This document shows positions 1-32,000 of a stretch of DNA of 32,000 nucleotides, in pieces. The stretch spans positions 4,446,833 through 4,478,832 of the forward strand of contig NZ_AP017928.1 in assembly GCF_003584645.1 (NCBI RefSeq), written 5' to 3'. Positions within the stretch are counted from its first letter, which is position 1; each line of letters opens with the position of its first letter. The position numbers and the translations under genes were made by a program. Under the pieces are notes generated by a model that had not been told where the DNA came from, did no database searches, and was given only the letters and a program-made list of their open reading frames with translations. This stretch comes from Methylocaldum marinum. Its GTDB lineage: Bacteria > Pseudomonadota > Gammaproteobacteria > Methylococcales > Methylococcaceae.

Positions 1-118
1 TTAGCATACGAAACCCGGTGCCGGATCAGCCTGGCACGGCTGATGCACTATTGAAGTCAGAACATCATAACCTGTTAGTACAAGTTGTTCGATCCCGAAT
101 TTCCCAGAGGTAACGCAA

Positions 119-1510
119 ATGAAGTTGAGAGTAGCCGCCGTAGTGGCCGTATTCGTGGCCGGTAGCGCAGATGCCGCGTCCGTGCGCATCGGCATCGGGC
201 ATCAGAGCATGTGTACCGATACCTATTCCGCGGGCGTGATCGTCAAGGAACTGAAGCTGATCGAAAAATACCTGCCCAAGGACGGCAAATACAAACGTGT
301 GAAATATAGCCTCGACTGGAAGGATTACACGTCGGGACCGCCGATTACCAACATGATGCTGGCCAACAAGCTTGATTTCGGCGTCATGGGGGACTACCCG
401 CTGATCGTCAACGGTGCCAAGTTCCAGGAAACCAGGAAAATGCGCTCGCTGTATATCGCGGGCACCGGTTACAACATGCGCGGCTCCGGTAATGCCCTGG
501 TGGTTCCGGTCGGGTCCGACGCCTACAGTTTCGAGGACCTCAAGAACCGGGAAGTTTCGGTACCGGAGGGTAGTGCCGCCTGGGGAATGACGCTGAAGGC
601 GATGCACGACATCGGCCTGTCCTCCGACGTCATCAAACTCAAGAATCAGAGTCCGCCGGTAGGCGCCGCCAACATCGCGAACCAGAAGATCGCGGCCCAC
701 GCCGACTTTTGTCCCTGGCCCGAAATCATGGAATTTCAAGGGACCGGCCGCAAGATCTACGACGGCAGCGAGACCGGCGTGCCCTATCTGCACGGGGTGG
801 TGGTGCGCAAGGATTACGCCGATAAATATCCGGAAGTGGTGGTGGCCTTCATGAAAGCCATCATCGAAGCCGGCAACTGGGTCCAAGAAGACCCGGTAGG
901 GGCCGCCGAAAGCCTGGAAAAATGGACCGGCGTTCCCAAGGAAGTGCAGTACCTCTATTTCGGCAAGGGCGGCACGCTGACCCTGGACCCCACGATCAAG
1001 AAGCCCTGGATCGACGCGCTGACGCTTCAGCATGGCGTGCTCGCCCGGGAAAAAGCCATTCCGCCCCTGAACATGGACGAATGGATAGACGACCGCTTCA
1101 TCAGGCAGGCCTACGCCGAATCGGGCCTGGATTACGAGGCGCAGGCGCGGCAGATGGTGGATCCCAAATCAGCCAACAAGGCCCTGCCGCCCGCCGAAAT
1201 CTGGCATCCCGGGAAGGGCATCGAATCCTACGCCAGCGTCGCCGACATGCTCAAGGCTACGGCCGACTACGAGGCGGCGGGACAAGCGATCAACGCCAGC
1301 TATGTGTATGACGAATTAACCGGCCTCAAGCTGTTCGGCAAGGTTGCCTTTTATGTCAAGACAGCGGATGGCGTGTTCAAGACCTTCATGAGAAAGCCCG
1401 ATGCCGTCGCCTACGCGGATCGCTCCGGTGGTTCCTTACTGGGAATCAAGGAGGCGGTCGGCAGTATGAAAGGGGCCGGATTGAACGCCGCGAGTGCCGA
1501 AGGGCAATAG
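119..1510 (+). CDS. ABC transporter periplasmic substrate-binding protein (NitT/TauT, SsuA/TauA-like; unusually long at 463 aa)
   Basis: Long ORF with signal peptide MKLRVAAVVAVFVAGSADA. First gene of a same-strand binding protein/permease/ATPase trio. The family call rests on operon context and general resemblance, not on a search. Confidence 0.8.
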   Translation: MKLRVAAVVAVFVAGSADAASVRIGIGHQSMCTDTYSAGVIVKELKLIEKYLPKDGKYKRVKYSLDWKDYTSGPPITNMMLANKLDFGVMGDYPLIVNGAKFQETRKMRSLYIAGTGYNMRGSGNALVVPVGSDAYSFEDLKNREVSVPEGSAAWGMTLKAMHDIGLSSDVIKLKNQSPPVGAANIANQKIAAHADFCPWPEIMEFQGTGRKIYDGSETGVPYLHGVVVRKDYADKYPEVVVAFMKAIIEAGNWVQEDPVGAAESLEKWTGVPKEVQYLYFGKGGTLTLDPTIKKPWIDALTLQHGVLAREKAIPPLNMDEWIDDRFIRQAYAESGLDYEAQARQMVDPKSANKALPPAEIWHPGKGIESYASVADMLKATADYEAAGQAINASYVYDELTGLKLFGKVAFYVKTADGVFKTFMRKPDAVAYADRSGGSLLGIKEAVGSMKGAGLNAASAEGQ

Positions 1511-1583
1511 CGGAACGACCGGATCGAAGCGTGACAGGCGGCGACGGTCCGGTGGCGGTCGCCCATAAAGAGAACAACGATAG

Positions 1584-2486
1584 GTGAGGAACATGTCCAT
1601 GTTGGCAGAATCAAGCGGCAGCGCAGCCAAACCCCAAGACGCCGAAGTGCCGGTGTCCGGCCGATCTCGATCGCCGGCCCCGCATGAATCCGTAATTCCC
1701 CGGCTGCTGACGGGAGGCTCCCGGTTCGCGGTACGCATGCTGTCGGTCCTGGCCGCGGTAATCCTTTGGCAAACCGCGTCGGAGCAGGGCTGGAGCTTCA
1801 TCCTGAACTTCGAGAACGTGCCGACGCCGCTGGTGGTGGGGAACGAATTCGTGGCGCAGCTGGCCACATCCGACTTCTATACCCATGTTTTGGTCAGCCT
1901 TCGGCGCATTGCCATCAGCTACGTACTAGCCGCCTTCCTGGGAATCCTGTGCGGGATACTGATGGGGCGTTTCAGAATCATGGAAGACATCTTGTCGGTT
2001 TATATCGAAATCCTGCGTCCGATTCCCGCGGTCGCCTGGATTCCGCTGGCCATACTGATGCTGCCGACCGAGGAATCGAGCATCATCTTCATCACCTTCC
2101 TGGGGGCTTTCTTTCCCATCGTGATCAACACGGTGGCCGGCGTCGAACAGACCCCGCCGCTGCTGCTGCGGGCGGCCCGTTCGCTGGGCGCGAGCAACAC
2201 CGCCATCCTGCGTCACGTGATCCTGCCGGGCGCGTTGCCGAGTATCGTCACCGGTCTGTCGATCGGCATGGGGGTTTCCTGGTTCTCACTGCTCGCCGGC
2301 GAAATCATCAGCGGCCAATACGGTATCGGCTATTTCACCTGGACCGCCTACACCCTGGTCGAGTATCCGAGAATCATCATCGGCATGCTCGTCATCGGCG
2401 CCCTGGGTACGTTCTCGACGATGCTGGTTCGCAAAGGCGCCGGTCCGCTGCTGCGCTGGCAGAGCAAGGAAGGGCATCGCGCCTGA
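1584..2486 (+). CDS. ABC transporter permease (SsuC/TauC-like inner-membrane component)
   Basis: Multi-TM hydrophobic profile and an EAA-like loop, LLLRAARSLGASNTAILRHVILPGALP. Sits between the binding protein and the ATPase. Start is uncertain: GTG at 1584, or ATG at 1593 or 1599. Confidence 0.85.
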   Translation: MRNMSMLAESSGSAAKPQDAEVPVSGRSRSPAPHESVIPRLLTGGSRFAVRMLSVLAAVILWQTASEQGWSFILNFENVPTPLVVGNEFVAQLATSDFYTHVLVSLRRIAISYVLAAFLGILCGILMGRFRIMEDILSVYIEILRPIPAVAWIPLAILMLPTEESSIIFITFLGAFFPIVINTVAGVEQTPPLLLRAARSLGASNTAILRHVILPGALPSIVTGLSIGMGVSWFSLLAGEIISGQYGIGYFTWTAYTLVEYPRIIIGMLVIGALGTFSTMLVRKGAGPLLRWQSKEGHRA

Positions 2487-2563
2487 AGACGGCCGCCCGT
2501 GAGATACCGGTCCGCGTCGAAAAACATGCATTCCAGAGTCAATCCGAACCTTGGTGACCCGTC

Positions 2564-3433
2564 ATGAACCTTACCGTCCTCAAACAAAAACAGCCGGCAG
2601 ATGCCGCGTACGGAACCGGCATTGCTCACGCGAAACCCAAACGCATACCGGCGACCAAGGGCCACGTCGAGATCGACGATGTCAGCATTCAGTTCGGGAC
2701 CGGGGCTGCCCGGAACGCCGCCGTCATGAATGCCGGGCTCGACGTGCGTCCCGGTGAATTCGTCTGCCTGCTGGGGCCTTCGGGCTGCGGAAAGTCCACG
2801 CTGCTCAACAGTGTCGCCGGTTTCGTGAAGCCGACCCGCGGCGAAATCAGGGTCGACGGCGCGGTGGTGCGCAAACCCGGTCCGGAGCGGGGCATGGTGT
2901 TCCAGCAGCATTCGCTGTTTCCGTGGAAAACGGTGCAGGAGAACGTCGCCTTCGGCCCCCTGATGGCCGGCGCCAACCGAGCCGAGGCCGAAAGCGTGGC
3001 AAGAACGTTCCTGGGAATCGTCGGCTTGCTGCGCTACGCCGATCATTTCCCGGCGACCCTTTCCGGCGGAATGCAGCAAAGGGTGGGTATCGCCAGAGCG
3101 CTCGCCAACTACCCTTCGGTGCTGCTGATGGACGAACCGTTCGGCGCCCTCGACGCCCAGACGCGCGCCATGATGCAGGAGAACCTGCTCGAGCTCTGGT
3201 CGGAATTCGGCACCACCGTACTGTTCGTCACCCACGACATAGACGAAGCCATCTTTCTCGGCGACCGGGTGGTGGTCATGAGCGCGAGCCCCGGGCGGGT
3301 GATCGAAGACATCCCGATCGGTTTGCCGCGCCCCCGCCGGCCGGAAGTGGTCACCGACGACCGATTCGTGAAAGTCAAGCGGCGCTGCCTGGAGTTGATC
3401 CGGCAGGAAACCTTGTGCGCTTTTTCCCGCTAG
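2564..3433 (+). CDS. ABC transporter ATP-binding protein
   Basis: Walker A GPSGCGKST, ABC signature LSGGMQQRV, Walker B LLMDEPFGALD, H-loop FVTHD. Confidence 0.95.
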   Translation: MNLTVLKQKQPADAAYGTGIAHAKPKRIPATKGHVEIDDVSIQFGTGAARNAAVMNAGLDVRPGEFVCLLGPSGCGKSTLLNSVAGFVKPTRGEIRVDGAVVRKPGPERGMVFQQHSLFPWKTVQENVAFGPLMAGANRAEAESVARTFLGIVGLLRYADHFPATLSGGMQQRVGIARALANYPSVLLMDEPFGALDAQTRAMMQENLLELWSEFGTTVLFVTHDIDEAIFLGDRVVVMSASPGRVIEDIPIGLPRPRRPEVVTDDRFVKVKRRCLELIRQETLCAFSR

Positions 3434-3477
3434 GCGAGAGAGTCTTCATCTGGCCCATACGGCAAAGAAGGCTTTGG

Positions 3478-3786
3478 GAAGCCGACGAAGACGCTCGGGC
3501 GGGGCAGGGCGTCGGGAAAGGATTCCCGACCAGGGTGGCACGGTCGTAGGTCGGCAATCCCTTGCCGACGAAGACGCTCGGGCGGGGCAGGGTGTCGGGA
3601 AAGGATTCCCGACCTACCAGGTGGCACGGTCGTAGGTCGGCAATCCCTTGCCGACGCAGACGCTCGGGCGGGGCAGGGCGTCGGGAAAGGATTCCCGACC
3701 TACAGGGTGGCACGGTCGTAGGTCGGCAATCCCTTGCCGACGAAGACGCTCGGGCGGGGCAGGGCGTCGGGAAAGGTTTCCCGGCC
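3478..3786. repeat. Tandem intergenic repeat, about 4 units of 83-86 bp, each with two perfect 8-bp-stem hairpins (REP/BIME-like)
   Basis: Hairpin A gtcgggaa-agga-ttcccgac at 3511, 3594 and 3680, degenerate at 3766. Hairpin B gtcggcaa-tccc-ttgccgac at 3550, 3636 and 3722. Linker ..gaagacgctcgggcggggcagggc.. is conserved. Confidence 0.9.
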
Positions 3787-3964
3787 AGCTCGGAAGGGCC
3801 CGCGGGGTAGATATGAAAATGTTCTTTTCAAGCCGGAGAAACACCATGGCAACCGACCGAAAGGCATCGAAACCGGAAACGGCAGAGCCAAGTCATGCTA
3901 TAACTTGTCATGACGTGTTATGTTCCATCCTGTTTCATTAACGGTTATCGGAGACTCGAACATC

Positions 3965-4708
3965 ATGAAAACGATCAACGAAGGGACTACCCGCACCTCG
4001 CCTCAGCCGCTCTACGTACAAATCAAGGAGGCGCTGAAACGCCGCATCCTGGAAGGCGAATACGCGCCGCATGAACAACTTCCCTCGGAAAACGCGCTGA
4101 TGGCGGCCTTCGGCGTGAGCCGCATCACCGTCCGCCAGGCATTGCGCGATCTGCACAGCGAGGGCCTGGTGTTCAGCGCCCAGGGCAAAGGGACTTTTGT
4201 CAGAAAACCCAAGGCCGTCCAGGACCTCCATCGCTTGGAAGGGCTGGGCGAAGCCATGACCCCCAAGGGTTACGAGACTTCCGCCCGGCTGATCGGCATC
4301 CAGGAGCGCCGTCCGACCCGGGAAATCCGCGAAAACCTGCGCCTGAAACCCGAGGACGAAGTCATCGAAGTCAAGCGGGTGCGCTACCTGAACCGCGAGC
4401 CGATCTCGGTGGACCTCAGCTATTTCCCGTCGCAACTGGGACTCCGCCTGTTCGGGCGGGATCTCACGGCGGACATCTTCCCCATGCTGGAGAACGAATT
4501 GGGCATTCCCCTGGGGGCGGCCGACATCAAGCTGGAGGCGCTCCTCGCCGATGACGAAACCATCCGGCTGCTGGGCATGTCGCCCGGCGATCCCATCATG
4601 CGCGTGGAACGGCTGACCTACGACCGGGCCGGAAATCCCATCGACTTCGAGTACCTCTCCTTCCGCGGAGATGCGTACCAATACCGTTTCCGGATCGACC
4701 GGAACTAG
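3965..4708 (+). CDS. GntR-family transcriptional regulator (HutC/FarR subfamily, UTRA-like C-terminal domain)
   Basis: N-terminal winged-helix signature LPSENALMAAFGVSRITVRQALRDLHSEGLV. About 245 aa, typical of HutC-type regulators. Start taken at ATG 3965 (MKTINEG); the ORF is open from 3920. Confidence 0.9.
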   Translation: MKTINEGTTRTSPQPLYVQIKEALKRRILEGEYAPHEQLPSENALMAAFGVSRITVRQALRDLHSEGLVFSAQGKGTFVRKPKAVQDLHRLEGLGEAMTPKGYETSARLIGIQERRPTREIRENLRLKPEDEVIEVKRVRYLNREPISVDLSYFPSQLGLRLFGRDLTADIFPMLENELGIPLGAADIKLEALLADDETIRLLGMSPGDPIMRVERLTYDRAGNPIDFEYLSFRGDAYQYRFRIDRN

Positions 4709-4833
4709 CGGACGGCATCCGGTGCCGGCGACAAATCCCGCATATGGATTCCACGCGGAAGGGCGGTTGCGCCGACTCCGCGCATCCACACCAGGGACGG
4801 TTTTTGCAGTTCAACCAACCCAACGAGAGGGCG

Positions 4834-6576
4834 ATGATGAGTACATTCACTAAACCACTTGTAACCGACGTCGACGTGTTGGTCATTGGCGGCGGCACGG
4901 CCGGCCCCATGGCTGCCGTGACCGCGAAGGAGAGAAATCCGAAGCTCAGCGTGATGCTGCTCGAGAAAGCCAATGTCAAGCGCAGCGGCGCCATCTCTAT
5001 GGGCATGGACGGCCTGAACAACGCCATCATCCCGGGGCACGCGACACCGGAGGATTACGTCAAGGAAATCACCATCGCCAACGACGGCATCGTTAACCAG
5101 AAGGCGGTCATGGCCTACGCACAGCGCAGCTATGCCATGATCCGGCAGCTGGACGACTGGGGTGTCTATTTCCAGAAGGACGAGACCGGCGACTACGACG
5201 TCAAGAAAGTCCATCACCTGGGCACCTACGTGCTGCCCATGCCGGAAGGCCACAACGTCAAGAAGATTCTCTACCGCCGCTTGCGGCGGGCGCGGGTCGT
5301 GGTGGAAAACCGATACCAGGCGACCCGCCTGCTGAAGGATGCCGACGGCCGCATCGCCGGCGCCGTGGCGGTGGGCACCCGCACCGGCGAAATCATCGTC
5401 TTGCGCGCCAAGGCGGTCGTGCTGTGTACCGGCGCCGCCGGCCGCCTGGGGCTTCCCGCCTCGGGCTATCTGTTCGGGACCTACGAGAATCCGGCCAACG
5501 TCGGCGACGGCCATGCCATGGCCTACCACGTCGGGGCGGAACTCACCAACCTGGAATGCTTCCAGATCAACCCGCTGCTCAAGGATTACAACGGTCCTGC
5601 CTGCGCCTACGTTACCGGCCCCCTGGGCGGCTACACCGCCAACGCTCACGGCGACCGATTCATCGAATGCGACTACTGGAGCGGGCAGATGATGCTGGAG
5701 TTCCATCGCGAGCTGGAAAGCGGCGACGGGCCGGTGTTCCTGAAGCTCGATCATCTCGCGGAAGAAACCATACAAGAGATCGAAACCATTCTGCATGGCA
5801 ACGAACGACCGTCCCGCGGACGTTTCCACGAAGGGCGGAACGTCGATTACCGGGAACGCATGGTGGAAATGCACATTTCGGAAATCGGCTTCTGCAGCGG
5901 CCACAGTTCGTCCGGCGTATGGATCAACGAGCGCGGCGAGACCAGTGTCCCGGGGTTGTACGGCGCCGGCGACATGGCTTCCGTTCCCCACAATTACATG
6001 CTGGGAGCTTTCGTCTATGGCCAGATCTGCGGCGAAAACGCGGCCGCCTTCGCGGACCTGCGGGATCGGCCGACGCCGGACGACGGCTTCATCGCAGCGG
6101 AGGCCCGGCGGGTGCTGGCGCCCGTGCAGCGGGATGACGGCATTACCCCCTACCAGATGGAATACAAGATCCGGCGTCTGGTCAACGACTACCTGCAACC
6201 CCCGAAAGTGACGAAAAAGATCGAAATCGGCCTGCAGCGGTTCCGGCAGATCCGCGAGGACCTGCCTTATCTGTACGCCCGCGATCCTCACGAGCTGCTT
6301 CGTGCCATGGAAGTCCACAATATTCTGGACTGCGCCGAAATGGCCGCCGTGTCCTCGCTGTACCGCCGGGAAAGCCGCTGGGGTCTTTATCACTACCGCG
6401 TTGATTATCCGGAGAAGAACGACGCCGATTGGTTCTGCCACGTTCAGCTCGCCAAGGACGAAAAAGGAAGCATGAGCTGCTTCAAACGGCCCATCGAGCC
6501 CTACATCGTCGCGCTGAACGAGCGCGAGAAAGAGTCCTACAACCAGTTTCGAATCAAACAAGCCGCCAACGCTTAA
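4834..6576 (+). CDS. FAD-dependent oxidoreductase, adenylylsulfate (APS) reductase alpha subunit-like (AprA-like)
   Basis: FAD fold DVLVIGGGTAGPMAA. C-terminal LRAMEVHNILDCAEM...RRESRWGLYHYRVDYPEKNDADWFC closely recalls the AprA motif ..RKETRWPGYYYRTDYPELNDEEWKC. GAGAGG lies 4 nt upstream of ATG 4834. The ORF is open from 4744. Confidence 0.8.
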   Translation: MMSTFTKPLVTDVDVLVIGGGTAGPMAAVTAKERNPKLSVMLLEKANVKRSGAISMGMDGLNNAIIPGHATPEDYVKEITIANDGIVNQKAVMAYAQRSYAMIRQLDDWGVYFQKDETGDYDVKKVHHLGTYVLPMPEGHNVKKILYRRLRRARVVVENRYQATRLLKDADGRIAGAVAVGTRTGEIIVLRAKAVVLCTGAAGRLGLPASGYLFGTYENPANVGDGHAMAYHVGAELTNLECFQINPLLKDYNGPACAYVTGPLGGYTANAHGDRFIECDYWSGQMMLEFHRELESGDGPVFLKLDHLAEETIQEIETILHGNERPSRGRFHEGRNVDYRERMVEMHISEIGFCSGHSSSGVWINERGETSVPGLYGAGDMASVPHNYMLGAFVYGQICGENAAAFADLRDRPTPDDGFIAAEARRVLAPVQRDDGITPYQMEYKIRRLVNDYLQPPKVTKKIEIGLQRFRQIREDLPYLYARDPHELLRAMEVHNILDCAEMAAVSSLYRRESRWGLYHYRVDYPEKNDADWFCHVQLAKDEKGSMSCFKRPIEPYIVALNEREKESYNQFRIKQAANA

Positions 6577-6587
6577 AGGAGCTCGCC

Positions 6588-6821
6588 ATGCCTATCGCCA
6601 CGACCCCCACCAGCGTCCCCGTCATCGTCGACGAGGAAAAATGCATTGCCGACAAAGGCTGCCGCGTGTGTATCGACGTCTGCCCGCTGGATGTTCTCTG
6701 GATCAACGAGAGCACCGGAAAGGCCCACATGAAATACGACGAATGCTGGTACTGCATGCCGTGCGAGGCCGACTGCCCGACCGGTGCCGTGAAGGTCAAC
6801 ATTCCTTACCTGCTGCGCTGA
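6588..6821 (+). CDS. 4Fe-4S dicluster ferredoxin, short AprB-like partner of the flavoprotein
   Basis: Two cluster motifs, CIADKGCRVCIDVCP and CWYCMPCEADCP. AAGGAG RBS at 6575-6580. Starts 12 nt after the flavoprotein stop. Lacks the C-terminal tail of canonical AprB. Confidence 0.85.
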   Translation: MPIATTPTSVPVIVDEEKCIADKGCRVCIDVCPLDVLWINESTGKAHMKYDECWYCMPCEADCPTGAVKVNIPYLLR

Positions 6822-6837
6822 ATGCAAAGGAGATCCC

Positions 6838-7794
6838 ATGCGCGATTTTAGCGACTCCCTGCTGAACGAGATTGCCGAACGCTTGGCATCGACGGACCCC
6901 GGCATTCGCCGGGTGGCGGTCATGGATCTGGTTGAATCGTCCGAACCGGAGGCTGCCGAACTGCTGGTGGCGGCTCTGAAGGACCCCGATCCCGGCGTCC
7001 GCCGGGAGGCGGCCAAGATCATCGACGAATTCGATGCGTCCGCAATGACGACGGCCTTGGTGGACGTGTTGACCGCCGACGATGAGAACGTCCGCAATGC
7101 CGCCGCCCGGGCCCTGTCGGACATCAAGGACCCGGCCGCCGCGCCGGCCCTGCTCGAGGCGCTGGACAACGAAGACCCGTTCGTCATCGCCGCCATACTC
7201 AAGGCCCTCAAGCCGCTCCGGGTTGCCGAGGCCAAACCCGCGGCCCTCCGGCACCTCGTCCATCCGGACCCGCGGGTGCGCCGCGAAGCCGTGGGCGTAC
7301 TCGGATACCTGCATGCCCCCGATACCCTCGATGCTCTCAAGAAAGTCGGCAGCGACGACAGCGACGACGAAGTGCGTCGCGCCGCGATCGGCGCGCTGCT
7401 TTTCGGCGAGCCGCCGGTGGTGGCCGACACCGTGGTCCGCGCGCTCGACGATGCCCACTGGCAAGTCCGCGCCGAGGCGGCGGTCAGTCTCGGCAAGCTG
7501 GGCAGCGTGGATGCCGTTCCGCCCTTGATCGGAGCCACTCGGGACGGGTATTGGCAGGTCCGGGAAAAAGCGTGCGAGGCGCTCGGCAAGCTGCGCGCAA
7601 TCGTGGCCATCGATTGTCTGGGAGAGTGCGCCGGCGATGCCATGAGCAATCTGCGCAAAGCGGCCATAGCCGCTCTCGGCGAGATCGCGCACATCAACGG
7701 CCGGCCATACATCGAGCACGCCATGAACGACCCCGATCCCGACGTGCGCAAGCTCGCCCGCTGGGCGCTCGGCAAATTGAACACCGCAATCTGA
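6838..7794 (+). CDS. HEAT-repeat (PBS-lyase HEAT-like) protein
   Basis: About 8 or more iterations of the D-P/E-x-x-VRR-x-A-x-x-AL motif, e.g. DPGIRRVAV, DPGVRREAA, DENVRNAAA, DPRVRREAV, DDEVRRAAI, HWQVRAEAA, YWQVREKAC, DPDVRKLAR. GGAG upstream. Confidence 0.85.
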   Translation: MRDFSDSLLNEIAERLASTDPGIRRVAVMDLVESSEPEAAELLVAALKDPDPGVRREAAKIIDEFDASAMTTALVDVLTADDENVRNAAARALSDIKDPAAAPALLEALDNEDPFVIAAILKALKPLRVAEAKPAALRHLVHPDPRVRREAVGVLGYLHAPDTLDALKKVGSDDSDDEVRRAAIGALLFGEPPVVADTVVRALDDAHWQVRAEAAVSLGKLGSVDAVPPLIGATRDGYWQVREKACEALGKLRAIVAIDCLGECAGDAMSNLRKAAIAALGEIAHINGRPYIEHAMNDPDPDVRKLARWALGKLNTAI

Positions 7795-7806
7795 AGGACT
7801 ATCGCC

Positions 7807-8130
7807 ATGACCTATGTCGTTACCGAGAACTGTATTCGCTGCAAATACACCGACTGCGTTGAAGTCTGCCCGGTAGACTGCTTTCACGAAGGTGAAAACT
7901 TCCTGGTCATAGACCCGGAGGAATGTATCGACTGCACCTTGTGCGCCGCGGAATGCCCGGTAGGCGCCATCTTCGGCGAAGACGAACTGCCGCCCGAATA
8001 TGCCGGGTACAAGGCGCTGAACGCCGAGCTGGCCAAAACCTGGCCGCTGATCAGCGCCGCCAAGGCGCCGCTGCCGGACGCCGGGGAGTGGGCGGACCGG
8101 CCGGGCAAGCGCGAGCACCTGGTGCTGTGA
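7807..8130 (+). CDS. fdxA: 7Fe ferredoxin ([3Fe-4S][4Fe-4S], Azotobacter FdxA type)
   Basis: [29 protein letters not shown]...[16 protein letters not shown] is the classic FdxA N-terminal signature. Length is 107 aa. Confidence 0.92.
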
Positions 8131-8181
8131 GCGGCGACCGTCGCGCGGCAACCCATCCGTTCATCAAGCAACCGGCACCGT

Positions 8182-8520
8182 ATGAAACCCACCCTGATCG
8201 CTGAAACCGGCGGCGTACGTCCGCCATCCGGCCCGCCCGCCGAGATTCGGTTGCGGGTCAAGAACAGGACTCTGGATCTGCATTGGCCCGACCGCTCCAT
8301 GGCCAGTATCCCGTTTTCCAGACTGCGTGCAGCCTGCGCCTGCGCCGGCTGTACCGCGCGAAAGCGGTCAGGCGCGGCGCCGGATGACGTGTCCGACATC
8401 GAACTCAGCGGCGTCGAGCCCGTCGGCTCGGTCGGCCTTCAACTGGTCTTTTCCGACGGCCACGACCGGGGAATCTACCCCTGGTCCTATCTGCAGGCAC
8501 TCTCGGAGGTCCAGACATGA
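8182..8520 (+). CDS. DUF971 (gamma-butyrobetaine hydroxylase-like N-terminal domain) protein
   Basis: LRVKNRTLDLHWPD...IPFSRLRAACACAGC...GLQLVFSDGHDRGIYPWSYL matches the DUF971 pattern as I remember it. ATGA overlap with the next gene. Confidence 0.7.
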   Translation: MKPTLIAETGGVRPPSGPPAEIRLRVKNRTLDLHWPDRSMASIPFSRLRAACACAGCTARKRSGAAPDDVSDIELSGVEPVGSVGLQLVFSDGHDRGIYPWSYLQALSEVQT

Positions 8521-9557
8521 TCCGCCAGCCGAGATACAGGACTTGGCGTTACCCGTTTTGCGGCTTGCGCCCGCAACTCGTTCGAGGCGTCGCGGCGCTT
8601 TATCCCGGGCTGCCCGTGTGCATCGTGATCGCGCTGGCGGCTCATTTCATCGCGGGGAGGCACGGAGGCACCGAAATCCTTTTGGCGGTGCTGTTGGGCA
8701 TGGTGCTCAGCCCCTTGCATCGGGACTCCCTCTGCCAACCGGGGATTTCGTTCGCCGCCCGTCCGCTGCTGCAGTTCGGAATCGCGCTCCTGGGAGCGCG
8801 TATCACGGTCGAACAAATCAGCGGCGATAACGCCCGAATGCTGTGCCTGGTGCTGGCGACCGTACCCGCAACGCTGGTGACCGGACTGGTGCTGGGACGT
8901 TTGCTGCGCCTGCCGGTACAGGCCAGCCTCATGGGCGCCGTCGCGGTTGCGATCTGCGGTGCCTCGGCGGTCCTCGCCGTGGCCGCGACCCTGCCGCGGG
9001 ACCAGTTGGACCAGCGCTACGTGCTGGGCATCATCGTCGGGGCGACCGGCCTCGGAACCCTGTCCATGATCATGTATCCCCTAGCGGCTTCGGCCTTGGG
9101 CTTTTCGGAAGTCGAGACCGGCGTCTTTCTCGGTGCGACCATACATGACGTCGCCCAGGCGGCGGGTTCCGGATACATGGTTTCCGAGAACGTCGGCGAC
9201 GTCGCCACGGTGACCAAGCTCATGCGCGTGGCCATGCTGGTGCCGGTGGTTGCGGTCATCGCCTTGTGGTGCCGGTCCGCATCCTCGGCGGCGCCGAAAC
9301 TGCCCTGGTTCCTGCTGGGCTTCTTCGTGATCGTACTGCTCAACAGCTTCGGCTATCTGGCCGAGGCGCCGCGCGCCGCGATGGTCGCGATCTCTCGCGA
9401 ATGCCTGCTGATCGCCATGGCCGCATTGGGAATGAAAACCTCGATTCCGGCCTTTCTCAAGCTCGGCTGGCGTCCCGTCGCTCAACTCACGGCGACCTCG
9501 ATCCTGCTGGCCGTAGCCGCGGGCTTTGCCGTACAGATACCGGTGCCGCTCGGGTGA
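8517..9557 (+). CDS. YeiH/UPF0324-family membrane protein (putative sulfate exporter family)
   Basis: About 10 hydrophobic segments, 346 aa, motifs such as LLQFGIALLGARITVEQI. Family assignment is by recollection and has not been searched. Confidence 0.7.
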   Translation: MIRQPRYRTWRYPFCGLRPQLVRGVAALYPGLPVCIVIALAAHFIAGRHGGTEILLAVLLGMVLSPLHRDSLCQPGISFAARPLLQFGIALLGARITVEQISGDNARMLCLVLATVPATLVTGLVLGRLLRLPVQASLMGAVAVAICGASAVLAVAATLPRDQLDQRYVLGIIVGATGLGTLSMIMYPLAASALGFSEVETGVFLGATIHDVAQAAGSGYMVSENVGDVATVTKLMRVAMLVPVVAVIALWCRSASSAAPKLPWFLLGFFVIVLLNSFGYLAEAPRAAMVAISRECLLIAMAALGMKTSIPAFLKLGWRPVAQLTATSILLAVAAGFAVQIPVPLG

Positions 9558-9648
9558 TGCCGAAATGCACCGGTCATCCGTACCGGCAATCCCGGTCGTG
9601 CCGGTTCCCGCCTTATTCCAAATCGTTTTCAATCAGGCATTCATTCGC

Positions 9649-9832
9649 GTAGGGTGGGTTAGGCGCACATCAGCACTGACCGACGGCCGATCACCGCGCG
9701 TCGCGTGCGCCGTAACCCACCGGGCGACTTCCCATCGGTGGGTTTCGCGCAGCCTGTCGAAGGGCCTGTCCTGAGCCCGGGCGAAGGGCTAACCCGCCAT
9801 CGATGGGTTTCGCTTCGCTCTACCCACCCTAC
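9649..9832. repeat. Composite REP/MITE-like palindromic element
   Basis: Outer inverted repeat gtagggtgggt...acccaccctac. Inner pair gggttaggcgcac/gtgcgccgtaaccc. Core motif gtcgaagggcctgtcctgagcccgggcgaagggc recurs near 19895-19945. Confidence 0.8.
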
Positions 9833-10162
9833 GATTTATATTCATTCGAAATGCCGAATGGGATTACGTCCTTTCACTTGTATTACTCGATCTATAAATC
9901 GTCCCGGTCCATTTTGGATTATGCTGCAAATCGAAGCATTACTGCACTCCGCCTGGGCACACTATCGCGAAAGCGCTTGCCCGAATAACCCGAACCGGAC
10001 AATAAATATATTCAAATCAGCGAATTGGTGAAGCGGGTTTGGCGCCGTAAGCCTGGCACACCCTGTGCCTTTATATATACAGATATTATTACTTGGCATA
10101 ACAAGTGATCCATATCCAAGGCAAGTCTGTATTTTTGCAGCCTCGAGAAAAAGAGAATTACA

Positions 10163-11377
10163 ATGCGAACCAAAGTGGCGATACCTTTGCTGAGCGCTTT
10201 TCTGCCCGTACAAGCGGCCGTTTCTTCCGAAGACTCGGAATCCTTTATATCGAAAGGATTAGGCTTGATAAACGGCACGGTCAGAGCTTATTACGTTACC
10301 CGGCAGTTCGATTCAAAACCCGATCAGCATACCTTTTCACCCGGCGGCAGTCTGCGATTGGAAACGCCACCGCTGCACGGTGTACAGGTCGGCCTGGGTT
10401 ATTACTGGCAACATGATTTCGGTATCAGCAGCGATAAGCCCGAAAGACAGGTCGTGCCCATTTTTACCGGAAAGGATGTCGATATTCTCGGAGAGGCCTA
10501 TCTGAAATTTTCAGCCTTCGATACCGTTATCACTGCCGGGCGCCAAAAACTGACCACGCCGTTCGCGAACCCTGCGGATGCATTCCCGGTTCCCACTCTG
10601 TTCGAGGGGGTAAGCCTGATCCATAGTGTCGGCAATTTTTCGTTCGGCGGGTATTACCTCAGCAAAATCAAGGATAGGCCGAGCAATGAATTCGAGAATG
10701 TCGGGAAATTCTCGACCCGGCGATTGGGCGTGACGCCCGAGAAAACGGATGGCACCATCATCGGAAATATCGGCTATACGAACGGCGGGCTCGGGCTGGA
10801 AGGCTGGTTTTATCGGTTCTCGGACCTGTTCGACATGGGTTTGGTGCAAGCCAAATACATCACCCCGGAAATTCATGGCTTCAAGTTTTCGTTCGGTGCT
10901 CAAGGCGTGTTGCAGCAAGACCAGGGGCAAAGTTTGTTCGGGCCGATGGATAGTCTGGGCTACGGGTTTACGGTCGGTGCCGCCACGCGCCGGGTTGACC
11001 TCATATTTTCCTATAACGGCGTGGCCGATAGACCCGGCGCATTCAGAAATGGCGCGATATTGGCACCCTATAGCTATTCCAACACCACCTTGTTTACGAA
11101 CAATCTGGTCAGCTCTCCGGAAAACGCCGATTCGGGAAGCGTCTATAAAGTGGGCCTGAATTACCGGGTGGCGCCGAATTTTTCTTTTCTGCTCAGTCAC
11201 GCCGTCTTCAATTTCAATAACAAACCACATATCGCCGAAACCGATATCGATTGGAAATATGGCCTTGATCGGTTCATAAAAAACCTATCGCTTCGAAACA
11301 GGATCGGAATCATCACCTCCGAGGCCAAAAGTTCGGACATGGTGGATCTACGGGTTCAGCTCGAATATACGTTTTAG
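10163..11377 (+). CDS. Outer-membrane porin, OprD-family-like
   Basis: Signal peptide MRTKVAIPLLSAFLPVQAAVS. N-terminal GTVRAYYVTRQF resembles the OprD-family start. Alternating beta-strand pattern. Terminal ..LRVQLEYTF with C-terminal Phe. Sits in a visibly AT-richer segment. Confidence 0.75.
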   Translation: MRTKVAIPLLSAFLPVQAAVSSEDSESFISKGLGLINGTVRAYYVTRQFDSKPDQHTFSPGGSLRLETPPLHGVQVGLGYYWQHDFGISSDKPERQVVPIFTGKDVDILGEAYLKFSAFDTVITAGRQKLTTPFANPADAFPVPTLFEGVSLIHSVGNFSFGGYYLSKIKDRPSNEFENVGKFSTRRLGVTPEKTDGTIIGNIGYTNGGLGLEGWFYRFSDLFDMGLVQAKYITPEIHGFKFSFGAQGVLQQDQGQSLFGPMDSLGYGFTVGAATRRVDLIFSYNGVADRPGAFRNGAILAPYSYSNTTLFTNNLVSSPENADSGSVYKVGLNYRVAPNFSFLLSHAVFNFNNKPHIAETDIDWKYGLDRFIKNLSLRNRIGIITSEAKSSDMVDLRVQLEYTF

Positions 11378-11540
11378 CACACTGTGTCGCGAAACAAATC
11401 GAGAATACCTTGATTCAGACGATGTTTTAAAACCAAGAACAAACCCGCTCGATAACTTTTTCGTTACTTCGGCTAGTGATGCTGTAGCAAGCCCATCATA
11501 TATTCCCATAATTTCAAGATTTATTTGCAGAGAATGAAGT

Positions 11541-14500
11541 ATGAAACATACCTCCGATGACTCGGTCAGCCCAACTTTTGTCCCGAATCCCGCGAGCCTG
11601 TCCGACACGCTGGGTATTCCTCCCTACCGTTACCGCGACCTGCATGATCCCGAACGATTGAATGATCTGATGCGAAGCTTCGATACCCGGGTGTGTGAGC
11701 AGGATTCCGAGCTGTTCGGCGAGTTCCGGGAATATCGGGCCTGTGCCGGCGAGGGTATGGCGCCGGAGCGGATCTCGGAGCTTCTGGTAAGAATGGCGCC
11801 CTGGGTGGGTGATTTCCTTGCGCGGCTGTTCGATGTCGTCGCCATTCGGGAACGGCAAATCGAGGCCGTCCGCGGGGAGTTCGACAGCGTGTTCGTCTAC
11901 CGGGACCACATTCTGGGCAAACTGCCGGTCCGATTCAAAAGCGAAACGCCGGAGCAGTGGGATATCGGCTCGGTGTGCCGGCGTTTCGATACCATGCTCG
12001 CGGCCGCGGGCGATGCCGAACGGCTGGCGAAGGACGCCGAGGGCGCGGTGAGCGAGCTGGCCGCGCGGCTGTGGCGGCTTTCACAGCACTATGAAGCGGT
12101 CGCCGCGGGTAAAGCGGAGACCTGCGCCACGGCCGATACCGGTGTCGCCGCGCTGCGGGAGAAACTGGCCGCTTCGCCGCGGGCCGCGAGCCTGCTCGCC
12201 GATGTTCTCGGCGAGGCGAGCGCGGGGGAATTCGTCGGCGGCCTGCTGGAGGTGGTCTGCCGCTGGAGCTACGCCGCCGCTCGGGTGCCGGACCTAAAAC
12301 CGCAAGTGGCGGGTTGGGTCAGTTTCAAAACCCCCGCCAAAACCGATTTCAATCACCTGGTGGAACACGCCGACCGCGCCGAGAGCGGCTATACGGTGTG
12401 GACCGCGCCGCCGGGTCATCACCGCCGGCGCGACGGCTTCGCCCTGACCGATCCGGGCTTCGGCCGGCGGCGGGTCTTATACGAGGTCGATCATTGCATT
12501 CACTGCCACGACCGAGACGCCGATTCGTGCGCCAAGGGCATGCGCAACAAGAAGGACGGCAGCTACAAGACCAATCCCTTGGGCCAGGACATCACCGGTT
12601 GTCCGCTGGAAGAAAAGATTTCCGAAATGCAGTGGCTCAAGCGCCGGGGCGACAATATCGCCGCGCTGGCTCTCATCGTCATCGACAATCCGATGTGCCC
12701 CGGCACCGGCCATCGCATCTGCAACGATTGCATGAAGGCCTGCATTTATCAGAAAACCGAGCCGGTGGACATTCCGCAGGTGGAAACCAGCGTGCTCACC
12801 GACGTGCTGTTCATGCCCTGGGGTTTCGAGATCTACAGCCTTCTGACCCGCTGGAACCCGCTCAACGTCAGGCGTCCGTGCGCCTTGCCCTACAACGGCA
12901 AGAACGTGTTGGTCGCGGGCATGGGCCCGGCCGGCTACACCCTGTCCCATTATCTGTTGAACGAGGGCTTCGGGGTCGTGGGTATCGACGGGCTCAAGAT
13001 CGAGCCGCTGCCCCGGGAACTGACCGGCGACGGGCAAACGCCGCCGCGGCCGATCCGCGATTTTCGTGAACTCTACGAGGATCTGGACAAGCGCGTCATG
13101 CTGGGCTTCGGCGGCGTCGCCGAATACGGCATCACCGTGCGCTGGGATAAAAACTTTCTCAAGGTCATCTATTTGAACCTGCTGAGGCGCAAGGCTTTCC
13201 GTTGTTACGGCGGGGTACGCTTCGGCGGCACGCTGACGGTCGACGACGCCTGGGCGCTGGGCTTCGACCATATCGCCATCGCTTCCGGCGCCGGCAAGCC
13301 CACCGTGATCGACCTCAAGAACAATCTCGCGCGCGGTATTCGCAAGGCCTCGGATTTTCTCATGGCGCTCCAACTCACCGGCGCGGCCAAGGCATCCAGC
13401 CTGGCCAATCTGCAGGTGCGCCTGCCCGCCGGGGTCGTCGGCGGCGGGCTCACTGCCATCGATACCGCGACGGAGCTGCTGGCCTATTATCCGGTGCAGG
13501 TCAGCAAAATCCTTCATCGTTACGAAAAACTCGCGTCGGTCTACGGCGAGGAAACCGTGCGCGCCCGCTACGACCGGGAGGAACTCGCCATTCTCGACGA
13601 ATTCCTGGCTCATGGCCGGGTGATCCAGCAGGAGCGTGAACGCGCCGCGAGCGCCGGGGAGACGCCGGACTTCCTGCCCTTGCTGGAGCAGTGGGGCGGG
13701 GTGACGCTTTACTACCGCAAGGGCATCAAGGATTCCCCGGCCTACCGCCAGAACCACGAGGAGGTCGCCAAAGCCCTGGAAGAAGGGATACGCCTGGCCG
13801 AGGGTATGAACCCCGTCGAAGCGGTGGAGGATGGCTACGGCCATCTCGCCGGCGTGCGTTTCGAAAAGTTCGAGCAGCAGGACGGCAAATGGTGCAAGCA
13901 GGCGGAAATAGCGGTGCCCCTGCGCAGTCTCTTCGTTGCCGCCGGCACGTCCCCGAACACCATCTACGAATCGGAACATCCCGACACCTTCGAGATGGAT
14001 GGAAAGTTTTATCAACGCTTCGAGCCCAATTGGAGCCCTCACCCCGGCCCTCTCGAACCCTCACCCCAAACCCGTCTCCCAAAGGGAGACGGGTTCAATA
14101 GTTCCCTTCTCCCTCTGGGAGAAGGGGTAGGGATGAGGGAGGGAGAGGGAGTTCCTTTGTTGAAACCGATTGACGACACCGCCATTCCCAAAATCGGCAA
14201 ACCGGCGCCGTTTACCTCGTACCGGCGCCACGGCAGGTTCATCACCTTCTACGGCGACAACCACCCGGTTTATGCCGGCAATGTGGTCAGGGCCATGGCC
14301 AGCGCCAAGGATGGGTATCCGTATATCGTCAAGCTCTTCGAAAACCATCTGGCCGCCCTCGATCCCGCCGCACAGGGCGCGCGCGATGCGGCATTGGCGG
14401 CATTCCAGCGCAACCTGGACGACGCCTTGATCGGCCGCATCGTCGGCGTCGGCCGCCTGACGCCCACCATCATCGAAGTGGTGGTTCGCGCTCCCATGGC

Positions 14501-15461
14501 GGCGAGCCAATTCGCGCCCGGCCAGTTTTACCGGGTACAGAACTTCGAAACCCTGGCTCCCGTGGCGGAAGGCACGGTGCTGGCCTCGGAAGGGATGGCC
14601 CTGACCGGCGCCTGGGTCGACAAGAGCCGCGGGCTGATCTCCCTCATCGCACTGGAAATGGGCAGTTCCACCCGATTGTGCGCCACCTGGCGGCCGGGCG
14701 ATCCCATCGTGGTGATGGGCGTCACCGGCGCGCCCACCGACATACCTTCCGGCCGGACCGTGCTGCTGGCCGGCGGCGGGCTCGGCAACGCGGTGCTGTT
14801 CTCCATCGGCAAGGCTCTGCGCGCCGCGGGCAACCGCGTGATTTATTTTGCCGGCTACCGCAACCGCGAGGACCTGTTCAAGACGGAGGACATCGAAGCC
14901 GCCTCCGATCTCACCGTCTGGACGGTGGACAAGCGTCCGGGCAACGCTCCCATTCCGGTTACCCGGCCCCGGGACAAGAGCTTCGTCGGCAATATCGTCG
15001 AGGCGATGCTCGCCTATGGCCGGGGAGAACTGGGGGAGACGCCGATTCGGCTCGATCAGGTGGAGCATATGATCGTCATCGGTTCCGACCGCATGATGGC
15101 GGCGGTGAAGGAAGCCCGCCACGGCGTTCTCGAACCCTATCTCAAGGCCTGCCGCGAACTCGTGGGTTCCATCAATTCGCCCATGCAGTGCATGATGAAA
15201 GGGGTGTGCGCCCAATGCCTGTGCAAGCACGTGGACCCCGAAACCGGCAAGGCGTGTTTCGTCTACACCTGCAATAACCAGGATCAGGCCTTGGACCGGG
15301 TTGATTTCGCCAACCTCGGCGCACGTTTGCGGCAGAATTCGGTGCAGGAAAAACTGTCCGCGCTATGGCTCGATCATGTGCTGGAACGGCAGGCGTCCGC
15401 GGCCGGCGCAAAGGAAGAGCGGGCCTGCGCCGCTGGGGCAGCGGCGGGTTTGGAACAATGA
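11541..15461 (+). CDS. Large fused iron-sulfur flavoprotein: unknown N-terminal ~330 aa, then GltD/NfnB-like oxidoreductase, then PyrK/NfnA-like ferredoxin-reductase module
   Basis: Cys clusters CIHCHDRDADSC, GCPLEEKI and CPGTGHRICNDCMKACIY. Rossmann motifs VLVAGMGPAGYT and VVGGGLTAIDTA. PyrK-like FAPGQFYRV, LLAGGGLGNAVLFSIG and the 2Fe-2S motif CMMKGVCAQCLCKH...CNNQD. Confidence 0.85.
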   Translation: MKHTSDDSVSPTFVPNPASLSDTLGIPPYRYRDLHDPERLNDLMRSFDTRVCEQDSELFGEFREYRACAGEGMAPERISELLVRMAPWVGDFLARLFDVVAIRERQIEAVRGEFDSVFVYRDHILGKLPVRFKSETPEQWDIGSVCRRFDTMLAAAGDAERLAKDAEGAVSELAARLWRLSQHYEAVAAGKAETCATADTGVAALREKLAASPRAASLLADVLGEASAGEFVGGLLEVVCRWSYAAARVPDLKPQVAGWVSFKTPAKTDFNHLVEHADRAESGYTVWTAPPGHHRRRDGFALTDPGFGRRRVLYEVDHCIHCHDRDADSCAKGMRNKKDGSYKTNPLGQDITGCPLEEKISEMQWLKRRGDNIAALALIVIDNPMCPGTGHRICNDCMKACIYQKTEPVDIPQVETSVLTDVLFMPWGFEIYSLLTRWNPLNVRRPCALPYNGKNVLVAGMGPAGYTLSHYLLNEGFGVVGIDGLKIEPLPRELTGDGQTPPRPIRDFRELYEDLDKRVMLGFGGVAEYGITVRWDKNFLKVIYLNLLRRKAFRCYGGVRFGGTLTVDDAWALGFDHIAIASGAGKPTVIDLKNNLARGIRKASDFLMALQLTGAAKASSLANLQVRLPAGVVGGGLTAIDTATELLAYYPVQVSKILHRYEKLASVYGEETVRARYDREELAILDEFLAHGRVIQQERERAASAGETPDFLPLLEQWGGVTLYYRKGIKDSPAYRQNHEEVAKALEEGIRLAEGMNPVEAVEDGYGHLAGVRFEKFEQQDGKWCKQAEIAVPLRSLFVAAGTSPNTIYESEHPDTFEMDGKFYQRFEPNWSPHPGPLEPSPQTRLPKGDGFNSSLLPLGEGVGMREGEGVPLLKPIDDTAIPKIGKPAPFTSYRRHGRFITFYGDNHPVYAGNVVRAMASAKDGYPYIVKLFENHLAALDPAAQGARDAALAAFQRNLDDALIGRIVGVGRLTPTIIEVVVRAPMAASQFAPGQFYRVQNFETLAPVAEGTVLASEGMALTGAWVDKSRGLISLIALEMGSSTRLCATWRPGDPIVVMGVTGAPTDIPSGRTVLLAGGGLGNAVLFSIGKALRAAGNRVIYFAGYRNREDLFKTEDIEAASDLTVWTVDKRPGNAPIPVTRPRDKSFVGNIVEAMLAYGRGELGETPIRLDQVEHMIVIGSDRMMAAVKEARHGVLEPYLKACRELVGSINSPMQCMMKGVCAQCLCKHVDPETGKACFVYTCNNQDQALDRVDFANLGARLRQNSVQEKLSALWLDHVLERQASAAGAKEERACAAGAAAGLEQ
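14040..14160. repeat. Palindromic REP-like element embedded in frame inside the 1306-aa CDS
   Basis: Two perfect hairpins: aacccgtctccc-aaa-gggagacgggtt and cccttctccc-tct-gggagaaggg. Flanked by ccctcacccc / ggggtagggatgaggg. Translates to PLEPSPQTRLPKGDGFNSSLLPLGEGVGMREGEGV without stops. Confidence 0.75.
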
Positions 15462-15720
15462 AGAACCGGGGGTGAGCGGGACCGGTCCCGGCGGCGTGCA
15501 ACCAAATTGCAACATTCCATTGTTACAGTTTGGGGCGAGTCAACGCCCGAGCAACGCTTAGAACAAACCAGGGCAGTTTAGGACGCTCTGATTCGATCCT
15601 TCGACAGGCTCGGGACGAACGGAACCAACTTAAATCAGAGCTCCCCCTAACGGACAGACAGGTTTCGCAAGCCCGGAAATGGCCGTTGACCGCCTGGATG
15701 GACTCAAAAAATCTGACGAA

Positions 15721-17412
15721 ATGAGCACGAACCTTGCCCTTTACTCCCTGGCCGCGGCCGTGGCTGCCGGGACTCTGCCGACATTGAAGCTGCGCCTCGA
15801 GCTTTCCAGGGCCAAGCATCCCTCCCTGGCGGGGCATTCCAACCTATCGCGGCGCATCGCCCGATGGGTACCGTACTATGACTACGGCGAAGAGCATTTC
15901 TTCCGCTGCGATGGCGCTCCGGAACCCATTGCCGCACAACGGCGTGCCGGATTCATGCGGCTTGGCGAGCGCTTGCGGGAATGCTCGCCGCGTACGTTGG
16001 CTTTGGGCGAGTCCGCCGTGAACGCCATCTCGGACATGCAGTTTACCTCCGCTTACCGGGTACCCTTTCAATTCAGGCGCCTGGTCCGCGAACACCTGAA
16101 GACCGGCGCCTTCGTGCAATCGTCTTCCGGGGTTACGCTCACCGATCCGGACGGCAAGGTTTCCTACGATCTCGCAGGGTCCTACGGCGTCAACCTGTTC
16201 GGTTACGATTTTTACAAGGATTGCATGCGGCGCGCCGGAGAGCGCGTGCATGAGCTGGGACCGGTGCTGGGTCTTTATCATCCCGTGATCCTGGCCAATG
16301 TCGAACGGCTGAAAACCATTTCCGGGCTCGACGAAGTATCGTTCCACATGTCGGGCACCGAAGCGGTGATGCAGGCTGTGCGGCTGGCCCGGTATCATAC
16401 CGGACGACCTTATCTGGTGCGGTTTTGCGGCGCCTACCACGGCTGGTGGGGCGACGTGCAGCCCGGCGTCGGCAATCCGCTGCCGGCGCACGAAACCTAC
16501 ACGCTGAAAGACATGGACGAGGCCACGCTGCGGGTGCTGCGCAAACGCAGGGACATCGCCTGCGTACTGGTGAACCCCTTGCAGGCGCTGCACCCGAATG
16601 CGGGCGCCCCGGGCGACGGAACCCTGATCGACAGCAGCCGCTCCGCCGGTTTCGACCGCGCCGCATACACCGACTGGCTGCAGCGGCTGCGCGCGGTATG
16701 CAGCGAACGGGGCATCGTGCTGATCTTCGACGAGGTGTTCACCGGCTTCCGCCTGGCGCCGGGAGGTGCCCAGGACTATTTCGGCATTCGCGCCGATTTG
16801 GTCACCTACGGCAAGAGCCTGGGCGGCGGTCTGCCGGTCGGCGTCGTCTGCGGCCGCAAGGACTTGATGAAGCGCTTTCGCGACGACCGTCCCACCGATA
16901 TCTGCTTCGCCCGGGGCACGTTCAATTCCCATCCTTATGTGATGGCGGCCATGGATGAGTTCCTGACGGCGCTCGACAAACCCGAGATCCGCGAACTCTA
17001 CCGAGACCTGGATCAGGTGTGGAACGCCAGGGCCGAACGCTTGAACCGGAGGCTGAACGAACTGGATCTTCCGGTACGGGTCGCCGATCTTTCGTCCGTC
17101 TGGACCGTCCTGTATACCCGGCCGTCCCGCTATAACTGGATGTTTCAGTATTATTTGCGCGCACGGGAGCTGACCCTGAGCTGGGTCGGAACCGGACGCT
17201 TCATCTTCAGCCTCAACTACACCGAGGCCGATTTCGAAGCGGTGGCCGAGCGCTTCGTGGCGGCGGCCGCGGACATGCAACAGGACGGATGGTGGTGGTC
17301 GGGGGATGGACTGACCAACAAGTCCATCAGGCGGCAGGTTCTTCGCGAAATGATCGCCCGGCGTTTCGGTTTGCGCCAGGCGGATGCCGGGTTCCGTCAA
17401 GAGCAGTCGTAG
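15721..17412 (+). CDS. Class-III (PLP-dependent) aminotransferase, glutamate-1-semialdehyde aminomutase-like, with long N-terminal extension
   Basis: SFHMSGTEAVMQAVRLAR, AYHGWWG, LIFDEVFTGFRLAPGG and TYGKSLGGGLPVG (PLP lysine) are typical class-III motifs. Start taken at ATG 15721; the ORF is open from 15679. Confidence 0.85.
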   Translation: MSTNLALYSLAAAVAAGTLPTLKLRLELSRAKHPSLAGHSNLSRRIARWVPYYDYGEEHFFRCDGAPEPIAAQRRAGFMRLGERLRECSPRTLALGESAVNAISDMQFTSAYRVPFQFRRLVREHLKTGAFVQSSSGVTLTDPDGKVSYDLAGSYGVNLFGYDFYKDCMRRAGERVHELGPVLGLYHPVILANVERLKTISGLDEVSFHMSGTEAVMQAVRLARYHTGRPYLVRFCGAYHGWWGDVQPGVGNPLPAHETYTLKDMDEATLRVLRKRRDIACVLVNPLQALHPNAGAPGDGTLIDSSRSAGFDRAAYTDWLQRLRAVCSERGIVLIFDEVFTGFRLAPGGAQDYFGIRADLVTYGKSLGGGLPVGVVCGRKDLMKRFRDDRPTDICFARGTFNSHPYVMAAMDEFLTALDKPEIRELYRDLDQVWNARAERLNRRLNELDLPVRVADLSSVWTVLYTRPSRYNWMFQYYLRARELTLSWVGTGRFIFSLNYTEADFEAVAERFVAAAADMQQDGWWWSGDGLTNKSIRRQVLREMIARRFGLRQADAGFRQEQS

Positions 17413-17467
17413 GTCGGCAATCCTTTGCCGCTGCCGGTTGCGGTCCGGAGGCAACGAAGCTCGAGTC

Positions 17468-18133
17468 CTAGCGGAGCTCGAGCGTGTTGTCCCGATCGTC
17501 ACTCTCCGGCGCCATGGGGTCGATGAGTTGCCCCCGGAGCAGACAAATGGGGGACTTGTAGTAGAGCTTGATGTCGTGAAACGGGTCGGTCAGGATTTTG
17601 GTCAGCCAGACCAGCCCGGTCTGGACATCCCTCACGAAGAACAACTGCACGGTTCGGAACAGCAAGCCGCCGACGCCGATGGCCAGCCATAACAAGCCCA
17701 GGCGATTCAGGAATTCCCCGTCGGCGGGATCGGAGTCGAACAGCCCCAATAGCGTCGGGTCCAGGTAAAGAGCGATCGGGGAGAGCCCCCAGATGGCCAT
17801 GAGGACTACCTTCCGCTCGAGGTTATAGCCCACCTTGACCTGTTCCTTGTACTCGTGGGTCGCCTGATTGACGACGTCGTATCCCTTCGGTTCGAAGAAG
17901 AAGTGGCCGGTCTGGCGGGTAAGCATGGCGAACAGCCACCCGATGAGCGCCGCCGCCACCGGATCGGTGAACAACAAGGCGTAAGCGCACAGGAAGCTCA
18001 GTGCGCTGACGAAATGCAGCGACTGGTTTATGCGGCTGTGATGATAGTAACGGTGATCGTCCCAACGCTGTATTTCCAGAGCTTTAAGAAAACCGTGCAT
18101 AGATCCCCCAATGAGTAGCGCAAAAAAAAGCAC
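17468..18133 (-). CDS. Integral membrane protein, possibly Mpo1/DUF962-like
   Basis: 4-5 hydrophobic helices. His-rich motif YYHHSRINQSLHF is reminiscent of DUF962. The more likely start is ATG at 18100 (MHGFLKAL), which has GGGGGA 5 nt upstream. Confidence 0.6.
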   Translation of the reverse strand: MLFFALLIGGSMHGFLKALEIQRWDDHRYYHHSRINQSLHFVSALSFLCAYALLFTDPVAAALIGWLFAMLTRQTGHFFFEPKGYDVVNQATHEYKEQVKVGYNLERKVVLMAIWGLSPIALYLDPTLLGLFDSDPADGEFLNRLGLLWLAIGVGGLLFRTVQLFFVRDVQTGLVWLTKILTDPFHDIKLYYKSPICLLRGQLIDPMAPESDDRDNTLELR

Positions 18134-18428
18134 GGCGGTATCCGTGCGGTGATGGAGTCAACGAACAGCGCCGTGCAGCCGAGAGAAAGAGGCAACGCGA
18201 AAAGTCCGAAACCTCGAGATGGAAACAGCATCCAGGCTGCCGCAGTATTTCGAGTCGGCCGATCATGCGATGCGAATCCATCCGATTAGCATAAGAGTCG
18301 AGTGTTACAGATTTATTTAGCGAAATATTTTGACCGAACGATGACAACCGGACGTACGGATAAATTCCGTAGTCGTTCCGTGCACGCTGTTCCACGCATC
18401 ACTCCGGCCGTACGAGGACCCCAGAACG

Positions 18429-19295
18429 ATGGCATTACGCTCGCTGATCGCACAGATTTCCCGGCAGGAAGACATCAACTTTCTCCTGACCAATCGGATT
18501 CCGCGCCAGTTGCTCACGCGGTTCATGGGATGGTTCAGCCGGATCGAGCATCCTTGGGTTTGCCGTTTATCCATAGGCTTGTGGCGGCTGTTTGCCCCGC
18601 TCGATCTGAGCGAGGCCAAGAAATCCGAGTTCCGCAGCCTGCATGAATGCTTCACTCGCGAGCTCAGGGAAGGCGCCCGCCCGGTCGACGACGACCCGGG
18701 CGTCCTGGTGAGTCCCTGCGATGCCATCATCGGCGCGCACGGCGCCATCGAAGACGCCACCCTGTTTCAGGCCAAGGGCTTTCCTTACGCGTTGAAGGAT
18801 CTGGTTCACGATGCGGAGCTGGTGAGCCGGTACCGCGACGGCTATTACGTGACCTTGCGGCTCACTTCCAGCATGTACCATCGGTTCCACGCGCCGTATG
18901 ACTGCGAAATCGATCGGGTCACCTACATCTCGGGGGACACCTGGAACGTCAATCCGATCGCCCTCAGGCGGATAGAGGAACTCTTCTGCAAGAACGAGCG
19001 CGCCGTACTGCGGACGCGCCTGAGCCGAGGCGATCACATCATCGCCCTGGTGCCGGTTGCCGCCGTGCTCGTCGCCAGCATACGGCTGCATTTCCTGGAT
19101 GTTCTATTGCATCTCAAGTACCGGGGACCCAACGTGATTCCGTGCCGGGCGTCGTTTCGCAAAGGGGACGAAATAGGCTGGTTTCAGCACGGTTCGACGA
19201 TCATCGTCCTGGCGCCCGAAGGATTCGTGCTCTGCCCGCAATGGGAACCGGGCGCGATTATCCGCATGGGGCAAGGGCTGCTGCGGATTCCCTGA
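18429..19295 (+). CDS. psd: Phosphatidylserine decarboxylase proenzyme
   Basis: LTNRIPRQLLTRFMGWF, VSPCDA, RLTSSMYHRFHAP and the self-cleavage motif in FQHGSTIIVL. Confidence 0.9.
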   Translation: MALRSLIAQISRQEDINFLLTNRIPRQLLTRFMGWFSRIEHPWVCRLSIGLWRLFAPLDLSEAKKSEFRSLHECFTRELREGARPVDDDPGVLVSPCDAIIGAHGAIEDATLFQAKGFPYALKDLVHDAELVSRYRDGYYVTLRLTSSMYHRFHAPYDCEIDRVTYISGDTWNVNPIALRRIEELFCKNERAVLRTRLSRGDHIIALVPVAAVLVASIRLHFLDVLLHLKYRGPNVIPCRASFRKGDEIGWFQHGSTIIVLAPEGFVLCPQWEPGAIIRMGQGLLRIP

Positions 19296-19299
19296 AGGC

Positions 19300-19836
19300 T
19301 TAGCGCTCGTAATACGCGCCCAGGCTGTAATACGCGGTTTCCAAGATAGGCAGCAGAATCCAGTCGTCATGAGGAAATCTCATGACCAGGAAAAAGCCCC
19401 AAATCGACAGCAAGGTGCCGACGTATTGCGGGTGGTTGAGAATTGAAAACGGAAAGGCGTTGCACCAGGGAACCTGATAACCCAGCTTGTTGCCGTAAAA
19501 TACCCCGGACGGCCCCAGGCGATAAAATACGCCGAAATTAAGTATCTGACCCATCAAAATCAGGCCGGCTCCCAGGCTCATCGGGAGGAGGCTGCCGGTG
19601 GGAAGCGGGATAAAGGTATTCCCGAGCAGCATGCACCAGGCCAGGAATACACCGATTTGCAGAATCTTGAATAGGTAAAATAATTTTTCGAGGACACCGA
19701 TCGGCTCCCCGAAGCGAGCGACTGCGGGATATTTGCAGATCGCCTTGAATATATCGGAATTATGCCAAATCCACAGGTAGGTTATTCGTTCGATAGCTAA
19801 TAATAGGGCTGCGGCCGGAAATAACCAAAACAGCAT
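19300..19836 (-). CDS. Phospholipid methyltransferase (PEMT/Opi3-like) family membrane protein
   Basis: Four hydrophobic helices. C-terminal VFYGNKLGYQVPWCNAFPFSILNHPQYVGTLLSIWGF resembles the PEMT signature. Converges on psd with a 4-bp gap. Confidence 0.7.
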   Translation of the reverse strand: MLFWLFPAAALLLAIERITYLWIWHNSDIFKAICKYPAVARFGEPIGVLEKLFYLFKILQIGVFLAWCMLLGNTFIPLPTGSLLPMSLGAGLILMGQILNFGVFYRLGPSGVFYGNKLGYQVPWCNAFPFSILNHPQYVGTLLSIWGFFLVMRFPHDDWILLPILETAYYSLGAYYER

Positions 19837-19966
19837 GATTTTTATTCTTGGAAAATAAAGGTTACCGAATTAAACAGAATCGGCGAGTGGATCGCAAGCG
19901 CGAAGGGCCTGTCCCGAGCCCGGTCGAAGGGCGGTTCCCGCCGGCCGCCGTCTCCTACAACCCGTA

Positions 19967-20211
19967 GTAGGGTGCGGTGAGGAACGAACCGCACCGATCG
20001 CGAACGATGCGGTTCCTTCGTCACCGCATCCTACGAGGTCTCGATTCGAACTGAAGACCACCGGCAGAGAATAGACGAAGGAACCCGTCTTATTCATCCG
20101 GCCCTTAAATACCCTATTGATTCCGTTCGGGCCGAGCTTGTCGAAGCCCCAAGCCGAGTGCCTTTCGACAAGCTCAGGGCGAACGTTATTTTGGGCCGGG
20201 TCAATAATGCT
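19967..20211. repeat. Array-terminal spacer: short REP, CRISPR-like remnant, 12-bp-stem hairpin
   Basis: REP gtagggtgcggtgagg...tcaccgcatcctac at 19967-20034. aggtctcgattcgaac at 20036-20051, then a 35-nt unique segment, then gtcttattcatcc at 20087. Hairpin gagcttgtcgaa/ttcgacaagctc at 20134-20175. Confidence 0.8.
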
Positions 20212-21009
20212 TTAGGGCTGGATCAGCAAGCCCCGGGGCAGGGTAGGGTGCTCCGCCGTGACCGCGAGCCCCCGGCGCAGGCCGAGATTGGCCAGGGCCA
20301 CGGCATAATCGCAGATGAATTCGAACGTCGTATTCTTGCCCTCGCCGCGGGCGTAACCCTGATAGATTTTCAGTTGCGCGGCCAGTCCCTCGTTGAAGCG
20401 CGCCGCGTCCCGCTCCAGGATGCCGGACAGAGCCGTGACGAGCGAGTGGTAGTTCCGGTCCGCCGCGCTTTTGGGCGGTTTGCGGGCGTAATCGTCGAAC
20501 TGCGCCTGCAGCCGCTGGCGGGCGTCTTCGAGGCGGTCCCGCACGGTGAAGGCCAGGGCATTGACATAGCGGTTGACATCGAGGCCGAGGCTGAAGCCGT
20601 CGGGGCGATCACGATACCCGCGTCCCAGTTCGACGGCGAGATCGAAATCGGCGGCCATCAGGGCGAAATTCAGGCCGTCGATGGCGATGGTTTCGCTTAC
20701 GGCGCTGAGGTCGGCTTTTTCCCCCTGATAATCGGGGTCCGTTTCGTCGTAAGCCATGCGGAAGCTTTTCAGGATGTGGCGGGCGGCATTGGCGAACTCG
20801 GCCCGGACCTCGGCGATCGGGTCGCCGTTCAGGAACTTGGCGCGGGCGAGGGAAGCATAAAGCATGGCCGTGCCCGTGTGAACACTCTCGATTGAAATGT
20901 TTTCCGCTTCGTAGAAACCGCTTTTGAAGTCTTCCTCCGTCTGCGTCAGTCCGTCTCTTGCCACCTTTAGCCAATGATCGATCTGCTGCTGTTCCGGTGT
21001 GTTGCTCAT
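20212..21009 (-). CDS. Putative immunity protein, unit 1 (265 aa; allele pattern a-1-1)
   Basis: Its ATG overlaps the stop of the upstream toxin-tip ORF (ATGA). One of 7 paralogs starting MSNTPEQQQIDHWL. The role is inferred from position downstream of the toxin-like domain. Confidence 0.75.
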   Translation of the reverse strand: MSNTPEQQQIDHWLKVARDGLTQTEEDFKSGFYEAENISIESVHTGTAMLYASLARAKFLNGDPIAEVRAEFANAARHILKSFRMAYDETDPDYQGEKADLSAVSETIAIDGLNFALMAADFDLAVELGRGYRDRPDGFSLGLDVNRYVNALAFTVRDRLEDARQRLQAQFDDYARKPPKSAADRNYHSLVTALSGILERDAARFNEGLAAQLKIYQGYARGEGKNTTFEFICDYAVALANLGLRRGLAVTAEHPTLPRGLLIQP

Positions 21010-21401
21010 TTGAACGCCTCTCCGATTACCTGTTTCAGTTCGTTGAAGTTTTCCAGCTCGAATTCGTCCAGGGTTTGGGCGATGTTGCCGTCCGCATCGC
21101 GTTCGAACACGCGCACCCGGCCGGTGTCGGTATTGGTGTGAACGGAGATGTGCTGTTTGTTGCCTTGTTTACGTATTACCTCTCCCCACAAATCGATCTC
21201 CTCCGCCGTGTACGGTCCGCCCTGGCGATTGGAGGGAAGGCCGACCTTCCGGGCCTTGTCTTCAGTCATCAACCGGGCTCTGCTGCGGTTCTTCGCTCGG
21301 GAGCCCTGCCGGTTCCCGTTGATATCCAGCGCCACCGACGTGCTGTCCCGGTTGTTGCCCTTGGCCTCCCACTCGGCCAGCCGGCCGTCCTTCTTCGTCA
21401 T
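21006..21401 (-). CDS. Orphan toxin C-terminal domain cassette, unit 1 (131 aa, variant A)
   Basis: Homologous to the last ~132 aa of the 428-aa gene at 29934-31220. Begins MTKKDGRLAEWEAKGNN. No obvious Shine-Dalgarno, so possibly a silent cassette. Confidence 0.7.
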   Translation of the reverse strand: MTKKDGRLAEWEAKGNNRDSTSVALDINGNRQGSRAKNRSRARLMTEDKARKVGLPSNRQGGPYTAEEIDLWGEVIRKQGNKQHISVHTNTDTGRVRVFERDADGNIAQTLDEFELENFNELKQVIGEAFK

Positions 21402-21697
21402 GTCGTCCGGGCCGTGGTAGCCCGTAGGGTGCGGTGAGGCGCGAACCGCACCGATGGCGCCGGCGAACGGTGCCTGTCCTGAGCGGTGAATGATGCGGTT
21501 CCTTCGTCACCGCATCCTGCGAGGTCTCGATTCGAACCGAAGATGACCGGCAGAGAATAGAAGAAGGAACCCGTCTGATTAATCCGGCCCTTAAATACGC
21601 TATTGATTCCGTTCGGGCCGAGCTTGCCGAAGCCCCAAGCCGAGTGCCTTTCGACAAGCTCAGGGCGAACGTTATTTTGGGCCGGGTCAATAATGCT
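21402..21697. repeat. Inter-cassette spacer: 20-nt coding-homology handle, 97-bp REP, CRISPR-like remnant, hairpin
   Basis: Handle gtcgtccgggccgtggtagc. REP at 21424-21520. aggtctcgattcgaac at 21522, then 35 nt, then gtctgattaatcc. Hairpin gagcttgccgaa/ttcgacaagctc. Confidence 0.8.
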
Positions 21698-22495
21698 TTA
21701 GGGCTGGATCAGCAAGCCCCGGGGCAGGGTAGGGTGCTCCGCCGTGACCTCGAGCCCCCGGCGCAGGCCGAGATTGGCCAGGGCCACGGCATAATCGCAG
21801 ATGAATTCGAACGTCGTATTCTTGCCCTCGCCGCGGGCGTAACCCTGATAGATTTTCAGTTGCGCGGCCAGTCCCTCGTTGAAGCGCGCCGCGTCCCGCT
21901 CCAGGATGCCGGACAGAGCCGTGACGAGCGAGTGGTAGTTCCGGTCCGCCGCGCTTTTGGGCGGTTTGCGGGCGTAATCGTCGAACTGCGCCTGCAGCCG
22001 CTGGCGGGCGTCTTCGAGGCGGTCCCGCACGGTGAAGGCCAGGGCATTGACATAGCGGTTGACATCGAGGCCGAGGCTGAAGCCGTCGGGGCGATCACGA
22101 TACCCGCGTCCCAGTTCGACGGCGAGATCGAAATCGGCGGCCATCAGGGCGAAATTCAGGCCGTCGATGGCGATGGTTTCGCTTACGGCGCTGAGGTCGG
22201 CTTTTTCCCCCTGATAATCGGGGTCCGTTTCGTCGTAAGCCATGCGGAAGCTTTTCAGGATGTGGCGGGCGGCATTGGCGAACTCGGCCCGGACCTCGGC
22301 GATCGGGTCGCCGTTCAGGAACTTGGCGCGGGCGAGGGAAGCATAAAGCATGGCCGTGCCCGTGTGAACACTCTCGATTGAAATGTTTTCCGCTTCGTAG
22401 AAACCGCTTTTGAAGTCTTCCTCCGTCTGCGTCAGTCCGTCTCTTGCCACCTTTAGCCAATGATCGATCTGCTGCTGTTCCGGTGTGTTGCTCAT
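21698..22495 (-). CDS. Putative immunity protein, unit 2 (265 aa; a-1-1, one residue different from unit 1)
   Basis: Identical to unit 1 except LEVTAEH versus LAVTAEH near the C-terminus. Confidence 0.75.
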   Translation of the reverse strand: MSNTPEQQQIDHWLKVARDGLTQTEEDFKSGFYEAENISIESVHTGTAMLYASLARAKFLNGDPIAEVRAEFANAARHILKSFRMAYDETDPDYQGEKADLSAVSETIAIDGLNFALMAADFDLAVELGRGYRDRPDGFSLGLDVNRYVNALAFTVRDRLEDARQRLQAQFDDYARKPPKSAADRNYHSLVTALSGILERDAARFNEGLAAQLKIYQGYARGEGKNTTFEFICDYAVALANLGLRRGLEVTAEHPTLPRGLLIQP

Positions 22496-22887
22496 TTGAA
22501 CGCCTCTCCGATTACCTGTTTCAGTTCGTTGAAGTTTTCCAGCTCGAATTCGTCCAGGGTTTGGGCGATGTTGCCGTCCGCATCGCGTTCGAACACGCGC
22601 ACCCGGCCGGTGTCGGTATTGGTGTGAACGGAGATGTGCTGTTTGTTGCCTTGTTTACGTATTACCTCTCCCCACAAATCGATCTCCTCCGCCGTGTACG
22701 GTCCGCCCTGGCGATTGGAGGGAAGGCCGACCTTCCGGGCCTTGTCTTCAGTCATCAACCGGGCTCTGCTGCGGTTCTTCGCTCGGGAGCCCTGCCGGTT
22801 CCCGTTGATATCCAGCGCCACCGACGTGCTGTCCCGGTTGTTGCCCTTGGCCTCCCACTCGGCCAGCCGGCCGTCCTTCTTCGTCAT
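22492..22887 (-). CDS. Orphan toxin C-terminal domain cassette, unit 2 (131 aa, variant A)
   Basis: Protein identical to the unit 1 cassette. ATGA overlap with the downstream gene. Confidence 0.7.
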   Translation of the reverse strand: MTKKDGRLAEWEAKGNNRDSTSVALDINGNRQGSRAKNRSRARLMTEDKARKVGLPSNRQGGPYTAEEIDLWGEVIRKQGNKQHISVHTNTDTGRVRVFERDADGNIAQTLDEFELENFNELKQVIGEAFK

Positions 22888-23183
22888 GTCGTCCGGGCCG
22901 TGGTAGCCCGTAGGGTGCGGTGAGGCGCGAACCGCACCGATGGCGCCGGCGAACGGTGCCTGTCCTGAGCGGTGAATGATGCGGTTCCTTCGTCACCGCA
23001 TCCTGCGAGGTCTCGATTCGAACCGAAGATGACCGGCAGAGAATAGAAGAAGGAACCCGTCTGATTAATCCGGCCCTTAAATACGCTATTGATTCCGTTC
23101 GGGCCGAGCTTGCCGAAGCCCCAAGCCGAGTGCCTTTCGACAAGCTCAGGGCGAACGTTATTTTGGGCCGGGTCAATAATGCT
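22888..23183. repeat. Inter-cassette spacer (handle, REP, CRISPR-like remnant, hairpin)
   Basis: REP at 22910-23006. aggtctcgattcgaac at 23008. Same b-type variant as 21402-21697. Confidence 0.8.
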
Positions 23184-23984
23184 TTAGGGCTGGATCAGCA
23201 AGCCCCGGGGCAGGGTAGGGTGCTCCGCCGTGACCTCGAGCCCCCGGCGCAGGCCGAGATTGGCCAAGGCGACGGCGTGATCGCAGATGAATTCCTCGTC
23301 GGTGTTCCGGGCCTCGCCGCGGGCGTAACTCTGATAGATTTTCAGTTGCGCGGCCAGTCCCTCGTTGAAGCGGGCTTCGTTCGTGTCCGCAATGCCGGAT
23401 AGAGCCGTGCTCAAGGTGAAGTAGTTCTTGCGATAATCGTTGCGCTTGGATGGCTTGGCCGCATACGCATCGATCTGAGCCGACAACAGCCCGCGGGCCT
23501 GCGGCAGGTCGTCGAGTACGACGGATTTGAGGGCATTGACATAGCGGTTGACATCGAGGCCGAGGCTGAAGCCGTCGGGGCGATCACGATACCCGCGTCC
23601 CAGTTCGACGGCGAGATCGAAATCGGCGGCCATCAGGGCGAAATTCAGGCCGTCGATGGCGATGGTTTCGCTTACGGCGCTGAGGTCGGCTTTTTCCCCC
23701 TGATAATCGGGGTCCGTTTCGTCGTAGGCCATGCGGAAGCTTTTCAGGATGTGGCGGGCGGCATTGGCGAACTCGGCCCGGACCTCGGCGATCGGGTCGC
23801 CGTTCAGGAACTTGGCGCGGGCGAGGGAAGCATAAAGCATGGCCGTGCCCGTGTGAACACTCTCGATTGAAATGTTTTCCGCTTCGTAGAAACCGCTTTT
23901 GAAGTCTTCCTCCGTCTGCGTCAGTCCGTCTCTTGCCACCTTTAGCCAATGATCGATCTGCTGCTGTTCCGGTGTGTTGCTCAT
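23184..23984 (-). CDS. Putative immunity protein, unit 3 (266 aa; a-1-2)
   Basis: N-terminal two thirds match units 1 and 2. The C-terminal third switches to ..KSVVLDDLPQARGLLSAQIDAYAAKPSKRNDYRKNYF... Confidence 0.75.
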   Translation of the reverse strand: MSNTPEQQQIDHWLKVARDGLTQTEEDFKSGFYEAENISIESVHTGTAMLYASLARAKFLNGDPIAEVRAEFANAARHILKSFRMAYDETDPDYQGEKADLSAVSETIAIDGLNFALMAADFDLAVELGRGYRDRPDGFSLGLDVNRYVNALKSVVLDDLPQARGLLSAQIDAYAAKPSKRNDYRKNYFTLSTALSGIADTNEARFNEGLAAQLKIYQSYARGEARNTDEEFICDHAVALANLGLRRGLEVTAEHPTLPRGLLIQP

Positions 23985-24376
23985 TTGAACGCCTCTCCGA
24001 TTACCTGTTTCAGTTCGTTGAAGTTTTCCAGCTCGAATTCGTCCAGGGTTTGGGTGATATTGCCTCTGTGGTCGCGTTCGAACACGCGCACCCGGCCGGT
24101 GTCGGTATTGGTGTGAACGGAGATGTGCTGTTTGTTGCCTTGTTTACGTATTACCTCTCCCCACAAATCGATCTCCTCCGCCGTGTACGGTCCGCCCTGG
24201 CGGTTGGAGGGAAGGCCGACCTTCCGGGCCTTGTCGCGGGTCATCAACTGGGCTCGGACGAGGTTCTTGTCACGCGAGCCCTGCCGGTTCCCGTTGATAT
24301 CCAGCGCCACCGACGTGCTGTCCCGGTTGTTGCCCTTGGCCTCCCACTCGGCCAGCCGGCCGTCCTTCTTCGTCAT
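23981..24376 (-). CDS. Orphan toxin C-terminal domain cassette, unit 3 (131 aa, variant B, a hybrid of A and C patches)
   Basis: Patch 1 DKNLVRAQLMTRDKARK (C-like), patch 2 VIRKQGN (A-like), patch 3 DHRGNITQ (C-like). Confidence 0.7.
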   Translation of the reverse strand: MTKKDGRLAEWEAKGNNRDSTSVALDINGNRQGSRDKNLVRAQLMTRDKARKVGLPSNRQGGPYTAEEIDLWGEVIRKQGNKQHISVHTNTDTGRVRVFERDHRGNITQTLDEFELENFNELKQVIGEAFK

Positions 24377-24672
24377 GTCGTCCGGGCCGTGGTAGCCCGT
24401 AGGGTGCGGTGAGGCGCGAACCGCACCGATGGCGCCGGCGAACGGTGCCTGTCCTGAGCGGTGAATGATGCGGTTCCTTCGTCACCGCATCCTACGAGGT
24501 CTCGATTCGAACTGAAGACCACCGGCAGAGAATAGACGAAGGAACCCGTCTTATTCATCCGGCCCTTAAATACCCTATTGATTCCGTTCGGGCCGAGCTT
24601 GTCGAAGCCCCAAGCCGAGTGCCTTTCGACAAGCTCAGGGCGAACGTTATTTTGGGCCGGGTCAATAATGCT
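24377..24672. repeat. Inter-cassette spacer (handle, REP, CRISPR-like remnant, hairpin)
   Basis: REP at 24399-24495. aggtctcgattcgaac at 24497, then 35 nt, then gtcttattcatcc. Confidence 0.8.
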
Positions 24673-25473
24673 TTAGGGCTGGATCAGCAAGCCTCGGGGC
24701 AGGGTAGGGTGCTCCGCCGTGACCGCGAGTCCCCGGCGCAGGCCGAGATTGGCCAAGGCGACGGCGTGATCGCAGATGAATTCCTCGTCGGTGTTCCGGG
24801 CCTCGCCGCGGGCGTAACTCTGATAGATTTTCAGTTGCGCGGCCAGTCCCTCGTTGAAGCGGGCTTCGTTCGTGTCCGCAATGCCGGATAGAGCCGTGCT
24901 CAAGGTGAAGTAGTTCTTGCGATAATCGTTGCGCTTGGATGGCTTGGCCGCATACGCATCGATCTGAGCCGACAACAGCCCGCGGGCCTGCGGCAGGTCG
25001 TCGAGTACGACGGATTTGAGGGCATTGACATAGCGGTTGACATCGAGGCCGAGGCTGAAGCCGTCGGGCGAATCCCGATACCCGCGTCCCAGTTCGACGG
25101 CGAGATCGAAATCGGCGGCCATGAACGCGTGATTGAAGCCTCGTATGGCGATGGTTTCGCTTACGGCGCTGAGGTCGGCTTTTTCCCCCTGATAATCGGG
25201 GTCCGTTTCGTCGTAGGCCATGCGGAAGCTTTTCAGGATGTGGCGGGCGGCATTGGCGAACTCGGCCCGGACCTCGGCGATCGGGTCGCCGTTCAGGAAC
25301 TTGGCGCGGGCGAGGGAAGCGTGATCTCCCGCAACCGCCGTGTGAACGCATTGCAAGGACACACCATGTTTTTCATGAAACCCTTCCCTGTTCAACCGCC
25401 AGGTCCGTTCAATTTGGTAGCGGGCATTGTTCAGCCAATGATCGATCTGCTGCTGTTCCGGTGTGTTGCTCAT
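24673..25473 (-). CDS. Putative immunity protein, unit 4 (266 aa; b-1'-2)
   Basis: New N-terminal segment NNARYQIERTWRLNREGFHEKHGVSLQCVHTAVAGDHASLA. Middle segment is a hybrid (..IAIRGFNHAFMAADFDLAVELG..). C-terminal third matches unit 3. Confidence 0.75.
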   Translation of the reverse strand: MSNTPEQQQIDHWLNNARYQIERTWRLNREGFHEKHGVSLQCVHTAVAGDHASLARAKFLNGDPIAEVRAEFANAARHILKSFRMAYDETDPDYQGEKADLSAVSETIAIRGFNHAFMAADFDLAVELGRGYRDSPDGFSLGLDVNRYVNALKSVVLDDLPQARGLLSAQIDAYAAKPSKRNDYRKNYFTLSTALSGIADTNEARFNEGLAAQLKIYQSYARGEARNTDEEFICDHAVALANLGLRRGLAVTAEHPTLPRGLLIQP

Positions 25474-25865
25474 TTGAACGCCTCTCCGATTACCTGTTTC
25501 AGTTCGTTGAAGTTTTCCAGCTCGAATTCGTCCAGGGTTTGGGTGATATTGCCTCTGTGGTCGCGTTCGAACACGCGCACCCGGCCGGTGTCGGTATTGG
25601 TGTGAACGGAGATGTGCTGTTTGTCGCCGCCCAATTCGTCAATCTCGCCCCACAGATCGATCTCCTCCGCCGTGTACGGTCCGCCCTGGCGGTCGGAAGG
25701 GAGGCCGGCCTTCCGGGCCTTGTCGCGGGTCATCAACTGGGCTCGGACGAGGTTCTTGTCACGCGAGCCCTGCCGGTTCCTGTTGATATCCAGCGCCACC
25801 GACGTGCTGTCCTGGTTGTTGCCCTTGGCCTCCCACTCGGCCAGCCGGCCGTCCTTCTTCGTCAT
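25470..25865 (-). CDS. Orphan toxin C-terminal domain cassette, unit 4 (131 aa, variant C)
   Basis: Variant C: NNQDSTS, INRNRQGSRDKNLVRAQLMTRDKARKAGLPSD, IDELGGD, DHRGNITQ. Confidence 0.7.
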   Translation of the reverse strand: MTKKDGRLAEWEAKGNNQDSTSVALDINRNRQGSRDKNLVRAQLMTRDKARKAGLPSDRQGGPYTAEEIDLWGEIDELGGDKQHISVHTNTDTGRVRVFERDHRGNITQTLDEFELENFNELKQVIGEAFK

Positions 25866-26161
25866 GTCGTCCGGGCCGTGGTAGCCCGTAGGGTGCGGTG
25901 AGGCGCGAACCGCACCGATGGCGCCGGCGAACGGTGCCTGTCCTGAGCGGTGAATGATGCGGTTCCTTCGTCACCGCATCCTACGAGGTCTCGATTCGAA
26001 CTGAAGACGACCGGCAGAGAATAGACGAAGGAACCCGTCTTATTCATCCGGCCCTTAAATACCCTATTGATTCCGTTCGGGCCGAGCTTGTCGAAGCCCC
26101 AAGCCGAGTGCCTTTCGACAAGCTCAGGGCGAACGTTATTTTGGGCCGGGTCAATAATGCT
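25866..26161. repeat. Inter-cassette spacer (handle, REP, CRISPR-like remnant, hairpin)
   Basis: REP at 25888-25984. aggtctcgattcgaac at 25986. Confidence 0.8.
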
Positions 26162-26959
26162 TTAGGGCTGGATCAGCAAGCCTCGGGGCAGGGTAGGGTG
26201 CTCCGCCGTGACCGCGAGCCCCCGGCGCAGGCCGAGATTGGCCAGGGCCACGGCATAATCGCAGATGAATTCGAACGTCGTATTCTTGCCCTCGCCGCGG
26301 GCGTAACCCTGATAGATTTTCAGTTGCGCGGCCAGTCCCTCGTTGAAGCGCGCCGCGTCCCGCTCCAGGATGCCGGACAGAGCCGTGACGAGCGAGTGGT
26401 AGTTCCGGTCCGCCGCGCTTTTGGGCGGTTTGCGGGCGTAATCGTCGAACTGCGCCTGCAGCCGCTGGCGGGCGTCTTCGAGGCGGTCCCGCACGGTGAA
26501 GGCCAGGGCATTGACATAGCGGTTGACATCGAGGCCGAGGCTGAAGCCGTCGGGGCGATCACGATACCCGCGTCCCAGTTCGACGGCGAGATCGAAATCG
26601 GCGGCCATCAGGGCGAAATTCAGGCCGTCGATGGCGATGGTTTCGCTTACGGCGCTGAGGTCGGCTTTTTCCCCCTGATAATCGGGGTCCGTTTCGTCGT
26701 AAGCCATGCGGAAGCTTTTCAGGATGTGGCGGGCGGCATTGGCGAACTCGGCCCGGACCTCGGCGATCGGGTCGCCGTTCAGGAACTTGGCGCGGGCGAG
26801 GGAAGCGTGCATTCCAGCCAGGGTGCAATACATTCCTTGAATCGGCAGGTTTTCCCGAGCGTAGAAGCCCGAGCGATAGAGTTCCCACTTTTCCGTAATG
26901 CCTTCCTGCGATACCGCGAGCCAATGATCGATCTGCTGCTGTTCCGGTGTGTTGCTCAT
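26162..26959 (-). CDS. Putative immunity protein, unit 5 (265 aa; c-1-1)
   Basis: Unique N-terminal segment AVSQEGITEKWELYRSGFYARENLPIQGMYCTLAGMHASLA. The remainder matches unit 1. Confidence 0.75.
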   Translation of the reverse strand: MSNTPEQQQIDHWLAVSQEGITEKWELYRSGFYARENLPIQGMYCTLAGMHASLARAKFLNGDPIAEVRAEFANAARHILKSFRMAYDETDPDYQGEKADLSAVSETIAIDGLNFALMAADFDLAVELGRGYRDRPDGFSLGLDVNRYVNALAFTVRDRLEDARQRLQAQFDDYARKPPKSAADRNYHSLVTALSGILERDAARFNEGLAAQLKIYQGYARGEGKNTTFEFICDYAVALANLGLRRGLAVTAEHPTLPRGLLIQP

Positions 26960-27351
26960 TTGAACGCCTCTCCGATTACCTGTTTCAGTTCGTTGAAGTT
27001 TTCCAGCTCGAATTCGTCCAGGGTTTGGGTGATATTGCCTCTGTGGTCGCGTTCGAACACGCGCACCCGGCCGGTGTCGGTATTGGTGTGAACGGAGATG
27101 TGCTGTTTGTCGCCGCCCAATTCGTCAATCTCGCCCCACAGATCGATCTCCTCCGCCGTGTACGGTCCGCCCTGGCGGTCGGAAGGGAGGCCGGCCTTCC
27201 GGGCCTTGTCGCGGGTCATCAACTGGGCTCGGACGAGGTTCTTGTCACGCGAGCCCTGCCGGTTCCTGTTGATATCCAGCGCCACCGACGTGCTGTCCTG
27301 GTTGTTGCCCTTGGCCTCCCACTCGGCCAGCCGGCCGTCCTTCTTCGTCAT
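26956..27351 (-). CDS. Orphan toxin C-terminal domain cassette, unit 5 (131 aa, variant C)
   Basis: Protein identical to the unit 4 and unit 6 cassettes. Confidence 0.7.
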   Translation of the reverse strand: MTKKDGRLAEWEAKGNNQDSTSVALDINRNRQGSRDKNLVRAQLMTRDKARKAGLPSDRQGGPYTAEEIDLWGEIDELGGDKQHISVHTNTDTGRVRVFERDHRGNITQTLDEFELENFNELKQVIGEAFK

Positions 27352-27647
27352 GTCGTCCGGGCCGTGGTAGCCCGTAGGGTGCGGTGAGGCGCGAACCGCA
27401 CCGATGGCGCCGGCGAACGGTGCCTGTCCTGAGCGGTGAATGATGCGGTTCCTTCGTCACCGCATCCTACGAGGTCTCGATTCGAACTGAAGACGACCGG
27501 CAGAGAATAGACGAAGGAACCCGTCTTATTCATCCGGCCCTTAAATACCCTATTGATTCCGTTCGGGCCGAGCTTGTCGAAGCCCCAAGCCGAGTGCCTT
27601 TCGACAAGCTCAGGGCGAACGTTATTTTGGGCCGGGTCAATAATGCT
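27352..27647. repeat. Inter-cassette spacer (handle, REP, CRISPR-like remnant, hairpin)
   Basis: REP at 27374-27470. aggtctcgattcgaac at 27472. Confidence 0.8.
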
Positions 27648-28448
27648 TTAGGGCTGGATCAGCAAGCCCCGGGGCAGGGTAGGGTGTTCCGCCGTGACTT
27701 CGAGCCCCCGGCGCAGGCCGAGATTGGCCAGGGCGACGGCATAATCGCAGATGAATTCCTCGTCGGTGTCCTTCAATTCGCCTTGCGCATCGCCCTGATA
27801 AAAGTTCAACTGCATCATCAAACCTTCGTTGAAGCGGGCTTCGTTCGTGTCCGCAATGCCGGATAGAGCCGTGCTCAAGGTGAAGTAGTTCTTGCGATAA
27901 TCGTTGCGCTTGGATGGCTTGGCCGCATAGGCATCGAACTGAGCGGCCAACAACTCTTGGGCACTCCGCAGGTCGTCGAGCAAGACGCCTTTCAGCGCAT
28001 GGGCATATCGGTTGACTTCGACAACTTTTTTTACTCCGTCCGGGCGGTCCCGAAACCAACCGGCCAGTTCGGCGGCCAGGCTGAAGTCGGCGGCCATGAG
28101 TGCGTGATTGAAGCCTCGAATGGCGATGGTTTCGGCGACGCAACTCAAATCGGCGGCACTGCCTTGATAATTGGGGTCCGTTTCGTCGTAGGCCATGCGG
28201 AAGCTTTTCAGGATGTGGCGGGCGGCATTGGCGAACTCGGCCCGGACCTCGGCGATCGGGTCGCCGTTCAGGAACTTGGCGCGGGCGAGGGAAGCGTGAT
28301 CTCCCGCAACCGCCGTGTGAACGCATTGCAAGGACACACCATGTTTTTCATGAAACCCTTCCCTGTTCAACCGCCAGGTCCGTTCAATTTGGTAGCGGGC
28401 ATTGTTCAGCCAATGATCGATCTGCTGCTGTTCCGGTGTGTTGCTCAT
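27648..28448 (-). CDS. Putative immunity protein, unit 6 (266 aa; b-3-3)
   Basis: N-terminal segment matches unit 4. Middle and C-terminal segments are a third type (..GSAADLSCVAETIAIRGFNHALMAADFSLAAELAGWFRDRPDGVKKVVEV.. and ..LMMQLNFYQGDAQGELKDTDEEF..). Confidence 0.75.
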   Translation of the reverse strand: MSNTPEQQQIDHWLNNARYQIERTWRLNREGFHEKHGVSLQCVHTAVAGDHASLARAKFLNGDPIAEVRAEFANAARHILKSFRMAYDETDPNYQGSAADLSCVAETIAIRGFNHALMAADFSLAAELAGWFRDRPDGVKKVVEVNRYAHALKGVLLDDLRSAQELLAAQFDAYAAKPSKRNDYRKNYFTLSTALSGIADTNEARFNEGLMMQLNFYQGDAQGELKDTDEEFICDYAVALANLGLRRGLEVTAEHPTLPRGLLIQP

Positions 28449-28840
28449 TTGAACGCCTCTCCGATTACCTGTTTCAGTTCGTTGAAGTTTTCCAGCTCGA
28501 ATTCGTCCAGGGTTTGGGTGATATTGCCTCTGTGGTCGCGTTCGAACACGCGCACCCGGCCGGTGTCGGTATTGGTGTGAACGGAGATGTGCTGTTTGTC
28601 GCCGCCCAATTCGTCAATCTCGCCCCACAGATCGATCTCCTCCGCCGTGTACGGTCCGCCCTGGCGGTCGGAAGGGAGGCCGGCCTTCCGGGCCTTGTCG
28701 CGGGTCATCAACTGGGCTCGGACGAGGTTCTTGTCACGCGAGCCCTGCCGGTTCCTGTTGATATCCAGCGCCACCGACGTGCTGTCCTGGTTGTTGCCCT
28801 TGGCCTCCCACTCGGCCAGCCGGCCGTCCTTCTTCGTCAT
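28445..28840 (-). CDS. Orphan toxin C-terminal domain cassette, unit 6 (131 aa, variant C)
   Basis: Protein identical to the unit 4 and unit 5 cassettes. Confidence 0.7.
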   Translation of the reverse strand: MTKKDGRLAEWEAKGNNQDSTSVALDINRNRQGSRDKNLVRAQLMTRDKARKAGLPSDRQGGPYTAEEIDLWGEIDELGGDKQHISVHTNTDTGRVRVFERDHRGNITQTLDEFELENFNELKQVIGEAFK

Positions 28841-29136
28841 GTCGTCCGGGCCGTGGTAGCCCGTAGGGTGCGGTGAGGCGCGAACCGCACCGATGGCGCC
28901 GGCGAACGGTGCCTGTCCTGAGCGGTGAATGATGCGGTTCCTTCGTCACCGCATCCTACGAGGTCTCGATTCGAACTGAAGACGACCGGCAGAGAATAGA
29001 CGAAGGAACCCGTCTTATTCATCCGGCCCTTAAATACCCTATTGATTCCGTTCGGGCCGAGCTTGTCGAAGCCCCAAGCCGAGTGCCTTTCGACAAGCTC
29101 AGGGCGAACGTTATTTTGGACCGGGTCAATAATGCT
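28841..29136. repeat. Inter-cassette spacer (handle, REP, CRISPR-like remnant, hairpin)
   Basis: REP at 28863-28959. aggtctcgattcgaac at 28961. Confidence 0.8.
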
Positions 29137-29937
29137 TTAGGGCTGGATCAGCAAGCCCCGGGGCAGGGTAGGGTGTTCCGCCGTGACTTCGAGCCCCCGG
29201 CGCAGGCCGAGATTGGCCAGGGCGACGGCATAATCGCAGATGAATTCCTCGTCGGTGTCCTTCAATTCGCCTTGCGCATCGCCCTGATAAAAGTTCAACT
29301 GCATCATCAAACCTTCGTTGAAGCGGGCTTCGTTCGTGTCCGCAATGCCGGATAGAGCCGTGCTCAAGGTGAAGTAGTTCTTGCGATAATCGTTGCGCTT
29401 GGATGGCTTGGCCGCATAGGCATCGAACTGAGCGGCCAACAACTCTTGGGCACTCCGCAGGTCGTCGAGCAAGACGCCTTTCAGCGCATGGGCATATCGG
29501 TTGACTTCGACAACTTTTTTTACTCCGTCCGGGCGGTCCCGAAACCAACCGGCCAGTTCGGCGGCCAGGCTGAAGTCGGCGGCCATGAGTGCGTGATTGA
29601 AGCCTCGAATGGCGATGGTTTCGGCGACGCAACTCAAATCGGCGGCACTGCCTTGATAATCGGGGTCCGTTTCGTCGTAGGCCATGCGGAAGCTTTTCAG
29701 GATGTGGCGGGCGGCATTGGCGAACTCGGCCCGGACCTCGGCGATCGGGTCGCCGTTCAGGAACTTGGCGCGGGCGAGGGCGGCATGCCAGCCTGCCAGT
29801 CCAGTAAAATGAATTTGAAGTGAAATGTTCTTTTTTTCATAGAACCCTTCTGCGTAAAGTTGGTGCTTACGGGCAATCCGTGTTGTTGCCGTATTAAGCC
29901 AATGATCGATCTGCTGCTGTTCCGGTGTGTTGCTCAT
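29137..29937 (-). CDS. Putative cognate immunity protein of the full-length toxin, unit 7 (266 aa; d-3-3)
   Basis: Directly downstream of the 428-aa gene with an ATGA overlap. Unique AT-richer N-terminal segment NTATTRIARKHQLYAEGFYEKKNISLQIHFTGLAGWHAALA. The rest matches unit 6. Confidence 0.78.
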   Translation of the reverse strand: MSNTPEQQQIDHWLNTATTRIARKHQLYAEGFYEKKNISLQIHFTGLAGWHAALARAKFLNGDPIAEVRAEFANAARHILKSFRMAYDETDPDYQGSAADLSCVAETIAIRGFNHALMAADFSLAAELAGWFRDRPDGVKKVVEVNRYAHALKGVLLDDLRSAQELLAAQFDAYAAKPSKRNDYRKNYFTLSTALSGIADTNEARFNEGLMMQLNFYQGDAQGELKDTDEEFICDYAVALANLGLRRGLEVTAEHPTLPRGLLIQP

Positions 29938-31220
29938 TTGAACGCCTCTCCGATTACCTGTTTCAGTTCGTTGAAGTTTTCCAGCTCGAATTCGTCCAGG
30001 GTTTGGGCGATGTTGCCGTCCGCATCGCGTTCGAACACGCGCACCCGGCCGGTGTTGGTGTTGGTGTGGACGGAGATGTGCTGTTTGTCGCCGCCCAATT
30101 CGTCAATCTCGCCCCACAAATCGATCTCCTCCGCCGTGTACGGTCCGCCCTGGCGATTGGAGGGGAGTCCCACTTTGCCTTGTTGTTCCTTTCCTAGCAG
30201 GGTCCGAGCGCGTAATTGATTCTTATCTCTAGACCCTTGCAAATTGCCGTGCTTATCCATTGCCACCGACGTGCTGTCCTGGTTGTTGCCCTTGGCCTCC
30301 CACTCGGCCAGCCGGCCGTCCTTCTTCGTCATGTCGTCCGGGCCGTGGTAGCGGTCCACGTAGCGCGGGTCGGAGCGGTGTCCCAGCCGGCGCTTGGCTT
30401 GCTCCAGCCCGGCCTTGCCCAGCGCCTCGGGCGCCGAGCGGGTGTTGTGGGTCAGGATCTGCTTGAGATCGGCCGCGAATTCGTCCGGGTGGCGCACCAC
30501 CGAGCGGAACCGGGTGGCCAGGGCCATGGCGGCGGACAGCATCGCGCCCGCGCCGGCCGAGTCGCGGACCACGCGCGCCCCGTCGGCCTCGCCGTCGCCG
30601 ACCGGGGGCAGCAGGTCCCGCCCGTCCGTCTCGTAGCGCTGCCGGACCGCGCCGGGACCAAGGGTTTCGCCGGTGGCCCGGTCCCTGAACGCCACGATGT
30701 TCCGCTCCGCCAGCCATTCGGCATTCATCGCCGCGTTGGCCTTGGCGAAGCGATTGCCCAGTTCCTTCGCCCCGCCCACCGCCTTGTCCCACCACGACCC
30801 CGGGGCCGAGCCCCGGCGCGTGGGCGTTTCGTTCAAGCGGCGGAGGATGTCTTCCAGGCGCCGGCGGAGGATCGGAAGCTCCGTCATAGAAAGGTTGCTC
30901 ACCCAGCGGCCTCGATCCGCGGATTCGCCGTCCGCTTGCCAGCGGACCACCGGCGCAAAGGGCCGCTTACCGGATTCATGGACCAGGAAAACTTCCCCGT
31001 AGTCGATCTCGTCCAGCAACAGGTCGAGAGTTGCCGGATCCCAGTGCGGCGGGGGATCGAGATCGTCGAACAGGTCGGCCAGCACGTCGTCGAGGTCCCA
31101 GATGCGGTCCGGCTCGTCGTCATCGAGGAACGCCCATTCGATGTCCGAACGGGCAAAGAAGGGATGCTCGATGTTCGGCAGGTCCGACCATTCGAGGTCC
31201 TCGGGGCGTTTCAGTCTCAT
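29934..31220 (-). CDS. Full-length polymorphic-toxin-like protein (428 aa): unique acidic N-terminal ~296 aa plus variable ~132-aa C-terminal domain (variant D)
   Basis: GAGAGGGA RBS lies 8-10 nt upstream of ATG 31220. The C-terminal part from ..YHGPDDMTKKDGRLAEWEAKGNN is homologous to the six 131-aa cassettes. No signal peptide or recognisable trafficking domain by eye. Confidence 0.85.
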   Translation of the reverse strand: MRLKRPEDLEWSDLPNIEHPFFARSDIEWAFLDDDEPDRIWDLDDVLADLFDDLDPPPHWDPATLDLLLDEIDYGEVFLVHESGKRPFAPVVRWQADGESADRGRWVSNLSMTELPILRRRLEDILRRLNETPTRRGSAPGSWWDKAVGGAKELGNRFAKANAAMNAEWLAERNIVAFRDRATGETLGPGAVRQRYETDGRDLLPPVGDGEADGARVVRDSAGAGAMLSAAMALATRFRSVVRHPDEFAADLKQILTHNTRSAPEALGKAGLEQAKRRLGHRSDPRYVDRYHGPDDMTKKDGRLAEWEAKGNNQDSTSVAMDKHGNLQGSRDKNQLRARTLLGKEQQGKVGLPSNRQGGPYTAEEIDLWGEIDELGGDKQHISVHTNTNTGRVRVFERDADGNIAQTLDEFELENFNELKQVIGEAFK

Positions 31221-31260
31221 CGTGATTTTTCCCTCTCAGAATTGACACGCGCAGCGGATG

Positions 31261-31318
31261 ATGCCTCAACGCCGGGCCGGTGAAAACCGCAACAAGGACC
31301 GCCGCGTCATTGAGGCAT
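31261..31318. promoter_or_regulatory. 9-bp perfect inverted repeat (atgcctcaa ... ttgaggcat, 40-nt spacer) 40-100 bp upstream of the full-length toxin gene; candidate operator or RNA structure
   Basis: Inverted-repeat arms at 31261-31269 and 31310-31318. Called on position only, with no promoter hexamers assigned. Confidence 0.25.
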
Positions 31319-31330
31319 GTCATTTCTTTG

Positions 31331-31521
31331 GTTGGGTGAGGCGCGACGACCCGGCGCGTGATTCGGTGTGCTCGGCAGCGGCGAATGATGCGGGCGGCTT
31401 TGCTCACCACAGCCTACGGCCCGTAGGGTGCGGTGAGGCACGAACCGCACCGATGGCGTTCTCGAACGATGTCTGTCCCGCGCCCGTAGAAGGGCGGTTT
31501 CCTTCGTTCGTCGCAATCTAC
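31331..31521. repeat. Two adjacent REP elements of the gtagggtgcggtgagg family
   Basis: gggtgaggcgcga...ttgctcaccacagcctac at about 31331-31416. gtagggtgcggtgaggcacgaaccgcaccg...cgtcgcaatctac at 31423-31521. Confidence 0.75.
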
Positions 31522-31564
31522 GGTTTTTCCCCTCGGTGTTTGACGAAATGCCAGGTTTTTTCCC

Positions 31565-31944
31565 GATTGGGTCCCTTCTTTATCAGGTCTCGATTCAAAC
31601 ATCAATGAAGTTGCCCCAGACGAAAAGATGTCGAAGTCTTAATCCCTTCTTTATCAGGTGTCGATTCAAACAGATGAATCCCGCAGAACTTGCGGCTTAT
31701 CTGAAGTCTTAATCCCTTCTTTATCAGGTCTCGATTCAAACGTTCAAGGGCGCGAAGACGACCGTGGCATGCCTCCGCGTCTTAATCCCTTCTTTATCAG
31801 GTCTCGATTCAAACCAAGGAGCAGCTGGCGACAACGCAGGGGAAGCGGCGTCTTAATCCCTTCTTTATCAGGTCTCGATTCAAACACCACAGTTGGCGGG
31901 ATGTCGATGCCGCGCTTCGCGTCTTAACAGGCTGTTGAAATTCG
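31565..31944. CRISPR. CRISPR array: 36-bp repeat GTCTTAATCCCTTCTTTATCAGGTCTCGATTCAAAC with five spacers of 34-37 bp; both terminal repeats degenerate
   Basis: Repeats at 31565 (5 mismatches), 31636 (1 mismatch), 31706, 31779 and 31850, plus a truncated repeat at 31921 (gtcttaa then cagg..). Unique spacers at 31601-31635, 31672-31705, 31742-31778, 31815-31849 and 31886-31920. No cas genes in the window and orientation is unresolved. Confidence 0.9.
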
Positions 31945-32000
31945 CCTCCATGCCTTCGGCTTTACCCCTTATCGGCGGCTTAATTTTTAGTGCTGAAGGT

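Follow-up and report, generated by a model that had tools for sequence, protein, structure and literature searches.

On the minus strand of a 32,000-nt stretch of the Methylocaldum marinum chromosome (hereafter the window), a 428-aa gene is followed by seven genes for 265/266-aa proteins and by six 131-aa, 5'-truncated copies of its own 3' end. What do these proteins do, and why is one gene accompanied by so many partial copies? A first-pass annotation, working from gene order, had proposed an expressed toxin with its immunity gene, followed by displaced or silent modules of both. Our analysis favors, with a probability of about 0.68, a polymorphic nuclease toxin/immunity system that keeps a bank of silent cassettes ready for recombination.

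Locus layout and repeat array

The locus runs from the full-length toxin gene (29934-31220) down to the last Imm49 gene (20212-21009; Table 1). The exact proteins are on record as sS8_4116-sS8_4129 of the complete M. marinum S8 chromosome, a finished sequence of 6.09 Mb. Among the toxin copies, only the 428-aa gene had the N-terminus and a good RBS, a GAGGG 10 nt upstream of its ATG. Both this RBS and the ATGA overlap with the 266-aa gene had been read correctly in the first pass; the same coupling, with the upstream stop and downstream start sharing 4 nt, was found at every pair.

A repeat search recovered seven in-register copies with a start-to-start spacing of 1486/1489 bp, the period already reported. 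They comprise seven immunity genes and seven tips, of which six are orphans and one is expressed. The earlier "seven-unit array" is thus right for the repeat copies, but only six are complete orphan units; the first lies within the full-length gene, where it consists of the 20 nt for YHGPDD and the 132 codons of the tip. Tandem Repeats Finder did not detect the array, because the longest period it covered was 500. The array is far beyond chance, and its cassette number is, as first remarked, unusually high and regular.

The spacers of 296 nt were 96-100% identical and had three REP-like hairpins each. All six ended in the identical junction ...CACCCTACGG/GCTACCACGGCCCGGACGAC-ATG, the last 20 nt encoding YHGPDD. 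The conserved coding blocks were 100% identical, synonymous sites included, and no frameshift or premature stop was found in any array copy. The REP-like hairpin GGTGCGGTTCGnnCCTCACCGCACCCTAC closes every unit, and a further copy lies upstream of the full-length gene, so that copies of this element flank the entire locus. A CRISPR array adjoins the toxin/Imm49 locus.

Table 1 Features of the toxin/Imm49 locus, with positions in the window.
Feature	Position	Strand	Basis or remark
Full-length polymorphic toxin gene (predicted), 428 aa, sS8_4129	29934-31220	-	ORF list, database record
Shine-Dalgarno GAGGG	31231-31235	-	read from sequence
N-terminal domain, aa 1-~135	30816-31220	-	profile search
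Helical linker/"pre-toxin" region, aa ~140-250	30471-30803	-	homologue comparison, model
Predicted PD-(D/E)xK-type nuclease toxin domain, aa ~254-428	29937-30461	-	invariant residues, AF2, Foldseek
Repeat copy 1	29937-30352	-	part of full-length gene repeated in orphans
Imm49 gene 1, 266 aa	29137-29937	-	ATGA-coupled to full-length toxin
Imm49 gene 2, 266 aa	27648-28448	-	90% cluster in common with gene 1
Imm49 gene 3, 265 aa	26162-26959	-	36.1 bits, above Pfam cutoff
Imm49 gene 4, 266 aa	24673-25473	-	Pfam Imm49
Imm49 gene 5, 266 aa	23184-23984	-	Pfam Imm49
Imm49 gene 6, 265 aa	21698-22495	-	cluster named "Imm49 family immunity protein" by RefSeq
Imm49 gene 7, 265 aa	20212-21009	-	35.5 bits, above Pfam cutoff
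Orphan tip 2, 131 aa	28445-28840	-	starts at M297 equivalent; without E265, D295
Orphan tip 3, 131 aa	26956-27351	-	nucleotide-identical to tips 2, 4
Orphan tip 4, 131 aa	25470-25865	-	nucleotide-identical to tips 2, 3
Orphan tip 5, 131 aa	23981-24376	-	mosaic of tip 2-4 and tip 6-7 patches
Orphan tip 6, 131 aa	22492-22887	-	identical to tip 7
Orphan tip 7, 131 aa	21006-21401	-	identical to tip 6
Inter-unit spacer, first of six, 296 nt	28841-29136	-	read from sequence
Other five 296-nt spacers	27352-27647, 25866-26161, 24377-24672, 22888-23183, 21402-21697	-	
REP-like hairpin	19967-19995	-	downstream of last unit
REP-like hairpin, further copy	31423-31451	-	upstream of full-length gene

Domains of the predicted toxin and immunity proteins

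The N-terminal ~135 aa follow the pattern MxLKRxxDIEWxDLPxIExPFFA...GxVFLVH...PFSPVVRW...GRW. Pfam has no model for this domain; a profile search found it in 254 clusters. Behind it, other proteins carried a Tle1-like lipase, a WHH/colicin DNase, Ntox44 or a C39-like peptidase. Its structural model (pLDDT about 80-90) gave no Foldseek match. The domain probably serves for delivery or as a marker. The linker that follows (SWWDxAVGGAKExxN...) recurs in relatives whose N-termini differ, among them a PAAR-like fusion (P0014). PAAR, Hcp, VgrG, MIX and Rhs domains were absent from the 428-aa protein.

The C-terminal ~175 aa form a domain conserved among homologues, with a PD-(D/E)xK signature made up of E265, H292-G-P-D295, E308-x-K310, Q328 and Y361. 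Invariant residues were E265, R290, H292, G293, P294, D295, E306, E308 and K310, followed by Q328, S330, K333, N334, R337, S354 and R356-G359, and finally Y361, E365, W369, K379 and H381. The structure prediction suggested in the first pass gave an AF2 model with pLDDT 93 and the order helix (E265), strand (after D295), strand (ExK), as expected for PD-(D/E)xK. The Foldseek list was headed by PD-(D/E)xK nucleases, all weak matches (E 0.03, TM about 0.3), among them a cap-snatching endonuclease, the SPARDA nuclease and Hjc. Pfam, NCBIfam and PDB sequence profiles gave no match. Homologues of the domain were fused to PAAR (6), Tox-PAAR-like (3) and Hcp (1) modules. Together with the published pairing of Imm49 with REase toxins, motif and fusions back the toxin role that had been proposed from gene order, and they support the prediction of a PD-(D/E)xK-type nuclease toxin. 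The 132 aa first taken for a whole domain are in fact the C-terminal three quarters of this nuclease domain, cut after PD.

Two of the seven 265/266-aa proteins matched Pfam Imm49 (PF15575) above the gathering threshold (35.5 and 36.1 vs 30.1 bits) and the others scored 17.6-29; the match covers only the C-terminal ~60% of the model. Three of the seven bear the RefSeq label "Imm49 family immunity protein", and the partners of toxin homologues likewise match PF15575. These matches support the predicted immunity role, also first proposed from gene order. The recommended profile searches placed the 265-aa protein and left the toxin and N-terminal domains without a Pfam match. Imm49 has been paired with Tox-REase-1 and Tox-REase-6 toxins, whose motif was given as "E, D, ExK, Q, Y" (Zhang, de Souza, Anantharaman, Iyer, Aravind 2012; PMC3482391).

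Orphan tips and mosaic variation

The cassettes start directly 3' of the catalytic PD motif, so each codes for part of the nuclease only, and the orphan tips lack the catalytic D295 and E265. For these tips a promoter search found none, and a good RBS was not recognizable. The identical tips 2-4 sit beside three very different Imm49 genes, which argues against simple one-tip-one-immunity cassettes: the modules proposed in the first pass exist as tip/Imm49 pairs, but not as strictly cognate ones.

The units are mosaics, in which anciently diverged patches with saturated synonymous sites alternate with nucleotide-identical blocks, and the segment haplotypes break the four-gamete rule across the seven units. 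Tip patch C grouped {1-4} vs {5-7}, and patch D {1,6,7} vs {2-5}. In Imm49, aa 14-53 had a pS of 0.65-0.91, with adjoining blocks at pS = 0; the alleles of this N-patch were 32-48% identical among themselves vs 57-72% to homologues in other orders. The variable patches of the tip map to loops and one helix, away from the invariant catalytic residues, and Imm49 has matching hypervariable patches, chiefly aa 14-53. We infer that both are surfaces of toxin-immunity specificity.

The expressed locus varies as well. Apart from 2 SNPs, a contig from another sample was identical over the first ~1160 nt and the region upstream; it diverged exactly at the first variable patch, its tip being closest to orphans 2-4. 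In the 90% cluster, five further full-length proteins had the same N-terminus and the four tip patches reshuffled; four of them came from other samples, and the fifth is a second paralog encoded in the M. marinum genome.

The array could instead be a poly-immunity island only, maintained because its seven divergent Imm49 genes protect against the toxin variants of neighboring strains. The 131-aa tips would then be inert hitch-hiking remnants, at most upstream ORFs for the ATGA coupling, without toxin switching. The diversity of Imm49, far above that of the tips (three different genes beside three identical tips), and the missing catalytic residues agree with this. Homogeneous poly-immunity loci have been described (PMC3482391), and relatives, too, carry arrays of orphan immunity genes beside small toxin remnants: L012 has a second Imm49 and a remnant of 34 aa, and in L058 and L033 similar remnants or displaced immunity genes were seen. 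However, all six tips are intact and full-length, with the YHGPDD codons in frame, and the tip of the expressed locus varies between samples and paralogs with patches that belong to the allele pool of the orphans. We consider an immunity-only role unlikely; it is also compatible with toxin switching, and both may hold.

Relatives and genomic context

A comparison across relatives, as the first pass had advised, found about 55 loci with ATGA-type coupled toxin and Imm49 pairs in other genomes and metagenomes. In the distant relatives L015 and L023, orphan tips have the same starting point, which lies at RYHGPD or directly behind it. One relative with the same N-domain had WHH and SUKH, followed by a displaced orphan Imm49; this and the five reshuffled proteins bear out the idea of displaced modules.

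T6SS genes were found neither in the window nor beside any homologue examined. Homologues were located near type I R-M, Abi_alpha and SymE genes (L001, a defence-island-like neighborhood) or near PIN/Phd and MazE genes. With the abutting CRISPR array and a protein free of secretion-system domains, this could point toward a module that acts inside the cell, as a toxin-antitoxin or abortive-infection (anti-phage) system, and not toward a secreted weapon against other bacteria, with the N-terminal domain as sensor or regulator and the cassettes diversifying the toxin/antitoxin pair. Yet PADLOC gave no matches, the toxin domain is fused elsewhere to PAAR, Hcp and PAAR-like modules, and the Tle1-like lipase and C39-like peptidase behind the same N-domain are implausible as cytoplasmic Abi toxins. 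Moreover, 5'-truncated orphan tips with immunity arrays are the hallmark of polymorphic toxin systems. We judge an intracellular module quite improbable. Least credible is a recent neutral tandem amplification or assembly artefact with functionless extra copies: identical junctions and near-identical spacers do indicate a young amplification, and related assemblies often break at the locus, but the saturated synonymous blocks exceed drift since a recent amplification and are common to other taxa, every copy is free of frameshifts and premature stops, the source chromosome is finished, and smaller versions of the array occur in unrelated assemblies.

Proposed mechanism

As a toxin/immunity system with silent cassettes, the expressed gene would have three parts: a delivery or marker domain (~135 aa), a helical linker and a DNase-like toxin of PD-(D/E)xK type (~175 aa). 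The translationally coupled Imm49 protein 1 would neutralize the toxin inside the producer, and delivery would most likely be by type VI secretion, with the protein as a cargo effector. Each downstream unit consists of 20 nt, tip, Imm49 gene and REP-rich 296-nt spacer. The six units probably arose from one illegitimate duplication, because all junctions are identical, with later amplification through unequal crossing-over. Lacking a delivery domain, a recognizable promoter, a good RBS and a complete active site (the start follows the PD motif, and the upstream glutamate helix is missing), the orphans should be harmless as stored.

The ~90 nt identical at the orphan 5' ends (YHGPDD codons and MTKKDGRLAEWEAKGNN...) and the later identical blocks would permit homologous recombination of an orphan with the expressed gene, or of unit with unit. 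This would install a new combination of tip and immunity, or reshuffle patches. The seven divergent Imm49 genes may double as a poly-immunity arsenal against toxin variants of related strains, provided that read-through transcription and ATGA coupling express them.

Comparison with known systems

The arrangement is of a known kind, in unusually tidy form. As in Tox-REase-6/-1 systems (PMC3482391), Imm49 is encoded directly downstream of a candidate toxin of the restriction-endonuclease fold with conserved E, D, ExK, Q and Y, the host is gammaproteobacterial, and T6SS modules are linked in relatives. Pfam has no profile for either family, so membership is judged from the listed motif alone. The carrier differs, being short (428 aa) with a different N-terminal domain instead of the Rhs, FilH or PrsW type. 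In Vibrio parahaemolyticus, two Imm49 genes downstream of a REase-6 fragment were described in a retracted paper (PMC6156420). Compared by description, PoNe/PoNi (PMC6688995) resembles the predicted system: PoNe is a polymorphic PD-(D/E)xK DNase toxin that has an N-terminal marker domain and an immunity family of its own. PoNe is delivered by T6SS among other systems, and PoNi immunity is DUF1911/DUF1910 rather than Imm49.

A further resemblance is to T6SS cargo effectors that bear a marker domain at the N-terminus (MIX, FIX, RIX; PMC6688995, PMC10435454). These have a short N-terminal domain, interchangeable C-terminal toxins, many of them nucleases, and a downstream immunity gene, and they can be "orphan", away from T6SS clusters (stated for RIX). 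For the N-domain, the comparison is by description. RIX has been reported from Vibrionaceae and Moritellaceae alone (PMC10435454, PMC6688995), and FIX usually follows VgrG or DUF4123, an arrangement not seen here.

The first-pass likeness to CDI (cdiA-CT/cdiI) and Rhs orphan modules holds for the layout: a full-length gene, then 5'-truncated toxin fragments, each with an immunity gene and with homology to the main gene through which it can recombine. The system itself is neither, as domain and profile searches found no CdiB, FHA, VENN, RHS or PxxxxDPxGL features. CDI/Rhs orphans are usually whole, often unrelated toxin domains after a conserved motif, whereas all cassettes here belong to one family, break inside the catalytic domain just past the PD motif, and form an unusually regular array of six units with identical junctions.

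In Neisseria, pilE/pilS antigenic variation and the alternative C-terminal cassettes of MafB combine one expression locus with several silent, promoter-less, 5'-truncated copies; conserved and variable "minicassettes" alternate in these copies, and variants are mosaics made by homologous recombination. At pilE, a G4 structure serves as a dedicated initiating element. The M. marinum locus shares the expression locus and the silent, 5'-truncated mosaic copies, but its cargo is a predicted toxin plus immunity gene, where that of pilE/pilS is a surface antigen.

Layout of the array and its junctions

The 428-aa toxin gene sS8_4129 is followed on the minus strand, between 19.9 and 31.2 kb, by seven 265/266-aa ORFs and six 131-aa ORFs. 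An ATGA overlap couples the toxin or tip ORF to the next ORF in 7/7 units, and a repeat search recovered seven copies in register, at a spacing of 1486 or 1489 nt. All array proteins have exact records, as sS8_4116 to sS8_4129 of the finished 6.09-Mb Methylocaldum marinum S8 chromosome. The ORFs, the repeat search and the protein records agree with the first-pass annotation, which had described a 428-aa gene and ATGA-coupled pairs at a regular period. Its seven-unit array holds as seven in-register copies, but strictly there are six complete orphan units, the first copy being embedded in the full-length gene.

Positions of features in the window
Feature	Position	Strand	Details
428-aa ORF (sS8_4129)	29934-31220	minus	GAGGG 10 nt upstream of ATG
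Imm49 copy	26162-26959	minus	PF15575, 36.1 bits
Imm49 copy	20212-21009	minus	PF15575, 35.5 bits
Hairpin bracketing the locus	31423-31451 and 19967-19995		GGTGCGGTTCGnnCCTCACCGCACCCTAC
First spacer hairpin (example)	29060-29125	minus	GAGCTTGTCGAAAGGC...GCTTCGACAAGCTC
CRISPR-like array	31570-31927		
36-nt CRISPR-like repeat	31636, 31706, 31779, 31850		GTCTTAATCCCTTCTTTATCAGGTCTCGATTCAAAC; four copies, 0-1 mismatch; 34-37-nt unique spacers
CRISPR-like repeat variants	~31570; 31921		degenerate copy; partial repeat
Tandem 86-nt unit	3481-3783		GC-rich, palindromic, REP-like; 3.6 copies, 94% identity
1306-aa ORF	11541-15461	plus	weak central Pyr_redox_2 match (residues 455-671)

The orphans become homologous to the full-length gene 20 nt before their ATG, at GCTACCACGGCCCGGACGAC, encoding YHGPDD. 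Upstream of these codons, the junction to a REP-like hairpin is identical in 6/6 orphans, which indicates that the array goes back to one illegitimate duplication that was then amplified. In the orphans, the ORF opens at the codon equivalent to M297, directly after the catalytic D295, and E265 is missing, so that each cassette encodes an incomplete nuclease. The orphan junction sequence had no exact match among the metagenome contigs searched.

Each of the 296-nt spacers between the units carries three REP-like hairpins, one of which also brackets the whole locus. The first hairpin of each spacer translates to 'SLSKG / FDKLRAN' peptides, which turn up repeatedly in spurious ORFs across many environmental genomes; this hairpin looks like a widespread, dispersed element of the REP/MITE type and not like a component of the toxin system. 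Promoter and terminator scans of the spacers gave no convincing minus-strand promoter or intrinsic terminator, and Rfam gave zero matches in the window. An integron cassette array was rejected: the window has no integrase, and by eye the R''/R' core sites of attC are not matched by the spacer palindromes, which are dispersed REP-like elements, present outside the array too.

A small CRISPR-like array lies directly upstream of the toxin gene, with no cas genes in the window, which ends at 32000. The tandem 86-nt unit sits between an ABC-transporter ATPase gene and a GntR gene. The 1306-aa ORF received no Pfam assignment beyond Pyr_redox_2, and just upstream of it, at 10-12 kb, the GC content falls to 51% and an OprD-like porin is encoded.

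A predicted nuclease domain in the toxin

Searching 5.8 billion proteins, we found 28 homologues of the 428-aa protein. Their alignment gives a conserved C-terminal module of ~175 aa (residues ~254-428), longer than the ~132-aa domain proposed earlier. Invariant among the 21-28 homologues aligned were E265, R290, H292-G-P-D295, E306, E308, K310, Q328, S330, K333 and N334, as well as R337, S354, R356-Q-G-G359, Y361, E365, W369, K379 and H381. The E...PD...ExK pattern is, by motif, the signature of restriction-endonuclease-fold nucleases. For Tox-REase-6 the conserved residues are listed as 'E, D, ExK, Q, Y' (Zhang et al. 2012, PMC3482391), and the Tox-REase-6/-1 set is matched here by E265, D295, E308-x-K310, Q328 and Y361. 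The toxin is likened to Tox-REase-1 and -6 at the level of the listed motif only, because neither family has a Pfam or NCBIfam model.

The 428-aa protein had no Pfam, NCBIfam or PADLOC match, and profile scans of the 28 homologues gave no toxin family. YrbL matches to the toxin and tip were dismissed as spurious (E about 0.03-0.1), and a PDB sequence-profile search with the toxin returned nothing relevant. An AlphaFold2 model of residues 250-428 (pLDDT 93) has a helix at 263-279 carrying E265, a strand at 296-300 just after D295, and a strand at 303-312 carrying E306, E308 and K310. With this domain, Foldseek against the PDB gave weak matches only (E >= 0.03, TM 0.27-0.35), the best of them led by PD-(D/E)xK nucleases: a bunyavirus cap-snatching endonuclease, the SPARDA nuclease and Hjc. 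The core of this fold is alpha-beta-beta-beta, with the D opening one strand and (D/E)xK in the following strand. As the matches are weak, PD-(D/E)xK is a candidate fold that the motif supports. The best match among GTDB species representatives, a set that does not contain the source genome, was 69% identical. sS8_4129, so far hypothetical, and its family gain a probable function, as a DNase-type inter-bacterial toxin neutralised by Imm49.

Imm49 partners

The immunity role of the 265-aa protein had first been proposed from gene order alone. A profile search now gives Imm49 (Pfam PF15575), with two copies above the gathering score of 30.1 bits; the other three copies scanned reached 17.6-29 bits, below that score. 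All matches span only model positions ~85-217 of 217, the C-terminal ~60%. RefSeq names three copies 'Imm49 family immunity protein', and PF15575 was also found in partners of homologous toxins. About 55 related loci have the same arrangement of a toxin or tip followed by a coupled Imm49 gene. Imm49 is listed as the immunity partner of both Tox-REase-1 and Tox-REase-6 (Zhang et al. 2012, PMC3482391).

Mosaicism of the units

In a haplotype table of the seven aligned units (30-nt windows), blocks identical in all copies alternate with blocks of two to four alleles. The allele groupings are mutually incompatible and thus require recombination: tip patch C separates units {1-4} from {5-7}, whereas patch D separates {1,6,7} from {2-5}. 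Tips 2-4 are nucleotide-identical, yet stand upstream of three very different Imm49 genes.

Synonymous sites are saturated in Imm49 codons 14-53 (pS 0.65-0.91, pN 0.40-0.51), and pS is about 0 in Imm49 codons 54-92, tip codons 1-17 and tip codons 111-132. The four alleles of the Imm49 N-patch are 32-48% identical among themselves, and each is 57-72% identical to Imm49 homologues of other orders, including Rhodocyclales and Marinosulfonomonas MAGs. Saturated synonymous divergence and alleles common to other orders argue that the variable patches are old alleles shuffled by recombination, and not the product of recent local mutation. Given the saturation, the pN/pS of 0.35-0.7 speaks neither for nor against positive selection. 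A diversity-generating retroelement or other in-situ hypermutation was rejected, there being no reverse transcriptase among the window ORFs scanned; the saturated patches, their pN/pS and the alleles common to other orders also count against it. In both partners, invariant patches alternate with hypervariable ones, a pattern that offers a natural map of the surfaces that probably set toxin-immunity specificity.

Exchange of tips among relatives

A contig from another sample (L069) matches the window, with 2 SNPs, through 190 nt of upstream sequence and ~1160 nt at the start of the alignment, and its divergence begins exactly at the first variable patch. Compared with the expressed tip of the window, it shows 63 differences; compared with orphans 2-4, there are only 21. 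Another five full-length proteins in a 90% cluster (P0175-P0178 among them) are ~98-99% identical over the N-terminal 296 residues and differ in how the four tip patches are combined. One of the five, sS8_5548 (P0176), is a second full-length paralog in M. marinum S8 itself; its N-terminal 296 aa are ~99% identical (3 substitutions) and its tip is a different mosaic of patches.

In a Rhodocyclales MAG (L033, 10001-12736), the N-domain is joined to a WHH/colicin-DNase, followed by SUKH, an Imm49 without its REase, and a 130-aa ORF. WHH plus SUKH with an orphan Imm49 behind them is the footprint that displacement classically leaves. The REase/Imm49 version is present in this MAG as well (L003), with a 146-aa ORF after it. 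Compared across relatives in this way, the locus displays evidence of C-terminal replacement between close relatives (L069, P0175-P0178, L033), in keeping with the polymorphic-toxin reading of the first-pass annotation.

Most resolved relatives have a single toxin/Imm49 pair, and a few (L012, L058) have a second Imm49 with or without a remnant; the six-cassette array described here is the largest seen among them. In two distant relatives (L015, L023), orphan tips past the first Imm49 start at or just after the RYHGPD codons. Several metagenomic contigs stop at these codons or at the first variable patch, which suggests that such arrays are under-assembled and hence probably under-counted elsewhere. 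The finished genome reveals an array of a type that short-read assemblies break. On another metagenomic contig (L066, 9377-10180), a toxin homologue stops a few codons past ...RYHGPDD, where the cassettes begin here, and beyond it lie opposite-strand ORFs that by eye resemble phage tail-fibre and baseplate genes. This contig may hold another rearrangement at the cassette breakpoint, or be chimeric.

N-terminal domain, linker and predicted delivery

Searching 1.84 billion representative proteins with a profile built from the N-terminal 250 residues gave 254 clusters. Most align to positions 1-~135 only, and do so at the very start of proteins 200-1250 aa long. The C-termini sampled behind this N-domain were a T6SS Tle1-like phospholipase (two proteins), WHH/colicin-DNase, Ntox44 and C39-like peptidases, with a weak match to EndoU. 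Standing at the head of unrelated toxins, the N-domain behaves as expected of the delivery or marker domain in a class of polymorphic toxins. No Pfam model covers it, and Foldseek with the full-length model found no structural neighbour for it in the PDB. The helical linker that precedes the toxin domain (~140-250) is shared with relatives whose N-termini differ, a PAAR-like fusion being one of them.

Among the 28 homologues, the toxin domain is fused to the T6SS carriers PAAR (6), Tox-PAAR-like (3) and Hcp (1). From these fusions we infer that the 428-aa toxin is delivered by a T6SS. A Pfam scan of the 428-aa protein gave no PAAR, Hcp, VgrG or known marker domain, and there were no T6SS genes in the window or beside the homologues examined. 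The other window genes encode an ABC transporter, a GntR regulator, flavoproteins, a porin, an aminotransferase, a phosphatidylserine decarboxylase and PEMT. 'Orphan' cargo effectors of such kind have been documented for RIX (PMC10435454). The congener M. szegediense O-12 is the source of the candidate T6SS effector T6EC12 (2026 preprint screening T6SS-encoding genomes). With the N-domain as a query, new toxins could be sought in environmental gammaproteobacteria and betaproteobacteria, much as was done in vibrios with MIX, FIX and RIX.

Proposed mechanism and alternatives

The results above establish the layout, the family assignments (at motif level for the toxin), recombination among the mosaic units and tips that differ from strain to strain. 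Beyond these, we propose that the toxin is a DNase delivered into neighbouring cells, probably by a T6SS, and that Imm49-1 would protect the producer. The orphans would be silent, intrinsically harmless stores, which could recombine with the expressed gene, by deletion or gene conversion, by way of a ~90-nt stretch of identity at their 5' end and of the conserved blocks further down. The variable patches are predicted to lie in loops and on one helix face, interleaved with the invariant Q328, S330, K333, N334 and R337, and tip patches together with the matching Imm49 patches would form the specificity interface. Poly-immunity may be a further role of the seven Imm49 genes, provided that transcription reads through them and their translation is coupled. 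For this explanation as a whole, including T6SS delivery, cassette switching and the specificity interface, we estimate a probability of roughly 0.7.

A bolder joint reading, which we hold tentatively and rather doubt, combines pilE/pilS-style cassette switching for a secreted nuclease and its antidote with an N-domain that would be an undescribed delivery or marker domain. The PD-(D/E)xK active site would be split, each silent cassette holding nothing but the C-terminal part that determines specificity; in storage a cassette would be intrinsically non-toxic, and it would turn into a weapon only once it had recombined at the conserved active-site codons RYHGPDD/EWEAKG. The breakpoint at the RYHGPD codons recurs in distant lineages, and cassettes cut inside the active site suggest safe storage of toxin diversity. 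The N-domain, with neither Pfam model nor PDB neighbour, would mark out an extensive class of 'orphan' polymorphic effectors; its clusters, >250 at 50% identity, occur in Methylococcales, Chromatiales, Rhodocyclales, Sedimenticolaceae and others.

The alternatives to delivery with cassette switching fare less well. That the locus is an immunity-only island, its tips being inert remnants, seems unlikely to us. An intracellular TA or Abi module is less probable still: defence-island neighbours at some homologues and the adjoining CRISPR array would suit it, whereas the PAAR, Hcp and Tle1 fusions speak against it, as does the lack of any PADLOC match at E <= 1 for the toxin, the tip and two Imm49 copies. 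Neutral amplification or an assembly artefact is very improbable.

Comparison with known systems

Two traits of polymorphic toxins were found, namely an N-domain on unrelated toxins and C-terminal replacement between close relatives, and the locus fits best as a REase-type polymorphic toxin that is protected by Imm49 and has an unnamed N-terminal domain. It would work like CDI/Rhs orphan-module loci and T6SS immunity arrays, and to this extent the CDI/Rhs-type architecture first suggested for it stands. Membership in CDI or Rhs was rejected, however, because their defining domains are absent: Pfam found no FHA repeats, VENN or cdiB, and no RHS/YD repeats or PxxxxDPxGL, in the 428-aa protein or the window. 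The array also resembles the pilE/pilS system in its layout of conserved and variable minicassettes. What is unusual here is the cut inside the catalytic domain, the regular six-cassette array of a single family, and the patchwork of ancient alleles between homogenised blocks.

Follow-up and report, generated by a model that had tools for sequence, protein, structure and literature searches.

Every junction of a tandem toxin-immunity cassette array carries a 64-bp CRISPR-like element, which we call psi, and which is probably a relic of a decaying type III CRISPR array that was stranded by the insertion of a toxin module and REP elements and then passively amplified. In such a relic, a single old spacer of 35 nt would be flanked by 16-20 nt from the 3' end of one repeat and by 9-13 nt from the 5' end of the following one. 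In what follows, the window denotes the whole 32-kb stretch of DNA that was analysed; the coordinates of its features are collected in Table 1.

Table 1 Features of the cassette array, its junctions and the neighbouring CRISPR array (positions are those of the window)
Feature	Position	Strand	Remark
psi copy 1	20036-20099	-	variant A
psi copy 2	21522-21585	-	variant B (GTCTGATTAATCC)
psi copy 3	23008-23071	-	variant B
psi copy 4	24497-24560	-	variant A
psi copy 5	25986-26049	-	variant A, one C>G change in the pseudo-spacer
psi copy 6	27472-27535	-	variant A'
psi copy 7	28961-29024	-	variant A'
REP doublet	19967-20034	.	two inverted arms, GTAGGGTGCGGTGAGG...CGTCACCGCATCCTAC, directly abutting psi copy 1
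REP, longer form (~97 bp)	21424-21520, 22910-23006, 24399-24495, 25888-25984, 27374-27470, 28863-28959		before the other six psi copies
REP doublet	31423-31523	.	between the toxin promoter region and the genuine array; without the AGGTCTCG motif after it
Second palindromic element	20113-20185	.	22-bp stem (CGTTCGGGCCGAGCTTGTCGAA / TTCGACAAGCTCAGGGCGAACG), between psi and the immunity stop codon
Full-length toxin	29934-31220	-	428 aa
Imm49-family immunity gene, cassette 1	20212-21009	-	
Other six immunity genes	21698-22495, 23184-23984, 24673-25473, 26162-26959, 27648-28448, 29137-29937	-	
Orphan toxin C-terminal fragment	21006-21401	-	131 aa
Other five toxin C-terminal fragments	22492-22887, 23981-24376, 25470-25865, 26956-27351, 28445-28840	-	
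Orphan CRISPR array	31565-31927	-	degenerate distal repeat at 31565-31600
Four full repeats of the array	31636-31671, 31706-31741, 31779-31814, 31850-31885	-	
Leader-proximal repeat stub	31921-31927	-	ends after GTCTTAA (7 nt)

Layout of the cassette array

On the minus strand of the window, one full-length toxin gene is followed in tandem by seven Imm49-family immunity genes and six C-terminal fragments of the toxin, with a repeating unit of 1486-1489 bp that holds a REP element, psi, a hairpin element, an immunity gene and a toxin C-terminus. The orphan toxin-immunity cassette arrays of polymorphic effectors (Rhs, CDI, T6SS) have the same layout, in which a full-length toxin is followed by tandem C-terminal fragments, each with its own immunity gene. 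The Imm49 family was reportedly described by Zhang et al. in 2012. Sequence searches of Pfam, NCBIfam and the PDB returned no match for the toxin family, and homologues of the toxin (P0021-P0027) are fused to N-terminal PAAR or Hcp domains, from which it would appear that the toxin is probably a T6SS-delivered effector paired with Imm49. Three of the immunity proteins (i2, i4, i6) share 100% identity with sS8_4118, sS8_4122 and sS8_4126 of Methylocaldum marinum S8, the window thus coming from this strain or one nearly identical to it, and two further immunity paralogues of M. marinum S8, sS8_5545 and sS8_5547 (P0150, P0153; 88% and 92.5% identical to the nearest window copies), indicate a second toxin-immunity cassette locus in the same genome.

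The coding regions of the array are mosaic. Mutual identity among the seven immunity proteins ranges from 67 to 99.6%, the C-terminal parts of the toxin are 80-100% identical with block-wise sharing (t4 = t5 = t6, t1 = t2), and units as a whole are 76-99% identical, whereas the ~320-bp junctions are almost the same throughout and far more conserved than the coding parts. This suggests that the junctions evolve in concert, while the coding parts diversify or exchange alleles. Conserved junction homology between diversifying coding parts is a trait shared with other orphan toxin-immunity arrays, and is typical of recombining arrays of this kind. The present array differs from them in the make-up of its junction, which combines a REP doublet with a CRISPR fragment and a second hairpin element. 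On a metagenome contig (L132), a cassette that is absent from the window is followed by the identical hairpin-psi-REP junction.

Anatomy of psi

At 7/7 sites, psi consists of AGGTCTCGATTCGAAC, exactly 35 nt, and then GTCT(T/G)ATT(C/A)ATCC, this second piece reading GTCTTATTCATCC in five copies and GTCTGATTAATCC in the copies at 21522 and 23008. The original prediction had given the seven starts and the 35-nt distance correctly, and had likewise been right about the match of 15/16 between AGGTCTCGATTCGAAC and the 3' part of the genuine repeat, where the counterpart in five genuine repeats is AGGT(C/G)TCGATTCAAAC. Read on the plus strand, psi corresponds to repeat positions 21-36 (15/16), a 35-nt pseudo-spacer (TGAAGACCACCGGCAGAGAATAGACGAAGGAACCC) and repeat positions 1-9 (8/9). 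In the RNA sense, the junction begins with the immunity stop codon, the 22-bp-stem hairpin, which recurs in every junction, a stretch of ~13 nt and GGATGAATAAGAC (the last 9-13 nt of the repeat), and continues with the 35-nt pseudo-spacer, GTTCGAATCGAGACCT (the first 16-20 nt of the repeat), the REP doublet and the next toxin fragment; psi is thus bordered by the REP doublet on one side and has the hairpin element ~13 nt away on the other. Its orientation matches that of the neighbouring array, with the crRNA sense on the minus strand, the same as that of the toxin genes. Two metagenome contigs from independent assemblies (L001 and L132, JGI) carry the psi sequence in its context, and psi is therefore not an assembly artefact.

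The genuine array and its repeat family

The genuine array, which lies 1.6-11.5 kb from the psi copies, has a 36-nt repeat (GTCTTAATCCCTTCTTTATCAGGTCTCGATTCAAAC) and spacers S1-S5 of 35, 34, 37, 35 and 35 nt, in keeping with the 34-37 nt originally stated. Among the matches listed, the same 36-nt repeat is found in long arrays of species-representative genomes, one in a contig labelled as a MAG of Methyloversatilis universalis (L017/L027) and two in a Methylococcaceae bacterium (L094, L099); the arrays with identical repeats comprise 9-33 units. The 16-mer otherwise drew a large number of single chance matches in these genomes. In L017, the array sits after the genes for Cas10/Csm1, Csm2 and three RAMP proteins, separated from them by a leader of ~75 nt that is conserved across all three arrays (L017, L094, L099). 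The repeat is thus a genuine CRISPR repeat associated with cas genes, its family is type III, and this arrangement defines the crRNA sense as GTTTGAATCGAGACCTGATAAAGAAGGGATTAAGAC, that is, the minus strand of the window. Type III crRNAs are processed by Cas6 and carry an 8-nt 5' tag from the repeat; for the present repeat, the predicted tag is ATTAAGAC.

The array in the window is itself a leaderless orphan remnant. The ~75-nt leader conserved in the three arrays named above is missing from it, the stretch beyond spacer S5 (31886-32000) has just GTCTTAA of a repeat followed by unrelated sequence, and there are no cas genes in the 32-kb window. On either side the array breaks off at repeat position 7/8, one nucleotide from the predicted Cas6 site, which may be a coincidence. 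The breaks at 7/8 brought up a retro-copied, Cas6-processed pre-crRNA as a conceivable source of psi, and this idea was dropped because the ends of psi do not fit it.

Statistical support for a CRISPR origin

Since all psi copies stem from one duplicated junction, we counted the seven as one event, using one unit plus the unique sequence (23.1 kb) as the test sequence and dinucleotide shuffles as the null. The 15/16 match alone is borderline under this scheme, being equalled in 3/300 shuffles (p about 0.01). Local alignment to a repeat-N35-repeat composite, by contrast, gives a score of 40, which is reached in 0/2500 shuffles (mean 21.7, sd 2.1, maximum 34) and corresponds to P = 1.3e-5 by a Gumbel fit, and the second match, 8/9 ungapped at exactly 35 nt, has a conditional p of about 1e-3. 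The composite shuffle test rejects a chance resemblance, and the original prediction that psi is CRISPR-derived, in array orientation and within a tandemly amplified segment, holds up when its seven copies are counted once. The homology rests on short matches, about 25/72 repeat positions having survived. psi is significantly similar to an array repeat from the same genome, and with its spacer-length gap and its shared orientation it has the features of a degraded mini-array; it lacks the two full-length direct repeats of a bona fide CRISPR array. Another repeat-like match, of 13/16 at 21389, recurs in every unit and at 30320, and we judged it to be chance because it also lies within the coding sequence of the full-length toxin.

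Outside the two pieces, the likeness to the repeat ends abruptly. No repeat similarity is detectable upstream of the 16-20-nt piece (p about 0.84), nor in the second piece once its initial 9-13 nt are passed (p 0.1-0.5), so that the recognisable repeat is limited to positions 21(17)-36 and 1-9(13). We also considered that the second piece might be a full decayed repeat, and that the missing half of the first piece might be hidden in or behind the REP element, and found no similarity either way. Given this abrupt loss on both sides, the term truncated fits psi better than decayed: the original description of a decayed repeat-spacer-repeat was correct in seeing a CRISPR fragment and needs amending as to how it was reduced. 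psi is a well-preserved fragment with rearrangement-type boundaries, and not a point-mutated full unit.

Relation of psi to REP and hairpin elements

As had been noted originally, psi abuts the right arm of a REP element, and a REP element also precedes the genuine array, ending 41-48 bp short of its terminal repeat. REP/BIME elements thus flank both psi and the array. A related half-element of the junction hairpin (TTCGACAGGCTCGGGACGAACGGAACCAA, about 26/30 nt) is found at 15590-15635, between the gene for a 1306-aa protein and an aminotransferase gene, which makes the junction hairpin a member of a second dispersed repeat family. To the left of the first REP doublet, at 19905-19960, there is a partial REP of the right-arm type (GAAGGGCGGTTCCCGCCGGCCGCCGTCTCCTAC), and the PEMT-side flank of psi is accordingly a REP pile-up. 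Elsewhere in the window, an 86-bp tandem repeat (3.6 copies, 94% matches) of palindromic REP-like units occupies 3481-3783, between the genes for an ABC-transporter ATPase and a GntR regulator.

With psi placed between two dispersed repeat elements, one could ask whether it is itself a sequence of the REP cluster, its CRISPR resemblance being coincidental or a by-product of REP. The 15/16 match by itself, borderline across the window, would leave room for this, and part of the pseudo-spacer does relate to REP: the 12 nt at its 3' end (GACGAAGGAACC, 20074-20085) are the exact reverse complement of the loop of the REP right arm (GGTTCCTTCGTC, 20011-20022), 51 nt apart, and the next 15 nt, including GTCTTATTCATCC, align weakly to the REP arm (about 10/15 with gaps, by eye). 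That weak alignment is nevertheless surpassed by the ungapped 8/9 match to the repeat at exactly 35 nt, and the composite geometry, with P about 1e-5, is not accounted for. Moreover, in the other REP copies examined, one at 31423-31523 and a further three or four in L126, the element stops at CCTACG and gives way to unrelated sequence without the psi motif. Two pattern scans of a metagenome collection that apparently does not include this organism gave no matches, which speaks for neither side. The AGGTCTCG... motif is absent from the consensus of these copies, and psi, as judged from this small sample, would seem to lie outside the REP consensus, contrary to the notion that the motif belongs to the REP family. 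We therefore regard a coincidental resemblance, or an origin of psi from REP, as very unlikely.

The complementarity between the pseudo-spacer and the REP loop is present in every junction, with one mismatch in variant B, and has an estimated local chance probability of about 0.005. It could reflect a REP-derived protospacer, a structural element or chance, and it counts against a pure reading of the pseudo-spacer as an old spacer, which does not predict it.

Origin and amplification of psi

The tandem units follow the full-length toxin as far as ...GGGCCGTGGTAGC, where REP (CCGTAGGGTGCGG) takes over with GTAG(C) microhomology at the switch, so that toxin codon ~297 is fused directly to REP at the duplication junction. 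It follows that the duplicated unit never held the present edge of the array. The leftmost psi stands outside the last cassette and adjoins the PEMT gene, which gives the ancestral order on the plus strand as PEMT, REPs, psi, hairpin, immunity gene, toxin gene, REP, 45 nt and array. In a PEMT relative (81% identical), homology stops exactly at the start of the REP/psi/cassette region. Toxin-immunity homologues of 47-52% identity (L123, L125, L126) are single two-gene modules in unrelated contexts without a psi-like sequence, and a further cassette (L133), whose immunity gene is 66% identical, is again a single module in another neighbourhood without psi. The module is thus mobile, and psi belongs to the landing site and not to the module.

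These observations bear on the original proposal that the tandem unit arose from a duplication that took in the terminal repeat-spacer-repeat of the array at 31565-31927, which would make psi a paralogue of Rterm-S1-R2. psi and the real terminal repeat are indeed each preceded by a REP element in the same orientation, the long form of REP in the junctions is similar to the one beside the array even in its internal linker, and S1 is the best of the five real spacers for all three variants of the pseudo-spacer. The match to S1 is however not significant, at about 50% identity with gaps (uncorrected p 0.02-0.15), compared with about 92% in the repeat parts, and a pseudo-spacer unrelated to S1-S5 means that psi is not a paralogue of the present array edge. 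Furthermore, neither the N-terminus of the toxin and the promoter nor the 45-nt linker and the edge of the array fall within the boundary of the unit, and psi beside PEMT, on the far side of the toxin-immunity pair and outside the last cassette, fits an ancestral site downstream of the immunity gene. We consider it unlikely, therefore, that psi was copied from the terminal unit, and the idea of a duplicated segment that held the array edge does not agree with a junction running from codon ~297 to REP.

For the stranded type III relic that we favour, we propose the following course of events. A mobile toxin-Imm49 module and REP-type short repeats would have invaded a decaying array in M. marinum, the mobility of the module being apparent from its homologues, and would have left one repeat-spacer-repeat downstream of the immunity gene and a leaderless remainder upstream of the toxin gene. 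An illegitimate junction between an internal toxin site (...GTGGTAGC) and the left edge of a REP element (CCGTAGGG) may then have created the 1.49-kb unit, which unequal crossing-over may have raised to seven copies. psi would be passenger DNA without activity of its own, carried in a junction that recombination keeps homogeneous alongside diversifying coding parts. An uninterrupted ancestral array was not found, the closest relatives being contigs of about 1 kb, and we therefore infer the order of the insertions. It is attractive, but unprovable, that a single repeat was split by the insertion, with the second piece of psi keeping positions 1-10 and the real terminal repeat positions 8/9-36 (and a possible target duplication of 2-3 bp), since distal repeats are commonly degenerate anyway (cf. 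L099). An integron attC-like nature of the junction was also considered and rejected: there is no intI, there are no R'/R'' cores, and the cassettes are paralogues.

Assessment of a possible function

Being in the same sense as the toxin-immunity operon and placed between the cassettes, psi is probably transcribed, and one could speculate that it constitutes a functional crRNA-like RNA, co-transcribed with each cassette as a CreA/crlRNA-type regulator or a repeat-mimic decoy, that ties in cassette expression or CRISPR activity. There are precedents in CreTA, in toxin-regulating mini-arrays and in Racr solitary repeats, and the original prediction had itself raised functional solo-repeat RNAs as an alternative. 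The junction RNA is strongly structured (z = -7.4), which is due to the REP and hairpin elements, and conservation is much higher across the junction as a whole than in the coding regions, which could hide a function and speaks against a passive relic. Within the junction, however, psi is the most variable stretch, with 7/10 variable sites in its 66 nt compared with 3 across the remaining 224 nt (Fisher p = 0.0016), and thus the least constrained part; nor is it more conserved than its surroundings in related loci. Variant A has small hairpins that include psi; variant B disrupts them, with no compensating changes.

The requirements for processing point the same way. The putative 5' tag (AATAAGAC, compared with ATTAAGAC) agrees at 7/8 positions in variant A, which favours a functional RNA, but at just 6/8 in variant B. 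The upstream remnant (9-13 nt) is without the 23-27-nt repeat body recognised by Cas6, and the downstream remnant is without a cleavage site; judged from their sequence, neither would be expected to support Cas6 processing. There is no promoter-like site on the minus strand upstream of psi, the adjacent array is leaderless, and Rfam returned no family for the window.

A search for targets was equally unrewarding. The pseudo-spacer has no match elsewhere in the window, where its best ungapped target reaches 20-21/35 as against 19-23 for shuffled 35-mers, and among phages and plasmids, where the original prediction had proposed to look, it gave only partial matches with E of at least 1. Type III mini-arrays have moreover been judged non-functional (Shmakov et al. 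2023). We accordingly give little credence to psi as a functional RNA. It seems more improbable still that psi RNAs are loaded into a type III effector, perhaps without Cas6, or titrate Cas6/Csm, so that CRISPR and toxin cassettes regulate or stabilise each other; if true, type III CRISPR and a secreted toxin would here be coupled in the manner of CreTA.

Comparison with known mini-arrays and solitary repeats

A published survey found mini-arrays in the vicinity of 10-14% of type III loci; they showed neither conservation nor targets and were judged to be degraded and non-functional (Shmakov et al. 2023, bioRxiv 10.1101/2023.03.03.530964 / NAR). psi shares with them the two repeat-like pieces around a spacer-length insert, located outside but near an array of a type III family, a partial match at about the 16-bp threshold of that survey, and the absence of a detectable target and of a conserved position. 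It differs in that both remnants are under half length, truncated by the insertion of short dispersed repeats, and in that it has been amplified seven-fold within the junction of a toxin-immunity cassette. psi is thus a further instance of a degraded type III mini-array, unusual for its sevenfold hitch-hike.

With the CreTA and crlRNA mini-arrays (Li et al. 2021; Shmakov et al. 2023), psi has in common a pseudo-repeat/pseudo-spacer/pseudo-repeat arrangement that is physically linked to a toxin gene. [quoted passage not shown] A promoter-complementary spacer, as in crlRNA and CreA, is thus missing from psi, as are Cas6-sufficient repeats with the correct 5' handle, which it would need to be processed. 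The toxins differ as well, the CreTA toxin being a Cascade-repressed RNA toxin and the present one a secreted polymorphic toxin with a protein immunity partner. The Racr solitary repeat units (Camara-Wilpert et al. 2023, PMC10651486) are likewise multi-copy, repeat-derived sequences outside an array, but they are full repeat mimics on phages or mobile elements that bind Cas proteins, while psi is chromosomal and has no full repeat.

Significance

Were Cas proteins to process or bind psi, it would connect type III CRISPR with cassettes for interbacterial toxins, and no finding here points in that direction. There is a practical side to its being a passive passenger, in that repeat-based CRISPR finders and mini-array surveys could score seven regulatory candidates where there was one passive event. 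We see psi as a clean natural example of the death of a CRISPR array, in which the array was broken by REPs and a mobile module, its leader was lost, and a fragment was stranded and multiplied sevenfold by an unrelated amplification. As such it is a neat curiosity rather than a new mechanism, and it can usefully serve as a marker when the history of the cassette array is reconstructed.

Follow-up and report, generated by a model that had tools for sequence, protein, structure and literature searches.

A tandem array of Imm49-family immunity genes and truncated toxin tips in Methylocaldum marinum S8: a probable polymorphic toxin locus reshuffled by recombination

In the CDI cdiA-CT/cdiI orphans, the Rhs orphans and MafB (PMC3482391), a conserved N-terminal part is combined with a C-terminal toxin that can be exchanged, the next gene downstream encodes the immunity protein, and 5'-truncated toxin-immunity cassettes are joined via a conserved junction. 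The Imm49 family has been found paired with Tox-REase-1 and Tox-REase-6, both toxins of the REase fold, and the same work defined the homogeneous polyimmunity locus as a tandem run of immunity genes with no toxin gene or toxin cassette ever coming between them (Zhang et al. 2012, PMC3482391). For the T6SS orphan immunity arrays of Vibrio cholerae, sequential displacement is the reported mode of formation (Kirchberger et al. 2017, PMC5361080).

The array described here comes from the public closed genome of Methylocaldum marinum S8 (PacBio, 102x coverage). In the window, by which we mean the whole 32-kb stretch of DNA that was analysed, positions 20212-31220 hold one toxin of 428 aa, seven Imm49-family genes and six toxin tips, all on the minus strand (Table 1). 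This kind of locus is already known; its patchwork is unusually clean and instructive. The immunity proteins are 265 or 266 aa long and the tips 131 aa; the tandem array has a period of 1486 or 1489 bp, including a 296-bp spacer, and in all seven units an ATGA overlap joins the toxin or tip to the immunity gene downstream of it. Since toxin cassettes interrupt the immunity genes, with a tip before every one of them, this is not a homogeneous polyimmunity locus as Zhang et al. defined it. None of the roughly 85 loci scanned for comparison, almost all of them on short-read contigs, showed three or more units.

Table 1. Features of the array, with positions in the window
Feature	Position	Strand	Basis
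Full-length 428-aa polymorphic toxin (predicted), tip variant D	29934..31220	-	ORF and homologues
C-terminal toxin domain, residues ~255-428, predicted PD-(D/E)xK-type nuclease	29937..30458	-	conserved columns
73-nt homology handle YHGPDD-MTKKDGRLAEWEAKGNN	30282..30354	-	identical in all copies
U7, Imm49 family, alleles d-3-3, immunity gene of the expressed toxin	29137..29937	-	
296-bp spacer, representative of six	28841..29136	-	
Orphan toxin tip C copy 1, 131 aa, 5'-truncated	28445..28840	-	
U6 immunity gene, b-3-3; identical to sS8_4126	27648..28448	-	
Orphan toxin tip C copy 2	26956..27351	-	
U5 immunity gene, c-1-1	26162..26959	-	
Orphan toxin tip C copy 3	25470..25865	-	
U4 immunity gene, b-1'-2; identical to sS8_4122	24673..25473	-	
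Orphan toxin tip B; like C in patches 1 and 3, like A in patch 2	23981..24376	-	
U3 immunity gene, a-1-2	23184..23984	-	
Orphan toxin tip A copy 1	22492..22887	-	
U2 immunity gene, a-1-1; identical to sS8_4118	21698..22495	-	
Orphan toxin tip A copy 2	21006..21401	-	
U1 immunity gene, a-1-1	20212..21009	-	
Other five spacers	27352-27647, 25866-26161, 24377-24672, 22888-23183, 21402-21697	-	
Array end: spacer-like sequence after U1, shortened second-hairpin copy	19837..20211	-	
Second hairpin element copy, ~200 nt upstream of toxin start	31423..31451	-	

By its architecture, the 428-aa protein is a predicted polymorphic toxin. It consists of an N-terminal module (residues 1 to ~115), a helical linker (~131-250) and the toxin domain (~255-428), and its homologues are 40-95% identical. 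The N-terminal module is conserved and carries alternative C-terminal toxin domains: it occurs on proteins with at least ten others, and its homologues end in Colicin-DNase, WHH, deaminase, Tle1-like, TNT, Ntox44, Ntox46 or Aspzincin. An immunity gene follows immediately downstream of the toxin, and stand-alone 5'-truncated cassettes share a junction with the main gene. In other proteins the C-terminal ~175 aa are joined to PAAR, Tox-PAAR-like or Hcp; such fusions are limited to homologues of this domain and absent from the window protein. No secretion genes were found in the 32-kb window, and the toxin does not qualify as T6SS cargo or specialised effector, since it carries no PAAR, VgrG or Hcp fusion and has no T6SS genes nearby.

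The C-terminal domain is most likely a PD-(D/E)xK nuclease, as its E...PD...ExK motif suggests: across 31 sequences, E265 and D295 are near-invariant and E306, E308 and K310 invariant. The AF2 model of the toxin has a pLDDT of 79 overall and, from residue 261, of 74-96 per ten-residue block (mostly 83-96). Foldseek returned weak matches of the domain to several PD-(D/E)xK nucleases, none of them significant (best E 0.16-0.2); a sequence search gave no PDB match for the toxin, and no Pfam toxin model matched the domain, the Tox-REase models tested being those other than REase-1 and REase-6. As for the partner, most of the ~85 loci scanned have an Imm49 gene right behind the toxin domain. The Pfam model Imm49 (PF15575) scores 35.5 bits against U1, above the 30.1-bit gathering threshold, and 17.6 bits against U7, below it; a precomputed PF15575 match is present in many homologues. 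The AF2 model of U7 (pLDDT 96.5) is all-alpha with 12 helices, and its structure matches are TPR-like and weak.

The six orphan tips all start at the equivalent of Met297, directly after the conserved GPDD motif; in the toxin this codon lies at 30330-30332, where the range given by the first-pass annotation ended. Starting right after the PD motif, the orphan tips are incomplete: the opening third of the toxin domain is missing, and with it E265 and D295 of the predicted catalytic core. All seven copies have the same 73-nt handle, in the main gene as well as upstream of or within the six tips; it marks the 5' junction for tip replacement. Toxin block P0 is likewise a single DNA allele across seven copies. 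The first-pass annotation had placed the variation of the tips in three patches (patch 1 at about residues 18-57, patch 2 VIRKQGN or IDELGGD, patch 3 DADGNIAQ or DHRGNITQ) and had described variants B and D as hybrids, which they are; the three C tips, reported there as identical in protein, are identical in DNA too. A homologue from another strain (P0001) differs from the window toxin by one residue over positions 1-320 and by 20 within the tip patches, a pattern in favour of tip replacement at the expressed locus.

The mosaic of the immunity genes can be followed in the same way. The three invariant blocks of the seven proteins agree with the first-pass annotation, and every grouping of its allele table holds: U1-U3, U4 with U6, U5, and U7 in segment 1; U1, U2, U3 and U5, the hybrid U4, and U6 with U7 in segment 2; U1, U2 and U5, U3 with U4, and U6 with U7 in segment 3. 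What had been described as a mosaic of three segments is nevertheless finer than that, since three sub-blocks with differing groupings can be told apart in segment 2 and again in segment 3, and the spacers group separately from the segments (U2 and U3 versus the rest). Chance falls far short of explaining such a pattern. U4 and U6 differ at 0 of 117 nt in segment 1, 55 of 180 in segment 2 and 45 of 255 in segment 3, and U5 and U1 at 60 of 117 nt in segment 1 and at none in segments 2 and 3, while conserved blocks differ between copies by 0-6 nt, mostly 0-1 (C1, 1/117). U1, a single residue different from U2, is thus a recent duplicate. Recombination and dN/dS analyses gave a PHI (pairwise homoplasy test) of p<=0.001 over 300 informative sites, at least ten block or partition switches in the DNA mosaic, and, in the variable blocks, dS from 0.4 to saturated with dN/dS below 1 in all.

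Judged from this divergence and from their distribution, the variable blocks are in all likelihood old alleles: segment-1 alleles share 31-46% identity within the array versus 62-87% with proteins of other taxa. Blocks of the array also reappear elsewhere, newly combined but each 100% identical, in two metagenome proteins and in sS8_5545 and sS8_5547, a second locus of the same genome. High dS, dN/dS below 1, foreign relatives and the DNA-identical blocks in between together argue for homologous recombination and not hypermutation. A target of a diversity-generating retroelement was rejected, as the window holds no reverse transcriptase, synonymous divergence is saturated and the variable blocks are related to sequences of other taxa. 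The mosaic is best explained by segmental recombination, or by gene conversion, between the invariant blocks, much as the first-pass annotation had suggested.

The same first reading had taken tip C, with its three different partners, as an argument against one-to-one co-evolution. In this form the argument lacks support. As the orphan tips are 5'-truncated, "one tip, three partners" describes adjacency rather than functional pairing, and a tip and an immunity gene that share an orphan cassette are under no functional constraint to match; where pairs were compared elsewhere, covariation is seen. The comparison used 40 toxin-immunity pairs from other organisms, outside the window. In these, b-like segment 1 occurs together with [ILM]GG in patch 2 (4/4 vs 1/36, p=5e-5) and a-like segment 1 with a basic patch 2 (8/9 vs 9/31, p=0.002), and charge is correlated across the pairs at rho = -0.66. 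Partial Mantel controls, the only control for phylogeny in these statistics, gave, for toxin patches P1-P3 and immunity segments V1-V3, P2~V1 0.25 (p=0.0005), P1~V3 0.25 (p=0.0005) and P3~V3 0.22 (p=0.001), weaker values for P2~V2 (0.14, p=0.018), P1~V1 (0.11, p=0.042) and P1~V2 (0.12, p=0.05), and nothing significant for P2~V3, P3~V1 and P3~V2. Patch 2 and segment 1 are only ~200 nt apart, so linkage contributes to their covariation. In one other sample with two cassettes, the conserved immunity block C1 is identical and the tips are near-identical, and patch 2 and segment 1 have been swapped together.

Covariation this specific is the pattern that co-evolving interface modules would give, and we infer from it that the divergent blocks are specificity modules. 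Segment 1 of the immunity protein would then read toxin patch 2 (VIRKQGN/IDELGGD), and segment 3, partly with segment 2, would read patches 1 and 3. By these rules U4 would be the best fit to tip C, U5 would not fit the tip C adjacent to it, and U6 would fit the full-length toxin better. The mosaic, in other words, offers a clue to how toxin patches and antidote segments are matched.

It is worth describing the surroundings of the genes, too. The 296-bp spacer forms two long hairpins, with a folding energy of -127.5 kcal/mol (z = -4.5), and its coding strand has no sigma-70-like or promoter-like site. Within the window this structured element is confined to the array locus, which is bracketed by second-hairpin copies at 19967-19995 and 31423-31451. 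The window contains no recombinase, reverse transcriptase or initiator element, and PADLOC returned no match. A CRISPR array lies 350 bp upstream. At two other loci (L001 and L003), homologous pairs sit among restriction-modification and toxin-antitoxin genes.

Taken together, we consider it probable that this is a polymorphic toxin locus with six orphan cassettes, chimeras of old haplotypes produced by recombination, whose blocks would serve as specificity modules. The one expressed gene would consist of a delivery-type N-terminal module, the helical linker and the ~175-aa C-terminal domain, followed with an ATGA overlap by its Imm49-family, TPR-like immunity gene. The six tandem orphan cassettes downstream, each made of a hairpin-rich 296-bp spacer, the 73-nt handle, a partial tip and a complete immunity gene, would be chimeras of about four old parental haplotypes. 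Their divergent blocks would have been reshuffled as unequal crossing-over and gene conversion took place within the conserved blocks, which are identical in DNA. Homologous recombination may also have distributed tip C with its spacer across three units and given rise to the unit 1/2 duplication, and at the handle it could bring an orphan tip into the expressed gene. The orphan immunity genes may protect against the tips of relatives, or against tips that the strain itself could assemble; the suggestion that they form a poly-immunity repertoire directed at non-self toxins is plausible, the repertoire being putative.

The mosaic could also reflect neutral concerted evolution, in which weakly constrained variable segments carry no specificity information and gene conversion homogenises the rest. 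This would account for conserved blocks that are DNA-identical next to variable blocks too divergent for conversion, and truncated orphan tips are under no pairing constraint. We regard it as unlikely, however, given that dN/dS is below 1 in every variable block, that the segment-1 classes resemble proteins of other taxa more closely than one another, and that patches and segments covary specifically at independent loci. A different role for the whole locus, as an intracellular toxin-antitoxin or anti-phage module with an array of antitoxin paralogues rather than an interbacterial weapon, would be in keeping with the CRISPR array upstream, the lack of secretion genes in the window, and the type I restriction-modification, Abi, SymE and PIN/PhD genes that adjoin homologous two-gene modules. 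Yet PAAR or Hcp fusions of the toxin domain occur in other species, the N-terminal module is common to classical exported toxins, including the T6SS Tle1-like lipase, orphan tip cassettes are typical of polymorphic toxins, and there was no PADLOC match, which together make this role very unlikely.

A third possibility concerns programmed switching of specificity, with the orphan cassettes as silent donors to the expressed pair in the manner of pilS into pilE, promoted by the hairpin spacers. One complete gene with promoter-less truncated copies that share an exact handle, variable blocks that act like minicassettes between identical blocks, the different tip mosaic on an otherwise identical gene in another strain, and the confinement of the structured spacer within the window would all suit it. 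Ordinary RecA-dependent recombination accounts for the same pattern, however, and the window is free of any recombinase, reverse transcriptase or initiator element; such a programme seems quite unlikely. That the array is a combinatorial specificity-switching device, with modules from silent cassettes entering the expressed pair by gene conversion at the identical blocks, is doubtful. If it were true, the weapon would change while the retained immunity paralogues guard against the strain's own former and future toxins.

The polymorphic toxin reading, which we favour, leaves the locus close to several known systems and identical to none. Like the Imm49 pairs with Tox-REase-1 and Tox-REase-6 (Zhang et al. 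2012), it has an all-alpha Imm49 protein encoded next to a toxin with a restriction-endonuclease-type motif; unlike in those pairs, the toxin domain has no match among the Pfam Tox-REase models other than REase-1 and REase-6. With the Vibrio cholerae arrays (PMC5361080) it shares immunity genes retained downstream of an active pair, homologous recombination and mosaicism. Those arrays, however, bring together different immunity families acquired horizontally at T6SS clusters, whereas the Methylocaldum array has seven paralogues in an exact 1.49-kb tandem repeat, an intragenic mosaic and an intact tip ORF in each unit. The arrangement of one expressed gene with truncated silent copies, and of minicassettes between conserved stretches recombined block by block, is that of Neisseria pilE/pilS, but the array gives no sign of a dedicated initiation element or of high-frequency switching, and its product is a toxin-immunity pair and not a surface antigen. 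The traits of CDI, Rhs and MafB set out at the beginning are all found here. The Methylocaldum toxin differs from theirs in being short (428 aa) and in having an unannotated N-terminal module; neither a VENN nor a PxxxxDPxGL junction is present, and genes for CdiB, Rhs or a T6SS are absent from the vicinity of the array. Above all, its cassettes belong to one toxin/immunity family shuffled by blocks, rather than carrying unrelated domains.

The array, all of it on the minus strand, carries one complete toxin gene, seven intact immunity genes (U1 to U7), six 5'-truncated toxin tips and exact homology blocks (see the table). Each of the six units downstream of the first pair consists of a 131-aa ORF and a 265/266-aa ORF, joined by the same ATGA overlap as in that pair. 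The array has a period of 1486 or 1489 bp, and the units are separated by a 296-bp spacer that is near-identical in every copy. The remainder of the window is occupied by ordinary metabolism genes; secretion genes, a recombinase or a reverse transcriptase were not found within its 32 kb. Of the 265/266-aa proteins, U2, U4 and U6 have the same sequence as sS8_4118, sS8_4122 and sS8_4126 of Methylocaldum marinum S8. The groups of locus tags in the duplicate-gene table of PMC6417678 do not reconcile with these protein names.

Features of the window, with the grouping of units (digits stand for units 1 to 7; slashes separate groups)
Feature	Position	Strand	Remark
Toxin ORF, 428 aa	29934-31220	minus	heads the array
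N-terminal module, toxin residues 1-~115	30876-31220
U7 immunity ORF, 266 aa	29137-29937	minus	ATGA overlap with toxin stop
Conserved and variable blocks	20212-30332
Toxin patch 1			12/3456/7
Toxin patch 2			123/4567
Toxin patch 3			127/3456
Segment 1			123/46/5/7
Segment 2			three sub-blocks
Segment 3			three sub-blocks
Spacer			14567/23
Hairpin element GGTGCGGTTCGNGCCTCACCGCACCCTAC	19967-19995, six spacers, 31423-31451	minus	part of ~110-nt composite
Palindromic element GAGCTTGTCGAAAGGC...CTTCGACAAGCTC	20160-29100		one per spacer, 7 copies
CRISPR-like small array	31570-31925		~350 bp upstream of toxin start
86-bp tandem repeat	3481-3783		3.6 copies, 94% identity
Low-GC stretch	10000-12000		GC 0.51-0.52
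OprD-like porin gene	10163-11377		GC3 0.61

The first-pass annotation had described the immunity proteins as mosaics of invariant blocks and three variable segments, paired with toxin tips that vary in three patches. Its allele groupings, invariant blocks, patches and three identical copies of tip C all agree with our sequence comparison, and its reading of the variation as segmental recombination is supported by the pairwise homoplasy test on the array (PHI, p<=0.001). At the DNA level, blocks with 0 differences among the seven copies alternate with divergent blocks in which the alleles differ at one third to more than half of the positions. U4 and U6, for example, differ at 0/117 nt in segment 1 and at 55/180 nt in segment 2, and between U5 and U1 segment 1 differs at 60/117 nt and the sequence beyond it at 0 nt. 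U6 can be read as a chimera that matches U4 on its left and, from the conserved block following segment 1, U7 on its right. U1 and U2 are a very recent duplicate. The mosaic is finer than first described, since the grouping of units switches at least 10 times along one unit, sub-blocks and spacer included.

A periodic array of near-identical repeats might be suspected to be an artefact of assembly. This is unlikely, as the M. marinum S8 genome is closed and was assembled from PacBio reads at 102x coverage, and the units are distinct; we regard the array as genuine and well assembled, one of a known kind in a public genome. The divergence between the alleles might also reflect recent hypermutation, by a diversity-generating retroelement or otherwise, or positive selection on new mutations. 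However, dS in the variable blocks is high to saturated (0.4 to >2), and dN/dS per variable block, which the first-pass annotation had proposed to calculate, lies below 1. Both values contradict recent hypermutation and positive selection, and the saturated synonymous sites, together with the lack of a reverse transcriptase in the window, lead us to reject hypermutation or a DGR. The conserved blocks show 0-6 differences, mostly 0-1, and the combination of such near-identical blocks with old variation under dN/dS <1 argues for old alleles that were joined by recombination.

The relatives of these old alleles can be traced outside the array. The segment 1 alleles within it have a mutual identity of only 31-46%, but proteins of other taxa carry relatives of each allele at 62-87% identity, and outside this segment those proteins are only 51-71% identical. 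Blocks with 100% identity to those of the array are found, newly combined, in sS8_5545 and sS8_5547, which belong to a second S8 locus and were read as protein only, and in two metagenome proteins; an exact 50-nt probe from a conserved block had no match in the metagenome contigs. Third-position GC ranges from 0.29 to 1.0 in the variable blocks, mostly at or below the background of 0.77-0.82 in neighbouring genes of the window, and from 0.86 to 1.0 in the conserved blocks, except two that are lower: the N-terminal block of the immunity gene (0.64-0.71) and the final 23 codons of the toxin (0.65). Such a contrast is consistent with the variable blocks being of foreign origin, with GC-biased conversion acting on the conserved blocks, or with both.

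The 265/266-aa proteins belong to the Imm49 family: U1 scores above the Pfam threshold and U7 below it, and the match is also found on many homologues. The AF2 model of the immunity protein (pLDDT 96.5) is all-alpha and TPR-like, with 12 helices. The 428-aa toxin has no Pfam match, but its last ~175 residues are found in other bacteria behind PAAR, Tox-PAAR-like and Hcp domains, and an Imm49 gene lies directly 3' of the toxin domain in most of the ~85 related loci scanned. In this domain E265 and H292-G-P-D295 are near-invariant and E306, E308 and K310 invariant, which gives an E...PD...ExK pattern; the partners of Imm49 are restriction-endonuclease-fold toxins according to Zhang et al. 2012 (PMC3482391). 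No significant fold match to the toxin model was obtained in PDB or BFVD, the weak matches including several PD-(D/E)xK nucleases, and nothing was found for the toxin among PDB sequence profiles or for its domain in PHROGs, NCBIfam and PADLOC. From the motif and the partner family, and not from a fold match, we infer that the domain is a nuclease, which the immunity protein presumably neutralises by direct binding.

The other end of the toxin was searched with its first 250 residues; a word-index search returned a single homologue from another sample (P0001), and an exhaustive search was used instead. The N-terminal module, which is without a Pfam model, heads proteins with at least 10 different toxin domains in a sample of 42 matching proteins. 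The C-termini behind it include Colicin-DNase, WHH, two deaminase families, a Tle1-like lipase, TNT, Ntox44, Ntox46, Aspzincin and PT-TG. One N-terminal module with many C-terminal domains is the defining architecture of a polymorphic toxin, and on the features tested the locus is a polymorphic toxin system. By analogy with MIX, FIX and RIX, the module may be an undescribed delivery marker. Matches of residues 131-250 to giant repeat proteins fall within Listeria-Bacteroides repeats and are uninformative.

The toxin domain starts at about residue 255. Because the orphan ORFs begin only at the position corresponding to Met297, the orphan tips are missing E265, with the first helix that carries it, and the aspartate of the PD motif. 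The main gene and the orphans are identical in DNA from 22 nt upstream of the ATG to 51 nt after it, and this 73-nt stretch is a junction at which a tip can recombine into the expressed gene. Tip replacement at the full gene has happened between strains, as the first 320 residues of P0001 show 1 difference from the window toxin, against 20 differences within patches 1 and 3 and the flank directly adjoining them. The occurrence of tip C next to three different partners had been taken to argue against one-to-one co-evolution. That argument is unsupported, because the tips are fragments and adjacency in an orphan cassette imposes no functional constraint. In the three units concerned, tip C, the 73-nt handle and the upstream spacer are almost identical in DNA, and divergence of the immunity genes that follow sets in at segment 1. 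This pattern is explained by conversion or unequal crossing-over whose tract ended in the conserved start of the immunity gene.

Whether patches and segments are matched was examined in 40 toxin-immunity pairs taken from genomes and metagenomes other than the window. A b-like segment 1 (letters denote segment 1 alleles) goes with an [ILM]GG patch 2 in 4/4 pairs, against 1/36 of the others (Fisher p=5e-5), and an a-like one with a basic patch 2 in 8/9 against 9/31 (p=0.002); the net charge of patch 2 falls as that of segment 1 rises (rho = -0.66). In partial Mantel tests, with the remainder of the tip and the conserved blocks of the immunity protein as controls, three pairs stand out: patch 2-segment 1 (r=0.25, p=0.0005), patch 1-segment 3 (0.25, p=0.0005) and patch 3-segment 3 (0.22, p=0.001). 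In all of these statistics shared ancestry is corrected for only in part. Weaker associations linked patch 2 with segment 2 (0.14, p=0.018) and patch 1 with segments 1 (0.11, p=0.042) and 2 (0.12, p=0.05), and those of patch 2 with segment 3 and of patch 3 with segments 1 and 2 were not significant. Two cassettes of one other sample match fully in the conserved immunity block C1 (39/39) and almost fully in their tips, but differ jointly in patch 2 (2/7 identical) and segment 1 (11/39 identical). Linkage alone is a weak explanation of this coupling, because patch 3, located between patch 2 and segment 1, reassorts independently of either one, inside the window as well as at other loci. The variable blocks thus appear to be matched modules whose patch-to-segment coupling would amount to modular recognition. 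On this basis tip A with U1 and U2, tip B with U3 and the full-length toxin D with U7 are predicted to be coherent pairs. U4 (b, with segment 3 type 2) should fit tip C and U5 (c, type 1) should misfit it; c-like segments 1 elsewhere pair with R..[KD]G patches. U6 (b-3-3) would be a better fit to toxin D than to tip C.

The spacers contain two long hairpins (z = -4.5) and show no sigma-70-like site on their coding strand. It is possible that the orphan genes are read through from the toxin promoter, with translational coupling via the tip ORFs. Element GGTGCGGTTCGNGCCTCACCGCACCCTAC, whose 8 copies are confined within the window to the toxin locus, flanks the whole array on both sides and lies directly next to the handle of every orphan tip. 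The GAGCTTGTCGAAAGGC...CTTCGACAAGCTC palindrome starts spurious plus-strand ORFs with MPFDKLRANV as their first residues; lying antisense to the immunity genes and reaching 327 aa, these could be mis-annotated as genes. The CRISPR-like array consists of five copies of a 36/37-nt repeat, GTCTTAATCCCTTCTTTATCAGGTCTCGATTCAAAC, with spacers of ~34-36 nt; it has no Rfam match and no cas gene within the window, and Rfam finds no family in the window at all. The 86-bp repeat, with palindromic CCTACGG-type units, lies between an ABC transporter gene and a GntR regulator gene. The low-GC stretch, unlike its neighbours in composition, contains the porin gene.

Only a few of the ~85 related loci have a trailing orphan tip, and none has an array of three or more units. 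Nearly all of these are short-read contigs, many breaking at or near the cassette, so arrays could have been collapsed there. Two contigs of JGI sample 3300049891 (L040 and L042) have the same 52-nt start followed by a 130-aa orphan-type tip, with an in-frame stop in L042, and an Imm49 gene, which suggests that another organism has a comparable array of cassettes that short-read assembly has collapsed. Decaying copies, with frameshifted toxin and immunity genes, occur on metagenome contigs L054, L063, L066 and L075-L080, the last group being near-identical contigs from different samples. Homologous toxin-Imm49 pairs at L001 10001-12009 and L003 10001-12189 lie in defence-island-like surroundings, among type I restriction-modification, Abi, SymE and PIN/PhD genes.

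The locus bears on the question of how the specificity of a toxin-immunity pair can change without a self-killing intermediate. As natural chimeras, it provides seven immunity variants, to which four more can be added from elsewhere, together with five toxin tips, all assembled from a small number of block alleles whose junctions are exact. What the analysis adds is this clean block structure, a testable code, drawn from independent loci, of which toxin patch matches which immunity segment, and an unannotated N-terminal module that marks many different toxins. The array falls outside the polyimmunity loci as defined by Zhang et al. 2012 (PMC3482391), since toxin cassettes interrupt its immunity genes. 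The closest known process is that of the orphan immunity arrays of Vibrio cholerae, which arise by effector displacement and homologous recombination (PMC5361080). Unlike those, the present array is homogeneous and exactly periodic, and the specificity within its one immunity family appears to be reshuffled in blocks.
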